DNA of 64,000 nt from Nitrosopumilus sp. (GCA_965218785.1 OZ244650.1:1696001-1760000); one strand, 5' to 3'; positions 1 through 64,000 are shown, counted from the stretch's first letter. Notes: generated by a model not told the origin, from the sequence alone. A program made the numbers and translations.

Positions 1-215
1 ATTTTTTTATCATAACGATATCAATGATTAAAGTTTTTTTTACCAACAACACATCTAGCTGGTATGGAAAATGAGATTGAGGATAAAAATCCGAGTTTTG
101 ATGAACTGGGTATTATAAAAAATTCTGGAAGAAAAACGCACCACGGCTAGATTAAATACTCTACACTCCAAGATTAGCACAATGATGACTTGTATTCATA
201 AAGGTGGTCATCCTA

Positions 216-293
216 ATGCATGAATTAATAGTTATTTTTGCCCTAGCTGGTTTGGCAGCTTTCATAAGTTTTGTAATGTGGAAAAGACTCTAG
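216..293 (+). CDS. possible 25-aa single-pass membrane peptide (MHELIVIFALAGLAAFISFVMWKRL)
   Basis: Hand-translated ATG..TAG ORF below the ORF-track cutoff; hydrophobic helix followed by KR. Confidence 0.3.
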   Translation: MHELIVIFALAGLAAFISFVMWKRL

Positions 294-380
294 GAATTGA
301 AAAAATGAGGATTAGTCAACTGAGCACCAAAGTCTCTCCGGAGCACAAGAACTATTATGTAGACTGCCCCAAATTATTTA

Positions 381-878
381 TCATATTTTACAGCAACTTT
401 TACTTTGCAGTCCTCGTGTAATCCAGTATATGGAGAAAATTAAAACACCTGCCGAAATGAACTTTAATTCCAATCCCAGCATTGGAAATAATGACAATCC
501 ACCAGCCGCACCCAAAATTACTGCCAAAGGGGCAGTGCATGCAGGACATCCAGGAGTAAATGCCGCAAAGGCTCCCCCCAGCACCGCCGAAGAGTTTGAT
601 TTTACCGAATTCATCATTTTCATTCGCTTTATCTTAAACGCCATTAACGCAAAATTGATTCCAGCCAGGGCCGAAATTCCCAGGGTTAATGCTATTGATG
701 CGGCAACATAAGATGAATAAACCTCGATTATATGATCAAAGTGGATAGGAAGCATCGACATTGTCAAAAAATAATATATTATTCCCAATCCCACCCCGCT
801 GATTATTGCAATTGTGGCATATCTTTTCATGCTCAATACGTCTGAAATTAACTGTAATTTGCTCTGCAAGTATAGCAT
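381..878 (-). CDS. membrane protein with CPAC motif (hypothetical)
   Basis: About 4 TM helices, GCPAC motif, C-terminal SCCK. Confidence 0.7.
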   Translation of the reverse strand: MLYLQSKLQLISDVLSMKRYATIAIISGVGLGIIYYFLTMSMLPIHFDHIIEVYSSYVAASIALTLGISALAGINFALMAFKIKRMKMMNSVKSNSSAVLGGAFAAFTPGCPACTAPLAVILGAAGGLSLFPMLGLELKFISAGVLIFSIYWITRGLQSKSCCKI

Positions 879-950
879 ATTTGTATCTCATCATATTTTA
901 ACTATCATTTGTCAATCAACGATTATTAGCCTGAGATTCACAACATAACT

Positions 951-1202
951 ATGACAGAATTCTCCCCGGATGAAAAAACCATTCTTGTTCAATACGGAAT
1001 TCAGAAATATGAAAATGAAGAAACCGTTATTGAAAAATTAAAGGCCGTCTTATCAGAAAAGGATATTCAGCAAAATATTGATACGTTGATTGGAACCCAG
1101 AGAGTCAGGCGCATAGGACCTGAAATTCTTCAAAACAATGAAAGTCACACCGAATTACCGGAATTGCCTGAAAATCTTGAACCGATAATTGAGAATCTCT
1201 AG
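951..1202 (+). CDS. conserved hypothetical protein
   Basis: 83-aa ORF with typical composition. Confidence 0.7.
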   Translation: MTEFSPDEKTILVQYGIQKYENEETVIEKLKAVLSEKDIQQNIDTLIGTQRVRRIGPEILQNNESHTELPELPENLEPIIENL

Positions 1203-1346
1203 TTCCCCAAACGTGCCCTTGAGGAGGCACAATCAAGTGCTCCAGCTGCGAGTCTGGCTTGATTTTCACGTCATTTTTGCCGTATCTGGGACGTTTTGGA
1301 GGGACTAGTGATAAATTTTTAAATTACCACCGACCTAATTTTTGAT

Positions 1347-1799
1347 ATGAACAAACTTGTCTTATTTTCAGGGATTCTAACATTAGCAGTTATCTTGTCA
1401 TTTTCTTTAGATCCCGTGTTTGCTCATCCACACATAGGTCAAATTATGATTGACCGCCATGCTCATGAATCACAAACTCAAATCATTCCGATAAATGAAA
1501 CGATGGGGATTGAAAAATCAACTGTTCTCTTTCATGCCTCCCAAACAAACACGTTACCTTGGGGATTTGTTGAAGGAACAGTTGCAAATCATGTCGAGGG
1601 CTATCCCGTAATTATACAAATTTTCAAAAATAACGACGCAGTACATTTTGCACAGACTAGCACGGATGCAGACGGCATCTACGAGTACAAATTCCAGGCA
1701 ACAAGCTCCAATAATATGCACGCATCTAAAGTCTTTGAGGGGGACTATACAGTTAAGATCTTCAAAGTAGTATATTTGAATCAGAATGCTCTGATTTAG
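1347..1799 (+). CDS. secreted hypothetical protein
   Basis: Signal peptide ending VFA-HPH. Confidence 0.75.
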   Translation: MNKLVLFSGILTLAVILSFSLDPVFAHPHIGQIMIDRHAHESQTQIIPINETMGIEKSTVLFHASQTNTLPWGFVEGTVANHVEGYPVIIQIFKNNDAVHFAQTSTDADGIYEYKFQATSSNNMHASKVFEGDYTVKIFKVVYLNQNALI

Positions 1800-2674
1800 A
1801 ATCCTCGTAGTCCCTGGGGACGGATGGTTTCCGGATGTTGTCTCATCCATTCTATCTTATCTAACATCGCCTGTTTGTCTTGTGGAAATGTACCTTTGAT
1901 CGTGTACGCGTTTGAACCATGATTTGCTCTAAATACAATCTCATCTTTGGTTTCTATCTGATTAATCAGACCGGAGAGTTCATCTAATGACTCTTCATCA
2001 TCAATTTTAACGAATTGGCCTTCATATTTGTCGAGAAATTCCTGTTTTATTCCGTTTTCCAAATAAAGAGTCAAAGCTCCCACGTATTGCGGCGAACATG
2101 CACTAATTACTTTTGCCGTTCCTGTGATGTGTTCCTTGGAATATCTTCTGCCTCCAAGTCCCAGAATTACCATACATGACATGAGATAACCTGCCTGTTT
2201 TGCCTTGTTGACTGATTTGATGATTGTCTTTGCAATTGCTCCCTTGGTTACTTTTTTTAGAACGATGTCCGAACCACTTTCAATTCCCAGATAAAACATA
2301 TCCAAACCCGCTTCATTCATCTTCTTTAATTCCTCCGGTGTTTTTTGTAGAATGTTCATGGGCATTGCATAACAAGAAATTCTTTCAATCCTTGCAAATT
2401 TTTCTTTGATGTATTTTACAATTTTTATCATGTATTCTGAATCAAGATTTAATGCATCACCGTCTGCAAGAAATACCCTTCTGGTATCAGGCAAATAATT
2501 TGCCATCATATCAATCTCGGCTTTTATTTCATCCCATGATCTTTCAGAATATTCTTTTGATCTATACATATCACAAAAAGAACATTCGTTAAATGAACAG
2601 CCCAGTGTGACCTGAAAGATCAGTGATCTTGCTTCAGATGGAGGCCTATACAGGGGTGAGTCATAATTTAACAT
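1796..2674 (-). CDS. radical SAM protein
   Basis: CSFNECSFC cluster motif, YRPPSEA N-terminus, GIESG. Confidence 0.9.
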   Translation of the reverse strand: MLNYDSPLYRPPSEARSLIFQVTLGCSFNECSFCDMYRSKEYSERSWDEIKAEIDMMANYLPDTRRVFLADGDALNLDSEYMIKIVKYIKEKFARIERISCYAMPMNILQKTPEELKKMNEAGLDMFYLGIESGSDIVLKKVTKGAIAKTIIKSVNKAKQAGYLMSCMVILGLGGRRYSKEHITGTAKVISACSPQYVGALTLYLENGIKQEFLDKYEGQFVKIDDEESLDELSGLINQIETKDEIVFRANHGSNAYTIKGTFPQDKQAMLDKIEWMRQHPETIRPQGLRGF

Positions 2675-2753
2675 GTTCTATTTCAAAGAAATTTGCCTGC
2701 AGTGTTTTTTATACTTTCTATTTTGATTCAATCCCAAAATACCTTTTAGTAGT

Positions 2754-3071
2754 ATGATGAAGGTTTTTTCATTACTCATGGCAGATGATCCCGATACAAA
2801 AAAACTGCTTTGGTTTGTGTTTGCAGGCTCACGAGGGGGGCCAAATCGGTTAAAAATCATCTCAAAATTAAAGGGAAGTCCACTAAACACCAATCAGTTA
2901 GCAAATGAATTAGGACTAGATTACAAGGCCGTTCAGCATCACATTAGAGTACTTGAAAAAAACAACATGATAACCAAGGTCGGGGAAAAGTATGGCATAG
3001 CCTACTTCATATCTCCCTTTCTTGAAGTCAGTATGGAGACGTTTGAAGAGATTGAAGGAAAAATTGGATAA
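2754..3071 (+). CDS. ArsR-like winged-helix transcriptional regulator
   Basis: LWFVFAGSRGGPNR...NQLANELGLDYKAVQHHIRVL; paralog of 63341..63733. Confidence 0.85.
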   Translation: MMKVFSLLMADDPDTKKLLWFVFAGSRGGPNRLKIISKLKGSPLNTNQLANELGLDYKAVQHHIRVLEKNNMITKVGEKYGIAYFISPFLEVSMETFEEIEGKIG

Positions 3072-3106
3072 AAGTAAATAAATGCTCAGGCGTTATTTTT
3101 CACTAA

Positions 3107-3391
3107 ATGGAGCCGACTTCGTTAATTTTGTCCATCGTTTCAGTTGCAAACATGGGCATACTTGGAATTCTAATATGCATGTTTGGAAAGATGTATGGCA
3201 ATACTAGGGCGCAGCTTCCGCTAGGCATGATTGTTGTTGCAGCAATGCTGTTTTTGCACAACGTAATTGGCGCTATGGCATATTTTTCAATCGAGGAGAT
3301 TTTCTCACACGACATATTCCCATACATGTTAGGAGTGGGAATTGCCGAACTTGCAGGATTGATCATATTTCTCAAGATCACCTTGGATTAA
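3107..3391 (+). CDS. small 3-TM membrane protein
   Basis: Hydrophobic ORF directly after the wHTH gene; same pairing at 63011..63322. Confidence 0.75.
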   Translation: MEPTSLILSIVSVANMGILGILICMFGKMYGNTRAQLPLGMIVVAAMLFLHNVIGAMAYFSIEEIFSHDIFPYMLGVGIAELAGLIIFLKITLD

Positions 3392-3817
3392 TGCCCCGTA
3401 TCGGACTGGAAGTAATCCAAAAAAAATTCCGTACCTAGAAAAGATCTATGATGTGTGTTCAGGACATTAATACGAGTCTGATAGTCGGCGGCAAATACGT
3501 CACTTGCAAACCGTCCTTGCCTGTTTACGTTGAATTTATAATCCATACTTGCCAGGTAATATCTTTGATTCATTTCTTGGACATTGCTATCCTGGAAAAA
3601 CCCCAAAAGACGTTGGATTAAGAGACGTTTTTAATTTTAATCATAAATAATTTTCGGGAGATAACTTAGCATTGATGGATATTGTGGTAGCGTCACATGG
3701 AACCGGGGAATCAATGCCACCCTGCCACATGTTCTTTAATATGTTAAAACCCAGAATCCCAAAGATGACACAGAATGATTAATCTTAGTTTAATTGTAAC
3801 AGAAAATTATCAAAAAC

Positions 3818-4261
3818 ATGTTAGAGGAGTATTTTAAACTAAACAAAAACGTTCTAATCGCAATCACAGCATCAATTATCGTTTCTGCAGTAATTGCCCA
3901 GTCACTTTCTGGACAGGAAGATTACCTGAATACGACTTATACCACAGTTGCAGATTATGCAGTTTATCTTTCAGTCTTTAGTTTCTTATTTTATCTTGAT
4001 AACAGAAAGAAATACCATACGGAATCCGGCGGCACGGATACCCAAAAACTAAAGCACGATCTAAAAAAATTGATTGCCTCGCTTGGAATTGCCGAAGTCG
4101 TTTATAGCGCTGTCAGATGGGGTTTACAGTACTATTTTCTGACAATAAGCTACGAACCATATATGGCATCAATCGTATCACAGATTATATCCATAATTAT
4201 TTACATGGTGGTACTAAATCTAAGTGTAAAGATAACAAGGTTGTATAAAGATGGGAATTAG
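3818..4261 (+). CDS. membrane protein (hypothetical)
   Basis: About 4 TM segments; overlaps start of the RNase H gene. Confidence 0.75.
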   Translation: MLEEYFKLNKNVLIAITASIIVSAVIAQSLSGQEDYLNTTYTTVADYAVYLSVFSFLFYLDNRKKYHTESGGTDTQKLKHDLKKLIASLGIAEVVYSAVRWGLQYYFLTISYEPYMASIVSQIISIIIYMVVLNLSVKITRLYKDGN

Positions 4262-4607
4262 CGTTTATGTTGATGGGTCCGGAGGAAGTAACAGCGGTTA
4301 TGGATTCTTTGTAAAAGAGACGGGGGAGTCATTTTATGAGAAGAAATCGGATATAACCAACAATCAAGCAGAATACCTGGCAATAATTTCTGCATTAAAC
4401 AAGCATGTCGGTTCAAAAGAGGAAATCACGATTTATAGCGATTCTAAAAATACTGTCAACCAGCTAAACCATGAATTTGCGATTAACAATGAACGGCTCC
4501 GGGAACTGGCACGGGAGGCATGGCGTCTTGTGGGAAAATTTTCTAATCTCACAATTGTATGGATTCCCAGAAATGAAAATCTCGCAGGAAAGATGCTAGG
4601 AAGCTAA
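4251..4607 (+). CDS. rnhA: ribonuclease HI family protein
   Basis: YVDGS, TNNQAEY, YSDS, WIPRNENLA motifs. Confidence 0.88.
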   Translation: MGISVYVDGSGGSNSGYGFFVKETGESFYEKKSDITNNQAEYLAIISALNKHVGSKEEITIYSDSKNTVNQLNHEFAINNERLRELAREAWRLVGKFSNLTIVWIPRNENLAGKMLGS

Positions 4608-4669
4608 AATCATAGATCAGGAATTTCTATGAATAACTTTATTATACAAAATCCCCAGAATCAACCTGT

Positions 4670-6766
4670 ATGACAGAATCTGTCGTTTTATCACCAAAAT
4701 CAATTGCAGTCATTGGCGCATCTGACAAGCGTGGAAGTGTCGGCGCCACCATTACATCAAATATTATGAACGGTTTTAAGGGAACCGTCTATCCAATTAG
4801 TCCGTCAAGGGATACGGTCTTTTACAAAAAGGCATACAAGAGTGTCTTGGATGTTCCAAAATCAATCGACCTTGCAGTTATTGTTATCAAAAACGTACTA
4901 GTCGCATCAGTGTTAGAAGAATGTGGAAGGAAGAAAATCAAAGGCGTCATTATCATTACTGCAGGATTTAAGGAGGTAGATGAGGAGGGTGCAAAACGCG
5001 AACAACAGCTCAAGGATATAGCAGAAAAATACAAAATCCAGGTTATCGGGCCAAATTGTCTTGGCGTCATGAATCTTGATCCAAAGACGATGATGAATTC
5101 CACATTTCTTAAAATTACGCCAAAATCCGGAAAAATCGCACTTTTATCTCAGAGTGGTGCAATATGTGCCGCACTAGTTGAGGATGCCAGTGCCCAGGGA
5201 ATAGGTTTCTCTGCAGTAGTAAGTCTTGGAAACAAGGCAGTGATGAGTGAGGTTGATGTTCTGCGGATTCTTGCAAATCATAAACAAACGGAAGTTATTG
5301 TAATGTATCTCGAAGACATGGGTAATGGCCAGGAATTTCTCAAGGTATGTAAAAATATTACCAAGAAACTCAGAAAGCCGGTTCTTGTTCTAAAGTCAGG
5401 ACGCAGTCCTGAAGGTGCAAAAGCTGCAATGTCGCATACCGGAGCTTTGATGGGCTCAGATGAGATCTATGAGGCCTTACTAAAACAGTCAGGTGCAATC
5501 AGAGTTGACACCATGGAGGAACTCTTTGATTATGCAACGGCATTTTCAAAACAGCCGCTTCCGTCTGTTGGCGATCTTGTAATCGTCTCAAATGCGGGGG
5601 GTCCTGCCATTATCTCAACTGATGCATGCTCCAAAGCCAAAATCAAGATGGCAGACATCACAAGCATCAGAAAAAAAATTGATGAGGTAATTCCGCCATG
5701 GGGAAGCTCCCGAAACCCTGTTGACATTGTAGGTGATGCGGATTTTAACAGATTCCACAATGTCTTAGATCGTGTACTCAAACATCCAAAGGTCGGCTCT
5801 GTTATCTCGATGTGTACTCCCTCCGGAACACTAGATTATGACAAGCTGGCAGAAGTCATCGTTGAAATGTCAAAAAAGTACAAAAAAACAATGCTTGCAA
5901 GTTTGATGGGACTAGATGAGGGAATAACTAATCGGGAAATTTTAGCTGAAGGAAACGTTCCGTACTACACATATGCAGAAGGTGCGATTAGAACTCTTGC
6001 AGCAATGATCAGATTTTCCAATTGGATCAAGGCTCCAACTGGAAAGATTACAAAATTCAAAGTAAACAAGGCAAGGGCAGAGCAAATCTTTGAAAAGGCA
6101 AAAAAGGAGAAGAGGTCAAATCTTCTAGAGGAGGAAGGACAGGAAGTTCTCAAGGCATACGGTCTGCCGCTTCCATCAAGTGCACTTGCAAAAAACGAGG
6201 CAGAATCTGTAAAAATTGCAAGGAAGATCGGATATCCGGTCGTAATGAAGATTGCATCACCACAAATAATTCACAAATCAGATGCAGGCGGTGTCAAGGT
6301 AAACTTGACAAATGATTCTGAGATTAGAGATGCATTCAAAACAATTATCAAAAATGCCAAGAAATACAACAAAAAGGCCGAGATCAAAGGTGTTTTGATT
6401 GTAGAGATGGTAAAAGGCGGCAAGGAGTTAATCATCGGCTCAAAACTCGAGCCAGGATTCGGTCCGGTAATCATGCTTGGAATGGGGGGAATCTATGTGG
6501 AGGTTCTCAAGGATGTTACATTCAAGCTTGCCCCGGTAACTGATATAGAGTCCGATGATATGATTGCCTCAATTAAAACCCAGAAACTACTTCAGGGGGT
6601 AAGGGGTGAAAAACCATCAGATACGGCAAAACTTTCGGAATGCATTCAAAGATTATCTCAGCTGGTATCTGACTTTGGAGAGATCAAAGAACTGGATATG
6701 AATCCGGTACTAGTTATGGAAAAGGGCAAAGGCTGTCGTATTTTAGATGTACGCATAGGTCTCTGA
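4670..6766 (+). CDS. ADP-forming acyl-CoA synthetase, 4-hydroxybutyrate-CoA ligase of the HP/HB cycle
   Basis: CoA-binding domain, GPNCLG, SHTG phospho-His, ATP-grasp HKSDAGGV; adjacent to 4-hydroxybutyryl-CoA dehydratase. Confidence 0.9.
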   Translation: MTESVVLSPKSIAVIGASDKRGSVGATITSNIMNGFKGTVYPISPSRDTVFYKKAYKSVLDVPKSIDLAVIVIKNVLVASVLEECGRKKIKGVIIITAGFKEVDEEGAKREQQLKDIAEKYKIQVIGPNCLGVMNLDPKTMMNSTFLKITPKSGKIALLSQSGAICAALVEDASAQGIGFSAVVSLGNKAVMSEVDVLRILANHKQTEVIVMYLEDMGNGQEFLKVCKNITKKLRKPVLVLKSGRSPEGAKAAMSHTGALMGSDEIYEALLKQSGAIRVDTMEELFDYATAFSKQPLPSVGDLVIVSNAGGPAIISTDACSKAKIKMADITSIRKKIDEVIPPWGSSRNPVDIVGDADFNRFHNVLDRVLKHPKVGSVISMCTPSGTLDYDKLAEVIVEMSKKYKKTMLASLMGLDEGITNREILAEGNVPYYTYAEGAIRTLAAMIRFSNWIKAPTGKITKFKVNKARAEQIFEKAKKEKRSNLLEEEGQEVLKAYGLPLPSSALAKNEAESVKIARKIGYPVVMKIASPQIIHKSDAGGVKVNLTNDSEIRDAFKTIIKNAKKYNKKAEIKGVLIVEMVKGGKELIIGSKLEPGFGPVIMLGMGGIYVEVLKDVTFKLAPVTDIESDDMIASIKTQKLLQGVRGEKPSDTAKLSECIQRLSQLVSDFGEIKELDMNPVLVMEKGKGCRILDVRIGL

Positions 6767-6841
6767 TCGCAGTTTATTCCTGAATCTGAGTGCGCCATAT
6801 TTAGAATATTTATACAGCATGGGAGTTATGATTATTGTCAC

Positions 6842-8368
6842 ATGGCCAATGTCTTAAAGACGATTAGAACGGGTGAGGATTATATTGAGAGTCTTAGGGG
6901 AAGGGATCTCAAAATTTACCTGTTTGGCGAATTGGTAAAAGAGCCAGTAGACCATCCAATGATTAGGCCATCCATTAATGCGGTTGCAGAAACCTATGAC
7001 CTGGCAGTACGCCATGAGGCACTTGCATCAGCTGATTCATCAATTACAGGATTGAGGGTTAACCGATTTTTACATATTGCCGAAAGTGCAGAAGATCTAG
7101 TTTTACAAAATAAAATGCAGAGAACGCTGGGACAAAACACCGGAACATGTTTCCAAAGATGTGTTGGAATGGACGCGTTGAATTCCCTGCACTCTACAAC
7201 ATTTGAAATAGATGAAAAACATGGAACCGACTATCATAAACGATTCTTGGAATTTGTAAAGATGGTGCAGCAAGAAAACCTCGTCATTGGTGGCGCAATG
7301 ACTGATCCCAAGGGCGATAGAAGCAAAGGACCAGCAGAGCAAGATGATCCTGATTTGTTTACAAGAATAGTAGAAGAGGATGAAAAAGGGATCTATGTGT
7401 CCGGTGCCAAGGCACATCAAACCGGATGTATCAACTCACACTGGATAATCCTGATGCCGACAGTACGATTGACTGAAAATGACAAAGGTTGGGCAGTTGT
7501 TGGCGCCATTCCGGCCGATGCAAAAGGAGTCACTTACATCTACGGCAGACAATCATGTGACACTAGGAGTATGGAAGAGGGGGACATCGATGATGGCAAT
7601 GCAAAATATGGCGGACAAGAAGCATTGATGATTTTGGATAGGGTGTTTATTCCATGGGACAAGGTTTTCATGCACGGGGAATATGAATTTGCATCCATGC
7701 TTATAGAGAGATTTACCTGTTATCACAGACGTAGTTATGTATGCAAGACAGGGCTTGGTGATGTATTGATTGGAGCTGCGGCAACAATTGCAGATTATAA
7801 TGGAGTGCCCAAAGTATCGCACATCAAGGACAAGATTATAGAGATGACTCATCTTAATGAGACAATATTTGCAGCGGGAATTGCATCCTCATATCAAGGA
7901 CATAAAATGAAATCCGGTGTATATTTGAACGAGGACATGCTAGCACAGGTCTGCAAACATAATGTTACTAGGATGCCATATGAGATTGCCAGGCTTGCAC
8001 AAGACATTGCAGGGGGACTAGTAGTAACCCTTCCATCTGAAAAAGACTTTAGACATCCGGAGGCAGGTCCACTACTCAAAAAATTCCTTAAAGGAAGAAA
8101 AGGCGTCGATGTTGAAAATAGAATGCGGATATTAAGATTGATTGAAAATATGACACTTGGCAGAAATGCAGTAGGCTATCTTACAGAATCCATGCACGGG
8201 GCAGGCTCACCCCAAGCCCAAAGAATTCAGATTCAAAGACAGATGCAAGTAGGCTACAAAAAGAATCTGGCAAAAAAACTGGCAGGCATTACAAATGATA
8301 TTGAAGAGCCATCAGAACCTTCGGACTATTTTAAGCGTATATTCAAAACAAAAGATTCCGTATTATAA
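6842..8368 (+). CDS. hcd: 4-hydroxybutyryl-CoA dehydratase
   Basis: GTCFQRCVGMD, AMTDPKGDRS, YHRRSYVCK, ESMHGAGSPQAQ motifs. Confidence 0.95.
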   Translation: MANVLKTIRTGEDYIESLRGRDLKIYLFGELVKEPVDHPMIRPSINAVAETYDLAVRHEALASADSSITGLRVNRFLHIAESAEDLVLQNKMQRTLGQNTGTCFQRCVGMDALNSLHSTTFEIDEKHGTDYHKRFLEFVKMVQQENLVIGGAMTDPKGDRSKGPAEQDDPDLFTRIVEEDEKGIYVSGAKAHQTGCINSHWIILMPTVRLTENDKGWAVVGAIPADAKGVTYIYGRQSCDTRSMEEGDIDDGNAKYGGQEALMILDRVFIPWDKVFMHGEYEFASMLIERFTCYHRRSYVCKTGLGDVLIGAAATIADYNGVPKVSHIKDKIIEMTHLNETIFAAGIASSYQGHKMKSGVYLNEDMLAQVCKHNVTRMPYEIARLAQDIAGGLVVTLPSEKDFRHPEAGPLLKKFLKGRKGVDVENRMRILRLIENMTLGRNAVGYLTESMHGAGSPQAQRIQIQRQMQVGYKKNLAKKLAGITNDIEEPSEPSDYFKRIFKTKDSVL

Positions 8369-8415
8369 TCTTAATTTTAGTAATCTATTTTTAGCCTAGT
8401 TGGTGGGAATAAGCC

Positions 8416-9807
8416 TTGGGTCAAATAACTACAGTGAATCCCTCAACCGGAGTGGAACTAGCGCATTATACGACGATGGATAAAGATCAGGTATTCCAAT
8501 TAGTAAATAAAGCAAAAAGGGCATTTCCCGAATGGAAAAAAGATTATGAACAGCGTAAGAGTTACATTTACAATCTAGTGGAATATCTAAGAAAGAACAA
8601 AACACGTCTTGCAAAAATTGCAACCTCCGAAATGGGAAAAGTACTCAAAGAATCAATTGGTGAGATTGAAAAATGTGCCTGGGTCATGGAATTTTATGCG
8701 GATCATGGGGATAGCTATCTTTCTGATGAAGTATTAAACACGGATGCAAGAAAAAGCTTCCTTACCTTTGAACCGCTAGGAGTTATTGGCTCTATCATGC
8801 CCTGGAATTTTCCTTTCTGGCAATCATTAAGATTTGCCGCACCATGTTTGATGGCAGGCAATGTCATAGTCATGAAACCATCCAGAATAACCATGCAGTC
8901 AGGAATAGAAATTGAAAAAGCGTTTGTAGAATCAGAAGTGCCTGATGGCGTATTTCAAACCGTGGTTGGAAGTGTAGAGTCTGCCAATCATCTAATTGAT
9001 TCAAAAATAAACGCAGTTACGTTTACCGGAAGTACTAATGCGGGTGCAAAGGTGGGTCAAAGAGCCGCAATGAATTTGAAAAAATGTGTTTTAGAATTAG
9101 GAGGCAGTGATCCCTTTATAGTATTAGATGATGCAATTATTGAAAAGGCAGCAGACGGCGCCGTCAAAGGCAGGTTCATCAACTGCGGTCAAAGTTGTGT
9201 AGCTTCAAAGAGGTTCTTTGTTGGAAAAAACATCGCCGAGGATTTTATTGAACAATTCATCAAAAAAACATCTCAGTTAAAAGTTGGAGATCCTACATCA
9301 ATGGAGACGGATATCGGTCCCCTGGCTAGTAGGGAGGGTCTTGAAACAATTTCAGGAATAGTCGAAGATGCAAAACAAAAAGGGGCTGAAATTCTTTTGG
9401 GCGGTTCAAAAATTGATGGAGACGGCTATTTTTATCAACCCACTATTCTTACCAATGTCAAGCCCGACATGAGAATTGCAAGTGAGGAAACTTTTGGTCC
9501 TGTCGCACCAATCACCGTAGTTGAGGATGAAAGGGAGGCAGTCAGGCTAGCAAACGATATTGAGTTTGGATTAGGAGCTAGCATATGGACAAGAGATCTT
9601 GCAAAGGCAGACAAGATGTCAAGAAGAATAGAATCAGGCATTGTTAGTGTAAATAATGTGGTTTTATCTGATCCGCGAATACCATTTGGAGGAATAAAAC
9701 ACAGTGGATTTGGAAGGGAATTATCAAGATATGGGATGCTTGAATTTGTAAATATAAAGTCCGTCAGATTTTATGAAAATCTAACTCATCATCATTATGT
9801 TGAATAA
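8416..9807 (+). CDS. NAD(P)-dependent aldehyde dehydrogenase (succinate-semialdehyde dehydrogenase-like)
   Basis: PWNFP, FTGS, LELGG, GQSC, EETFGP motifs. Confidence 0.92.
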   Translation: MGQITTVNPSTGVELAHYTTMDKDQVFQLVNKAKRAFPEWKKDYEQRKSYIYNLVEYLRKNKTRLAKIATSEMGKVLKESIGEIEKCAWVMEFYADHGDSYLSDEVLNTDARKSFLTFEPLGVIGSIMPWNFPFWQSLRFAAPCLMAGNVIVMKPSRITMQSGIEIEKAFVESEVPDGVFQTVVGSVESANHLIDSKINAVTFTGSTNAGAKVGQRAAMNLKKCVLELGGSDPFIVLDDAIIEKAADGAVKGRFINCGQSCVASKRFFVGKNIAEDFIEQFIKKTSQLKVGDPTSMETDIGPLASREGLETISGIVEDAKQKGAEILLGGSKIDGDGYFYQPTILTNVKPDMRIASEETFGPVAPITVVEDEREAVRLANDIEFGLGASIWTRDLAKADKMSRRIESGIVSVNNVVLSDPRIPFGGIKHSGFGRELSRYGMLEFVNIKSVRFYENLTHHHYVE

Positions 9808-9930
9808 ATGATTCATTCTAATTATTTGCAAGATTCCAAGCATCTTTGTAGTTTTTCCAGCTAGCAGTTCTTTGAAGATTTTAGCTGGTAAAAGGGGGCG
9901 GCGATGCCGGAGGCTTGAATTTTGACGGAA

Positions 9931-10635
9931 TTATTTCTTCTTTTCTTCCTCAGGGGCAGCAGCCTCATCGGGTTTTGGTGCTTCATCCAAGTCTGTTTTT
10001 TCCTCTTTGACAACTTTTGAGCTCTCCACGTGCTCAGAGTATTCCGAGTCCTTTTCCATCTTCTCAATGCCTGGCAGTTGATCAGAATCCTCCCTGTCTG
10101 TCTCCGATGAATCTGGTAATGTGAGTTCATTTTCTTTTTTATTATTTGACATGTGTTTTACAATCATGATTCCTATGACAATTACGATTATGATGTAGTT
10201 TATGGGCGGTTTTATCAGCTGTGTAACATATCCCACTTGTGGAAGTGTATATACTACTTTTCCTATGTATTCCTCTTCTGTAATTGGAAAGTCTGTGCCG
10301 GGAATTGATCCTGGATTTGCATCCCCTTGCGTTCTAATCTCTTTTGGATCATCATTAATTATTGAAACCACCCTATGTACGATTACCCTGTCATGATCTG
10401 AAGGTCGATTAAATACAATAATATCTCCGATGTCGATATTCTCAAAGGATTCATGCCCCTGAACTATAATGACGTCATAAACCTCCAGAGCGGGAATCAT
10501 GCTTCCACTGGCAACAACATAAAACGGATTTTGTGTTCCAAATGCCGCATATAATCCCAACCAAATTACCAAAACCCCCATACCAACTATGAGGACATCC
10601 TTGATGACTTTTTTTGAGATTAATCCTTTTGCCAA
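9931..10635 (-). CDS. signal peptidase I (archaeal S26B type)
   Basis: VVASGSMIP, IVHRV, TQGDAN motifs. Confidence 0.9.
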   Translation of the reverse strand: MAKGLISKKVIKDVLIVGMGVLVIWLGLYAAFGTQNPFYVVASGSMIPALEVYDVIIVQGHESFENIDIGDIIVFNRPSDHDRVIVHRVVSIINDDPKEIRTQGDANPGSIPGTDFPITEEEYIGKVVYTLPQVGYVTQLIKPPINYIIIVIVIGIMIVKHMSNNKKENELTLPDSSETDREDSDQLPGIEKMEKDSEYSEHVESSKVVKEEKTDLDEAPKPDEAAAPEEEKKK

Positions 10636-10674
10636 TTATTCACACCTATATTCACTGATTAAATCTGTTATCTA

Positions 10675-11439
10675 TTAGAGCTTTGTTCCACACTCTTCAC
10701 AGAATTTAGAACCATCTTTATTTCCAAATCCACAGTTAGAACATTTACCTGGTTGACTGGCAGTTTCTGGAATTCCTAACAAAATCATTTCTCCAATTTT
10801 TTTGATATTATTCCATGGAATACTGCCTTCGGTTCCATCATTTTTAGTAATAACTAGAACCATTGATTGTGTAGAATCGATTCCTACTTGTTTTGCAACC
10901 CCGATCTTGTTTGCATTTTCATCAATTATGGGTCTTCCTTCAAGGGAGTCTATCGAGGTTGCCGGACCTGGCTGTGTAGTTGTTTCTTGCGGAGTCTGTG
11001 CAGGTTCTTGCGGGGTTGGTTTGGGTTCTTGCGGAGTCTGTGCAGGTTCTACAACTCGCTGTGGCGTGCTTTCTGTTGCAGGTTGTTCAGGTTTTGCACT
11101 TCCAATCTCTTTTGCCTCATCTTGTTTTTTGAATTCTCTGTATTCTGCAATTGTTGAATTACATGAATTGCATATGTATTGTCCCTTTTCAGCAAGAATC
11201 AGATTTTCTGCAATTTCCTCATTAGGATTCTCAAAATCCAATTTTGGAGGACCTTTGAATTCTTTTTCACACGTATTGCAAAAATGTTTAGAAATTTTTT
11301 CCGTATCTAGTCTGCCTATTGACGCCAAAAACAGATCAGGACCACCCAGATTCCCTTTCATTTGTTGTTTATCAGAAACATTGGCCATAACATAACCTCC
11401 AGAACCTCTTAATTTTTTAAGTCTAAACTCTGAACTCAT
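10675..11439 (-). CDS. zinc-ribbon/PRC-barrel-like protein
   Basis: CxxC pairs, Pro/Gln linker, C-terminal CSNC...FCEECG. Confidence 0.8.
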   Translation of the reverse strand: MSSEFRLKKLRGSGGYVMANVSDKQQMKGNLGGPDLFLASIGRLDTEKISKHFCNTCEKEFKGPPKLDFENPNEEIAENLILAEKGQYICNSCNSTIAEYREFKKQDEAKEIGSAKPEQPATESTPQRVVEPAQTPQEPKPTPQEPAQTPQETTTQPGPATSIDSLEGRPIIDENANKIGVAKQVGIDSTQSMVLVITKNDGTEGSIPWNNIKKIGEMILLGIPETASQPGKCSNCGFGNKDGSKFCEECGTKL

Positions 11440-11769
11440 GTCTGAGTTTTATCAAAACGTCATTTAACTGCTCGGTTCATTGTTATTATTTACTCAATCC
11501 CCTCCTTCCCCCACGTGCTCAAATTGAATAAAATATCCTAGATCCATTCAACGGATCAATAGGTGGTGGTAGGGTCATAACCACAAGAACACCAGAGGCT
11601 TGTCACTTTTGGCAGAATGGAAATATTTGGTACGTTGATGATTGTATGCCAAGATGGCAGAGATTGGGGAGGCTGGGAATCTAGGAACATTATCAAACTG
11701 ATGTGAGGGGTCATCCTTTTGTTAATTCTGGTGAACATTTTTAGGTACGATTAACAAAACACCAGTACA

Positions 11770-12096
11770 ATGGGAATTACGCAAATTTCAGATACAAAGT
11801 CTTGGGAAATCGATGTGATAAACTCGGATATTCCTGTATTTGTGGACTTTTGGGCCGAATGGTGTGGTCCATGTAGGATGGTAGGTCCTGTAGTCGAAGA
11901 ACTGGCAAATGACTATGATGGCAAGGTAAAATTTGTCAAAGTTAATGTTGATGAGGCAAATGAATTGGCATCAAAATACAACGTCTTTAGTATTCCAACC
12001 CTGATCATTCTTAACAAAGGCGAAATAGTTAGCCAGCAGGTAGGAGCCGCCTCCAAAGAATCATACAAAAGTATGATTGATAGGGCATTGGCCTAA
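11770..12096 (+). CDS. trxA: thioredoxin
   Basis: WAEWCGPC active site. Confidence 0.95.
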   Translation: MGITQISDTKSWEIDVINSDIPVFVDFWAEWCGPCRMVGPVVEELANDYDGKVKFVKVNVDEANELASKYNVFSIPTLIILNKGEIVSQQVGAASKESYKSMIDRALA

Positions 12097-12179
12097 GTTC
12101 CAAAAATACGTTTTTCTTCTTTTTATTTTGCTAAAACAGCAGTTCCAATGGTTTAATTACCGAACAAATTGACCAAACT

Positions 12180-12518
12180 TTGATAGATATGTCATATGAG
12201 CGAGAAAGAGAGATGTTTGATGCAAAGTGTGGTGACTGTGGAAAAGATTGCAAGATCCCATTCAAACCAAAAGAAGACAGACCTGTCTATTGTAATGATT
12301 GTTTCCAAAATCATAGATCTGCACCAAAAAGCGGTGGCAGGTTTGGTGACCGTTCAGGAAGTTTCAATCGAGGCTCAAGATTTGGTAGAAGAGATGACAG
12401 ACCACGCGAAATGTTTGATGCAAAATGTGGCGACTGTGGAAAAGATTGCCAGATCCCATTCAAACCAAAAGAAGACAGACCTGTCTATTGTAATGATTGT
12501 TTCCAAAATCACAGGTAA
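12180..12518 (+). CDS. tandem CxxC-x17-CxxC zinc-binding protein
   Basis: Two near-identical REMFDAKCGDCG...PVYCNDCF domains separated by an RG-rich linker. Confidence 0.88.
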   Translation: MIDMSYEREREMFDAKCGDCGKDCKIPFKPKEDRPVYCNDCFQNHRSAPKSGGRFGDRSGSFNRGSRFGRRDDRPREMFDAKCGDCGKDCQIPFKPKEDRPVYCNDCFQNHR

Positions 12519-12571
12519 AATTAGCTCGACCTATCCTAAAGTAATTAATATTCCAAAAATTAAGATCCAAC

Positions 12572-13102
12572 ATGTCATTTGGTGAAGTAGATACATTAGG
12601 CATGTTATTTAAAAAACTGGAAAGTTTGTTTGATGAATCTCAGGGATACTATGAGTCCTTTCTAGATACAAACAACATGTACAAGAAAGGTCAACTAAGT
12701 GACAAAGAATTCTTTCAAAAGTTAGGTGATTATACTGTTGCATATTCTGCACTGGAATTTTTAGCAGTCAAAGTACTATTTGAAATGGGAAAATCATTAA
12801 ACACTGGAACTGGCAATACGCAATCTCCTGGTTTGATGCCGGGAATGGGAAATCCTGGAATGATGCCAGGTGGAATACCTCCAAGATCAGGAACAGCAGA
12901 AAACCCAGTTGGTGGTGCAGGTCCGCCGGGAATTGTTTCGACAAAAGAAGCATTTGGCGATGTTGGAACCCTGCCATCACCGGATCCAGCTTTGATGCCA
13001 AGAAGAACCGTTATACAACCTGGTGGAAATGGATGCTCTTCATGCGGAGCAGAACTCAGATCAAACGCAAAATTTTGCACAAAGTGCGGAACCAAAACAT
13101 AA
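12572..13102 (+). CDS. zinc-ribbon domain protein
   Basis: C-terminal CSSCG...FCTKCG; Pro/Gly linker. Confidence 0.8.
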   Translation: MSFGEVDTLGMLFKKLESLFDESQGYYESFLDTNNMYKKGQLSDKEFFQKLGDYTVAYSALEFLAVKVLFEMGKSLNTGTGNTQSPGLMPGMGNPGMMPGGIPPRSGTAENPVGGAGPPGIVSTKEAFGDVGTLPSPDPALMPRRTVIQPGGNGCSSCGAELRSNAKFCTKCGTKT

Positions 13103-13118
13103 ACTAAAAATTATTTTA

Positions 13119-13478
13119 TTATTCTTGTGTCGTACCACATTCAGGACAGAATTTTGCAGTTGTAGAAAGACTGGTTCCACATTCAGAACAGAACTTTCCA
13201 TCTGTCTCCACTTCATTGTATGCATTTCCAACATTGGCAGAATTTCTGACTGCTCCGGATGGTTCGTATTTATCATCATCAATCAGTACCGGTTCAAAGT
13301 CTTGTTCTGTCAGAAAAGTCATCATTCTCGGAATTCCTTTTCCATCATTGCTAGGATCTGGAACTGAATCCCCCAACCAGAATGCAAATCTCATCAGAGT
13401 CAACTCTGGAGTTGAGAATGCCAGAGTATGCTTTGACATGTATTCTTGTGCAGCTTTTTTGCCGTCAAAAACTTCCAT
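13119..13478 (-). CDS. zinc-ribbon domain protein
   Basis: C-terminal FCSECG...FCPECG. Confidence 0.8.
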   Translation of the reverse strand: MEVFDGKKAAQEYMSKHTLAFSTPELTLMRFAFWLGDSVPDPSNDGKGIPRMMTFLTEQDFEPVLIDDDKYEPSGAVRNSANVGNAYNEVETDGKFCSECGTSLSTTAKFCPECGTTQE

Positions 13479-13522
13479 AGGGATAGTAATTTTTGTTTAT
13501 GTATAATGGTTTCTGGAAAAGG

Positions 13523-13594
13523 TGGACCGGGAGGGAATCGAACCCTCGACATCCTCGTTGCGAACGAGGCATTATGCCCCTAAACCACCGGCCC
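13523..13594 (-). tRNA. tRNA-Ala(CGC)
   Basis: Reverse complement folds as a cloverleaf; anticodon arm CCTCG-TT-CGC-AA-CGAGG; T-loop GTTCGATTC. Confidence 0.93.
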
Positions 13595-14208
13595 CCACAT
13601 TGCTTCTTTGCATGCTTTTTTATTCACTCTCTTAAGAAATGACCTGAAATTAGCCAGTAGTGCCTAGTGTGTTTCCACGGTAGTCATTACATGACAAATA
13701 ATGCCAGGTTTCCGAGTTTTACCATTGTTAACAAAACCCACGCCTATTTCATGGTTGGCAGTTCCATCCATATCTTGGGTTTCCTTGTATTTGAATGCCT
13801 ATTAGTATCCAATAGATGGGTTTTTCGGACCTTGGCTTAACAGAAGAAATTGGAGGAGAGGCAAAGTTTACTGTATATCACATCATGTTAAACGCCTGAA
13901 ATTCATGAATCACCAATACATCTTTGAATGTAAATGTAAATACAGCGTGAATGTCGCTGGCCATTTTGTGAGCTGGTTTTCCCCCTTTTGCAAATGCCCA
14001 AGTTTGAAACAGATTAGCACAAAATACTACAGTATACCCTGCTAGTCAGTAGAATGGTTTTTCCAGTCATTGAAATTCCCAGATTTTTTCTACTGAAATC
14101 AAACTAACATTTTATACATGCAGATAAAATTCCGTTTCATTCCCATATTCTATAGTAATATTGTGAAATTCTCAAAGAATAATAGACTGGTTGGCATAAA
14201 ACTTTCAG

Positions 14209-15612
14209 ATGACTTTTGATACCGTGATTACCGATTCACACATTGTACTTGCCCAAGGAATTGTAGACAAGAACATCATAATTGACGAGGGCAAGATTGT
14301 CGGATTTACAAATGATGTTCCAGCATGTGATCACAAAATAAACGGAGATGGATTGATCTCGATTCCAGGCCCGATTGACACTCATGTTCACTATGGCGTA
14401 TATTCCCCAATAAACAAAGCCGCTAAAACTGAATCACACGCTGCGGCAATTGGCGGGATAACTACCATGATGAGAATGCTCAGACTAGGGGATCCGTTTT
14501 CTAGATCACTGCAGGCCCAGCTTGATGCCGCATCTCAAAACCATTATGTGGATTATGCAATTCATGCCTCGATATTTACTCTACAGCAAATCAATGAGAT
14601 GAAATTCTGTGTTGAAAAAGGAATCACGTCTTTTAAGATTTACATGAATCTTGGTGGTGAAATAGGTCATGTATATATGGACATGCCCCCGGACTCGTCT
14701 GATCTTGTTGTGTCCCAGGTGGATGTCACTGATGAAATAGTCGAACAGACTGTAAAGGCAGCAGCTGGGCTTGGCTGTCCGGTACTTGTTCATGCAGAAG
14801 ACTATGAGTTATGCGGATGCGGGATTAAAACTGCAAGAGAGAAAAAACAGGATGGATTGTCTGCATGGTCCAAAAGCCGTTCTCCCGAATTTGAAGCAAA
14901 GGCAATTAAAACAGTTTCAAAGTTTGGACGGGATTATGATTGTGTGATTTATTTTGTTCATATTGGCTCTGCTCATGCTTTGAGACAAATTGAGGAGGAG
15001 AAAAAACTTGGAACGAAAATTTTCGTAGAGACATGTCCTCATTATCTTACATTATCTTATGAGAAACAGGAAGGATATCTTGCCAAAGTCATGCCTCCAA
15101 TAAGAACTGAAAATGACAGACAGGCAGTCTGGAACGCACTTTGTGCAAATCAAATCGATACTATTGGCACGGATCATGTTGCAAATCAACTCAAACTCAA
15201 ATTGGGCGGAGACGATGTCTGGGGGGCACTTGCGGGATTTCCCGGAATTGGAACCGTAATTCCGATATTGCTCAACTATGGCATAAATCAAAATAAAATA
15301 ACACTACAACAGTTTGTCCAGTTTACTAGTCGTAACGCGGCTCAAATCTTTGGAATGTATCCACAAAAAGGAACATTAGAAAAGAATTCTGATGCGGATA
15401 TTACAATGATTGATTTGAAAAAAGAAAAAAAGGTAGCATCGGAATTATTTGGTGGATTTTCAGATTATATCGTGTATGAGGGGAAAAATCTCAGGGGCTG
15501 GCCCGTAAAGACAATAGTTAGAGGTCAAATTATTGCCGATGACTTTAAAGTGGTTGGAAAACAGGGTTCTGGCAAGCTAGTTGAGCGAAATATTGACTTG
15601 ATTTCAAAATAA
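14209..15612 (+). CDS. cyclic amidohydrolase (dihydroorotase/hydantoinase/allantoinase family)
   Basis: IDTHVH, GGITT, VHAED, ETCPHYL, IGTDH motifs. Confidence 0.88.
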   Translation: MTFDTVITDSHIVLAQGIVDKNIIIDEGKIVGFTNDVPACDHKINGDGLISIPGPIDTHVHYGVYSPINKAAKTESHAAAIGGITTMMRMLRLGDPFSRSLQAQLDAASQNHYVDYAIHASIFTLQQINEMKFCVEKGITSFKIYMNLGGEIGHVYMDMPPDSSDLVVSQVDVTDEIVEQTVKAAAGLGCPVLVHAEDYELCGCGIKTAREKKQDGLSAWSKSRSPEFEAKAIKTVSKFGRDYDCVIYFVHIGSAHALRQIEEEKKLGTKIFVETCPHYLTLSYEKQEGYLAKVMPPIRTENDRQAVWNALCANQIDTIGTDHVANQLKLKLGGDDVWGALAGFPGIGTVIPILLNYGINQNKITLQQFVQFTSRNAAQIFGMYPQKGTLEKNSDADITMIDLKKEKKVASELFGGFSDYIVYEGKNLRGWPVKTIVRGQIIADDFKVVGKQGSGKLVERNIDLISK

Positions 15613-15694
15613 TATTCTAGATTTTTGTAATTAACTTGTGTTGTATGATTAGAATCAATGGATACCTTAAACAACATCAAGGACTGGCAGATTT

Positions 15695-16583
15695 GTGAAC
15701 AGAATCACAACGGGGGTTTTAACCATAATTATTCTGGGTATTTCCCAGATGGCCTTTGCTGATTCAGAAATAGATGAAAAATTAGAATTTGCAGGAACAT
15801 TGGAAGAAACACTGGGACACTTGGGTACTGGAGATTAATCTTGGTGAAAATAATGCAGAATTGGCAATGGTTCATGCAACACATCCCATCTCTGAATTGT
15901 ATCACACAATGAGCGGACATCTTGAGGCAAATCCAGAGTTTGATCAAAAACTTCAACAGACTCTGTTGGAGTTAAAGGATAGGGCAAGTACTGACGTTTC
16001 ACAAAGTCAAGCTCAAACAGCAATTGATAACGCCAAAGAGATCATTGAGGAAGCACGGGAAGTTGTAGTTGGCCAGAAATTAAGTGACAAGCCTGAATTT
16101 AAGATGCGATTAATCAATCAACTTCTTGAGACTTCAAAAGTTGAATACAGGGAAGCGGTATCTGATGGAATCATTGAAGAGGTGGCGGAATTTCAAGATG
16201 GCTCTGCATTTATCTGGCAATCTCAGCAAATATTCAATACTATCAAAGATATCAAGCCAGTTGATTTAGAACGAATCAATGAACGCTATGAACAGGTATG
16301 GTCTGATTTTGACTCGCGGGCAAATCCTGCGGATGTAACAGATTCCATAGATGCGATAATTTATGAATTTGAAGAATTGTCCGGAATTCAATCCGTTGCA
16401 TCAGAACATAAACAGGCATATCTTGCCGGCTTGTCTCCCTTAAAACAACTCAGAGAGGGAGCTGGGCCGGAAAATATTCAGTGCAGGTCTTTAATGGAAC
16501 TGATATTCAAACCATCCGGAGATCCTGCATGTGTAAAATCTTCAAATATTCAAAAACTAGTTGATTTGGGTTGGAGCCGGTGA
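15695..16583 (+). pseudogene. frameshifted secreted helical protein with a C-terminal SPLKQ...C...PACV...GW domain
   Basis: Frame from GTG 15695 encodes a signal peptide and DEKLEFAGTLEETLGH, then switches frame near 15820 into the 15789..16583 ORF (WVLEINL...). Confidence 0.65.
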
Positions 16584-16758
16584 TCCTACTTTTTATTTTA
16601 TAATTGATCCTCTTAAAAGGAAAAAAGTGTGTGGCTACTGGCCATCTTAATCTGGTTTGACAGCATCCAATTCATATCTGCTGCAAGTGACCTGATTCCG
16701 TTTAGAATTTTACCAGTAGGTATCAACATACAGAAACTTCAGTCATACCTGAATTGAT

Positions 16759-17433
16759 CTATAATATGTCAAATCTGCCGTTTGTTTTGGCCCTGTAAAT
16801 TATATCCGGTTTCCTAAGAAATATTCCAGATTCCAATACTCCGGCTGTTTGTTTGATTTTTTGTGTCAGCATCTTTGGGTTCTTTATTGTTCCAAAATCA
16901 CAATCCAGGATTATGTTGCCATTTTCTGTAAAGAACGTATAACCTCTATCCAAAGAACGCAGCTGTGCTGTTCCCCCCAGTTTATTGATGGAATTTGTTA
17001 CCAAAGTTCTTGCAAATGGGTGGGCCTCGATTGGAACGGTTCTTGTAAAATTTTTTACGAACTTTGTCGTGTCTGCCATAACTATGACTTTTTTTGCAAG
17101 ATTAAACAAAATATTTTCCCGCAGCAAGGCCCCACCGCCGCCTTTAATGACAAATTTATGCGAATCTATCTGATCCGCACCATCAAACATTACATCAATG
17201 TGATCTACTTGATCAGCTTCCACAAGCGGTATTCCTGCTTTTTCTGCAACTTGTTTAATTTGTAATGACGTTGGAATTCCTACAACATGATAGTCCTTTA
17301 TCTCAATTAGCTTTCCAAGTGATTTTACAAGCGTTGTTGCGGCTCTTCCACTTCCCAATCCAATAATGGAATAGTCTTTAACATGCCTTAGTGCGTCATT
17401 TGATAATGCCTTGATGGCACCATCATAGGACAA
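16759..17433 (-). CDS. rpiA: ribose-5-phosphate isomerase A
   Basis: GLGSG, DGADQ, IKGGGGALLRE, TENGN. Confidence 0.95.
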   Translation of the reverse strand: MSYDGAIKALSNDALRHVKDYSIIGLGSGRAATTLVKSLGKLIEIKDYHVVGIPTSLQIKQVAEKAGIPLVEADQVDHIDVMFDGADQIDSHKFVIKGGGGALLRENILFNLAKKVIVMADTTKFVKNFTRTVPIEAHPFARTLVTNSINKLGGTAQLRSLDRGYTFFTENGNIILDCDFGTIKNPKMLTQKIKQTAGVLESGIFLRKPDIIYRAKTNGRFDIL

Positions 17434-18399
17434 TTACTCTACCTCTGCCTGATCAAGTTTTGATAGTACTTTCATGATGTTGTCTTTGATCTTATCCAAA
17501 TCATCTGCATCATCATCATCATCATCATCAAAGTCATCATCTAGTGTTGTGACTTTTGGATTTCCTTCCATTCTTGGTCCTGGTAGTGCCTTGTGTTCTG
17601 TAATTTTTGCAACTTCCTTGTTAATATCGGGTTTTGTTTCCAATCCCTGTTTTGTTACCGGTGGGATAATCTCAATTTTGTCTCCAACATTTTGTCTTGA
17701 AATAGGAATGATTTCTCGTGTAATATCTTCTTTTGATGTAATAATTTCATTTTGAATTGTCTTTGGTTGTGACATTGGTTTTTCAATCTCATGTTTTGAT
17801 TCCTCAAATAATGGGAATTTTGGTTCCTTTCTTGAGATATTTGTCAAAGTGGTTAATTCAAATGACTGCCTTGATTTTGTTGCAGGAATTTCAATTGGTT
17901 TTATCTCTGTCTCTTTTGGTTTATCAAAGTTAAACGGTTTTGATTTGTATTTTGGTTCCTGTTTTTTCATTTCAGGTTCTTTCTTTGGAGGTTCTATTTT
18001 TGCACCTGTCATCTTTGATGAGATTTCATATAGTCTATCGTCTAGTTTTGACAATTTTTGATCCATCAGAGTAATCAAACCATCCCCAACTGGTCCCAAA
18101 TCAGGGTGTTTACTTGCTTGTTCAAGTTTTTCTAGCTTGGCTAAGACGATTCCTAATTGGTGCTGGTATTTCAGCAGCAGTCTGTCCTTTTTAATCTTGG
18201 AAAATTCTGAATCTGTTTGGTATAATCTTGAAACTGTTTTGGTGAGTATGTCTTTTTCAATTTTGAGAGAATTGATCTGGCTTTGGATGTGCGAACTTGC
18301 ACTAAGACTGAGTAATTTTTTATCTCTTGGCATTTTTCGCACGGCAGCAGCTGTAGCTACGCCGGCTAGTGAACTAAGAATAAGAACGATTTCTTGCAT
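17434..18399 (-). CDS. hypothetical protein (N-terminal anchor, coiled coil, acidic tail)
   Basis: 321-aa ORF in the lsm-rpl37e-rpiA string. Confidence 0.75.
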   Translation of the reverse strand: MQEIVLILSSLAGVATAAAVRKMPRDKKLLSLSASSHIQSQINSLKIEKDILTKTVSRLYQTDSEFSKIKKDRLLLKYQHQLGIVLAKLEKLEQASKHPDLGPVGDGLITLMDQKLSKLDDRLYEISSKMTGAKIEPPKKEPEMKKQEPKYKSKPFNFDKPKETEIKPIEIPATKSRQSFELTTLTNISRKEPKFPLFEESKHEIEKPMSQPKTIQNEIITSKEDITREIIPISRQNVGDKIEIIPPVTKQGLETKPDINKEVAKITEHKALPGPRMEGNPKVTTLDDDFDDDDDDDADDLDKIKDNIMKVLSKLDQAEVE

Positions 18400-18567
18400 C
18401 TATGTATACCATTTAATCCAGGAATACTTTCTGCGTTTGGCCTTTGGGAATCCACAACTTGCGCATTGGTGATGGCGCTTGTGCAACGAGTTTTTACCAC
18501 ATCTTCTACATCTGATGTGAACTTTCTTTTTGGTAAAACCACCCATAGAAGTTGTACCTTTCACCAT
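18400..18567 (-). CDS. rpl37e: 50S ribosomal protein L37e
   Basis: Hand translation [55 protein letters not shown]; missing from the ORF track (55 aa). Confidence 0.95.
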
Positions 18568-18577
18568 CGTACATCAC

Positions 18578-18814
18578 CTAATTTTGTGCCGGAGGAGGAG
18601 ATATCATAACTACATTGTCTCCTCTAACTACAATGGTTCCAAGGCCTTTAGAATCGCCTTCAGCAGGAATTTCCTCTGAAGAATCGAGTAGCAGGTTCAT
18701 GTGCTGGTCAAAACCAAGAAGGTTACCCCTGATGGTCTTGTTTCCTTTGAGCTTTATCAATACAACTTGATTTATGCTCTCATCTAGTACTTTTACTGCC
18801 ATATCAACGGACAT
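18578..18814 (-). CDS. Sm-like (LSm) RNA-binding protein
   Basis: Sm1 [10 protein letters not shown], Sm2 VRGDNV; classic linkage to rpl37e. Confidence 0.93.
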
Positions 18815-18870
18815 TATATCACTTATTGACTATGATATTGAGGGATTATATTAAAATTTCATTGGTGTAA

Positions 18871-19602
18871 CTATAAGCCATGCTCAGTAAGGCAAGTTTG
18901 ACACTTTTTTCCCAAATTTTGGATGATTTCAGCTAAAATCGCCTGTCCGTCTTTCTTTGTAGCTTTTGTCGGATCGCCCCAAACCCCATTTTTTGTAGCT
19001 TTTGGGAATGACTGACTGGCCAGTTTCCCAAGTTTTCTGATTTGCTGGTCTGTCATCCCATCTGTAACTAATCCCTTCTTGGCTAATTTCATTTTGACGT
19101 TTTTTGAAATTGCCAACATTAGTGATGTTTCCACAAATCCGGCATGATCAAAGTCTCTTTTCATAAAATGCCAATAAGATAGTGGGAATATTCTGAGCCT
19201 GTTTTTGGAGGGTTTTTGTAGCCTTGCATCTATGTTCTTGATTGATTTTAGATTTCCATGATGTCCATTAATTATGAAAACCGTTTTGATGTTATTTGAT
19301 AAGAGTGAGGAGCACAAATCTGAAAGGACGGTACGCAGAGTTGATTCTTTGATACTTAGATTAAAAAACGGCGCATGCTCAAATGAGACACCATAATTGA
19401 TTGTTGGTAGAAGAAGATATCCCCTGTTTTTAGTTAATCTTTTTGCTACTTCAGTTACAATATCAGAGTCTGTCGATACGGGCAGGTGTGGTCCGTGCTG
19501 TTCTATTGAGCCAATTGGGATGACTGCAATCTGATTTTTCTTTTTGATTGATCTTCTAAGAACAGGATCAAGTTGTGTTTTGATATCTGACATGTAATTC
19601 AC
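18871..19602 (-). CDS. creatininase family protein
   Basis: GSIEQHGPHLP, NGHHGN, DHAGFVETS motifs. Confidence 0.9.
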   Translation of the reverse strand: MNYMSDIKTQLDPVLRRSIKKKNQIAVIPIGSIEQHGPHLPVSTDSDIVTEVAKRLTKNRGYLLLPTINYGVSFEHAPFFNLSIKESTLRTVLSDLCSSLLSNNIKTVFIINGHHGNLKSIKNIDARLQKPSKNRLRIFPLSYWHFMKRDFDHAGFVETSLMLAISKNVKMKLAKKGLVTDGMTDQQIRKLGKLASQSFPKATKNGVWGDPTKATKKDGQAILAEIIQNLGKKCQTCLTEHGL

Positions 19603-20441
19603 TTGGATTTGATGTGTACCTTTCTCCAGCGAACCTCTAGTTTGTTTTCTAGATGCATCTTCATTGCTTTGAGCAATGTGTCTGCTTCTAGTCTTTGCCC
19701 CTTTGTCTTGATTTTTTCTAGCGTATCATTTGGATCTACTTTAAATGAATCTTGGAATATGATAGGTCCTTGATCCAGACTCTCTGTAACGTAGTGTGCA
19801 GTGACTCCCACAATCTTTGTTCCTCTTTCGTAAGCTTGTGCATATGCCAGTGCTCCAGGGAATGCAGGCAGTATTGATGGATGGATGTTGATAATTCTAT
19901 TCGGATATCTCCAAACAAAGTTGGGGCTGAGAATCCTCATGTATCTTCCAAGCGATATCAAATCGATCTTGTATTTTTTACATATTTCAATGATTTTCTT
20001 TTCTGCTTTTTGTTGATCCTTTTCCTTTACTGTGACAAATGGAATCTTTGCTTTCTTTGCAAGTGGTGCAAGTGTGTTTTCCGTACCAACTATTACTGAA
20101 ATTTTTCCTTTGAGCAATTTTACATTACCAAGAACTTTTTTAAGACAAAGTGGTTCCTTTGTTACAAATACGGCGATATTTTTTTGCAAATTTGTTTCAT
20201 AATGTGTGCTTGCATCCATTTTTTCTTTTTTAGCTAGATTTTGTATTTCTGCATCAAATCTCTTCATATCGACCTTTTTTGAAAAAGATACTTTTAGATA
20301 CATTCCAAAAAGTCCCTTGATTACATTTTGATTTACTTTCTCAATATTTCCACCTTTTGAGAATGCAAAATTTGTAAATGTGGCTACTATTCCTTCTCTA
20401 TCTTTTCCAACTATTGTGATTCCCACTACGGTCTTTTTCAT
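19599..20441 (-). CDS. purU: formyltetrahydrofolate deformylase
   Basis: N-terminal ACT domain, INIHPSILPAFPG, LDQGPII. Confidence 0.88.
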   Translation of the reverse strand: MKKTVVGITIVGKDREGIVATFTNFAFSKGGNIEKVNQNVIKGLFGMYLKVSFSKKVDMKRFDAEIQNLAKKEKMDASTHYETNLQKNIAVFVTKEPLCLKKVLGNVKLLKGKISVIVGTENTLAPLAKKAKIPFVTVKEKDQQKAEKKIIEICKKYKIDLISLGRYMRILSPNFVWRYPNRIINIHPSILPAFPGALAYAQAYERGTKIVGVTAHYVTESLDQGPIIFQDSFKVDPNDTLEKIKTKGQRLEADTLLKAMKMHLENKLEVRWRKVHIKSK

Positions 20442-20493
20442 GACTTTTTGTTGTGAATTTTCTCATTATTAATCATTCACAGAAATGAAAGGG

Positions 20494-20513
20494 GTGCGGG
20501 AGATGGGATTTGA
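20494..20513 (-). repeat. att site (distal copy of the tRNA-Leu 3' end)
   Basis: GTGCGGGAGATGGGATT(T/C)GA; 19/20 identical to 51834..51853. Confidence 0.9.
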
Positions 20514-20963
20514 GATTTACATGTAGGGAATTATGGCTATTTTCCCCGTCATTTGTATTTGCATATTATAACTAGTATTGTATGGCATGCCTGGTTTTTA
20601 TCTATTACCCTTGTTCATTGGCAGATTTATGGTTTTCTTGGGGGGAGGAGGAGATCTGCAACTCTGGGATTTGATGGGTGCATGGACCGGTGAACAATGC
20701 CTTTTTCAAAGTCGATTTAATATGGATTGGTCAAATAAATGCAAAGAATTTAAATCAGTAAATCCTATTATCGGCATGTTGAATTACAGTCAGGTTATGA
20801 CTCAAATCTGCAGAAGGAGGACATGAGATGGTTTTTCCTTGCAAAGAAGACAAGAGCATATGCATTCAATCCAAGATCTCAGATCAAAGCGGGGGAAATA
20901 TGGCATTTGATGAATATGATTTTTTAACTGACTTTATGAGGACTGGGGGGGTTTGGACATAGT

Positions 20964-21239
20964 ATGAGTGTGTTAACCGGTGTTCTCAAAGTACAGTGTA
21001 CTGATGAAATTAAGGAGGACATTAGAAACAGTGGAAAAGCTGCATGTGTTTTGCTGATGGATGAAATCAAAAATCTGGATAATGTTGTAGATGTCTGGGC
21101 GCCCAAAGACAGACGGTTTGACATTGTTGTGGAGATAGACGCAACTGTGCAATCCCGTGTTAAAGAATTAATTTCAAATATTGAGAAATTACAGGGAGTT
21201 TTTAAAATCACACCGGACATCTCAATTGATGTAAAATAG
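20964..21239 (+). CDS. Lrp/AsnC ligand-binding (RAM)-like small protein
   Basis: FDIVVEIDA...IEKLQGV pattern. Confidence 0.55.
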   Translation: MSVLTGVLKVQCTDEIKEDIRNSGKAACVLLMDEIKNLDNVVDVWAPKDRRFDIVVEIDATVQSRVKELISNIEKLQGVFKITPDISIDVK

Positions 21240-21249
21240 CGAGAAAACC

Positions 21250-21705
21250 ATGACAGGCAGCAAGAGCAGGGTGTTAATGACGATACAAATTAAGAAAAAA
21301 TATCTGCCAGAGTTAAAGAGATCACTAAATGGAATTGCCGGGTTTAAAGGTGCATATCCGTTAACGGATGCACAAAATGTAGAAGATAACGTAGAGATGC
21401 AAGTGGTATTTACCAAGATAAACTCCAAATCCCATGTATACCTGGAAAGTTTCCTTAGGAGGCGAAAAGCAAAAATCGTTGACAATATGAAAGAAAATAA
21501 CGGAATAATTAATCCTGAATCCAAAAAGGCATTAAGAAACAGCATGCTTGCATTTTCACTTACGTTTGTTTCAACTATTTTCAGTGTAAATATTATATCT
21601 CCACAATTTGAGCTGACAGTTACTTTTTACGAAAGTTTGGCATACGGTGTTGGTCCTAGTTTAGGTGCATTTCTAGCCAATCTTATAATTCATTACAAAA
21701 CCTAG
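21250..21705 (+). CDS. hypothetical protein with two C-terminal TM helices
   Basis: 151-aa ORF 10 bp after the preceding gene. Confidence 0.6.
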   Translation: MTGSKSRVLMTIQIKKKYLPELKRSLNGIAGFKGAYPLTDAQNVEDNVEMQVVFTKINSKSHVYLESFLRRRKAKIVDNMKENNGIINPESKKALRNSMLAFSLTFVSTIFSVNIISPQFELTVTFYESLAYGVGPSLGAFLANLIIHYKT

Positions 21706-22059
21706 CATGTTACACTGCCTGAAATTATTGAGTCTTAACGTAAACCCTTCCCTTTCGCTCCAAATCCCAAAGACTGGGTCTTGCTTTTGACACCACGTCA
21801 ACGTTTCATTTCCTTTTGCCCTCAAAATACGCCTATCATATCCTATAATATGCCGGGAAAAAAATTACAAAAAATACAGATACTGTCAAAATCGTTATGC
21901 GCCAAGCCGTGAACGTATAATTGTCAACAGTAGATTGCATTTCATAAATAAGTTTAAGGATCCCAGTTCTGTCCAATGATCGAGATCTGAAATCATGATC
22001 TTCTCCAGATTGAAAATCCTGCGGATTTTGGTTCGTTCCGATATAGAATTTTTTTCCAC

Positions 22060-22192
22060 TATATAGTGACAATCACAAGTTTGTGAATTATTTTCAAGAC
22101 ATTCCAGTTGGTTATTATGTTTGCCTTGGTAAAATCATCTAATCTTTATTTTTGAATGATTTAGTTCAAAAACATTTGCGTGTCACTGTAAT
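22060..22192 (+). repeat. ~133-bp direct repeat, copy 1
   Basis: Near-identical to 27550..27682; the last ~100 bp match exactly. Confidence 0.9.
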
Positions 22193-22239
22193 TGAACATA
22201 TTATCAAAATTATTTTTGCATTTTTTGTATCAAATTCTG

Positions 22240-22398
22240 CCATGTTCATTCACGATTCCTATTGACCCATTTTCATTGATCAAATCTTCTTTTTCTGATA
22301 TTGCTGTGCAAACGAATTTACCATGCCAGAAAATGGCAGAATCATCGCAACAGTCAAAGATGCAAACAATGCTGTTTTTGTCATTTTTTTGATGTCAT
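22240..22398 (-). pseudogene. frameshifted, truncated paralog of the secreted protein at 25164
   Basis: Reverse strand encodes KTALFASLTVAMILPFSGMVNSFAQQ, then after a frameshift EDLINENGSIGIVNE. Confidence 0.8.
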
Positions 22399-22534
22399 AC
22401 ATGTTCCTACCATGCCTACACCCTTCATTATACAACAAGATTCATTTCAAAATGGAGTGCCTTTTCTGAGATCTTTTATATCTGTCGCCTGCCGATACCG
22501 AGCATTTTATTATTTACTGTAACACAAGGTATCT

Positions 22535-23809
22535 GTGGCAAACTTTCGCATCAAGATACTCGTACTGGTAACATGTCAGATAGCCCTGATTGGCACAAGT
22601 TTTCTGGTACTCGTATACTTTGAATCTCAGACATATCATGCGGGAAACGTGGTAAACGTGGCAGGAAAGAACCGCCTCCTAACAAACCAGGTGCAGACTG
22701 AGCTTGACTATGTGATGTTTCATGCAGACCGCGGTATCGATCCGGAAAGGGTATTTCATGCATTAAATAATCTGGAGGAGAACATACTATTTCTCAGGGA
22801 CGGCGGGACGTTTCTTGGGATCAAGATAGAGTCGATTCTCCCCACGTTTGCAGATGAATGGCAGCAAATCCATGAGAAATTCGAATATTACAAGAGTTAC
22901 GTATACGTGATTACATACGTACCAAATAATGTGGAATTTGACAGCAAAGTAATGGGCACATTGCGCGAGGTTGGAGACGAGATTATACTGCGCTCTGACG
23001 CACTTACATCAAAGCTGGGCCATGATGCCGAGAAACACTCTACAGATCTTGTGTTTTTGCAGTTGATTCTTGGTACAGTCAACATTATATCACACATAGT
23101 CATGATATATCTGATACTTTACATCTTTAAAAGACACGCAGACGAATCCGTAAAAACAGAGAGATTCGCTGCCATGGGGGAGATTGCCGCGATGGTCGCA
23201 CATGACATAAAAAACCCGCTTGGAACCATACTCAACTGCACCTACATAATCCGCAATCCCAAAACAGACAAAAAGACGCTGGATAAGGCAACTGACATGA
23301 TAAGCCGCTCGACTATGCGCATATCGCACCAGGTAGACGGCGTCCTGCACTATGCGCGGGACGTGCCCCTTTTTCTGGCTGAGCGCCCTGTACGGGAGAT
23401 GCTGCAACGTGCGCTGGAATCCCTGCAGATACCTGAGAATCTCAACGTGCACCTTCCCGACAACGACACGGTCATGGTGTGCGACGTCCACAAAATGGAA
23501 TTCGTGTTTGCAAACCTGTTGCTAAACGCGGTGCAGGCAATAGATGGAAAAGACGGCAGCGTTACAGTCCGACTGGATGCCACATCTGAAACTGATTTTA
23601 TAAAGCTGGATTTTGAGAACACCGGACCGCCGATACCTGAAAAAGACATCTCCCAGATATTTGAGCCGCTATACACTACAAAGATGCAGGGTACGGGTCT
23701 CGGGCTTACCAGCTGTAAAAAGGTGGTTCTTCGCCACGGGGGCCGGATCACGGTGCGCAACAACCCTGTCACATTTTCCATAGACATGCCAAGGAAGTCT
23801 GGGCGATGA
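22535..23809 (+). CDS. sensor histidine kinase with a NarX/PilJ-like extracellular domain
   Basis: TM-NVVNVAGKNRLL-TM; H-box VAHDIKNPL, N-box NLLLNA, G2 GTGLGL. Confidence 0.92.
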   Translation: MANFRIKILVLVTCQIALIGTSFLVLVYFESQTYHAGNVVNVAGKNRLLTNQVQTELDYVMFHADRGIDPERVFHALNNLEENILFLRDGGTFLGIKIESILPTFADEWQQIHEKFEYYKSYVYVITYVPNNVEFDSKVMGTLREVGDEIILRSDALTSKLGHDAEKHSTDLVFLQLILGTVNIISHIVMIYLILYIFKRHADESVKTERFAAMGEIAAMVAHDIKNPLGTILNCTYIIRNPKTDKKTLDKATDMISRSTMRISHQVDGVLHYARDVPLFLAERPVREMLQRALESLQIPENLNVHLPDNDTVMVCDVHKMEFVFANLLLNAVQAIDGKDGSVTVRLDATSETDFIKLDFENTGPPIPEKDISQIFEPLYTTKMQGTGLGLTSCKKVVLRHGGRITVRNNPVTFSIDMPRKSGR

Positions 23810-24177
23810 CTGCATCAGGCAAGAAGATAATGGTAGTTGATGACGATTATGACTTTTTAGAATCGATACGGGTCATGCTGGCATACGAGGAGTACAAGGT
23901 GATTCCCGCATCCGGAGGTGCCGAGGCTGTGGCACAATACACAAAGTTCAAGCCGGATATAGTATTTTTGGACATAAAGATGCCCGGGGTCAACGGATAC
24001 GAAGTCTTTATGCTGATAAAAAAACATGACCGTAAAGCAAAGATAGTATTTACCTCAAGCTATGTGCTAGATGACGAGAAATACAAGGCCGCAAAGGCCA
24101 AGTCACTTTCAGGCATCCTCAACAAGCCGATAGTTCTTGAGGACCTAAAAGGCATGATAAGAAAGCATGCGAAATAG
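23806..24177 (+). CDS. stand-alone response-regulator receiver
   Basis: VVDDD, FLDIKMP, KP motifs; 4-bp overlap with the kinase. Confidence 0.93.
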   Translation: MTASGKKIMVVDDDYDFLESIRVMLAYEEYKVIPASGGAEAVAQYTKFKPDIVFLDIKMPGVNGYEVFMLIKKHDRKAKIVFTSSYVLDDEKYKAAKAKSLSGILNKPIVLEDLKGMIRKHAK

Positions 24178-24178
24178 T

Positions 24179-24979
24179 TTAGATGTTTACCCTGTTTATG
24201 CGGTGAAACCTCTCTGAATAATGTCTTTTGGCATCTCTGACAAAACCCTTGTACCAGCGCCTCAGATTTGCATCCTCCTCCAATACTTTTTTCAGCTTTG
24301 CGTCCCCCCGGTACAGCAAAAAGGTATAGAACCAGTAGGATATCTGCTCTGCCAGGTCCTGCTCGGGTATGGACTCAAAGTTTTTTCTGTACTTTATGCG
24401 AAGAAAGGACATTAGGTCGTATATCGGATTCTCAGTTTGTGGCAGTGATTTGTCCAGCAGCATTCCCTGAGCCAGAATCCTCAGATTGTAGGCATCTTTT
24501 CCAAGGGTTGATTTCAGACGGGTCCACCTGCCAAATATTCTCGGAAGCAGATGCGAATATTTTACGGTCATCTTGTCGATGTCTGTCCGGGATGGCTCTA
24601 GTACCTCAAGACAGTACAGTATGCCATACAGGGAGAGCCGGTACCGGTTATAGTTTTTCTTGCGTGGAGATCTGCCGTCATATACCACCAGACCTATCTC
24701 CAACATGCCCCCCGTATACTTGTCACTATCAGTCCTGCCGACTAGGATTCGCCTGTATGTCTTTTCACGTTCCCTTATGGCCGGGGTGTCCTTGCGAAAC
24801 TCTGTCTTTGCCATCTCCCACGTCGTGCATGTGCCGTGCACAAGCAGGATTTTCAGGAGCTTGTGCACGTTTTGATGGTGTTTTAGCGCGGGCTTTGCAA
24901 AGCTGCCATACATGCTGTGTGCAGCAGGCCTGATATAGTCCCTGTATGAGGCCAGATTTCCCTGTGTCGGTTCGGGCAT
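24179..24979 (-). CDS. putative winged-helix transcription regulator
   Basis: GTCTTWEMAK...YRLSLYGILY; paralog of 34317..35177; convergent on the receiver gene. Confidence 0.7.
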   Translation of the reverse strand: MPEPTQGNLASYRDYIRPAAHSMYGSFAKPALKHHQNVHKLLKILLVHGTCTTWEMAKTEFRKDTPAIREREKTYRRILVGRTDSDKYTGGMLEIGLVVYDGRSPRKKNYNRYRLSLYGILYCLEVLEPSRTDIDKMTVKYSHLLPRIFGRWTRLKSTLGKDAYNLRILAQGMLLDKSLPQTENPIYDLMSFLRIKYRKNFESIPEQDLAEQISYWFYTFLLYRGDAKLKKVLEEDANLRRWYKGFVRDAKRHYSERFHRINRVNI

Positions 24980-25103
24980 GATTCAATTATTAAAATTTAT
25001 TATATAACAATGTCTCTGCCTTTAGATTGGGTTGGTGATGTGCAGTGCTGCAATTCTGTTAAATTTTAGATATTGCAAATTTTCCATGATTTTAGGCACA
25101 AAG

Positions 25104-25135
25104 GCATACCGTAAGTTCATATCAATACTTAAATA
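25104..25135 (+). promoter_or_regulatory. GCATACCGTA box plus TTAAATA TATA box upstream of the secreted gene
   Basis: Same motif and 24-bp offset at 35360..35391 (+) and 32349..32380 (-). Confidence 0.6.
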
Positions 25136-25163
25136 ATGAAAGTGTGTAGGGTATATCAATAAC

Positions 25164-26144
25164 ATGTCTAACAAAATTCAAAAGAGAAAAAATGATGCAA
25201 AAACAATACTGTTTGCATCTTTGATTGCTGCAATGATTCTTCCCTTTTCTAGCATGGGGAATTCATTTGCACAGCAAACACCTGGAGAAGAAGATGGAGT
25301 CAATGGAAATGGACCAGTTGGAATCGTGAATGAACAATATGTAGAATTGTTGAAACAACAAGAGACATATGTGGAAATGAATGATGCTGAAAAAGAATTG
25401 TACGAAAGTGCAATATTAAATTCAATGTACACGGCATCACCATATCAAAAAGAAGTATACAAACTTCTAGATAAACTCAGTGGGACAATTCTAGATATTC
25501 AAAAGGCAGAAAGTAATGATCAAAACATTACAGAACTACTTGAAGAACAACATGCAATAATCTTCGATCTTGAGATGTACGGTGTAACAACACAGGATAG
25601 ATTGGAACAAAATATGGCATATTGGGCAAATAAGGCACAAGAAGCAAAAGAAAAAATCGAGAATGATGAGCCCATAAAAGCATCATTTAAGAAATATCTT
25701 GGTTCTTCTACAATACATCAGATACATACGGCTGACGTAAGTATCAAAAATGAGGCACAGATTAATTTCCCCTGTCTTCCATACAATCTCAACATTATAA
25801 GATGTTGGGTAATGGACACAAAATGGGGTGGAGGATCTTATGCATCTGTGAGCCAATTTATTCCGATTAGCGGTATAGCAGACATGATCGGCAAGATATT
25901 TCTCAGTAATTCTGGAGGTCATGAAACAGTGACTGCGATTCACACTACGCAACACAAAGTCATATCTCTTGCAGACAGAGTGGTGTTTTCACGTACACAT
26001 GGACCTACAGAATATGAACTGATCGGAAACCTTCCTTGGCCTTTTGTAGCATATGAGGAAGAACTTGAAAATAGATCGGTTTTTACTGGCTCTACTGTAA
26101 TCGCAACATCTCAGTTGGGAACAACTGTAACTGTATCGAATTAA
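25164..26144 (+). CDS. secreted protein with a conserved KTILFASLI..MILPFS..NSFAQQTPGEED leader
   Basis: Leader shared with 35419..36339 and the 22240..22398 remnant. Confidence 0.85.
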   Translation: MSNKIQKRKNDAKTILFASLIAAMILPFSSMGNSFAQQTPGEEDGVNGNGPVGIVNEQYVELLKQQETYVEMNDAEKELYESAILNSMYTASPYQKEVYKLLDKLSGTILDIQKAESNDQNITELLEEQHAIIFDLEMYGVTTQDRLEQNMAYWANKAQEAKEKIENDEPIKASFKKYLGSSTIHQIHTADVSIKNEAQINFPCLPYNLNIIRCWVMDTKWGGGSYASVSQFIPISGIADMIGKIFLSNSGGHETVTAIHTTQHKVISLADRVVFSRTHGPTEYELIGNLPWPFVAYEEELENRSVFTGSTVIATSQLGTTVTVSN

Positions 26145-26149
26145 CGGTA

Positions 26150-26779
26150 ATGGTTACTTCCTCTTTTTTTTTAATACCTTTGATCATGATGCTTGTCTTC
26201 ATTACTTTTGACGCATATGGTACGGAGGACGTTCCAAGTTATAGTGTAATTTCGCCAGGTGACACCGTTGAGCAGTTTTTTAATCCTAATGGACAGCAGT
26301 CAAATGTAACCTCTATCCCACATGATATTCAAGACAGGATCAATATCATAAATGCCATTAATGGAATAATTGATCTTGTTGAAGAAATTCAAGATGTGCA
26401 AATTGAGTTTGCACTGAAAAGTGTGCTAGAACAGGCAAAACCGCGCATGGCTCAGATCGGCATACTGCTAGAACGTAACCTAGACAACGGTCAATACCGC
26501 ATCAGATCCGAACTGCCTGACGCACAATGGCAGTATGTTACTACCGAACGGTATGGATTAGTGATATTGAATGACGAACAGGAAATAGACACGTATCTGA
26601 AGGAGAGGACATCCTGTGAGGAAAGCGGAATACATCAGTACGATATCATAACTGGGGAGTGCAATCTGCGATGGGGATCCATGCAATTGGCCTTCCTTCT
26701 TTCCCTGTTTGTAGGCGTGGCAGAATTTGCCGTAATTGTAATCCTCGTCATCTACATAGTGATGAAAAGAAGGCTTTGA
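26150..26779 (+). CDS. exported protein with a C-terminal membrane anchor
   Basis: Signal peptide and C-terminal TM + KRR; 5 bp after the secreted gene. Confidence 0.75.
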   Translation: MVTSSFFLIPLIMMLVFITFDAYGTEDVPSYSVISPGDTVEQFFNPNGQQSNVTSIPHDIQDRINIINAINGIIDLVEEIQDVQIEFALKSVLEQAKPRMAQIGILLERNLDNGQYRIRSELPDAQWQYVTTERYGLVILNDEQEIDTYLKERTSCEESGIHQYDIITGECNLRWGSMQLAFLLSLFVGVAEFAVIVILVIYIVMKRRL

Positions 26780-26853
26780 CAAATTCAGAGTGGCACTACA
26801 CCACACAGTTTCGAGTAACCAGCATCACATAAACATCCTTTTCTTTTTTTATA

Positions 26854-27429
26854 ATGTCTCTAAAATTCTTTATACTTGGATGCGGAATATTTTTGCTGGT
26901 TTTGGGAGCCGTCTTTTCTTTTATAGAACATGCCCCCATCTCCACTGTCCATGCCTTCACATATGGATGCGTCTTAAAGACTCCCGATTTCCTAGTCTCG
27001 CATGGTAAATCTTATTGGACTGAAGAGGTGTGTTACTATCACGGATCACTTTCTGTAGTCATATCATGTATTGTGGGCGCAGGTGCGTTTTTGACGTTTA
27101 GTGGATTAAAAAACATCCGTTCAGATAGGCGGATTACCATGCGTACTTTTGTAATTCCTGCAATCTTTGGTGTTATCATACTAATAATGATATTTGCAGT
27201 ACTGTCTCCTATTGCAAGCTGTAGGGCTTCTGATTCTTGGTGCATATATGATGACACACCATACCCCTCAAAACTGCCTCTGGAAATATTTGAAGAATTT
27301 TTCCTGCACAAATACGACAAGGGTGAGATTACGATTGCATATATGAAAGATAATCTAGAGGCAGAAGGATACAGTTCCTCGGAGATAGAAGAATTTCTTG
27401 CAGAACGTATTCTGTTAGACCGGCCCTAA
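26854..27429 (+). CDS. membrane protein (hypothetical)
   Basis: About 3 TM helices with Cys pairs. Confidence 0.65.
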   Translation: MSLKFFILGCGIFLLVLGAVFSFIEHAPISTVHAFTYGCVLKTPDFLVSHGKSYWTEEVCYYHGSLSVVISCIVGAGAFLTFSGLKNIRSDRRITMRTFVIPAIFGVIILIMIFAVLSPIASCRASDSWCIYDDTPYPSKLPLEIFEEFFLHKYDKGEITIAYMKDNLEAEGYSSSEIEEFLAERILLDRP

Positions 27430-27549
27430 CATTTCAAGTAGTTTTCTGTCGTATTCAACTAGGACAACAACGATTTAAAGGCGGTCTTTGTCAAAATGTC
27501 CGACGGGCATTTGAAGGTGATACTGATCAACGGGTTGTTCTATACAGGA

Positions 27550-27682
27550 TATATAGCGACAATCATAAGTTCTTGAGTTATTTTCAAGACATTCCAGTTG
27601 GTTATTATGTTTGCCTTGGTAAAATCATCTAATCTTTATTTTTGAATGATTTAGTTCAAAAACATTTGCGTGTCACTGTAAT
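27550..27682 (+). repeat. ~133-bp direct repeat, copy 2
   Basis: Offset 5490 bp from copy 1. Confidence 0.9.
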
Positions 27683-27906
27683 CCTCCCTCTGTCGATACC
27701 TGCATTCCTCTACCATTTCAAATAAGAATATTGATCTCGTTGTTTGGGATATGGGTGATGATGCTTTGTAGTTTCGAGTTGATAAAATTGATCTCAATAT
27801 TTGTGCGTCATTATAATTGGATTGACAAGGAATATCTGGAATGGATTACATGCAAGTCGACAGGCAAGCCTGCAATAAATAAATAAAAAAATGAATAAAA
27901 AAGATT

Positions 27907-28562
27907 TTAACTGAGTGGGGATGTCACGTCGAATGTGTATGTGATTTGTAGTGTCAGCATTTGCCAGGGTTACATCGTTGGTATCTACTACTGCAAATGC
28001 GACATTGCCTGTATTACTATTACAAAGCGCATAGTCAGCAGTAGCATTATTGCATATTGCTATTGACGCGATGGTTGAATCATCAGCAACGTCTGTACCT
28101 CCTGTAAATGTAGGAGGTCCTATTACTGCTTGGCTGGCTGTGTTTGGTACATCATCAGAAGATACTTTGCAGTTTCTTCCCCCCCGGAGAACCTGCACTC
28201 ATCTCTGTTGCCGTACTAGTCTCATCTAATCCTGTGCTAACACTAGTGACGCATATTGCACCCATTCTAACAGTGTCACCTACTGAGGCTGTTGCTGTGT
28301 CAAATGCCTGATTTAGCAGATAGGTCTCACCCTCATCTGTGATTAGGTTGTGAACCGTCTGTGAAATCAACGTGTTTCCACTGGCATCTTTTTGTACAAG
28401 ATCCAACATTCCATAGACAGATATCTGTCCGGTCTCGGTGGAATCTGCCGCTGCTCCTCCTCCAAAGATACTGCCAGGAATAACCATCATGGCAAATATC
28501 GCAAAGAGCCCAGTTGCAGAAAGCTTGTAGGCCAGTTTGTGACTTGTGTTTGAGTTAGTCAT
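27907..28562 (-). pseudogene. frameshifted secreted beta-rich protein (HNLITDEGE motif)
   Basis: ATG at 28562; frame breaks at the C7 run 28179..28185 and again near 27955, after which LQITYTFDVTSPLS* follows; IS inserted just upstream of the start codon. Confidence 0.7.
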
Positions 28563-28576
28563 GTAGGTACGGAGAG

Positions 28577-29781
28577 TCTCCTGTCCAAAAAGTAGTTCAC
28601 CCCCCTCCCCATATGAGAAAAAATGGAGACATATTGGCAAAAGACGCATACGCGTCATGGTAAAACTAGACGAATTCAAAGTCCGATGGATAATAAATCA
28701 GAAGAGAAAGGGGCTGCTGTCAAACAGGGAGATTGCATCACAGTATGACATATCCATACGCTGGGTCCAGAAACTCTGGGTACGATACGGACGGATCAAA
28801 CCCGCAGCTATCTCACATCCCCTGTCTATGGGAAGACCAGTCTCAGGCCTTCCTGGCAGAAGAGAGCATTCTGCCACGATATGGGCACATCACATAAACG
28901 GAGCAGGTGCGGTAACCATACAGGAACAGATCAAAGAAAGGATCGGAATACACATACCACACAACACCATACACCATGTGTTAAGAAAGATGGGTCTTGC
29001 TGAATAAAGTCCGAGAAAATCAAGAAAGCGGGCATGGGTACGATACGAACGTGACTATTCAAACTCCATGTGGCATACAGACTATAAACAGCTAGATGAT
29101 GGCAGATGGTTCATTGCATACGAGGATGACGCATCCAGATTCATAACTGGATACGGTGTATTTGAGCGTGCAACCACACAAAATGCCTTGTCTGTACTGT
29201 ATAGGGCGATAAAAGATCACGGCAAGCCCGCATCCGTAATGACGGATCACGGCTCACAGTTTTATTCAAACGCGTCTGAGTACAAGAAAAAGGGGGCATC
29301 AGAGTTTGAGCAGGAGCTGGTACGTCTGGAAATACGGCACATACTTGCCAGTGTGGGGCATCCGCAGACAAACGGCAAGCTCGAACGGTTCCATGGCGAG
29401 CTGCAGCGTAAATTACATCTGTTTGAACCTGTCACAGACGACCCGCCATCACGTCCTCCCACGGGATATGTGGAGATAAAAGATGATCCCACAGACGGAG
29501 GAAGCGCGGTGAGAAGGTTTGTCCAATGTCATAACGAGATAAAGTATCACATGTCGCTTAATCCGCATGAGACTCCGGCACAGGCGTTCATACGAAAGAT
29601 GCCAGAACCGGGGGGGGGAGGAGGTTGTGGATTCCCAGACTGGTGAAAGGTATGCTGTGAAAAGAACTCAGAGTGGAAATACCAGTGTGTGGGTAGACGA
29701 GGAGGGGAAAAACTAATGAAAGCCAGTAAACAGAGAGATGACATGCGGGATTTGGGGGTGAACTACTTTTCGGATTCTACA
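28577..29781 (+). mobile_element. IS481-family insertion sequence with a 15-bp target-site duplication
   Basis: Imperfect TIRs (TCTCCTGTCCAAAAAGTAGTTCACCCCC vs TGTAGAATCCGAAAAGTAGTTCACCCCC); TGTAGGTACGGAGAG duplicated at 28562..28576 and 29782..29796. Confidence 0.88.
28657..29646 (+). pseudogene. IS481 transposase interrupted by one in-frame TAA (29005..29007)
   Basis: HTH N-terminus and rve core (WHTD, TDHGSQF, PQTNGKLER) are in the same frame. Confidence 0.88.
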
Positions 29782-30940
29782 TGTAGGTACGGAGAGGGTT
29801 TTATTTAATAAAGATTAGTGATAATTTACCGCCTAATTCACACGATCTGCCGGTGGGCGTGCCAGACAGACGAGTATTGCAGTGGATCCTGAGAGTTACG
29901 GGGCGCCATCACACAGGAGACGTGATTATCTTTGAGATGCGGGAAAAACAGAAGAATGATCTTGCAGAGTACCCCGCCGGCAGACCCGCCGTAAGGATAG
30001 CTGATCGTGTCTCGCCGAAAAGATTTCATCAAGTAATAAACACCGCGCTTTCACAGGCACCGCCCGCAACCGATCAAGACACCCCCAAAGTTTCTTGTCC
30101 CAAACCACCGAATCATTTCGTTAAACAAGGCACAACTGCCGTTATCCATACCTCGGTCTGAAGACTCCCCCACATGTCGATTCTTACACGTATCATAGAT
30201 TCTCCCTCCTTCTTAATGATTTTACTTGTTTTTTGGGGATCTGCCCCACAGGATGCGGCGTATTTTGGTGACAAGTTCGTCACTGCACTAGAACCCGCAC
30301 CCACCGCCACGAACAATCATACGATCAGCCCCCCGGATTTCAAATTAGATCATGTTACTATTGTACAACAGTGGTTTGACGACTAGTCCCAAGATCGTTT
30401 TGGGCGCTTAGCCGATTTTCGGCGGGAAAAAATCGAACTCTCCAACAAACTCATCAATCTTTTTCAGTTACCTGTTTGAGAATATCAAGATGAGTCTTCA
30501 TTGTGTAATGTTTGGTGATGTTGTTTTTCAAATTATCTGGTGTCACTTAGAATGGCATAATCTGAGAAATCTGTCTGTGTATAGTTCTTTGGGACGGGGT
30601 TAAACGCGCATAAACTCTGTTTTCATAAAGAGATACTTGGTCCATTGCTATTTCGTCTTTTTCATCCATATGATGAGAGTTATGATAAAAACCACTGAAA
30701 TCACAAATACAAGTATTCCTGGCAAAAAATGGAGATCCCCCCGGGGGGGGAAATCCACTGCAACTCCACATGGGTAGTCATGGATCCTCTGAACAATCTT
30801 TAAGACCAATTAATAAACAAACACCGTTTTGTGTTAATCTCATATTTTCTGGACAGTTTGATTCAGTTTCGATCTCTTGTCCAAATGCGGCAACTAATAA
30901 AATCAGGAATATTTGGATCATAATAAAAAAGAAATTGGGA

Positions 30941-31618
30941 TTATGGACTTTGATTGTCTTTGTATTCTTTAGTTATTTGTTTGATGGTTTCCTTAGCATC
31001 TAAAAGTTCGATGGGGTTTTCATGATGATATTTCTTACCAAACTCTGTCTGAATCGTGGATTCACCATTCTTTATTTTATAAAATGATGTAAAACCGCCT
31101 AATTCAAGACCTCTATCATGCGAAAGACCTGTATCATAATCAAAAAAGATGTCATGGTCAATTAAGAAGATACCCTTGTCACCTACTTGATAATCCATTG
31201 CATCATGTGAAATAAAACGAGCCTTTACGCCATTGGCTTCACCGATTGCATCCCTTACATTTCCATCATAGACTGTAACAAATTCTGAATCTATTCCATA
31301 ATCATCTTTGAGAATCTCTTTGATTTGTATGGTAACTTTGGCTCTTGGAACAAGATAGGTATCAAATACCACTTTATTACCGTCTGCATCTGTTTCTGTG
31401 AATTCTTCAATGAATTTCTGGATTTGAACATCTTGGATTTTGCCTTCAACAACTATTGCAACTGCGTCAATTTCTTCTTCAAAAGTACGATCAGAATATT
31501 GAGCATGACCTGTGACGATAGTTATTCCAGGAGGAGCTAGCTCATTTATTCCATAGATTGTTGAGCCGGCCGCAACTAGTAAAACCACAGCAATCATGCT
31601 AAATTTTTTGTTAATCAT
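30941..31618 (-). CDS. exported hypothetical protein
   Basis: N-terminal signal/anchor; 4-bp overlap with the upstream metalloprotease gene. Confidence 0.75.
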   Translation of the reverse strand: MINKKFSMIAVVLLVAAGSTIYGINELAPPGITIVTGHAQYSDRTFEEEIDAVAIVVEGKIQDVQIQKFIEEFTETDADGNKVVFDTYLVPRAKVTIQIKEILKDDYGIDSEFVTVYDGNVRDAIGEANGVKARFISHDAMDYQVGDKGIFLIDHDIFFDYDTGLSHDRGLELGGFTSFYKIKNGESTIQTEFGKKYHHENPIELLDAKETIKQITKEYKDNQSP

Positions 31619-32322
31619 GGGTATCTGGCCTCCAAATCGTCCCTGTCAATCATTGTGGCTGTATATCCATCTGAGCCAAACTCGTATAGATAAAAGACAA
31701 TGCTATCACTTGATGAATTATGGTCAATTCCCATAGCATGAAATAGTTCATGACCTAGAGTTTTTCTTATGTCATAGATTGGAGGATCTGCAGATTCATT
31801 TTCAGCAAGACCAAACTTGACATAATTAGCACGGTCATTGATTTTGACGGTCATCTTTGTAAAGTGATTATCTTTACCATTGCACCACCACCCAAACCAA
31901 CCCGGATCAGTACAGTGGAGGTCATAGATAGCAGTACCCATAACACGACGTTCAAGATTAGCACCTGTAATGTAGCTGTCAGCAACTGAAACTCTATCAA
32001 TGGACATTTTCTTTCCTAACGCATCAAAGTGCATTTCAATATTATCCACTTCAGTATTGACTTGTGATTGAGATATTGATTGGATGGAACCCATAGTCCT
32101 GATTTTTAGTGCACAATAGTCATTATTAGAGTCACAATTTAGATAATCTGTATGACCATCTCCAAGACTTCTACTCCAAATATGCCATTCATAGTTTTTT
32201 ACGTTCTCAACATGGTCGGCAAATACATCGATCATGCTAACGGTGCAGACAATTATGGAGACTAGTCCGGTAAACAGAATTAGATTTGATGTCTTTGTCT
32301 TGTTTTGATTTTTGTAATTCAT
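31615..32322 (-). CDS. secreted zinc metalloprotease (metzincin/matrixin-like)
   Basis: Signal peptide; HELFHAMGIDH fits HExxHxxGxxH. Confidence 0.82.
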   Translation of the reverse strand: MNYKNQNKTKTSNLILFTGLVSIIVCTVSMIDVFADHVENVKNYEWHIWSRSLGDGHTDYLNCDSNNDYCALKIRTMGSIQSISQSQVNTEVDNIEMHFDALGKKMSIDRVSVADSYITGANLERRVMGTAIYDLHCTDPGWFGWWCNGKDNHFTKMTVKINDRANYVKFGLAENESADPPIYDIRKTLGHELFHAMGIDHNSSSDSIVFYLYEFGSDGYTATMIDRDDLEARYP

Positions 32323-32478
32323 GTCCGTACAACCTTACCCCTTGCTGTTATTTAGCAAGATCTATTTCACTACGGTATGCTTCTTAGGCACGAAAACTGT
32401 AAAAATACTGTATTATTGCAGAATCAGGAAAATACCGTTGTGCAAAAACCATTTTGCGAATTTATGCCGGTTTGGGGC
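32304..32478 (-). repeat. ~175-bp imperfect inverted repeat, left arm (promoter plus MNYKNQ start)
   Basis: Reverse complement aligns with 35261..35437. Confidence 0.88.
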
Positions 32479-32616
32479 GGATCCATCAGATACATGGAAA
32501 AACCAATAATCATATTCACGCCTCAGGAGTCAGACGACTTTATGTGATTTGACTTGCACAGATAGCCTGCCCGCATTCACATGCTATAATTTTTATTCAT
32601 TTGAATAAACCAGTTT

Positions 32617-33894
32617 GTGGTGAACTTTACACACAAGATCTCAGTATTGGTGACACTACAGATACTGCTGATCATTGCAAGCTCTCTGATCATAGTATAC
32701 TTTGAGTCTCAGACATCCCTTGCCGGAAACGTGGTAAACGTGGCAGGAAAGAACCGCCTCCTTGTAGCACAGGTGCAGATTGAGCTTGACCACGTGCTGT
32801 TCCATGCAGACGGCGATTCGGATCCTAGTAATGTCTTGGATGCAATACAAAAGCTGGAGGAGAACATTCTCTTTCTCAAAAACGGCGGGACATCACTTGG
32901 GATCAAGATAGAGCCTGTTCCCCCCATGTTTGCAGATGACTGGAACCGCATATGGGAAAAATTTACACAGTACGAGGAATCCATACACGGGATTGCGGTT
33001 TTACAAAATGATACGGTGTTTGACGACAAAGACATAGATGCTGTGCGCCAGATTGGAGACGAGCTTGTGATGCACTCGGACGTACTTGCATCAGGACTTG
33101 GTAATAATGTCGAGAAACATTCTGCAGATCTCGTGCTTTTACAGCTGGCCCTCGGTGCAGTAAACGTGCTAGTACACGTTTTTATGATCATATTCATACT
33201 TGGGATCTTTAAAAATCATGCAAAGGAGATGATCAAGACGGAGCGATTCACCACCATAGGCGAGTTTGCATCCATGGTGGCCCATGATCTGAGAAATCCG
33301 CTTGGGGCGATAAGAAACTCGCAGATAATAATAGCCGGCCGCAACAATGGCAGGAACCAGATGATCGACTCTGAATGCTCTAGAATCGACCGCTGCATAA
33401 ACAGGATGGCACACCAGATAGAAGGCGTCATGAACTATGCACGCGATGTCCCACTTTTCATGGGGTCCGGCTCCATACGTGAGATCATGCACAAAACCCT
33501 GGACACGGTAAAAATCCCGGAAAATATAGATGTAAAGTTTCCAGAAAATGATGCGAGTATAACGTGTGACTTGGTAAAGATAGAGTTTGTATTTACAAAT
33601 CTACTGCTCAACGCGATTCAGGCAATAGGTGGCAATCAGGGCAGCATCACGATCCGGCTTGCAGACGGACCGGCAGAGACGGTGCTAAAGTTTGAGAATT
33701 CGGGTCCTGCAATACCGGAGAGGGATCTCGGCCGGATATTCGAACCGCTCTTTACGACAAAGATGCAGGGAACGGGGCTGGGACTGGTCAGCTGCAAGAG
33801 TATAATCAAACGGCACGGAGGGAGCATCACCGTACAAAATGATCCGGTTACGTTTACAGTGATAATCCCAAGGAGGACTCTGGATGCAGCCTAA
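32617..33894 (+). CDS. sensor histidine kinase, paralog of 22535..23809
   Basis: NVVNVAGKNRLL, VAHDLRNPL, NLLLNA, GTGLGL. Confidence 0.92.
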   Translation: MVNFTHKISVLVTLQILLIIASSLIIVYFESQTSLAGNVVNVAGKNRLLVAQVQIELDHVLFHADGDSDPSNVLDAIQKLEENILFLKNGGTSLGIKIEPVPPMFADDWNRIWEKFTQYEESIHGIAVLQNDTVFDDKDIDAVRQIGDELVMHSDVLASGLGNNVEKHSADLVLLQLALGAVNVLVHVFMIIFILGIFKNHAKEMIKTERFTTIGEFASMVAHDLRNPLGAIRNSQIIIAGRNNGRNQMIDSECSRIDRCINRMAHQIEGVMNYARDVPLFMGSGSIREIMHKTLDTVKIPENIDVKFPENDASITCDLVKIEFVFTNLLLNAIQAIGGNQGSITIRLADGPAETVLKFENSGPAIPERDLGRIFEPLFTTKMQGTGLGLVSCKSIIKRHGGSITVQNDPVTFTVIIPRRTLDAA

Positions 33895-34249
33895 AAAGAT
33901 CATGATCATCGATGACGACAAGGAGTTTCGCGAGTCAATACACGTGATTCTCATGGACCTGGATCACAGGGTCACCTCAATTTCAAACGGTATTAATGCT
34001 GCCGGAATCTATGCCGAGTTCAAGCCGGACCTGGTATTTCTGGACATAAGGATGCCCGTAATTGATGGCTATAACGTCTTTTTTCACATAACAAAGCGGG
34101 ATCCGGATGCAAGGATCGTCTTTGTGTCAAGCTACGATCTGGATGAGATAAAGTACCGGTGTGCCATGGATGTAACGCCCGTAGAAATACTTGAAAAGCC
34201 ATTGAATTTTTCAGATGTCAAAAAGATGATCAAAATACACGCAAAATGA
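33884..34249 (+). CDS. stand-alone response-regulator receiver
   Basis: IIDDD, FLDIRMP, KP. Confidence 0.93.
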   Translation: MQPKKIMIIDDDKEFRESIHVILMDLDHRVTSISNGINAAGIYAEFKPDLVFLDIRMPVIDGYNVFFHITKRDPDARIVFVSSYDLDEIKYRCAMDVTPVEILEKPLNFSDVKKMIKIHAK

Positions 34250-34316
34250 GTTGTGACAGGTGTGTATTGTTGTGTCGCTGTTATTTTGGCGTGGTGGTAA
34301 TAATGATGGACTACTA

Positions 34317-35177
34317 CTACCTGTCTTCAACGTATGTATTTTTGGAAAGACTGACATTATTCATGCCGCGGATTATTTCGGTATAATGTATCGAGGCACT
34401 ATGAAAGAATTCAGAGTACCATCCATGCAGATCCGCATCACTTTCCAGCATCCCGCGTATTCTTTTGGATCTGCCCTGTGTCTTTCTGGATTGCAGATGA
34501 GGATACAGCAGAAACGTGTAAAACCAGTATGAAATCTGCTCTGCCAGATCATGCTCTGTGATTGATTCTAAGTTTCTGGCGTATTTGACGTGGATAAACG
34601 ACATGAGTGCGTAGAGTGGATTGCACGGATCGCGTGCTATCGGGCTGTCAAGAAGCATTCCCTTTGAGAGTATCCGCAGTTTGTACACGTCACTTTTCAG
34701 TACCTGTTTTAGATATTTCCACCTGCCAAACACCCTTGGAAGCAGGTCTGAATATTTTTTTGTCATGATGTCAATCTCCCTGTTGGTAGGATCCAGGACG
34801 TCCATACAGTATAGTATGCCGTGCAGGGAGAGGCGATACTGCTGGGATGTCTTTTTGCCGGTCTGTTTCTCGTTTTTTAACACCAAGCCCAGGTCAAATA
34901 TTCCATAGTTGTGACTGCTCCCGTCGGTTCTCCCAACAAGGAGTCTTCTGTACCCCTTTTCCTTTGCCCTGATCTTATCTGTCCTGGAATATCTCATCTT
35001 TGCCATGTCCCACGTGGTGCACGATCCGGTTGCAAACAGGGTGTGCAGCAGATCCTGTACGTCCTTCTGGTGTTTGGTCAGTTTTTTGTTGTGCCCGCCG
35101 TACAGCTTGTATGCCGCAGGCAGGATATGAATCTTGTATGACATGAGGTTTCCGTAGCGTATCCCGTGCTGGGTCAA
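34317..35177 (-). CDS. putative winged-helix transcription regulator, paralog of 24179..24979
   Basis: GSCTTWDMAK, YRLSLHGILY, DLAEQISYWFYTFLLY shared. Confidence 0.7.
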   Translation of the reverse strand: MTQHGIRYGNLMSYKIHILPAAYKLYGGHNKKLTKHQKDVQDLLHTLFATGSCTTWDMAKMRYSRTDKIRAKEKGYRRLLVGRTDGSSHNYGIFDLGLVLKNEKQTGKKTSQQYRLSLHGILYCMDVLDPTNREIDIMTKKYSDLLPRVFGRWKYLKQVLKSDVYKLRILSKGMLLDSPIARDPCNPLYALMSFIHVKYARNLESITEHDLAEQISYWFYTFLLYPHLQSRKTQGRSKRIRGMLESDADLHGWYSEFFHSASIHYTEIIRGMNNVSLSKNTYVEDR

Positions 35178-35260
35178 TGACGGGGATTGGTAATGTTGCT
35201 ATATAATATTAGAGAGTATCAAAAGTTCTGGTCCGGTTCATGTTACCTGGTGCAGGTACT

Positions 35261-35437
35261 GCCTCAAACCGGCTCAAATATGCAAAATGGTTTTTGCACA
35301 ACAGTATTTCCCGATTCTGCAATAAATACGGTATTTTTTACAGTTTTCGTGCCTAAGAAGCATACCGTAGTGAGATAGGTCTTGTTAAATAACAGTAGGT
35401 GGTAGATATGATGATAACATGAATTACAAAAATCAAA
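35261..35437 (+). repeat. ~175-bp imperfect inverted repeat, right arm
   Basis: Aligns with the reverse complement of 32304..32478. Confidence 0.88.
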
Positions 35438-36339
35438 CAGCAAAAACAATATTGTTTGCATCTTTGATTGTTGCAATGATTCTGCCATTTTCGGGCATGG
35501 GAAATTCATTTGCACAGCAAACACCCGGAGAAGAAGACAAAATAGAAGCACCATACACACTAAAAGAAATTGAGCATTCATTTGCTGTCATGGAAAACTA
35601 TGTCATTTATGATGAAAACAAAAATATCACATTTGACATAATCAATGCAACAAGGGATAATATATCTCAAAATGATATCAACATTGCACAGGACTTTGCA
35701 GTGTATAGTGACAATATCATAAATGCTGCAATTGGTCCAACTGGACAAGTAAATGAAGACAATACAGACAAACAAGAACTAAAACAAAAAATACAAGAAT
35801 TAGAAGAGGGTAAATTCCAAGCACTTTTTGGAGCAAATATTGAACCTACAGTATCTGTAAATGAAATAACATTTACAGATTATCAGTATGATTCAATTCC
35901 AATTCTTACAGCATTTGGAATATCTGAATATGCAGACATTTACCAAATCAGACACAATTCAAACAATAATTCGCTTTTAGCTTGTGGTGGAAACTATCAA
36001 AATCCACACCCAGCAGATTCAAATCCGACAATAGTTAATGGATTTACATCATTATATTCTGCACAGCAAGATCTATATCAAAACGGATATCATATAGTTC
36101 CATCATATGCTTCTTGGGGTGATGAATCAGGACCCGATATAGGATTTGCCAAATTTGTAACTTCTGGCGCTCCTGGAAATTGTAATACAGGTCAATTCCG
36201 TGATGAAGGTGTAATCAATCAATACACATATGCTTCATATACTGTATATGAAAATGAACCCAATCCGGAAGTAATAAGCTATTGGTGGCCTAAAATTTGG
36301 TGGGGTACATATGTCGAATGGTGGCATGATAACTTTTAA
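35419..36339 (+). CDS. secreted protein with the conserved leader and a Trp-rich C-terminal domain
   Basis: Leader as in 25164; unrelated body ending EPNPEVISYWWPKIWWGTYVEWWHDNF. Confidence 0.85.
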   Translation: MNYKNQTAKTILFASLIVAMILPFSGMGNSFAQQTPGEEDKIEAPYTLKEIEHSFAVMENYVIYDENKNITFDIINATRDNISQNDINIAQDFAVYSDNIINAAIGPTGQVNEDNTDKQELKQKIQELEEGKFQALFGANIEPTVSVNEITFTDYQYDSIPILTAFGISEYADIYQIRHNSNNNSLLACGGNYQNPHPADSNPTIVNGFTSLYSAQQDLYQNGYHIVPSYASWGDESGPDIGFAKFVTSGAPGNCNTGQFRDEGVINQYTYASYTVYENEPNPEVISYWWPKIWWGTYVEWWHDNF

Positions 36340-36544
36340 AACCCTTTTTTATTTTTTATTCATACCGATACTGGTAATCTTTGTAATTATTTTTATCGTA
36401 AACTTTGAATTATTTTATAATCTAATCGTATATGGTAAAATTGCAGGACCCTGTGTCTGGCCAAGTGATTATGAAAATAGGGGGTATGGATCTAGAGAAA
36501 ATCTAATTTATGATGAAAATTTACAGTGTTATCTTTTGCCTTAA
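36326..36544 (+). CDS. small membrane protein overlapping the end of the secreted gene
   Basis: MITFKTLFYFLFIPILVIFVIIF TM helix plus two Cys. Confidence 0.6.
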   Translation: MITFKTLFYFLFIPILVIFVIIFIVNFELFYNLIVYGKIAGPCVWPSDYENRGYGSRENLIYDENLQCYLLP

Positions 36545-37011
36545 TTTTTAAAGCCAACACACTTACACCTAAAATTTCAAAAGATTTGATATGCCTTGGA
36601 GAATACAAGCAAAGCAAAGGGTATTTGCATACGATATAGGCAAAAGATGTGTGTGGGATAATCTACAATATCAACTGGTGTGACAGCACGATTGAATCCC
36701 CCGGAGTGTGTGACCACAAATCCACCCATGGTAAAGACCAGCCTCGGGAATAATTTTTCTTGGAACCTGCCGCCTATGCGGCATTCCCAAATTTCGTTTT
36801 TTATTCACATGTTGCTATTGAACAAATATACATTAACAGATTCCAGATATGCCATCAGGAACTAAGGATCAGAGAGCCGCTCCACGAACAGGATTGTACA
36901 GCCCTCATCTACCTGCCAACCAAAACTTTGAGGCAGTAGCGTTTCATCACCACGATTCATTACAGACCACCCATTCATATTCATAATACAGGTACCACGA
37001 TTACAAGGGTA

Positions 37012-40000
37012 CTATGCCACGGTAACTGTGTATTCGTCTGATGCCCTGTTAAAGTTATGACCGGCATCTGATGCTGCGAGTTTGGGGACAGACACGGTGA
37101 CCGTGCCGCCCGAGGTAGCTGTCACTTCAAAGGTGTATGTGGTACCGGTTCCTGCAAAGTTTGATACTGTGGGCGTGCCGCCTGATGCCGTTCCTGATAC
37201 TGTAATATCTGATGCGGCAAAGTCAGTCACGTCCTCGCTGAAGGTGGCAGTGTATGATATCGTGTTAGAGTTGTGTGTGCCGCCGTTGGGGGTGTCACTC
37301 GTTATGGCCACGGTAGGTGAAAGATCATATATCTGTACCCTCTGATTGAAGATATCAGAAATCAGCATGTGCGTGGAGTTTGTCGTGATTCCAGCTGGTC
37401 TGTCAAACTGGTCGTTGCCTGTGCCGCGGCTGCCAATTGTAGAGATGTAGTTGCCATCCCGGTCGTGTACCTGTATCCTGTCGTTGCGACTGTCTGCAAC
37501 CAAGATGTACGCAGGGGTTGTTGTGACTTTCTCTGGTAAATAAAACTGGCCGTTGCCTGAGCCGCGGCTGCCGAACTTGCTGAGATAGTTGCCATCAAGA
37601 TCAAATACCTGTATCCTGTGGTTGTTCCGGTCTGCAACCAGGATGTTCGTGGAGGTTGTCGTGACTCCCGTTGGAAAATGGAACTCGCCGTTGCCTGAGC
37701 CGCGGCTGCCAAACGTGTTGACGTGGTTGCCATCAAGATCAAATATCTGTATCCTGTTGTTGCTCCGGTCTGGAACCACGATGTGCGTGGGGGTTGTTGT
37801 GATTCCAGTAGGGAATTTCAACATGCCGTTTCCTGAACCATATTTACCGAATTTGTCGACATAGTTGCCATCAAGATCAAATATCTGTATCCTGTGGTTG
37901 GCCAGGTCTGCAACTAGGATGCGCGTGGGAGTTACGGTAATATCAAATGGTTTTTTAAACTGACCGTTACCTGAGGCATAGCTGTTGCCAAACGTACTAA
38001 CAAAATTGCCATCCAGATCAAATACCCGGATCCTGTTGTTGTAGGTGTCTGCAACCAGTATGTGTGCAGAGTTTACCGCGATACCTCTGTTATACCGAAA
38101 ATCTCCGGCAAGGCGGTCAATTGAACTCTGAAAAGTCGCAACTGGTACAAAGATATCCAGTGTAACGGTGTATGTGTTTGATGCCATGTTCACGCTGTCA
38201 TCAGCACCCATTACCACATTTGGAGGAATGGATACCGTGAGTGTTCCGTCACTGGTGGCATCCAGGCTAAACGTCCAGATGAGGCCGTCGTCGCCTAGTT
38301 CGTTAAAGTTGTGTACTCCTTCCGACGTTACAGATGCGGTTCCAGATACGTCGATATCTGTTCGGGTAAAGTCTGTCACGGACTCGTCAAAGGTGACAAC
38401 GTATGATATGTCAGCAGAGGTGTGTGTGCCGCCGTTGGGGGTGCTGGTATTAGTTATGGCTGCAGTAATCGTTTCAAGAGGCGTGATAGGAGGTACGGTT
38501 TTTTGTACTGTTATGGTCTGGGTATCGATTGCCTGATTGCCCGAAGAGTCAGTTGCAGTCCATATGACTAGGGTATCGCCTAGCGGGAATGATGCTGATG
38601 CGCTGTTTGTAATTTTAGGATTTGGATCAGCGATATCAGTGGCAGTTGCCATGCCGATGGATACGGTAGTTAAAACATCCGTATATTCTGCCGTTACATC
38701 GGCAGGTGCGGTAATGACGGGGGGTGTCGTATCCTGGATGGTAATACTTTGGATGGCAGTTGCAGTATTGCCCGATGCGTCAGTTGCAGTCCATGTAATT
38801 GTAGTGTCCCCCATCTGGAATGAATCCGGTGCGTCGTTTGTGATTGTGGGGGTGACACCTGAGACATCAATGGCAGTTGCAGTGCCGATGGATACTGTAG
38901 TTAAAACATCCGTATATTCTGCTATTACATCGGCAGGTGCGGTAATGACGGGAGGTGTCGTATCCTGTATGGTTACAGTCTGGGGGATAGTTGCCGTATT
39001 GCCGGAGGCATCAGTGGCACTCCACGTAACTGTAGTGTCCCCTAACGGAAATGAATCAGGTGCGTCTTTTGCAATGACAGGATTTGGATCAGCGATATCA
39101 GTGGCAGTTGCCATGCCGAGGAATACGGCAGTCCTAATGCCCGTGATCTCTGCTGTTACATCGGCAGGTGCGGTAATGACGGGAGGTGTCGTATCCTGGA
39201 TGGTTACAGTCTGGGGGATAGTTGCCGTATTGCCGGAGGCATCAGTGGCACTCCACGTAACTGTAGTGTCCCCTAACGGAAATGAATCAGGTGCGTCGTT
39301 TGTGATTGTGGGGGTGACACCTGAGACATCAATGGCAGTTGCCGTGCCGATGGATACGGCAGTCAGGATGCCCGTAGATTCTGCTGTTACATCGGCAGGC
39401 GCTGTAATGACGGGAGGTGTTGTATCCTGGATGGTGATTCTCTGAGTGAGAATTGCCATGTTACCTGAGACATCAGCTGCACTCCACGTAACTATGGTAT
39501 CGCCCAGCGGGAATGAACCTGTGGCGTCGTTTGTCGGAGTAACAACTTCACACGAGTTCTCAGATGTTCCAGGCAGTACAAGTGATACAGGCGTAAGCTG
39601 GCCTGTGATCTCTGCTATAACATCCTCGACTGAAGTGATTACGGGGGGAACAGTATCCCGAATTGTAACTAGTTGTGCATCAGTTGCCGTGTTTCCTGAA
39701 GAGTCAGTTGCAGTCCACAGTACGGTGGCTGTGCCAAGCTGGAATGATGCAGGGGCATCGTTTGTAATTTCAGGATTTGGATCATAGTTGTCAGAATATG
39801 CCGGCTGTCCCAAGTCCACCGTGGTTCCAGGACATGTAACTTCTGCGGTTACATCAACTGGCGCCATAATTATCGGAGGTGCGATGTCCACTATGGTGAC
39901 AGTATGTGTCGTACTGTCACTGTTTCCAGAATCATCAGTGGCAGTCCACGTAACCATGGTGGGACCCAGTGGGAAGGGGTCCGGTGCGTTGTGTTTGGGC

Positions 40001-42753
40001 ATGATATCATCACAGGAATTGTCAGTTACAGTTGGGGCAAGATTGGAATAATCAGTTGTACTTATGAATACAGTCACAAGATCGTCTATTGGCATAATTG
40101 CGGGATCGGTGGTGTCCCGTACCGTTACTGTTTGCGTGTCAGTTGCCGCGTTTCCAGCAGAGTCTGTAGCAGTCCAGATTACCGTGGTGGCACCCGGTGG
40201 GAACTGTGCCGGTGCGTCATTTGTGATTGTAGGATTTGAATCTATAATATCTGTGGCAGTCGCAGAGCCGAGATTCACCGCGGTTCCAGGACATGTGACC
40301 TCTGCCTGCACGTCAGAGGGCACCGCAAGTGCGGGCGGTACGGTATCCTGAATTGTGATTGTCTGCGTGTCAGTTGCCGCGTTTCCAGCAGAGTCTGTCG
40401 CAGTCCACGTGACTGTGGTGGCACCCAACTGGAATGATGCTGGCGCGTCATTTGTAATGGATGGATTCGGATCAGTGTCATCGATGGCAGTTGCAGTACC
40501 GATGGATATGGTAGTGAGTGTACCAGTAGCTTCTGCAGTTATATCGTCAGGTACGGTAATTACAGGTGGCACAGTATCTGTGCCTGCATCATAAATCAGG
40601 ACATCGTCTATCTCCGTATCCTCAGATGTGTTGCTTGATATCGCATCAAATCTTATCTGAAACTGTGTACTGTGTGAATAACTGCTCAGGTCATACTCTT
40701 CCATGTGCCAAAGGTTGTCATCATCGGATTCATCGGCAGTAAATCTCTCAAGTATCTGCCACGTATCCCCTCCGTTATCTGAGACATATACTATGATTCC
40801 CTCCTGTTCTCGTGGGTCAGCTCCTATATCAACAAACCTGTAAAAACTCAGCTCCGGCTGGGTCATGGCAGCAAGATCAACGTGGTCTATCATTCTCAGG
40901 GTGCATGTGGAATCACAGTTGTCTGTTCCTGCCACGTTGTTGCCCGTATGGGAATCAGGAAAGGATCTGGTTGGATTGTCCCGTATCGACCACACGGTGT
41001 CTTTCTGACCAGTCGAGATCCATTGGGACAGATCCGTCTCAAAGTCATCTGAAAAGGAAGACACTGTATTTGGGACTGGGATATCAATGACAACACTGAC
41101 CACGGCTGTTCCGATCAGATCATCCTCGTTGGTTGCAGAGACTTTGATGGTATGAGACCCGTTTGCCAGATTTTCCAGCATCCACATCCAATTTGTAAAT
41201 ACACTCGACATGGAAGTGATGGTTGCCGGTTCAGAATATGGTGTGTTGTCGATTCTGAGCTGAATGTCATAGACATCACTGTTTCCCTCTTGTATGTAAC
41301 CAACTACAGATACGTTTGAAACTGGAAATGTCTGTCCGTTTAAGGGTTTGAGGATTCTCACCACCGGCGGCGTGTCATCTGCAATGCGCACATACAGTAC
41401 ATTTGAGGACGCTGATCTCTCATCTGCACTGTTTGCAAATATTCTAAAGTACATTTCATATCCGCCATATCTGTTATAATCCAGGCTGGTTCTAGTTTCA
41501 GATATGGTATCATGATGCTGCCACGAGACCGTGTCTTGGGATCGTTCCATTCTGTAAGATGTGATCGGCGTATCGGGGCTTGAAGGATGACTCCACGTAA
41601 AACGGATGATGTTGCCAGACAGCGTGTATGCCAGGTCGTCTATCGGGTCTGGCATGATAATCGGAGGTACCTGTCCGATAATTGACACTGTGCCCTCTCT
41701 TGTGTGCCCGGATCTTCCATCAGTTACTGAATATACTATAGAGTCAGATTCGGACGGGGTGTGGGTGGGCGTGTAGACCAGCCTTGCTGAATCCCCGTCG
41801 ATGTTTGGAATCTTTGTCCTCAGATTATTATGATCCAGAGTTCCCTTTGTCGGATTACTTACAAGATGGTATGTAAGATAATCCTTGTCAGTATCCACTC
41901 CAACCAGATTGATTGTGTGCGGCGTGTTGCCAGTTATTCTGATTGTCTGGTCTGGTGCGTTTGGAATCTGGTTTATTGTAGCATTGACACTACAGTCAAG
42001 TGAGGTCGTAGTTCCTGCAACAAAGCCGTCACTGCATTTTTTACCCATGTATCCCTCGTCTGCATCACCTGTAAAGACGGTGGCAGTGCTTGGGAAATTT
42101 ATCCATGAATCGTTCTGTTTTATTTTCATGTTTGTAAACTTGCTCATGGGAATTGTTGAATATCTGTCAGTTGCCGAAATAGTTCCTTCTATGCCGACTA
42201 GTCCAGAGTACACGTTATCTGCCCTAAGTGATAATCTGGCCAGGGATCGTGTTTGTTCAGGAGTGGTGACGGTTGTTTCAACTCCGATTCCCTTGTCCTC
42301 TATGATTACCGTGATATCCTCGCCATAGTCTACCCTTCCCAGTGATGAGAGGTTTTCCTGATATACGTCATCACCCAGTTCGTCAACATTATTTACTCCA
42401 TAGTATATGCTTGTTTGTGCAACGCATTCTGTGTCTCCGAATAACCCCACTCGGATCTCACCCCTTGTGATTCCGGATTCCATCCATTCGAAATTCTCAG
42501 TTCCTTCCGTTGGAGCGGCAGTCAACCACCCTGCTGATACTGCCCTGTCTGTGCAGGAATGTCTGTCAATGTACAAGTCGGGGGAATCCAACTGAAACTG
42601 AACTCCTTGGACGGGGGAAGAAGGATTTGTTCGAATTTGTGAATAACACTGTTCAGTAGGGCTACAGTCCGTTGCAAACGCATCCGGATAACTGGCAGAC
42701 AGTACAAAAAGTGCAGAGACTGCAAAAAATAATAACAAAAGATGTTTTCTCAT
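37012..42753 (-). CDS. large surface protein (FN3/Ig-like, ~9 HYR-like repeats, NHL propeller, C-terminal Ig-like)
   Basis: Signal peptide; DTTPPVITAPADV...FPLGDTTVTW repeats; GSGNGQF..P...VAD..NHRIQ NHL repeats. Confidence 0.88.
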   Translation of the reverse strand: MRKHLLLLFFAVSALFVLSASYPDAFATDCSPTEQCYSQIRTNPSSPVQGVQFQLDSPDLYIDRHSCTDRAVSAGWLTAAPTEGTENFEWMESGITRGEIRVGLFGDTECVAQTSIYYGVNNVDELGDDVYQENLSSLGRVDYGEDITVIIEDKGIGVETTVTTPEQTRSLARLSLRADNVYSGLVGIEGTISATDRYSTIPMSKFTNMKIKQNDSWINFPSTATVFTGDADEGYMGKKCSDGFVAGTTTSLDCSVNATINQIPNAPDQTIRITGNTPHTINLVGVDTDKDYLTYHLVSNPTKGTLDHNNLRTKIPNIDGDSARLVYTPTHTPSESDSIVYSVTDGRSGHTREGTVSIIGQVPPIIMPDPIDDLAYTLSGNIIRFTWSHPSSPDTPITSYRMERSQDTVSWQHHDTISETRTSLDYNRYGGYEMYFRIFANSADERSASSNVLYVRIADDTPPVVRILKPLNGQTFPVSNVSVVGYIQEGNSDVYDIQLRIDNTPYSEPATITSMSSVFTNWMWMLENLANGSHTIKVSATNEDDLIGTAVVSVVIDIPVPNTVSSFSDDFETDLSQWISTGQKDTVWSIRDNPTRSFPDSHTGNNVAGTDNCDSTCTLRMIDHVDLAAMTQPELSFYRFVDIGADPREQEGIIVYVSDNGGDTWQILERFTADESDDDNLWHMEEYDLSSYSHSTQFQIRFDAISSNTSEDTEIDDVLIYDAGTDTVPPVITVPDDITAEATGTLTTISIGTATAIDDTDPNPSITNDAPASFQLGATTVTWTATDSAGNAATDTQTITIQDTVPPALAVPSDVQAEVTCPGTAVNLGSATATDIIDSNPTITNDAPAQFPPGATTVIWTATDSAGNAATDTQTVTVRDTTDPAIMPIDDLVTVFISTTDYSNLAPTVTDNSCDDIMPKHNAPDPFPLGPTMVTWTATDDSGNSDSTTHTVTIVDIAPPIIMAPVDVTAEVTCPGTTVDLGQPAYSDNYDPNPEITNDAPASFQLGTATVLWTATDSSGNTATDAQLVTIRDTVPPVITSVEDVIAEITGQLTPVSLVLPGTSENSCEVVTPTNDATGSFPLGDTIVTWSAADVSGNMAILTQRITIQDTTPPVITAPADVTAESTGILTAVSIGTATAIDVSGVTPTITNDAPDSFPLGDTTVTWSATDASGNTATIPQTVTIQDTTPPVITAPADVTAEITGIRTAVFLGMATATDIADPNPVIAKDAPDSFPLGDTTVTWSATDASGNTATIPQTVTIQDTTPPVITAPADVIAEYTDVLTTVSIGTATAIDVSGVTPTITNDAPDSFQMGDTTITWTATDASGNTATAIQSITIQDTTPPVITAPADVTAEYTDVLTTVSIGMATATDIADPNPKITNSASASFPLGDTLVIWTATDSSGNQAIDTQTITVQKTVPPITPLETITAAITNTSTPNGGTHTSADISYVVTFDESVTDFTRTDIDVSGTASVTSEGVHNFNELGDDGLIWTFSLDATSDGTLTVSIPPNVVMGADDSVNMASNTYTVTLDIFVPVATFQSSIDRLAGDFRYNRGIAVNSAHILVADTYNNRIRVFDLDGNFVSTFGNSYASGNGQFKKPFDITVTPTRILVADLANHRIQIFDLDGNYVDKFGKYGSGNGMLKFPTGITTTPTHIVVPDRSNNRIQIFDLDGNHVNTFGSRGSGNGEFHFPTGVTTTSTNILVADRNNHRIQVFDLDGNYLSKFGSRGSGNGQFYLPEKVTTTPAYILVADSRNDRIQVHDRDGNYISTIGSRGTGNDQFDRPAGITTNSTHMLISDIFNQRVQIYDLSPTVAITSDTPNGGTHNSNTISYTATFSEDVTDFAASDITVSGTASGGTPTVSNFAGTGTTYTFEVTATSGGTVTVSVPKLAASDAGHNFNRASDEYTVTVA

Positions 42754-43823
42754 CAGTTCATCATACTCTCAAACACCGGGATTAGTTCATCCAAGGTATG
42801 GTAAACCGAATTTACATACATGAGGGTATATTCATCAGGAGCGAAACCGATAGTAGTTTTATGGTAATTCAGATCGTTTCCGCCATCATAAGCATGAACC
42901 GTCTTGCCGTCTCGGGTCATCTCCCTAAAGCCGCCATAATTTCCACTTTGGGATTCTCTGCTTTCCCACAAGGTCTCTTTTATGTCTTCTATTTCATCAT
43001 ATGGAGTACTGCTGATTTTTGCAAGAGCAGTATAGCCATCTGAGTTTCTAAACAAGGTGTGATAAGTAGCACCAGGTTGCAGTACATAATCAATTGGAAC
43101 GAAATAATACTTTACATAGTGTACATTTCTACCCGACTTGTACTCTTCATACTCGGAGTTGGCATACAGCAACCTATACCCATCAAGAATATGCGCCGGC
43201 ATCCAGTCCTCAATGTATAATCCGACACCGGGATTCTTTGAATATTTTGTATGGGGCACGGATGTAAACGTGGTTGATCTGCTGGTCTCACCGCTTACAT
43301 CGCTACTGGGAAATACCAACTCGGCGCCCATTACTCTGTCATATATTGGGGGGCTTGGTGGGCTTCTCTGATGTGCTGGTGGATACTCCCTGCCGTCATC
43401 TACAAACTCTACAGTGGATGCAATGTTTAGTGTGACAGTTGTTATCTCTGAAACATCATCATCATCTGTATGGGCCTGTACCACATTAACTGACTCTCCG
43501 CCTATTTTCACGCTGTCTTGTACTGATACAGTATCCCGAAGATCCGAGTGCTCAGAGACTGATGCTGCCAGGGGCTCGGTGCTCTCAGCAACTAATATCC
43601 TCCACCCCTTCTTTTCGGCAGTCTTTTCTGATACACATGCAGGAGATCCGTTATCCCGAATCACCAGGACTCTATTCACTTTACACACCACGTCTTCGGG
43701 TAATACACCGGATTCTATCTGTTTTTTCGGAGATATGTAATCAGAGTAAGATGGCATGGTAATGCCTGAGAATAAAATTAATGATAATATCACACCTGTG
43801 AAAATGATCCCTGTTTTTTCCAC
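42753..43823 (-). CDS. secreted hypothetical protein with an N-terminal SPKKQ...C...PACV...GW domain
   Basis: Signal peptide; domain also at the C-terminus of the 15695..16583 product; coupled to the large surface-protein gene. Confidence 0.8.
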   Translation of the reverse strand: MEKTGIIFTGVILSLILFSGITMPSYSDYISPKKQIESGVLPEDVVCKVNRVLVIRDNGSPACVSEKTAEKKGWRILVAESTEPLAASVSEHSDLRDTVSVQDSVKIGGESVNVVQAHTDDDDVSEITTVTLNIASTVEFVDDGREYPPAHQRSPPSPPIYDRVMGAELVFPSSDVSGETSRSTTFTSVPHTKYSKNPGVGLYIEDWMPAHILDGYRLLYANSEYEEYKSGRNVHYVKYYFVPIDYVLQPGATYHTLFRNSDGYTALAKISSTPYDEIEDIKETLWESRESQSGNYGGFREMTRDGKTVHAYDGGNDLNYHKTTIGFAPDEYTLMYVNSVYHTLDELIPVFESMMN

Positions 43824-43892
43824 ACAATTGGATTTGTAACATACGATAAAAGAATTGTGATCAAATGTTCTGTCGGGTTATCGAGTGGTAAA

Positions 43893-45060
43893 TTAGACTA
43901 AATTTCCTCGGTAAAGGAAGGCATTTTGGATTAACGTAATCCACTTGTTCTTACCATCCACCTCGATCATTGAAGCCTGTGCTGGAATTTGACCTTTCAA
44001 TGCACCGTGTTTTTTAGTGAGATTGTAATATGCCTTCATACCATCAAGTATTGGGGTATCCATTTTCTTAAGACCTCTAAAGACTTTCTCACGCTCTCTA
44101 ATCTCACCATTTAGACGCCCCATTTTGTTATTATTGTCTAGGTCTCTTTTTCCTGCAATATGGATATGTCTAATATGTTTTGTTTGTTTACCAAACACCT
44201 TCCTGGAGGATTTCATGTATGCAGGAAGGCCATCAGTTACAAAATGAGAGGGAGATTTCCAGATCTGGGCTTTGGTCAGTTCCAGTAAAGAATCTGCATC
44301 ATCATGTTGGAACTTTGTCTCTGCCTGGTCTAATGCGATCCAATATCTGGAATCATCATCCATAGAGGCAAACAGGTACTTTTGATTTCCGACGATTTTT
44401 ACCCATACCTCGTCTGCCCTGACCCAGGCCTATCGCTGGTTCTTGGGACTATCTCGTTTAGGTAATTTGAAACCATAGCCAAATATTTTGCTATCCAATC
44501 ATAGATGGAGCTGTGATCAACGTCTATGCCCATCATCTCGAAATTACACTCAATGTCCCCGACGGACATTCCCTGATAGTACATTTGAATGGCTTGGGTT
44601 ATGGTTCTCTCGTCATGTCTCATTTTCTCAAATCCGAAATTGGCCGTAAATCTCCTCTCACAATCCAGGCATTTGAAAGTCTGGGAATTGTCTTTCTTGG
44701 TCTTTCTCATGCCCCATTTTTTGATATTGCCTGAATCGCAGAATTTGCAGATCTTGATTAATTCTCTCTCAATGATTCTGAACCCATCATGGCCAAAGAC
44801 GTTCTTTCTGACGTATTCCAATACTACCTTGATATGCTTGCAGTCTGCCCCCGGTCTGATGGTCTGGACATTCGCAGACTAGGCCATTATTGGTTTTGGA
44901 TATGATATAAAATTTTGAAGGGTCTGTCTGGACCCCACTTTGAATTTATCCATCCCTATCTGTGAGGCATGGTTTTCTTTTGACATGATCTGCCCTGCCC
45001 TCTCCTGCATTGCGTTTGTTGTAGGAACCGTCTTGGGTCTGTTTGTCATCCTGAGCGTTG
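43893..45060 (-). pseudogene. frameshifted IS6-like DDE transposase (SWIM finger, Zn ribbon, HTH, DDE)
   Basis: Fragments CECPDH...CKHIK, CKFCDS...CLDCERRF, ADEVWVK..QKYLFASMD, FVTDGL, NNKMGRLNGEIR in three frames. Confidence 0.82.
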
Positions 45061-45270
45061 ACTTTGGATCAGAGGCTACTTCCGGTATGATTGGTAGGAT
45101 GTATTTCAGAGCATAGAACTTGTCTGTATTGTTATATGAAAAGGCGGGCATTTCAAATTTCAGGTCAAAAATTCTAGAATTTGTGTATCATTGTGACGGG
45201 CCACTTTGGGCGGGGGTCGTGCCGGAGGTAGCGCTTGATGCTGGAGGTAGAGCCTTTGTAGTGGATCCCT

Positions 45271-45368
45271 AGTGCTGGAGGTAGAGCCCTAGTGCTGGAG
45301 GTAGAGCCCTGGTGCTGGAGGTAGAGCCCTGGTGCTGGAGGTAGAGCCCTGGTGCTGGAGGTAGAGCC
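45271..45368 (+). repeat. 20-bp tandem repeat (RGTGCTGGAGGTAGAGCCCT) x5
   Basis: Read directly from the sequence. Confidence 0.92.
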
Positions 45369-45568
45369 TTTGTAGTGGAGCCTTAGTGGAGGTGGAGCCC
45401 TAGTGCTGGAGTTTTGACATGAACTCTGGGAACAGGAGTCTTGAGTTGAACCCTGAGCCGCTATGGTATGATCTATGATATGAGCCGCTATGGTATGATC
45501 TATGATATGAGCCGTGAGACATGAAATGAGCCGTGAGCCGTGAGATGAGCCGTGAGATATGAGTCATG

Positions 45569-45681
45569 AGCCCTCAAAGTTGAGTCCCCAAAGTGTAGCC
45601 CTCAAAGTTGAGTCCCCAAAGTGTAGCCCTCAAAGTTGAGTCCCCAAAGTGTAGCCCTCAAAGTTGAGTCCCTCAAAGTGT
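45569..45681 (+). repeat. 28-bp tandem repeat (AGCCCTCAAAGTTGAGTCCCCAAAGTGT) x~4
   Basis: Read directly from the sequence. Confidence 0.92.
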
Positions 45682-45696
45682 AGACCCCGGAGAGTT

Positions 45697-45828
45697 GTGA
45701 GCCGCCAGGACGTGAGCCGCCAGGACGTGAGCCGCCAGGACGTGAGCCGCCAGGACGTGAGCCGCCAGGACGTGAGCCGCCAGGACGTGAGCCGCCAGGA
45801 CGTGAGCCGCCAGGACGTGAGCCGCCAG
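45697..45828 (+). repeat. 15-bp tandem repeat (GTGAGCCGCCAGGAC) x~8.8
   Basis: Read directly from the sequence. Confidence 0.95.
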
Positions 45829-45865
45829 ATATTTCCCGTGGTCTGAAAGTCCAAAGTGAGGCGGC

Positions 45866-46020
45866 GGCTTGTTCAAAATTTTCTCCAGAAAATTTTGGGG
45901 ATTGGTAGTCAGGCTTAGAAAAGCCTGACGGGGTGGTACAAGGACTCGTCAGAGTCCTTGAGAAAGATGTTGAAGTTCCGGAATCAGGTTCGTTTTTTTG
46001 AAATGACGAGGGTAATGCGA
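45866..46020 (+). repeat. conserved multi-hairpin element, copy 1
   Basis: CAAAATTTTCT/AGAAAATTTTG, GTCAGGCTT/AAGCCTGAC and CAAGGACTC/GAGTCCTTG hairpins plus a tail ending TAATGCGA. Confidence 0.9.
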
Positions 46021-46057
46021 AAGAAAATCTGAAAGCTGGCTTGTGATCCGTATGAAC

Positions 46058-46290
46058 AATTCATAAGCTACATAAGCATAATTCATAAACTACATAAGCA
46101 TAATTCATAAACTACATAAGCATAATTCATAAGCTACATATGCACAGATCATATGCTTCATATGCACAGATCATATGATCCATATGCACAGATCATATGA
46201 TCCATATGCACAGATCATATGATCCATATGCACAGATCATATGATCCATATGCACAGATCATATGATCCATATGCACAAATCATATGTTT
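46058..46290 (+). repeat. two abutting 22-bp arrays: AATTCATAARCTACATAAGCAT x4 and CATATGCACAGATCATATGATC x7
   Basis: Read directly from the sequence. Confidence 0.93.
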
Positions 46291-46871
46291 CATATGAAAA
46301 CCAGTGCTTAAATTAATTTATCATATGTTTCATATGAAATCAGAACAAAAAGTACATATCAGAAAATTTCAGTGCACACAAAATTCATCTTGCACACATG
46401 AATTTGAAGAATTAAATTCCAAGACTTTGGAAGAAATGGGGGATTCAGAAAGAGATTGTTTCAGGTCACGGTTTCCAGAATCTGCATGTTATTGTGATGG
46501 GTTGCTTTGGACTTGGGTCCGGCGGAGGTGGAACCCTGGTGCCGTAGGTAGAGCCTTTGTAGTGGAGCCTTTGTAGTGGAGCCTTGACATGAACTCTAAG
46601 AACAGGAGGCTTGAGCCTTGAGCCTTGACATGGGCAATGACATGAGCCGTGAGCCGTGGTATGAGCCGTGAGATGAGTCGTGAGCCCTACATGAGACGCG
46701 AGCCCTCAAAGAGGAGAGCCTCCAAAGAGGAGAGCCTCCAAAGAATAAAGCCCCGAAAGTGGAGGGCCCAGAAGTGTAGCCCTCAAAGTTGAGTCCCTCA
46801 AAGTTGAGAGCCACCAGGACGTGAGCCGTCAATTATTTCGTGTGATCTTTGTGAAAATCTGAAATGGGGGG

Positions 46872-47029
46872 GGCTTGTTCAAAATTTTCTCCAGAAAATT
46901 TTGACGGGTTGGTAGTCAGGCTTTGGGAAAAGCCTGACGGAATGGTACAAGGACTCGTCAGAGTCCTTGTGAAAAATGTTGATGTTCCAGAATCAACTCG
47001 TCGTTTTGGTGTTTGTGAGGATAATGCGA
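46872..47029 (+). repeat. conserved multi-hairpin element, copy 2
   Basis: All three hairpins and the tail are present. Confidence 0.9.
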
Positions 47030-47088
47030 GTTGAGATGCTGTGAGTAGACAGGAATGGTGGTTGTATCATACAGTGAATGCCGGTAAT

Positions 47089-47220
47089 TTTGTAGACAAT
47101 GCCTACAAACTTTGTAGACAATGTAGACATGTAGACATGGAATTGTAGACAATGTAGACAATGTCTACAAACTTTGTAGACAATGTAGACATGAGACATG
47201 GGGTTTACGTGAGACATGGG
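47089..47220 (+). repeat. TGTAGACA-based repeat array with palindromic core TGTAGACAATG(T/C)CTACA
   Basis: Read directly; ~62-bp higher-order unit x2. Confidence 0.85.
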
Positions 47221-47384
47221 GAAAAATAACCAATATCCTCTAGGGTCAAGTGCCCTCTTCATGGATGTCCTGTCATGAAATAATTAGGTCGTTTTGATTG
47301 TAGGGTGTCTGGGGACCTGGTTCGGTCACGATCCGGCGTGTGGTTGGTTCATGACTTTCTCCCCTCCTCCAAGTTTTGTGTGTG

Positions 47385-47508
47385 TGGTGTAAGGCCCCCA
47401 GCGGGGGTCTGTAGGGGAATGGTACAAGGACTCCGTTAGGAGTCCTGAGAAAAGATGTTGAATTTCCTAGATTGGTTCGTTGTTTTGATGTTTGTGAGGT
47501 AAATGCGA
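47385..47508 (+). repeat. conserved element, copy 3 (divergent)
   Basis: AGGCCCCC/GGGGGTCT replaces hairpin 2; AGGACTCC/GGAGTCCT hairpin 3; tail GTTTGTGAGGTAAATGCGA. Confidence 0.8.
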
Positions 47509-47525
47509 AGAAAATCGATGTGCGT

Positions 47526-47584
47526 ATCTTTACAGACTTGAAAGATAATCTTTACAGACTTGGGGGATAATCTTTACAGACTTT
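47526..47584 (+). repeat. 22-bp tandem repeat (ATCTTTACAGACTTGRRRGATA) x~2.7
   Basis: Read directly from the sequence. Confidence 0.88.
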
Positions 47585-47669
47585 ATGATCTTGAAAGAAT
47601 ATTCTCTGTCATGTATGTTCGAATGTAAAAACCAACACTGTAATGCTTTCCATGACATTCTGTCATTAT

Positions 47670-47826
47670 GCTTGATACAAAATTTTCCCCAGAAAATTTT
47701 AACGGTTGATAGTCAGGCTTTTTTCAAAGCCTGACGGAATGGTACAAGGACTCGCCAGAGTCCTTGTGAAAGATGTTGATGTTCCAGAATCAACTCGTCG
47801 TTTTGGTGTTTGTGAGGATAATGCGA
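47670..47826 (+). repeat. conserved multi-hairpin element, copy 4
   Basis: All three hairpins and the tail are present. Confidence 0.9.
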
Positions 47827-47865
47827 GCTGGACTGTTGTTCGTGAAAGATGCAATATGTCTGAAA

Positions 47866-48059
47866 AAACGTGTTTCTACTGTTGTTTTAACATGTTTAAC
47901 ATGTCTGAAAAAACCTGTCAAACGTGTTTCTACTGTTGTTTTAACATGTTTAACATGTCTGAAAAAACCTGTCAAACGTGTTTCTACTGTTGTTTTAACA
48001 TGTTTAACATGTCTAAAAAAACCTGTCAAACGTGTTTCTAATGTTGTTTTAACATGTTT
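47866..48059 (+). repeat. 54-bp tandem repeat x~3.6 (AACATGTT/AACGTGTT cores)
   Basis: Read directly from the sequence. Confidence 0.92.
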
Positions 48060-48135
48060 GGAAGAAGACATATCTGTTTGACAGATGTCATTGGTACTTT
48101 GGCGGTTCAATCCAGGCTGTCTTAAATTATTCCAG

Positions 48136-48259
48136 CGGTTGATAATCAGGCTTTTTTCAAAGCCTGACGGAATGGTACAAGGACTCGCCAGAGTCCTTGT
48201 GAAAGATGTTGATGTTCCAGAATCAACTCGTCGTTTTGGTGTTTGTGAGGATAATGCGA
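48136..48259 (+). repeat. conserved element, copy 5
   Basis: Nearly identical to copy 4 over 47703..47826 but lacks hairpin 1. Confidence 0.9.
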
Positions 48260-48288
48260 GCTGAACTGCTGTTCGTGAAGATTGAAAA

Positions 48289-48444
48289 AAAGTACTTTTG
48301 TGGTCGGTATTCGACCCCTTTGTGGTCGATACAAATGTGGTCGAAAGTACTTTTGTGGTCGGTATTCGACCCCTTTGTGGTCGATACAAATGTGGTCGAA
48401 AGTACTTTTGTGGTCGGTATTCGACCCCTTTGCGGTCGGTACAA
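48289..48444 (+). repeat. 55-bp tandem repeat x~2.8 (TGTGGTCG cores, GGTCG..CGACC palindrome)
   Basis: Read directly from the sequence. Confidence 0.92.
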
Positions 48445-48508
48445 GTCATCCAAGAACCCGTGCCAATTACCAGTCCAAAGCCTATGTGGGGGTGTCGGGT
48501 GGGAAGAG

Positions 48509-48585
48509 AGACACCGGAATTGCCGGTGTCTATGTTTTGGTTTTTTATTTTGATTCGTCGTTTCGATGTTTGTGAAGGAAATGCG
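48509..48585 (+). repeat. conserved element, copy 6 (partial)
   Basis: Different-sequence hairpin AGACACCGG/CCGGTGTCT at the hairpin-3 position, then tail TCGTCGTTTCGATGTTTGTGAAGGAAATGCG. Confidence 0.65.
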
Positions 48586-48621
48586 GGTGAATAATTTATT
48601 CGTGGAATTTTAAAATGGTGC

Positions 48622-48731
48622 AAAAGAGGTCAGTTTCTGACTGAAAAGGAGTCAGTAGCAAGTGGGTCAAAGGTGCAAAAGGAGTCAGTTTCTGACTGAA
48701 AAGGAGTCAGTTTCTGACTGAAAAGGTCAGT
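48622..48731 (+). repeat. 22-bp repeat (AAAAGGAGTCAGTTTCTGACTG), 2 tandem copies plus degenerate copies
   Basis: Read directly; GTCAG/CTGAC palindrome. Confidence 0.85.
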
Positions 48732-48959
48732 AGTAAAAAGATGTGACGTAAATTAAGTCAGTATCTTGAATCATTCTGAAATAATGGACATGGAAGAAAC
48801 ACATAAAAAAATTACAACAGAAAACAAATTCGTCATTTATGAATGGTGTTAAAGTGATGAGCCGGGACTCGGCGGCTTGGATGGCTGGGATCGGGTCAGA
48901 ATACCTGCAAACACGGGAATAAGAAATAATACGGCAGAGATGATGACTAGTTAAGTCCA

Positions 48960-49166
48960 TCATGAAATATCTTTGTTTGAATCAAGAATTATTTTTCGGA
49001 CTTTGTTTTGATGGGCTAGTAGGTCTTCCCTGAATTTATTCAATTCGCTGCCCATCTCATCAAATTTTTTTAAGAAATTTTTATAGTCATTGTAAGACAG
49101 TGTAACCTGTATTGATTTGTTTTCAAGGTTCTCTGTATCGTGAACTGAAAAGGTTTGATTATTCAT
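48960..49166 (-). CDS. small hypothetical protein divergent from 49217
   Basis: 68-aa ORF with a helical, coiled-coil-like C-terminus. Confidence 0.5.
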   Translation of the reverse strand: MNNQTFSVHDTENLENKSIQVTLSYNDYKNFLKKFDEMGSELNKFREDLLAHQNKVRKIILDSNKDIS

Positions 49167-49216
49167 AAAGATACTACGAAGGAATTGTATTTCTACTAGT
49201 ATGGTGTATAGTTAGT

Positions 49217-50605
49217 GTGGAGTATAAACGGGTGGCAAAGCAAAAGGATATTTGTAATTTCCTCAAAGACCGAGGTTCCAGCAAACGAGTGGATATTATG
49301 AGATACATGACAGAGGACATTAAAGAATCCAAGATCAGTTCGGTATCTGAAACAACTGCAAATAACTGGATTAATATCATGAAAAAAGCCGGGGAAATAA
49401 AACACAGGGGGGATAAATACTACATTCCAAAACCAAAAAATACAAAATCCAAGAGTCAAAATATCTTAAAATCACAAAAATATGATCAACTAGAAAAAAC
49501 ACAAGAAAAAATCCCGGTTGTTGCTGATTTTACCACAACAACAAAAGAACATGCTGTTCTCGCAGAATCACTACAAGATACCTTCTTTTTACTAGACGCT
49601 GCCATGTACCTGCTTGATAGCATACAGATGGATGACATTCGCGCAAGAGAGATAAAAGATAAGTCAAGATATCATTGCAGGATATTCAAGGCTTCAATTG
49701 AGAAAATCATAAATGAGAGATTTGTGCATCTGCTAGAGCCATGCCAGAACAAATACCGAGAATCAATAGAAACAGCATGGAACCAATATTCGGAAAAACA
49801 GGTACATCCTGCAAGAATGGTATTTTCCAAAATTAGCGACTTTAGACACGCATTTTCTGACGTTATCTTGCAGATGCGCCAGTGTTGCGAGAATAACTGT
49901 AAAAGATTTGCACGATATGAGACTGATTACAAAGACGCGGTTTACACGTCATGTAAACTGATATCAACATCACTAAATGAAATATGTAGAAACGACTATG
50001 ATCTGGTTGTTGATTCTTATGAATATGACGACAGGTTGGGATTTTTTACAATCAACATATCCGAACTTGAAATGTTGTCATCTTATGCCATTACACAGGT
50101 TTACTGTAATGGAAAATACTGCACCTTTGTGATTAATGATGGGAATAACACAATCACGCCATCAGACTCTGATTATGCAATTTCGTTTTATCCTGATAGT
50201 GAGACAGGTGATTCCTCAAAGAATACCGTTAGCATAATGCTTGGATGCATAGAGTTTTCATTCATCATTAATGGAAAGCATGGCATTTCCATATTCCAGG
50301 ATCACATAAAACAAGATATCGTACAGTTGGATTCAGTTTATCCGCAATCCAAATCAGACACCATGATGCTGACCCCCGGGAGGGAGGGAGGGGAGATACA
50401 AGACAGGATAGAATCACTTTATGGGAAAAAATTTGTCTGTTCATATTGCGGCAAGGAGCATCCATGTAAACTATGGATGGGGCACCCCCACGAAAATGGG
50501 ACATCAGACAAGGACGATAAAAAATACTGGATGATGATAAAATGTCAGAATAGCGGCAACTACGTTTCATTACAGCAGATTCTCAATGGAATTATTAAGG
50601 AATAA
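49217..50605 (+). CDS. hypothetical protein with a putative N-terminal winged helix and C-terminal Zn-binding motif
   Basis: KDICNFLKDRG...SETTANNWINIMKKAGEIKHRGDKYYI; CSYCGKEHPC...KC. Confidence 0.7.
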   Translation: MEYKRVAKQKDICNFLKDRGSSKRVDIMRYMTEDIKESKISSVSETTANNWINIMKKAGEIKHRGDKYYIPKPKNTKSKSQNILKSQKYDQLEKTQEKIPVVADFTTTTKEHAVLAESLQDTFFLLDAAMYLLDSIQMDDIRAREIKDKSRYHCRIFKASIEKIINERFVHLLEPCQNKYRESIETAWNQYSEKQVHPARMVFSKISDFRHAFSDVILQMRQCCENNCKRFARYETDYKDAVYTSCKLISTSLNEICRNDYDLVVDSYEYDDRLGFFTINISELEMLSSYAITQVYCNGKYCTFVINDGNNTITPSDSDYAISFYPDSETGDSSKNTVSIMLGCIEFSFIINGKHGISIFQDHIKQDIVQLDSVYPQSKSDTMMLTPGREGGEIQDRIESLYGKKFVCSYCGKEHPCKLWMGHPHENGTSDKDDKKYWMMIKCQNSGNYVSLQQILNGIIKE

Positions 50606-50612
50606 TCCAATG

Positions 50613-51776
50613 TCAGGTAGGTCCGGTCTTTGTGACAAAAACCCTGTCAACTACATCTCTTAGTGAATCATACTTGTCATCTATCCTGTCTAGTCTGTTT
50701 TGCAGTGATTGATTCTCACGCTCAAGTTCTCCCATTTTTTTATCACTGACTGTAATCTGCTGCTTCAATTTTCCTCTCAACTCATATGATTCAGATATGA
50801 CAAGATGTGGTACTGCCTTGCAATACTGCTCAATCAAATAATCCTCAGATGGCTTGTAATAGTTTTCGGCGTGACCCATGATCTTTTCAACATCAAGTGT
50901 CTTCATTGCACGTTCTGCATTTGTCTTGAAATATTTGCGAAATCCATGAATCTGCTTAAAGTCATATCTTTTCTTTACGTCTTCTCGCATGTTGATCTTT
51001 TTAAGAAATCTTCCCATCATGTTGGCAATGGTTTTTGATGTTACCGGTTTGGCAATCCTTGGATCTTTTGGCCTGCTTTTGCGGTATGTGTTATTGTCCC
51101 ACGCATCACGAATTAACGGTGAACTTGCAGTAATGTCCTCACCCGCTGCTTTTCTTGCATTGATGTATTGCTGTATTACGCCATGACATTCGGATGTTAC
51201 AAATGTTGTATACTGCTCGTTGTCCCCCCGGTATACTAGAATCTTGGCACCGATCAGATTATCCGGATCTTGTATTGGTGTGATATCGCCGTATGTCATA
51301 CCCTCAAATGCGCCAACACGGATGCCGGATGTTGCACAAATCAGTATGACGCACCTGGTTCTAAGATCAGCCGAATCTATCATGAATCGTATCTCGTCTA
51401 TTGATGGCGCCCTGTCATTTCCTGTCTTTTTTGCATGCGGTATCATCTTGGATATCTTTAGCCAGTTTATGCCTGATTCAACGTCATTCATCTCAAAAAA
51501 GTGTCGTAGCGCGCCCTTTGAAAGCTGCAAAGTGGAGCCACTGACCTCGTTTTTTCTGTCTTCTATGTAATCAATTATGATGTTTTGTGTTTTACGTGGA
51601 GATCTCTTTGACATTAGTAATAGCTTGTCAGGCATCATATCACAGTAATTCAAAAAATATGACAGTTTTTTAGAATAAGTCTGCTTTGTTGATTCTGTGT
51701 GAAATCCCTTTAGAAAATTTTGTATGGATCTGCAATCAAACAATTCATTTGGAATTTCTATTTTGGATTTTTTCAT
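50613..51776 (-). CDS. tyrosine recombinase/integrase
   Basis: Catalytic residues in SGIRVGA (R), HGFRK (HxxR), MGH and NYY; adjacent to the tRNA att site. Confidence 0.93.
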   Translation of the reverse strand: MKKSKIEIPNELFDCRSIQNFLKGFHTESTKQTYSKKLSYFLNYCDMMPDKLLLMSKRSPRKTQNIIIDYIEDRKNEVSGSTLQLSKGALRHFFEMNDVESGINWLKISKMIPHAKKTGNDRAPSIDEIRFMIDSADLRTRCVILICATSGIRVGAFEGMTYGDITPIQDPDNLIGAKILVYRGDNEQYTTFVTSECHGVIQQYINARKAAGEDITASSPLIRDAWDNNTYRKSRPKDPRIAKPVTSKTIANMMGRFLKKINMREDVKKRYDFKQIHGFRKYFKTNAERAMKTLDVEKIMGHAENYYKPSEDYLIEQYCKAVPHLVISESYELRGKLKQQITVSDKKMGELERENQSLQNRLDRIDDKYDSLRDVVDRVFVTKTGPT

Positions 51777-51834
51777 TTTTCTCTATATTTTAGTAGAATA
51801 TGGGAAATAATAAGTATTTCCACACGGATTGTAG

Positions 51835-51919
51835 TGCGGGAGATGGGATTCGAACCCACGAACTCCTAAGAGATAGGGTCCTAAGCCCTACGCCTTTGAC
51901 CAGGCTGGGCGACTCCCGC
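51835..51919 (-). tRNA. tRNA-Leu(TAG)
   Basis: Cloverleaf with a long variable arm; anticodon arm TAGGG-CT-TAG-GA-CCCTA. Confidence 0.95.
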
Positions 51920-51966
51920 AACGAATCTCCCATTAAACACAAATTTATCTATTATTACACAATATT

Positions 51967-53316
51967 ATGGGAAAATTTTTTGGAACAAATGGAATTCGCG
52001 GAGTATTCTCTGAAGACTTTACATTGGAATTTGTCCATGATATGACTTTGGCAATTGGAACTTATTTTAGAAAAGGACCAATACTGATTGGTTTTGATGG
52101 AAGGGAATCTAGTCCCGTAGTTTGTAAAATTCTAAGTTCCACCCTTAATTCAATTGGAATTGATTGTAACATTGCAGGAATTGTTCCAACACCATGTCTT
52201 GAATTTGCAGTAAAGACCCTGGGATATTCCGGCGGAATAATGATCACCGCATCCCATAATCCCCCACAATATAATGGAATCAAACCTGCTGCAAAAGACG
52301 GGGTAGAGATTTCACGTGAAGATGAATTAGTAGTTGAGGATATTTACCTGCAAAAAAATTGGATTAAAGATACCGAAAATTGGGGAGTGACAGGCAAGGA
52401 AGAAAGAGCGATTGAGACGTATCTGCAGGGAATTATATCTCAGATTGATTCTGTATTAATAAAATCAAAACATTTCAAAGTTGTTTTGGATTTGGGCAAT
52501 GGTGCACAGGCAGTTTCTGCTCCTGATTTTTGTAAAATGTTACATTGTGAAACATTTCTTGTAAATCAAAACATTGACGGTAACTTTCCGGGACGCGGAT
52601 CAGAACCGACACCACATAACCTTTCAGAACTTTCAAAAATCGTAGTAGAAAACAATGCAGATGTGGGAATTGCATTTGATGGTGATGGAGATCGAAGTAT
52701 TTTTTGTGATGATAAAGGAAATATATTAACCGGGGACAAGTCTGCGCTGGTTCTTACCAGGCACATACTAAGAAAAAATCCGGATTCTTTGATTGTAACT
52801 TGTTTGAATTCTGGCTCTGACATCGAAGTATTGGCTGATGAATTTAATTCAAAAGTAATTCGTACCAAAGTAGGTAGTGTCGAGGTATCAAGAAGAATGG
52901 TTCCAATTAACGCGTTAATTGGGTTTGAGGAAAACGGCGGATTCATGTATGGAAAACATAACCAGGTCAGAGACGGTTGTATGACATTGGCACTAATGCT
53001 TGATTTACTGGCAATTTCTGGAAAGCCATTATCTGATGAAATTGCCAGTTTGCCCACATCCTTTACTACAAAAGACAAAGTTTCATGCCCTCCAGACAAT
53101 GCTTCAAAACTGATTTCCTCATTAAAAGAGGAATTTCCGGATTCAGATACAACTGATGGCATCAAAATTACGATTAATCCTAAAAACTGGGTTATGATCC
53201 GGCCAAGTGGAACAGAATCAATCATTAGAGTATATGCCGAAGCTGAAAGTCAGGAGAAATTAGACGGTTTAATGTCCAAATATCTCAAGAAAGTAAAGCA
53301 GATCATTTCCAGATAA
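51967..53316 (+). CDS. glmM: phosphoglucosamine mutase/phosphohexomutase
   Basis: FGTNGIRG, TASHNP, FDGDGDR, RPSGTE. Confidence 0.88.
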   Translation: MGKFFGTNGIRGVFSEDFTLEFVHDMTLAIGTYFRKGPILIGFDGRESSPVVCKILSSTLNSIGIDCNIAGIVPTPCLEFAVKTLGYSGGIMITASHNPPQYNGIKPAAKDGVEISREDELVVEDIYLQKNWIKDTENWGVTGKEERAIETYLQGIISQIDSVLIKSKHFKVVLDLGNGAQAVSAPDFCKMLHCETFLVNQNIDGNFPGRGSEPTPHNLSELSKIVVENNADVGIAFDGDGDRSIFCDDKGNILTGDKSALVLTRHILRKNPDSLIVTCLNSGSDIEVLADEFNSKVIRTKVGSVEVSRRMVPINALIGFEENGGFMYGKHNQVRDGCMTLALMLDLLAISGKPLSDEIASLPTSFTTKDKVSCPPDNASKLISSLKEEFPDSDTTDGIKITINPKNWVMIRPSGTESIIRVYAEAESQEKLDGLMSKYLKKVKQIISR

Positions 53317-53378
53317 CACTTTTAAAACCAAACGAAAGGATGTATGGAATGGAGAATGAACCCCTAGGGTGACGAAGT

Positions 53379-53765
53379 ATGGGAAAAGCATATTATGTTA
53401 AATTTGAGACACCGGCAGATCTTGTAAATCCGATCCTAGAAGCCGTGAGAGTGGCATCTAGCAGCGGCAAAGTCAAAAAAGGAACCAACGAGGCAACCAA
53501 GGCAATCGAACGTGGCACCAGTAAACTAATAGTTATCGCCGAAGATGTTGAACCACCGGAGGTTGTAGCCCATCTTCCAATTCTGTGTGAAGAGCAGGGT
53601 GCAGCATTTGCATTTGTTCCAAGTAAACAGGAATTGGGCAAATCATTAGGTATTGACATTACTTCTGCCGCTGCAGCGATTTTGGATGCTGGTGATGCAC
53701 AACACATAGTAGACCAAGTTGTATCATCAATTGCTAAAATTAAAGGCGGTAAGACTGAAGAATGA
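53379..53765 (+). CDS. rpl7ae: 50S ribosomal protein L7Ae
   Basis: [28 protein letters not shown]. Confidence 0.96.
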
Positions 53766-53974
53766 GCGCTACATCTGACGAAGTAATTCAGTCTGAAATT
53801 ATTCAGATTGTTGGACGAACAGGTATTGCCGGTGAAGTGATTCAAGTTAGAGTCAAAGTTCTCACTGGAAAAGACAAGGGAAGAATTCTTACAAGAAATG
53901 TAAAGGGTTCCATCAGAGAAGGAGAAATTCTAATGCTAAGAGAAACAGAAAGAGAAGCAAAGAAGATTAAATAG
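53762..53974 (+). CDS. rps28e: 30S ribosomal protein S28e
   Basis: [27 protein letters not shown]. Confidence 0.96.
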
Positions 53975-53984
53975 ATGATTAGAT

Positions 53985-54185
53985 ATGAGCCTTTTAGTTA
54001 AACCATGTAATTTTTGTGACAGACCGGTTGCCAAAGGTTCTGGTACAATGCTTGCAAAAAATGATGGGACTGTTTTATGGTTTTGTTCTGCAAAATGTAA
54101 AAAAAATGCGCTGAAATTAAAACGTGATCCAAGAAAGCTAAAGTGGACCAACAAACACGTCAAAGGCGGAATTAGAAAGAAGTAG
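53985..54185 (+). CDS. rpl24e: 50S ribosomal protein L24e
   Basis: CNFC...FCSAKC, RDPRKLKWT. Confidence 0.95.
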   Translation: MSLLVKPCNFCDRPVAKGSGTMLAKNDGTVLWFCSAKCKKNALKLKRDPRKLKWTNKHVKGGIRKK

Positions 54186-54187
54186 AA

Positions 54188-54589
54188 TTGACTGAAAATA
54201 CCCTGTTCATTGTAAAGCCAGATGCCGTAGCTAGAAATCTAGTCGGTCAAGTTATCTCAAGATTTGAAATGAAAGGATTTAAAATTTTAAAACTCAAAAT
54301 GTTTACATTTACTCAAGAGCAGGCAGAAAAGTTCTATGATGTTCACAAAGACAAACCATTCTTTGGTGAATTGACATCATTTATCACATCCGGACCCGTG
54401 GTTGCAGCAATCATTGAAGGAAACAATGCAGTTGCTACTACTAGAATCATGGTTGGTGCAACAAAGTCATTTGAAGCAGAGCCCGGTTCTATTAGAGGGG
54501 ACTTTGGATTGGGATTTAGTGAAAACATTATTCATGCATCAGATTCGCAAGAAAGTTTTGATCACGAATCGAGGGTGGCATTTGAGTGA
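54188..54589 (+). CDS. ndk: nucleoside diphosphate kinase
   Basis: KPDAV, PGSIRGDFG, NIIHASDS. Confidence 0.96.
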   Translation: MTENTLFIVKPDAVARNLVGQVISRFEMKGFKILKLKMFTFTQEQAEKFYDVHKDKPFFGELTSFITSGPVVAAIIEGNNAVATTRIMVGATKSFEAEPGSIRGDFGLGFSENIIHASDSQESFDHESRVAFE

Positions 54590-54595
54590 TCTGAT

Positions 54596-56377
54596 TTGCA
54601 AATTCGTCAGCCCATAGTGGTAGTTCTTGGTCACGTAGACTCTGGTAAAACTTCGCTTTTAGATAGGATTCGCGGAACAGGGGTTCAGGGAAGGGAAGCT
54701 GGTGGGATTACCCAGCATATTGGAGCAAGCTTTCTTCCAACTGAAACAATCAAAGAGACCTGTGGTATGTTATACAAAAAGCTTGAAGAATCAGAAAACA
54801 AGGTTCCAGGGATTCTAGTCATTGACACTCCCGGACACGAAGTTTTTACAAATCTTCGTTCTAGGGGCGGTTCTGCAGCTGATATCGCAATTCTAGTAGT
54901 GGATGTCAATCGGGGATTTCAACCGCAAACAAATGAAAGCCTGAAGATTTTACAAAACAGAAAGGTTCCATTTGTTGTCGCACTAAACAAATGTGATCAA
55001 ATCTCCGGGTGGAGAAAGTCTGAATCACGATTTATCTCCAAGGCAATTAAAGAGCAAGATGCGTCAATTCAGGCCGATCTTGATCAAAAGATCTATGACG
55101 TTGTAGGAACACTTTCTATTTTGGGATATCAATCAGAGGCGTTTTACCGTGTTAAGGACTTTAAATCCGAGATTGCCATAGTTCCGATTTCAGCACGTTC
55201 CGGAGTTGGAATTCCAGAATTGCTAAGTGTGTTAGTGGGGTTGACACAGCAGTATCTTCAGAAAAGGCTCGATCAGAAGGAAAAGGAGCCACGTGGCATT
55301 GTTTTAGAAGTAAAAGAAGAGGTTGGACTCGGACATACAGCAAATATCATCCTCATTGATGGAACGATCAGAAAAGAAGACAGTATTGTTGTTGCAAAAC
55401 GGGATGCTGTTATATCTACAAAACCAAAGGCGCTGCTTTTACCAAAACCGCTAGATGAGATGAGAGATCCTAGAGATAAATTCAAGCAGATTACACAGGT
55501 GGATGCTGCTGCCGGACTGAAAATTGCATCACCTGAACTTGATGGGGTGCTCCCTGGAAGCACTCTTTATGTTGCGTCAAACAAGGAAGAGATTGAAAAA
55601 TTCACCAAACTCATAGAATCTGAAATGGAATCGGTGTTTATTGACACTGAAACTAGTGGTATTATCGTCAAATGTGACACCATAGGCTCGCTTGAGGCCA
55701 TAATTGAGATGCTCAAACGTTCACATGTTCCTGTTGCAAAAGCCGACATTGGTTCTGTAACTCGGCGTGATGTGATAGAGGCAAAGGCAATCAAGGAAAA
55801 AGACAGACATCTTGGAGTTGTTTTGGCATTTAATGTCAAGGTTTTACCTGATGCAAAAACCGAATCAGAGGACAGTCATATCAAAGTGTTTGAGGATAAA
55901 ATAATCTATAGTTTGATTGATAACTATAATGCATGGGTTGAAGAAGACTCTGCAAACGAGGAGGATGCGATATTTTCAGAACTGACTCCGATTTCAAAAT
56001 TTACTTTCCTTAAGGGAATGGTTTTTAGAAATAATGATCCCGCAGTGTTTGGAATTCACGTAGATGTGGGGACCTTGAAACAAAAAATCCCATTTATGAA
56101 CAAGACGGGACGAAAGGTTGGAAATATTCATCAGCTTCAGATGGATAAAAAGACTGTAAGTGAAGCCAAGACAGGGGACGAGGTTGCTTGTTCTGTTAGA
56201 GATGTTACAATCGGCAGACAAATCTTTGAGGAAGACACATACTATGCATTTCCACCATCACATGAAGCAAAACAATTGTTAAACAGATTCATGCATAAAC
56301 TAAACGAGGAAGAAAGAAATATTCTAAATGAGATAGTTGAAATTCAACGAAAAAAAGAGCCTGCCTACGCCTACTAG
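54596..56377 (+). CDS. infB: translation initiation factor aIF5B (IF-2)
   Basis: GHVDSGKT, AGGITQHIGA, DTPGH, NKCD. Confidence 0.96.
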   Translation: MQIRQPIVVVLGHVDSGKTSLLDRIRGTGVQGREAGGITQHIGASFLPTETIKETCGMLYKKLEESENKVPGILVIDTPGHEVFTNLRSRGGSAADIAILVVDVNRGFQPQTNESLKILQNRKVPFVVALNKCDQISGWRKSESRFISKAIKEQDASIQADLDQKIYDVVGTLSILGYQSEAFYRVKDFKSEIAIVPISARSGVGIPELLSVLVGLTQQYLQKRLDQKEKEPRGIVLEVKEEVGLGHTANIILIDGTIRKEDSIVVAKRDAVISTKPKALLLPKPLDEMRDPRDKFKQITQVDAAAGLKIASPELDGVLPGSTLYVASNKEEIEKFTKLIESEMESVFIDTETSGIIVKCDTIGSLEAIIEMLKRSHVPVAKADIGSVTRRDVIEAKAIKEKDRHLGVVLAFNVKVLPDAKTESEDSHIKVFEDKIIYSLIDNYNAWVEEDSANEEDAIFSELTPISKFTFLKGMVFRNNDPAVFGIHVDVGTLKQKIPFMNKTGRKVGNIHQLQMDKKTVSEAKTGDEVACSVRDVTIGRQIFEEDTYYAFPPSHEAKQLLNRFMHKLNEEERNILNEIVEIQRKKEPAYAY

Positions 56378-56776
56378 TCTGAATATTTCTTACAAATCAT
56401 ATGAATTCCCGGTGCTCCGACTGCACCCATCATTTTATCTACGACCAGTCCTGCTTGGAACATGATGAATGTTGGAATTGACTGAACTGAAAATTTCATG
56501 GCAATGTTTTGATTATTATCAACATTTACTCTGGCAAATTTTATTTTTGGATATTTCTTTGCCAGACTCTCAAATACCGGATGCATAGTTTTGCACGGAC
56601 CGCACCACTCTGCCCAGAAATCGACTAATGTCGGGTTTTCAGCCGATATTATTTTGTCAAAATTTGCATCATCTAAATCTGTGATTCCAGGCTCAATCTG
56701 GGGCTGATTTTGTTGCCTGAGCATCTCCTCTAGTTTTCTTTGCTTGATTTTCTCAATTTCTGGGTCTTCAGACAAT
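56374..56776 (-). CDS. thioredoxin with an N-terminal extension (start uncertain)
   Basis: WAEWCGPC; likely TTG start at LSEDPEIEK. Confidence 0.85.
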
Positions 56777-56819
56777 ATGTTTGCACAGTACGTTCTACTA
56801 AAAAATCTATGTTGAAAAA

Positions 56820-56966
56820 TCAATCATCTTCTGTCTTGATTGGAATTGCCTCATATCTTCTTGATTTACACACGGGACACTGATCGATGTATTTTGTCAT
56901 GCTAACAGAAGTATATACAATGCCACATTCGCCACAAACTCTGAGATTCCTGCTTAGCTTTCCCAC
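56820..56966 (-). CDS. small zinc-ribbon protein
   Basis: Hand translation MGKLSRNLRVCGECG...DQCPVCKSRRYEAIPIKTEDD; below the ORF-track cutoff. Confidence 0.7.
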   Translation of the reverse strand: MGKLSRNLRVCGECGIVYTSVSMTKYIDQCPVCKSRRYEAIPIKTEDD

Positions 56967-57015
56967 ATTCAAGGGTAAGAAAGCATTATGATTAAAACCT
57001 AACTTTTTATGAGAA

Positions 57016-59805
57016 TTACCAGAATTTCCACCAGGGCTTTACACTTGGTTTATCAATAATGGTACATACGCCATCAACTAATTTTGTGCCAGAGCCACAT
57101 ATTCCAAATTTCTTCTCTGGCATTTTTGGTTTCTCCAAGCCGACTGCCTCATAAATTGAATCATATTCGGGGTATGTCTCATCAAACCATTTCTTGTATG
57201 CATCTTCATTGTTGTATCTGTCCACATAGCTTTGTGGATCTATTGCATTCTCTACAAATGATGCCAATCCCTTGGGTTTCTCCAAGCCGACTGCCTCATA
57301 AATTGAATCATATTCGGGGTATGTCTCATCAAACCATTTCTTGTATGCATCTTCATTGTTGTATCTGTCCACATAGCTTTGTGGATCTTTTGTCTTCTCT
57401 ACAAATGATGCAGGAATCTTTAGTTCTGCCATCTTTGGTTCTTTTGGTTCTGCTTTCTTTGGTTCTTTTGGTTCTGCTTTCTTTGGTTCCGGGGTATTTA
57501 TTACATCTTTTACATCAATTGTTATTGATTGTGTATCCATAATCCCATCCTTTTTTGCAACTAATTCAAACGTGTATGATTTTCCGCCGTCAGAATCAGA
57601 TGGTGTCCATGAAAATATGCCAGTATGTGATATAATTTTAGAGCCTGCAGGCGGATTTTTCTCCAAACTAAATATCGCATTTTGAACTGAATTATCATCA
57701 AGTTCGACCTGGAAAGATAATGATTTTCCTTCATCTATTGATAATTTTCCTATTGGAATAATTTGGAGAGATATGAATTTTGGTGTCACAGAAAACTTGT
57801 TTGATGGCTCACTAATCCCTGCAGAGTTTATGGCTGAAACTTTGTAGGAATATTTTGAATTTGTTACTAGATTACTATGTGAGTATGTTCTATCCGTACT
57901 TTTTGTATCTTCTACTAGCGTGGTGTATGATTTGCCGTCAATTTTTACTTCAATTTTGTAACCTGTAATTTCTGAATTCCCATCATCAACAGGCGCACTC
58001 CATGATAGATTTACCCGTGTTGCAGAAACAGCTGACGCAGTTAATTTTATTGGTGATGTGGGGACTGTTACTTGTACTATGCTAGATGTTACTGGATCTA
58101 CTGATGTATCCACTGAATCTTCCCGTGGTGTTGCAGATGCATTGTTTGATTCCTGTGTTGAACCATATCCAATGTTTGCACTAACAGCAAATGTATATTT
58201 TTTGTCAGTTCTTAAATCATTTACAACATATGTGGTATTTTCTCCATTTGTAGTGTCAACAGAATCATACACTCCAGGAGCAATCTCTCGCTTGATTTCA
58301 TAGCCTTTAATCATCTGTTGAAAAGTTTCTGATGGCGGTAGCCAGGAGAGTTTTATTTGACTGGGCGAGATTGCCGCTGCAGTTAATGCGACAGGTGTTA
58401 TAGTATGTTCTGGTTTTGTTGAAACTGTTGATGATACGCTAATTCCTTCTGAATTAATCGCAGAAACACGATAAGAGTAGACGCTGCTAGAATCAAGTCC
58501 TTGATAAATAAATGATGTTGTAGTGTTTTTAGAATTTTCAGTGATTACTTCATAGCTTTCTGAATCAATTTTGTATTCTATCTTATAGCCTGTAATTTTT
58601 GGAATCTTTTCTTTTTGTTCTGGTTTATCCCATGAAATTACTATCGAAGTTGGAGAAACTGGATCTGCCCTTAGATTATCGAGTTTCTTTGGAACAAGAG
58701 ACAGAGGTTCTAAGTTTAGATCAAAGGCTTGAACCCTATTATTTTTAGAATCTGCTACAAACATTACTTTATTGGTTGGGTCTAGTGTAATCCCAATTGG
58801 ATCGTCAAACTGACCATTTTGCGAACCTGATGAGCCGAATTTCCCAATAAAACAGACACCATCTACTACTTTCTTTGTATCACCTGGGCAGGTTGTATCA
58901 TCAATTATTTGAAAAATCTGAATTCTGTTGTTATCTGTGTCTGCAACATAAAGTCGCTTATTGGCAGAATCAAATGCAAGTCCGGTTGGATCGTCAAACT
59001 GACCATTTTGCGAACCTGATGAGCCGAATTTCCCAATAAAACAGACACCATCTACTACTTTCTTTGTATCATCCGGGCAGGTTGTATCGTCGACTAATTT
59101 GAACATAACAATCCTATCGGTTCTAGTATCTGCAACATACAAAACATCTTCCGAGTCATCAATTATCATGTTTGATGGGTTTTGAAAAGTATCATTTCTA
59201 TCAAATGAATCAAATTTAAATAAAAAATTTCTAGTTGAATCAAAAACAGATATAGAGTCTGTTTCAGTATCTGATACCAAAATATTTCTTGATGATTTTT
59301 GTATCGTAATTCCAGAGGCTGAACCAAAGTATTCATCAACTCCACTATCTGATGAACCGAATTTTGATTTGAATTTTCCCTTCTCACTAAACATCTGTAC
59401 TCTGTCGTTAGCTGAATCTACAACAAAAAAAATTCCAAACGCATCTCGTGTAATACTGATTGGATCATTGAATTGACCGTCTCCATCCACATTTGCTCCA
59501 GATGCATTATCATGACAGTCATGGATTGCGGTAATATCACAAAATGTTCCATATCTAAAATCACCATCACCATCGTCTTCAAATACATTAATTCTGTTAT
59601 TATTTCTGTCAACTACGTAGATGTTTTTCCCGTTTTTGTCCATTATCAGATCTGTGGGCATATCCAACATATCATCACCTGTACCTAGTAAACCAAATTT
59701 GAAGGTAAATTTCGGTTCAGCATATGCAATCTGAATAGACAGAATACAGAGTACGAACAATAAACTGAAGATTATTTTTCCTTTCAATACCTTACTCTTT
59801 CTCAC
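57016..59805 (-). CDS. surface protein: NHL propeller, 3 FN3, Ig-like, two 49-aa DPQSYVDRY repeats
   Basis: Signal peptide, GQFDDP NHL repeats, FN3 YSYRVSAIN, C-terminal PWWKFW. Confidence 0.88.
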   Translation of the reverse strand: MRKSKVLKGKIIFSLLFVLCILSIQIAYAEPKFTFKFGLLGTGDDMLDMPTDLIMDKNGKNIYVVDRNNNRINVFEDDGDGDFRYGTFCDITAIHDCHDNASGANVDGDGQFNDPISITRDAFGIFFVVDSANDRVQMFSEKGKFKSKFGSSDSGVDEYFGSASGITIQKSSRNILVSDTETDSISVFDSTRNFLFKFDSFDRNDTFQNPSNMIIDDSEDVLYVADTRTDRIVMFKLVDDTTCPDDTKKVVDGVCFIGKFGSSGSQNGQFDDPTGLAFDSANKRLYVADTDNNRIQIFQIIDDTTCPGDTKKVVDGVCFIGKFGSSGSQNGQFDDPIGITLDPTNKVMFVADSKNNRVQAFDLNLEPLSLVPKKLDNLRADPVSPTSIVISWDKPEQKEKIPKITGYKIEYKIDSESYEVITENSKNTTTSFIYQGLDSSSVYSYRVSAINSEGISVSSTVSTKPEHTITPVALTAAAISPSQIKLSWLPPSETFQQMIKGYEIKREIAPGVYDSVDTTNGENTTYVVNDLRTDKKYTFAVSANIGYGSTQESNNASATPREDSVDTSVDPVTSSIVQVTVPTSPIKLTASAVSATRVNLSWSAPVDDGNSEITGYKIEVKIDGKSYTTLVEDTKSTDRTYSHSNLVTNSKYSYKVSAINSAGISEPSNKFSVTPKFISLQIIPIGKLSIDEGKSLSFQVELDDNSVQNAIFSLEKNPPAGSKIISHTGIFSWTPSDSDGGKSYTFELVAKKDGIMDTQSITIDVKDVINTPEPKKAEPKEPKKAEPKEPKMAELKIPASFVEKTKDPQSYVDRYNNEDAYKKWFDETYPEYDSIYEAVGLEKPKGLASFVENAIDPQSYVDRYNNEDAYKKWFDETYPEYDSIYEAVGLEKPKMPEKKFGICGSGTKLVDGVCTIIDKPSVKPWWKFW

Positions 59806-59849
59806 TACAAATTTAATAAATCAAATAATAAATTTCGCCACCTATTTGA

Positions 59850-61505
59850 TCAATTGTGATTTACAACATCTGCGGATTTGTTCCAAATTTTGACGTATTT
59901 TCTAGCCTTGAAAATTATGATTGCCGGTGCTGCAAAGTAGATTCCAAGATTCATCAGAATTACGCCAATACCGTATCCTAGAACTTCAGAGTCAGATTCA
60001 GCATATTCCATTATTGATAAGGACGACAGTAGGGGGGTTATTCCCATCTTTATCATTTCCTTGAATATAGGACTGTTCCTTTCCATGTCAGCAATATATG
60101 GTGAGAATGAATAGTACAGCTGGTTGAATCCGGTCATAAACGACATGCCTGATACCGTATTCATCAGTTGGCCGTCACGAATTTCCCTTAACATCTGAAC
60201 CTGTGGCGCCATTTCAGAACCATATGTCGCAGTTGCAATAAGACATCCACCGCCTGGATTTTCAACAATTACACACACACCATCTACAAGATCAGTCCCT
60301 TCGCCACATTCTCCAGATTCCAATTCTTCAGTTACCGGTACTTTAATTGCAGGTTTCTCCAAACCGACTGCCTCATAAATTGAATCATATTCGGGGTATG
60401 TCTCATCAAACCATTTCTTGTATGCATCTTCATTGTTGTATCTGTCCACATAGCTTTGTGGATCAATTGTCCTGTCTACAAATGATGCCAATCCCTTGGG
60501 TTTCTCCAAACCGACTGCCTCATAAATTGAATCATATTCGGGGTATGTCTCATCAAACCATTTCTTGTATGCATCTTCATTGTTGTATCTGTCCACATAG
60601 CTTTGTGGATCTTTTGCATTCTCTACAAATGATGCCAATCCCTTGGGTTTCTCCAAACCGACTGCCTCATAAATTGAATCATATTCGGGGTATGTCTCAT
60701 CAAACCATTTCTTGTATGCATCTTCATTGTTGTATCTGTCCACATAGCTTTGTGGATCTTTTGCCTTCTCTACGAATGGTGCAGGAATCTCCAGTTTTTC
60801 GGGTTCTGTTTTTACTGGTTCTATTTTTGGTGATTTTTGCTCAACATATGCTTGTTGTACGGTGATCTTGATGTTTTCTCTGTCTTCTTTATCTCCCTTG
60901 GTTGCAATAACATCAAAATTATAGATTACATCTTGAATATTTCCCTGTGATTTTGACACGGTCCAAACAAATTGTCCGGAGCTTGGATCAATTGTAGCCC
61001 CTGTGGGCGCTTTATCGCTCAAGCTAAATACCACGTCTTTAATTGTATCATCTGTCAGAGCAGCTGAAAATGTGACTGTCTTTTCTACATCAACTGTCTT
61101 GTCTGAAATTGATTTGAGTGCGAGTACAAAATCATCTACGACCGATATCTTACCGTTATCATATGCAATTTGTATTGTTATTCCATCAATTTCTTTTTGA
61201 GTATCAGTAAATGCTGTTGCATTATAGATTCCCTCCGAATCAAATAAGTCTGAAACAGGTCTTTGAAATGTTGAAAACGATCCTTGATCCGGTCCCGGAT
61301 CTGATAGCATTCCTTTATACTTGCCTGCTTCATTCCGGATAATAACAAATACTGTTTCTTTTGCATCCTGAATTCCAATAAACGTCACGGATTCATTGTC
61401 TGTGTAGAAGCTCTTCTCAAGGTCTAATGATGTGACGTTTGCAAATGCTGGATTTATCACAAGTATGAATAATGAAAATACTGTGAATATTCCTATTGTT
61501 CGCAC
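59850..61505 (-). CDS. surface protein with three DPQSYVDRY repeats and a CFI-box-CTERM-like domain
   Basis: GGGCLIATATYGSEMAPQVQMLREIRD plus C-terminal TM. Confidence 0.88.
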   Translation of the reverse strand: MRTIGIFTVFSLFILVINPAFANVTSLDLEKSFYTDNESVTFIGIQDAKETVFVIIRNEAGKYKGMLSDPGPDQGSFSTFQRPVSDLFDSEGIYNATAFTDTQKEIDGITIQIAYDNGKISVVDDFVLALKSISDKTVDVEKTVTFSAALTDDTIKDVVFSLSDKAPTGATIDPSSGQFVWTVSKSQGNIQDVIYNFDVIATKGDKEDRENIKITVQQAYVEQKSPKIEPVKTEPEKLEIPAPFVEKAKDPQSYVDRYNNEDAYKKWFDETYPEYDSIYEAVGLEKPKGLASFVENAKDPQSYVDRYNNEDAYKKWFDETYPEYDSIYEAVGLEKPKGLASFVDRTIDPQSYVDRYNNEDAYKKWFDETYPEYDSIYEAVGLEKPAIKVPVTEELESGECGEGTDLVDGVCVIVENPGGGCLIATATYGSEMAPQVQMLREIRDGQLMNTVSGMSFMTGFNQLYYSFSPYIADMERNSPIFKEMIKMGITPLLSSLSIMEYAESDSEVLGYGIGVILMNLGIYFAAPAIIIFKARKYVKIWNKSADVVNHN

Positions 61506-61575
61506 AGTTATAATTCGAATTTAGAGACTTTTAAAAAACATGTGTAATTTCTTCTATTGTTTTGCAAAGAAATCT

Positions 61576-61992
61576 TTACAAATCAAGCAAAAATTTCATA
61601 AAAACGCCATTTTCTTGCCTAATCTCCATTTCATAAAATGTAGGCGCCTTTATTTCGACTTTGAAGTTATGTTTGTCAAAATCCAGCGGTTCACCGTGAG
61701 CTGTAGCAGTTATTTCGTAATTTTCTGTTTTTTTGATGTCAAACTCAATTCTCTTTATGGCAAATCCCTCAGTAATTAAAACAAAAGTAACCTCCTCAAG
61801 CCAGCTAAACAAAAGATATCTTAGATCCTTTCCTTTTGCTGAAAATTCTTTCCTGTCTTTTTCTTCCACTTTGTCTTGATCAAGCGTCAGATTGATTACT
61901 GCATCAGATGCAACTGCAAATGCTTCTTTGAGATCCCTTGCTGTAACTTCAATTATGGCATCAGTAACATGCTCCAAAAACCTGTAACTCAA
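61576..61992 (-). CDS. archease
   Basis: YRFLEHVTD, EIKAPTF, C-terminal LDL. Confidence 0.92.
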   Translation of the reverse strand: MSYRFLEHVTDAIIEVTARDLKEAFAVASDAVINLTLDQDKVEEKDRKEFSAKGKDLRYLLFSWLEEVTFVLITEGFAIKRIEFDIKKTENYEITATAHGEPLDFDKHNFKVEIKAPTFYEMEIRQENGVFMKFLLDL

Positions 61993-62248
61993 TTGTTAAT
62001 TTTAAAATCCTTCGGATTATTAATTTAGATGGTATTATGTGCTTTTTTGCCCTACCTAGTTGTCTGGTTCTAGTTTTTGCAGTCTAGTAATCTGTTGGTC
62101 CAGTCATACTTTTCAAAATTCCAGTCATGGATTTCATTGTAGAACTTGTACTTTGTTGGTATGTCAAGCCATCAGCTTGACATCCAGCCTTCTTCTAGTT
62201 GAATTATTTAAAACAGATCTTTTTATTTTAAAAAATTTATCATATTAT

Positions 62249-62548
62249 ATGGGATTTTTATCAAATTTTAGAAAAGATTTGCAAGATGCAAAAGAAAAAA
62301 AAGCAGCCCAGATTAATGGAAAAAATCTCAAGGAATTATTAACAAAATTCAAAGAAGAGCGAGACAGAATTGAAGGTGAGACAGGAGTCAGACCACAAAT
62401 TGATGAGACCACGCAATTGTTTATGCAAAAAATTCTAAACGTCTGGATTTCAGAGGGAAAGGAAATTGATGAAGAAAAGTTTTGGAATGAGGTTGATTAT
62501 AACAGACAGTTTTCCCATCCAGTTGAATATTATGAGATAAAACGTTAG
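62249..62548 (+). CDS. hypothetical protein
   Basis: Probable start MGFLSNF inside the longer ORF-track call. Confidence 0.65.
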   Translation: MGFLSNFRKDLQDAKEKKAAQINGKNLKELLTKFKEERDRIEGETGVRPQIDETTQLFMQKILNVWISEGKEIDEEKFWNEVDYNRQFSHPVEYYEIKR

Positions 62549-63010
62549 ATTTTCAGTAATCCAAAGAAAATTCCTGATCAGGAACTATCAAAATTAAGAC
62601 TGTTTCAGGATAACACCGTATTCTGGAATGCAATTCATTCTATACGGTAGGTTCATACCTTTGTCAGAAATGATTTTTCATTAATTTTGCAAGTGTTGCA
62701 TATGCAGAAATTATAGACAGGCAAGCCCCCCCCCCCCTCCTCTCCTCACACTGTCTGAAGATCTTCAGAATAATGCTGTAAATGCAATACCTATAATTTA
62801 CAATCATCATCCAAAATTTACGGTCTTATGGATAGATGCCGCTACATCATCATCATCATATCATCATAATCATCGGCAAATACAGGTATTATTACAAAAA
62901 TAAACACCATTGCCAGACTAACAATGATAGACTGTTTTTAGATGTATCATGGGGGTTTTTCTTGAAAATATGTCAAGAATTTCACCACTTTATTCTCTAA
63001 TCTTTTTAGA

Positions 63011-63322
63011 TTATCTTCTGGTAATCCAGACAAGAATTGATAGACCAAATGTTTGAATTACATTAATTGCAAACAAGTAATGAGATATCATGTCAGCTGA
63101 CATCATCAATGCTTTGTCATCTTTGTAAAGCGTGAACCAAAATATTATGATTACAATATTTTGTATCATAAGCAGGGCTGCGACTAGAACCAGACCAGAA
63201 GTGTAATATGACCTAATGACTCTCATGTTCTGAATATATGTTCCAATTGTAACACCAAGCAATCCAATGTTCAGAAAGGCAGCCACTACTGCTGCTAGTA
63301 TAAAGTCTACCATGAGAAACAT
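63011..63322 (-). CDS. small 3-TM membrane protein
   Basis: Follows a wHTH gene, as at 3107. Confidence 0.75.
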   Translation of the reverse strand: MFLMVDFILAAVVAAFLNIGLLGVTIGTYIQNMRVIRSYYTSGLVLVAALLMIQNIVIIIFWFTLYKDDKALMMSADMISHYLFAINVIQTFGLSILVWITRR

Positions 63323-63340
63323 CTCTTTTGAGTGATTAAT

Positions 63341-63733
63341 CTATTTTTTTCCAATTTTTGTCATAATCTCCTCCAACACGCTTTGATTATCTTTCATAAT
63401 CTGTGTTAATTCGTATTCGGCTCCATACTCCTTTTCTTCTTTTACAATCAATTCATTTTTTAACAGAATCTTTACATGGTGAACTATAGTTTTGTGATCT
63501 AGTCCCAATACTGTGGCAATCTTGTTTGCATTCATTGGTGTATCTTTTACCAAATTGAGGATTTTTGCCCTGTTTATGCCTCCTTTTGTGCCTGCAATGA
63601 TAAACCAAAGTATGTTTTTGAATCTGGGATCTACTGCTGATTGGCCATTATCTGTGCCTGAAAATGAGAATATATTCCTCGGAATCATCTCAGGAATTGA
63701 AAAAACCGGTAAAACAATTGTTGTTGTAAACAC
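63341..63733 (-). CDS. ArsR-like winged-helix regulator (true start may be later)
   Basis: LWFIIAGTKGGINR...NKIATVLGLDHKTIVHHVKIL. Confidence 0.82.
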   Translation of the reverse strand: MFTTTIVLPVFSIPEMIPRNIFSFSGTDNGQSAVDPRFKNILWFIIAGTKGGINRAKILNLVKDTPMNANKIATVLGLDHKTIVHHVKILLKNELIVKEEKEYGAEYELTQIMKDNQSVLEEIMTKIGKK

Positions 63734-63786
63734 TGATTTTCCACTAATTGTGTTAGATATAAAAAATTCCTTTTGAGACTATAATT

Positions 63787-64000
63787 TTATTGGGAAGATA
63801 ACTCTGCACTTCCAAACAAAACTCCAGCTAATTTACACCAAATCAAGACTTTGTTGTACTTGTCAAGATCAGTATCTTCTGGAATGTCATAATTTTGATT
63901 TCCGCGGTTTGCTTTTAGCTCTCCCAGATTGACAAAGTCTGATGCTCTGTCATCTGTTGATAAGTAGACAAATAGGTCCGGACCATTGGTAGACAAAAAG
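63787..64000 (-). CDS. DM13 domain protein (3' part; runs off the window)
   Basis: GPDLFVYLS, LGELKANRGNQNY, VLIWCK...FGSA. Confidence 0.85.
   Translation of the reverse strand, partial: FLSTNGPDLFVYLSTDDRASDFVNLGELKANRGNQNYDIPEDTDLDKYNKVLIWCKLAGVLFGSAELSSQ

Follow-up and report, generated by a model that had tools for sequence, protein, structure and literature searches.

What is a stretch of archaeal DNA in which the same multi-hairpin element recurs six times, each time ahead of a different tandem repeat, and what might it do for the mobile island that carries it? The stretch lies in a 64,000-nt region of Nitrosopumilus sp. (GCA_965218785.1 OZ244650.1:1696001-1760000), hereafter the window. 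We compared the genome of the window (G000, 2.0 Mb) with other genomes, including G321 and G001, the latter from a different genus.

Scaffolds and cassettes of a tRNA-Leu island

The window carries a 31.3-kb island integrated in tRNA-Leu, the borders of which were set by a 17-bp att repeat and by an empty site in G321 with both flanks contiguous. attL (20494-20510), the left border, is an exact 17-mer direct repeat of the 3′ end of tRNA-Leu (51834-51919, minus strand), and attR is that 3′ end itself (51834-51850). The repeated elements are stacked at the integrase end of the island in a gene-free stretch of 3.6 kb. As originally predicted, a tyrosine recombinase lies 2 kb away; it is the island's integrase (387 aa; 50613-51776, minus strand; Pfam Phage_integrase, E 1.2e-7) and a distant homologue (22-25% identity) of the recombinases next to the stacks of G321 and G001. 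Between stack and integrase lies the gene for a rare protein, ORF462 (49217-50605, plus strand), which gave no match in Pfam, PHROG or NCBIfam and only five relatives in a collection of 5.8 billion proteins; no related locus was found in the genome, metagenome or viral collections. IS fragments adjoin the array. Scanning the ORFs between 18.9 and 53.3 kb against Pfam gave no Cas family match, in agreement with the predicted lack of cas genes, and the island contains neither an actin-like ATPase (ALP) gene nor a recognisable abrB-like gene.

A covariance model of the constant element, or scaffold (model R1, used for the window and for related loci), found the six same-orientation copies that had been predicted, all on the plus strand, with E-values from 6e-39 to 4.5e-12. 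All six terminate in AATGCG, the columns of which are invariant in the alignment. The constant unit is about 160 nt, and full copies are 84-98% alike. Scaffold 1 (45866-46027; E 5e-35) comprises three hairpins, a T-rich tract and a tail ending in TAATGCG; scaffolds 2 and 4 are at 46872-47036 (E 6e-39) and 47670-47833 (E 9e-39). Scaffold 3 (47342-47515; E 3e-22), recognisable from about 47385, lacks hairpin 1 and has hairpin 2 swapped for a different, GC-rich hairpin. In scaffold 5 (48105-48266) hairpin 1 is replaced, and the remaining, shared block is 97.9% identical to scaffold 4 (99% over 128 nt), which bears out the near-identity noted for these two copies. The partial scaffold 6 (48434-48593; E 4.5e-12), recognisable from about 48509, consists of one substituted hairpin and the conserved tail; G321 lacks this copy, as does the variant form in sequencing runs X1 and X2.

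A MITE or other dispersed repeat was rejected: all five BLAST matches of the scaffold in G000, and all six copies found there by a second scaffold model (R2), fall at the window locus. Among 201 genomes of the family, BLAST gave besides G000 only eight weak matches (22-57 nt, E 2e-4 or weaker), which were treated as chance. A core-pattern scan of metagenomes gave no match, and the two viral matches to the core pattern (L016 and L017) are chance matches within GC-rich coding sequence.

Tandem Repeats Finder called a different array after each copy, starting 19-63 bp after AATGCG, so the predicted constant-variable-constant layout is real. None of these cassettes, all given here on the plus strand, contains an ORF. 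Cassette 1 (46044-46296) consists of two adjoining 22-bp arrays (46058-46166 and 46137-46296), the second of which holds ATGCACA, a core also present in the operator of G000's own abrB gene; the cassette shares three 9-mers with L039. Cassette 2 (47091-47191) is built of 9/31-bp, TGTAGACA-type repeats spaced at 31, 22 and 62 bp, and a 62-bp copy-number variant of it occurs in runs X2 and X3. Cassette 3 (47526-47583; 22 bp x2.6; CTTTACAGACTTG) shares 32 9-mers with a 44-bp x5.3 array upstream of an abrB-like gene of G321. Cassette 4 (47866-48059) is a 54-bp unit x3.6 at 98% identity, with a G321 orthologue of 53 bp x2.9, and cassette 5 (48289-48444) a 55-bp unit x2.8, also at 98%, with an orthologue in G321 and related units in the stacks of G001. 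Cassette 6 (48614-48733; 22/55-bp units, GAGTCAGTTTCTGACTG), in which a 22-bp array at 48677-48726 lies inside a 55-bp unit, has a 55-bp x3.9 version in G321 and 13 9-mers in common with the first cassette in stack a of G001.

The scaffolds do begin at 45866, the predicted start of the array, but the repeated region begins near 45158, because the block 45158-46040 is duplicated at 46459-47045 and further arrays, missed originally, lie upstream of scaffolds 1 and 2. Those of module 1 (45158-45846, plus strand) are 20-, 27-, 12/19-, 28- and 15-bp repeats around a GAGCC-type core, and their homologues sit upstream of an intact abrB module at about 378 kb in G000. Those of module 2 (46459-46835, plus strand) are a diverged duplicate of 45158-45846 with repeat families D16, D17, D10, D5, D3 and D2.

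Within the array, the region 46334-46576 (plus strand; MKSEQKVHIRKFQ...), with a TATA-like box in front, is a probable relic of an abrB-like gene start. When 1749 Met-initiated peptides were scored with a profile of the AbrB N-terminus, the one encoded here ranked first, though with a weak score (8.0 bits, E 0.21). A full-length profile found no abrB remnant in the array (all domain E-values 6), and a short ORF at 48784, after cassette 6, was rejected as a gene relic since it fell outside the top 15 of the 1749 peptides. With regard to the assembly, short-read contigs of three studies bridge 47001-47742, 48415-48657, 48409-49400 and 46258-46575; no contig spans the whole stretch. A variant joint, 48444 to 48665, removes scaffold 6 (runs X1 and X2). 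Both the set of modules and the copy number vary among strain variants.

The gene-linked module and its predicted actin-like partner

The covariance-model search that the original prediction had proposed showed where else the scaffold occurs. In 13 of 30 abrB-like loci, R1 found one copy directly upstream of the gene and in its orientation, 230-430 nt ahead of the ATG, together with locus-specific repeats; these loci come from integrative elements of Nitrosopumilaceae (eight genomes, three genera), and the other 17 gave no R1 match. In this canonical module, lineage-specific upstream repeats come first, then two or three hairpins whose structure is conserved and whose sequence is not, a T-rich tract, the tail GTGAG(G)TAAATGCGA and a locus-specific motif in 5-12 helically phased copies; a TATA-like box and the abrB-like gene complete the module. 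The single-copy scaffold is thus part of the upstream region of the abrB-like gene. The claim that the variable units are not genes holds for the stacks but not for canonical modules, each of which ends in one.

The abrB-like ORF (about 100 aa; Pfam MazE/SpoVT-AbrB, E 1.2e-5) encodes a protein in which a variable linker joins an N-terminal DNA-binding domain to a conserved C-terminal peptide. The motifs of the arrays track the class of the protein: the eight loci of the QFRQGSY[TM]VTIP class carry 9-23 ATGCA/TGCAT within 300 nt upstream, whereas in the three of the HERRLRIKDN class this motif is absent and GCCTTTGGC takes its place. The dominant repeat spacings of 24 post-scaffold regions are 22, 31-33, 44, 54-55, 64-66, 76 and 86 bp, and by a hand tally 55 of the 62 listed spacings are within 1.5 bp of a multiple of 10.8. 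The only abrB-like gene of G000, at about 378 kb, matches cassette 1 slightly (the three shared 9-mers), so most window cassettes lack a cognate protein in the cell.

Across the five genomes searched, each of the 11 full-length ALP genes has an abrB-like gene 3-6.4 kb away. In G000 there is a single such pair (375-378 kb), which includes the only ALP copy of that genome, at 375 kb. ALP (276-281 aa) matches Pfam MreB_Mbl/ALP_N and PHROG 691 'partition protein' (E 1e-16), and has no close relative among solved structures (best E 3.6e-6). Complex prediction for ALP with residues 50-100 of the AbrB-like protein scored 0.78 against 0.18 for the best of three controls; this score is a model confidence, to which likeness to solved ParM-ParR complexes may have contributed. 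The 0.78 mark is reached by 58 of 80 solved complexes and by two of 110 mismatched pairs. The runs share at least 77% of contacts, with partner pLDDT of at least 58, and the predicted interface is residues 92-99 of the partner, that is, its conserved tail with the peptide ...LEKLR[IM]K. The C-terminal peptide of the AbrB-like protein is therefore predicted to dock on ALP. The abrB-like gene is convergent with a gene for a TraG-like ATPase of about 1040 aa, which separates it from ALP; because of this layout, the link between the two could be merely that of a shared backbone. The query used did not find the TraG-like ATPase in G000. Among the products of the canonical backbone are a topoisomerase-like protein (PHROG 6247, E 8e-88) and a large ATPase; backbone protein X matched nothing below E 0.15 among solved structures. 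The integrative elements with the ALP, AbrB-like and iteron set carry defence cargo.

Probable binding-site modules and the competing readings

Given the linkage of abrB-like gene and ALP in canonical elements, the predicted docking, the tracking of protein classes by motifs and the spacing of about 10.8 bp, the cassettes are most likely parC-like centromere/operator arrays. They would be binding sites for AbrB-like adaptors, each array with its own specificity, comparable to type II ParM/ParR/parC. We consider the locus to be, with somewhat better than even confidence, a stack of six centromere-type binding-site modules without a recognisable adaptor gene, a judgement that covers what the locus is and not what the stack does. 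The window modules may have derived from complete modules by duplication and gene loss, and would since have been retained while their scaffolds were homogenised. Two of the guesses in the original prediction come close to this reading: that the units are centromere modules, and that they form a decoy bank which titrates the DNA-binding proteins of competing elements. Simple autoregulatory operators with no role in segregation explain the arrays equally well. On the other side of the account, the sole gene relic is weak, and the role of the scaffold lies outside the model.

As to the role of the stack, we infer hitch-hiking, incompatibility or a relic state. By offering several centromere specificities in cis, the stack might enable the island, once excised, to use segregation machinery that co-resident helper elements provide, or it might titrate the adaptors of those elements and so cause partition incompatibility. 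A bolder and rather doubtful version is that such stacks are functional 'centromere banks', with modules matched to the adaptors of different helpers and the hairpin scaffold a new RNA or single-stranded DNA element needed in cis. Once excised, the island would rely for its segregation on any actin-like machine that the cell happens to contain, or would jam such machines and exclude competitors. If true, this would give archaea a first ParM-type segregation system and would amount to a new kind of parasitism or incompatibility between mobile elements, acting through centromere mimicry.

That the stack is non-functional debris, left by module duplication or accretion and gene deletion and with its perfect repeats maintained by ongoing replication slippage, appears unlikely. 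The failure of the full-length profile to find abrB remnants, the single module with a weak N-terminal relic, the truncated or altered scaffolds 3, 5 and 6, the variation between strains, the adjoining IS fragments and the missing cognate proteins of most cassettes would all suit such decay. However, stacks recur in at least two other genomes, one of another genus: G321 has a gene-less stack of three scaffolds, and G001 has gene-less stacks of five and three and only three abrB-like genes, with cassette 4 of stack a sharing 10 9-mers with the array of G001's own abrB gene. The spacing in multiples of about 10.8 bp is kept as in gene-linked arrays, and the conserved tail is retained in all six copies. 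Moreover, the non-coding array is as conserved as core coding DNA between G000 and G321 (83.1% identity over 741 nt, against 80% for neighbouring core genes), a comparison that could reflect recent transfer rather than selection, because the array occupies a different place in G321.

The G321 comparison also bears on the proposal that cassettes are exchanged faster than the scaffold diverges, which was not supported. G321 keeps orthologous cassettes 1, 4, 5 and 6 in unchanged order, so that a fixed order, named in the original prediction as evidence against the proposal, was found for these four. Scaffolds 4 and 5 are 97.9% identical in G000 whereas their G321 orthologues are 86.7% identical, which indicates homogenisation within G000 rather than cassette swapping.

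The hairpins covary strongly, favour one strand and fit no Rfam family. In an alignment fitted to the model, 93.2% of cells are paired compared with 67.2% in shuffles, and 26 of 28 pairs change on both sides compared with at most 58% in slid controls. Wobble pairs on the sense strand are 34 G.U and 8 A.C, loops are often of the G-N-N-A type, and the fold z-score is -4.7. The scaffold may thus act single-stranded on the sense strand, most likely as RNA. An array of non-coding RNA genes, with each scaffold serving as a structured RNA or as a terminator-promoter unit and each repeat tract forming the variable part of the transcript, would accord with these features, with the T-rich tract after the hairpins (archaeal terminators have such a tract) and with the likeness of the tail TAAATGC to the TATA-like TTTATGC box before abrB. 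Yet both strands fold about equally well, and in the whole window only two tRNAs pass an Rfam gathering score; the best matches in 45100-49200 reach 17-29 bits against gathering scores of 40-117 and look like miRNA-like noise. That the cassettes are helically phased and follow the class of the protein speaks for sites in double-stranded DNA. An RNA may account for the scaffold but leaves the cassettes unexplained, and we regard this reading of the whole array as distinctly improbable.

Iterons beside structured DNA are typical of plasmid origins; a strand-specific structure would suit a single-strand origin, and the topoisomerase-like protein and large ATPase of the backbone would also fit a replication origin with the AbrB-like protein as a copy-control or initiator accessory factor. 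We think this very unlikely: no Rep/initiator-like family was found in the genes flanking the window array or the canonical modules, six tandem origins would be odd, and an AbrB tail predicted to dock on an actin-like ATPase suggests segregation.

The least probable reading, with hardly any standing, is an integron-like platform in which the scaffold folds as an attC-like single-stranded site and the adjacent recombinase captures and stacks modules: strand-biased hairpins conserved in structure and not in sequence, same-orientation stacks beside a homologous tyrosine recombinase convergent with the stack (four of four compared), modules common to stacks and single-copy loci and a most conserved motif at the scaffold/cassette boundary fit it, but the recombinase family is a general tRNA-site integrase found in 112 of 401 genomes, with a scaffold within 1.5 kb at only three of 30 loci, the canonical scaffold is fixed upstream of abrB several kilobases from the integrase, G000 and G321, whose genomes are about 80% identical, share one cassette order, and variant junctions in reads are not clean scaffold-to-scaffold joints. 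The same counts led us to reject a recombinase specific to stacks, and they give no support to an integron- or CRISPR-like system with a recombinase of its own.

Significance and comparison with known systems

The segregation of archaeal mobile elements is poorly understood. Our data define a testable trio of ALP, AbrB-like adaptor and phased iteron arrays that is recurrent in integrative elements of Nitrosopumilaceae, and an unusual derivative, adaptor-site stacks without genes, that could reveal how one element hitch-hikes on another or keeps it out. They also define the scaffold as a strongly covarying structured element without an Rfam family. Nitrosopumilus-type archaea are major marine nitrifiers, so factors that keep or expel mobile islands bear on their genome evolution. 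Our literature searches turned up neither an actin-type (type II) system in archaea nor such a system with an AbrB-fold adaptor, although the supplements of PMC6563490 may list some of the elements.

Compared with CRISPR arrays, the constant unit is long (about 160 nt), the variable units are themselves tandem repeats, and no Cas family was matched among the ORFs scanned. With integron arrays (attC, IntI) the stack shares same-orientation constant-variable units, structured sites of which the fold is better conserved than the sequence, and an adjacent tyrosine recombinase; however, its units have no ORFs, the recombinase is a general element integrase, cassette order is stable, and the single-copy scaffold belongs to the upstream region of a gene. 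AbrB-like autoregulators of archaeal plasmids and viruses, such as C68 of pSSVx, bind repeated sites in their own promoter and are likewise small AbrB-fold proteins of archaeal mobile elements; to our knowledge, they have no C-terminal docking peptide, partner ATPase, long phased arrays or hairpin scaffold.

Actin-like systems of bacteria come nearer. AlpC/AlpA/alpS of the Corynebacterium prophage CGP3 combines an actin-like protein, a DNA-binding adaptor and specific sites in an integrated element, but it is bacterial and its adaptor is unrelated, and the available portion of the source mentions no hairpin scaffold or stacked sites (PMC5539076). In conjugative plasmids of Clostridium perfringens, according to the available portion of PMC9426499, diversified ParMRC families with many adaptor and centromere specificity classes coexist, and cognate binding is said to decide compatibility. 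This resembles the motif classes that track AbrB-like classes here; the C. perfringens systems, by contrast, are complete and lie on separate bacterial plasmids, and that portion of the account mentions no stacks of orphan centromeres.

From ParMRC of plasmid R1 our elements differ in that the adaptor has an AbrB/SpoVT fold rather than a ribbon-helix-helix, its gene is convergent, with a TraG-like gene between adaptor and ATPase and no shared operon, and upstream there are, in addition, a conserved multi-hairpin element and a second array; the host here is an archaeon, the elements are integrative, and the sites in the window are stacked without genes. In R1 itself, parC has ten 11-bp iterons, and the C-terminus of ParR binds ParM. 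Candidates for the same three parts occur in the canonical elements, which have an actin-fold ATPase (Pfam ALP_N/MreB_Mbl, PHROG 'partition protein'), a small DNA-binding adaptor with a C-terminal peptide predicted to dock on it and, as read from the sequence alone, tandem helically phased iterons that overlap the promoter of the adaptor gene.

The scaffold stack and its counterpart in G321

No convincing genes were found in ~45150-49200 of the window. The covariance model R1 identified six same-strand copies of the ~160-nt multi-hairpin scaffold here (45866-46027, 46872-47036, 47342-47515, 47670-47833, 48105-48266 and 48434-48593; E 6e-39 to 4.5e-12), and AATGCG formed the 3′ end of all six. 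Tandem Repeats Finder revealed that a near-perfect array, different each time, starts 19-63 bp past each scaffold tail. From the first to the sixth, these cassettes comprise 22 + 22 bp repeats, 9/31 bp repeats of the TGTAGACA type, 22 bp repeats, a 54 bp unit (x3.6), a 55 bp unit (x2.8) and 22/55 bp repeats. These results bear out the original prediction of scaffold copies that each carry a different array. It had overlooked extra arrays 5′ of scaffolds 1 and 2 (20, 27, 12/19, 28 and 15 bp, with a GAGCC-type core) and a duplication in which 45158-46040 recurs at 46459-47045. Searching the entire 2.0-Mb genome (G000) placed all scaffold matches at this one locus (5/5 by BLAST and 6/6 by a second covariance model, R2); therefore, the scaffold is not a dispersed MITE, the explanation that the original prediction had named as fatal to it.

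Contigs from sequencing runs of three studies bridged the module junctions at 47001-47742, 48415-48657, 48409-49400 and 46258-46575; the bridging was piecewise, with no contig spanning the whole stretch. Two variants were seen among the contigs: in one, the copy number in cassette 2 differs by 62 bp, and in the other, 48444 is joined to 48665. The full-length profile of the AbrB-like proteins detected no abrB remnant in 45000-49300. A short ORF at 46334, just 3′ of cassette 1 and a TATA-like box, ranked first of 1749 peptides against the N-terminus profile, weakly (E 0.21).

When genome contigs were scanned for the scaffold core, one true homologue emerged, in a Nitrosopumilus MAG (G321; also fetched as L015 and G201, with the same coordinates). 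The main G321 locus has three scaffolds and cassettes orthologous to window cassettes 1, 4, 5 and 6 in unchanged order; it is 83.1% identical to the window array across 741 nt, with island-adjacent core genes at 80%, and occupies a different chromosomal position. Within G000, scaffolds 4 and 5 share 97.9% identity, whereas their G321 orthologues are 86.7% alike and each G000 copy is ~87% like its own orthologue. Scaffold paralogues closer than orthologues, next to conserved cassettes, indicate that scaffolds 4 and 5 were homogenised within G000, and do not indicate the exchange of cassettes faster than scaffold divergence that had originally been proposed. Elsewhere in G321, a solitary scaffold precedes a 44-bp x5.3 array (CTTTACAGACTTG) with a unit matching window cassette 3; immediately 3′ of the array is an ORF of 115 aa that contains a MazE/SpoVT-AbrB domain.

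The canonical module: hairpins and probable binding-site arrays

Among 30 fetched loci of small AbrB-fold (abrB-like) genes, R1 found a scaffold 230-430 nt 5′ of the ATG, on the gene's strand, in 13 and matched none in the remaining 17. The layout common to the 13 loci begins with lineage-specific upstream repeats and two or three hairpins, continues with TTCGT, a T-rich tract, GTGAG(G)TAAATGCGA and a spacer of 40-60 nt, and ends with a locus-specific motif repeated 5-12 times and a TATA-like CCTTTTATGCA ~22 nt before the ATG. The RNA-model searches covered 151 + 10 genomes, and R1 scaffolds occurred in 3 of the 151 genomes of the genus. By profile search, the AbrB-like protein family is present in 13/401 genomes of the family and 3/27 genera, frequently in multiple copies within a genome.

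The hairpin stems are wholly different between lineages with pairing kept: in an alignment itself fitted to the covariance model, 93.2% of cells were paired versus 67.2% in shuffles, and 26/28 base pairs were altered on both sides (slid controls, ≤58%). Wobble pairs on the sense strand comprised 34 G·U versus 8 A·C, and G-N-N-A loops were frequent, which suggests that the scaffold acts through its sense strand in single-stranded form. Searches of the window and of the 45-49 kb array matched the scaffold to no Rfam family. Our leading guess is a sense-strand RNA, either an sRNA or a terminator-promoter unit; the alternative is a single-stranded DNA site.

The repeat motifs track the class of the AbrB-like protein. 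All eight loci of the QFRQGSY[TM]VTIP class contain 9-23 ATGCA/TGCAT within 300 nt upstream, the three loci of the HERRLRIKDN class have none and carry GCCTTTGGC instead, and each remaining class has its own motif. Across 24 post-scaffold regions, of which 6 belong to the window, 11 are linked to genes and 7 come from the stacks of G001, a genome of another genus, the dominant spacings were 22, 31-33, 44, 54-55, 64-66, 76 and 86 bp. By hand tally, 55 of the 62 listed spacings differed from a multiple of 10.8 bp by no more than 1.5 bp; these spacings are interdependent (e.g., 54 = 22 + 32). Thus, sequence-unrelated arrays have one helically phased layout in common, as would be expected if proteins were lined along one face of double-stranded DNA. 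Judged from these sequence patterns, the cassettes are probably binding-site arrays for AbrB-like proteins.

Other arrays lie directly 5′ of the scaffold (window 45219-45830 and 46508-46830; fetched loci L039 2060-2600, L096 9234-9553, and L097 6594-6709 and 7235-7367). They are alike among modules within one genome or lineage, being GAGCC-type in G000 and G321 and GGGCCTTGGTGACCTGTAC-type in G001, and their periods (14, 15, 20 and 27-29 bp) depart from the ~10.8-bp pattern seen in the arrays 3′ of the scaffold. A second factor, specific to the lineage, may bind at these upstream arrays.

The 31.3-kb island and stacks in other genomes

The tRNA-Leu 3′ end is repeated over 17 bp at window 20494 and 51834, as exact att copies, and G321 has the empty site, with both island flanks contiguous and overlapping at the 17-bp repeat. 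Therefore, 20.5-51.8 kb of the window is a genuine 31.3-kb insertion in tRNA-Leu (20494-51850). The stack occupies the integrase end of the island, near the tyrosine recombinase (50613-51776). Between the two lies a rare gene, ORF462 (49217-50605, + strand), with 5 relatives among 5.8 billion proteins, all metagenomic; on visual inspection, its N-terminus resembles a winged helix and Cys/His residues cluster close to its C-terminus. The island also holds two paralogous histidine kinase/response regulator pairs (22535-24177 and 32617-34249), an rve fragment and a predicted 1913-aa surface protein (37012-42753, − strand) with 8 HYR repeats, NHL/beta-propeller and Ig-like domains, whose region is 45-52% GC versus ~38% in the rest of the window. 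The NCBIfam WING-49 domain occurs in a 356-aa ORF that adjoins an IS1/IS6-like transposase split into two ORFs by a frameshift or as a broken gene (together 42753-43823 and 43893-44821, both on the − strand).

G001 has 13 scaffolds versus 3 abrB-like genes, with scaffold runs of five and of three and a different perfect array after each scaffold of these runs. Upstream of each G001 stack lies an ORF made of 39-nt (13-aa) repeats; the two ORFs are homologous, 177 and 269 aa in length (L096 6247-7764 and L097 5737-6546), and matched no Pfam family. In a third genus, two scaffold matches 1.1 kb apart beside a recombinase of the stack-flanking family (G080, C2 1375743-1377007, − strand) may be a mini-stack. 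Window cassette 3 has 32 9-mers in common with the gene-linked array of G321, and cassette 4 of G001a has 10 in common with the resident abrB array of G001. Window cassettes 6 and 5 each match a G001 stack cassette, with 13 and 7 9-mers in common, respectively, and window cassette 1 has only 3 in common with G000's own abrB operator.

A homologous tyrosine recombinase was located 3′ of the stack, in convergent orientation, in all four stacks whose flanks were compared. The family is a general integrase here, found in 112/401 genomes (a tally including five unpublished ones), and only 3 of 30 recombinase loci have a scaffold within 1.5 kb (one locus, without a match, is from an unpublished genome); therefore, an integron-like dedicated recombinase is unlikely. 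It is doubtful whether the stack, devoid of genes, serves any function itself, such as hitch-hiking or incompatibility.

AbrB-like proteins and the actin-like ATPase

The canonical module sits in a conserved backbone composed of an integrase, a ~320-aa protein (PHROG 6247 'DNA topoisomerase', E 8e-88), an actin-like ATPase (ALP) of 276-281 aa (Pfam MreB_Mbl/ALP_N; PHROG 'partition protein'), a ~1040-aa TraG/TrwB-like ATPase, and the abrB-like gene and its module in convergent orientation. Two such elements carry defence cargo: a Dnd-type cluster of DndB, PAPS-reductase-like DndC, SMC-like ATPases and cysteine desulfurase in the genome G325 (L078 8466-14632), and a DUF1156 methylase with an SNF2/NOV_C helicase in G001 (L080 2129-8115). 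In the five genomes searched, each of the 11 full-length ALP genes has an abrB-like gene 3-6.4 kb away. G000 has one resident ALP/abrB pair, at 375-378 kb, where the homologous upstream arrays are kept and the scaffold is disrupted. A long (CA)n/(TG)n dinucleotide tract adjoins this element (L039 115-397; C1 ~376.2-376.5 kb) and reads as poly-His/Thr-Arg ORFs.

The AbrB-like proteins have an N-terminal DNA-binding domain, a variable acidic/Gly-rich linker and a conserved C-terminal S.LEKLR[IM]K. Complex prediction of ALP with AbrB-like residues 50-100 scored 0.78 versus 0.18 for the best control, a mark attained by 58/80 solved complexes and 2/110 mismatched pairs. The runs shared at least 77% of contacts, partner pLDDT was at least 58, and the predicted contacts fell on partner residues 92-99. 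This model supports binding of ALP by the AbrB-like C-terminal tail. Among solved structures, the relatives of ALP are distant (best E 3.6e-6, Arp2/MreB). On balance, we lean slightly towards a partition-type system in which the AbrB-like proteins serve the actin-like ATPase as adaptors.

The main text of a study on thaumarchaeal integrated elements (PMC6563490) contains no SpoVT, AbrB, actin, ParM or 'tandem repeat', and in a literature search of limited coverage, neither an AbrB-fold adaptor paired with an actin-like ATPase nor the scaffold/array modules were found described. Although it departs from ParM/ParR/parC in two membership features, the fold of the adaptor and the operon layout, the system of ALP, AbrB-like protein and array can be likened to that partition module.
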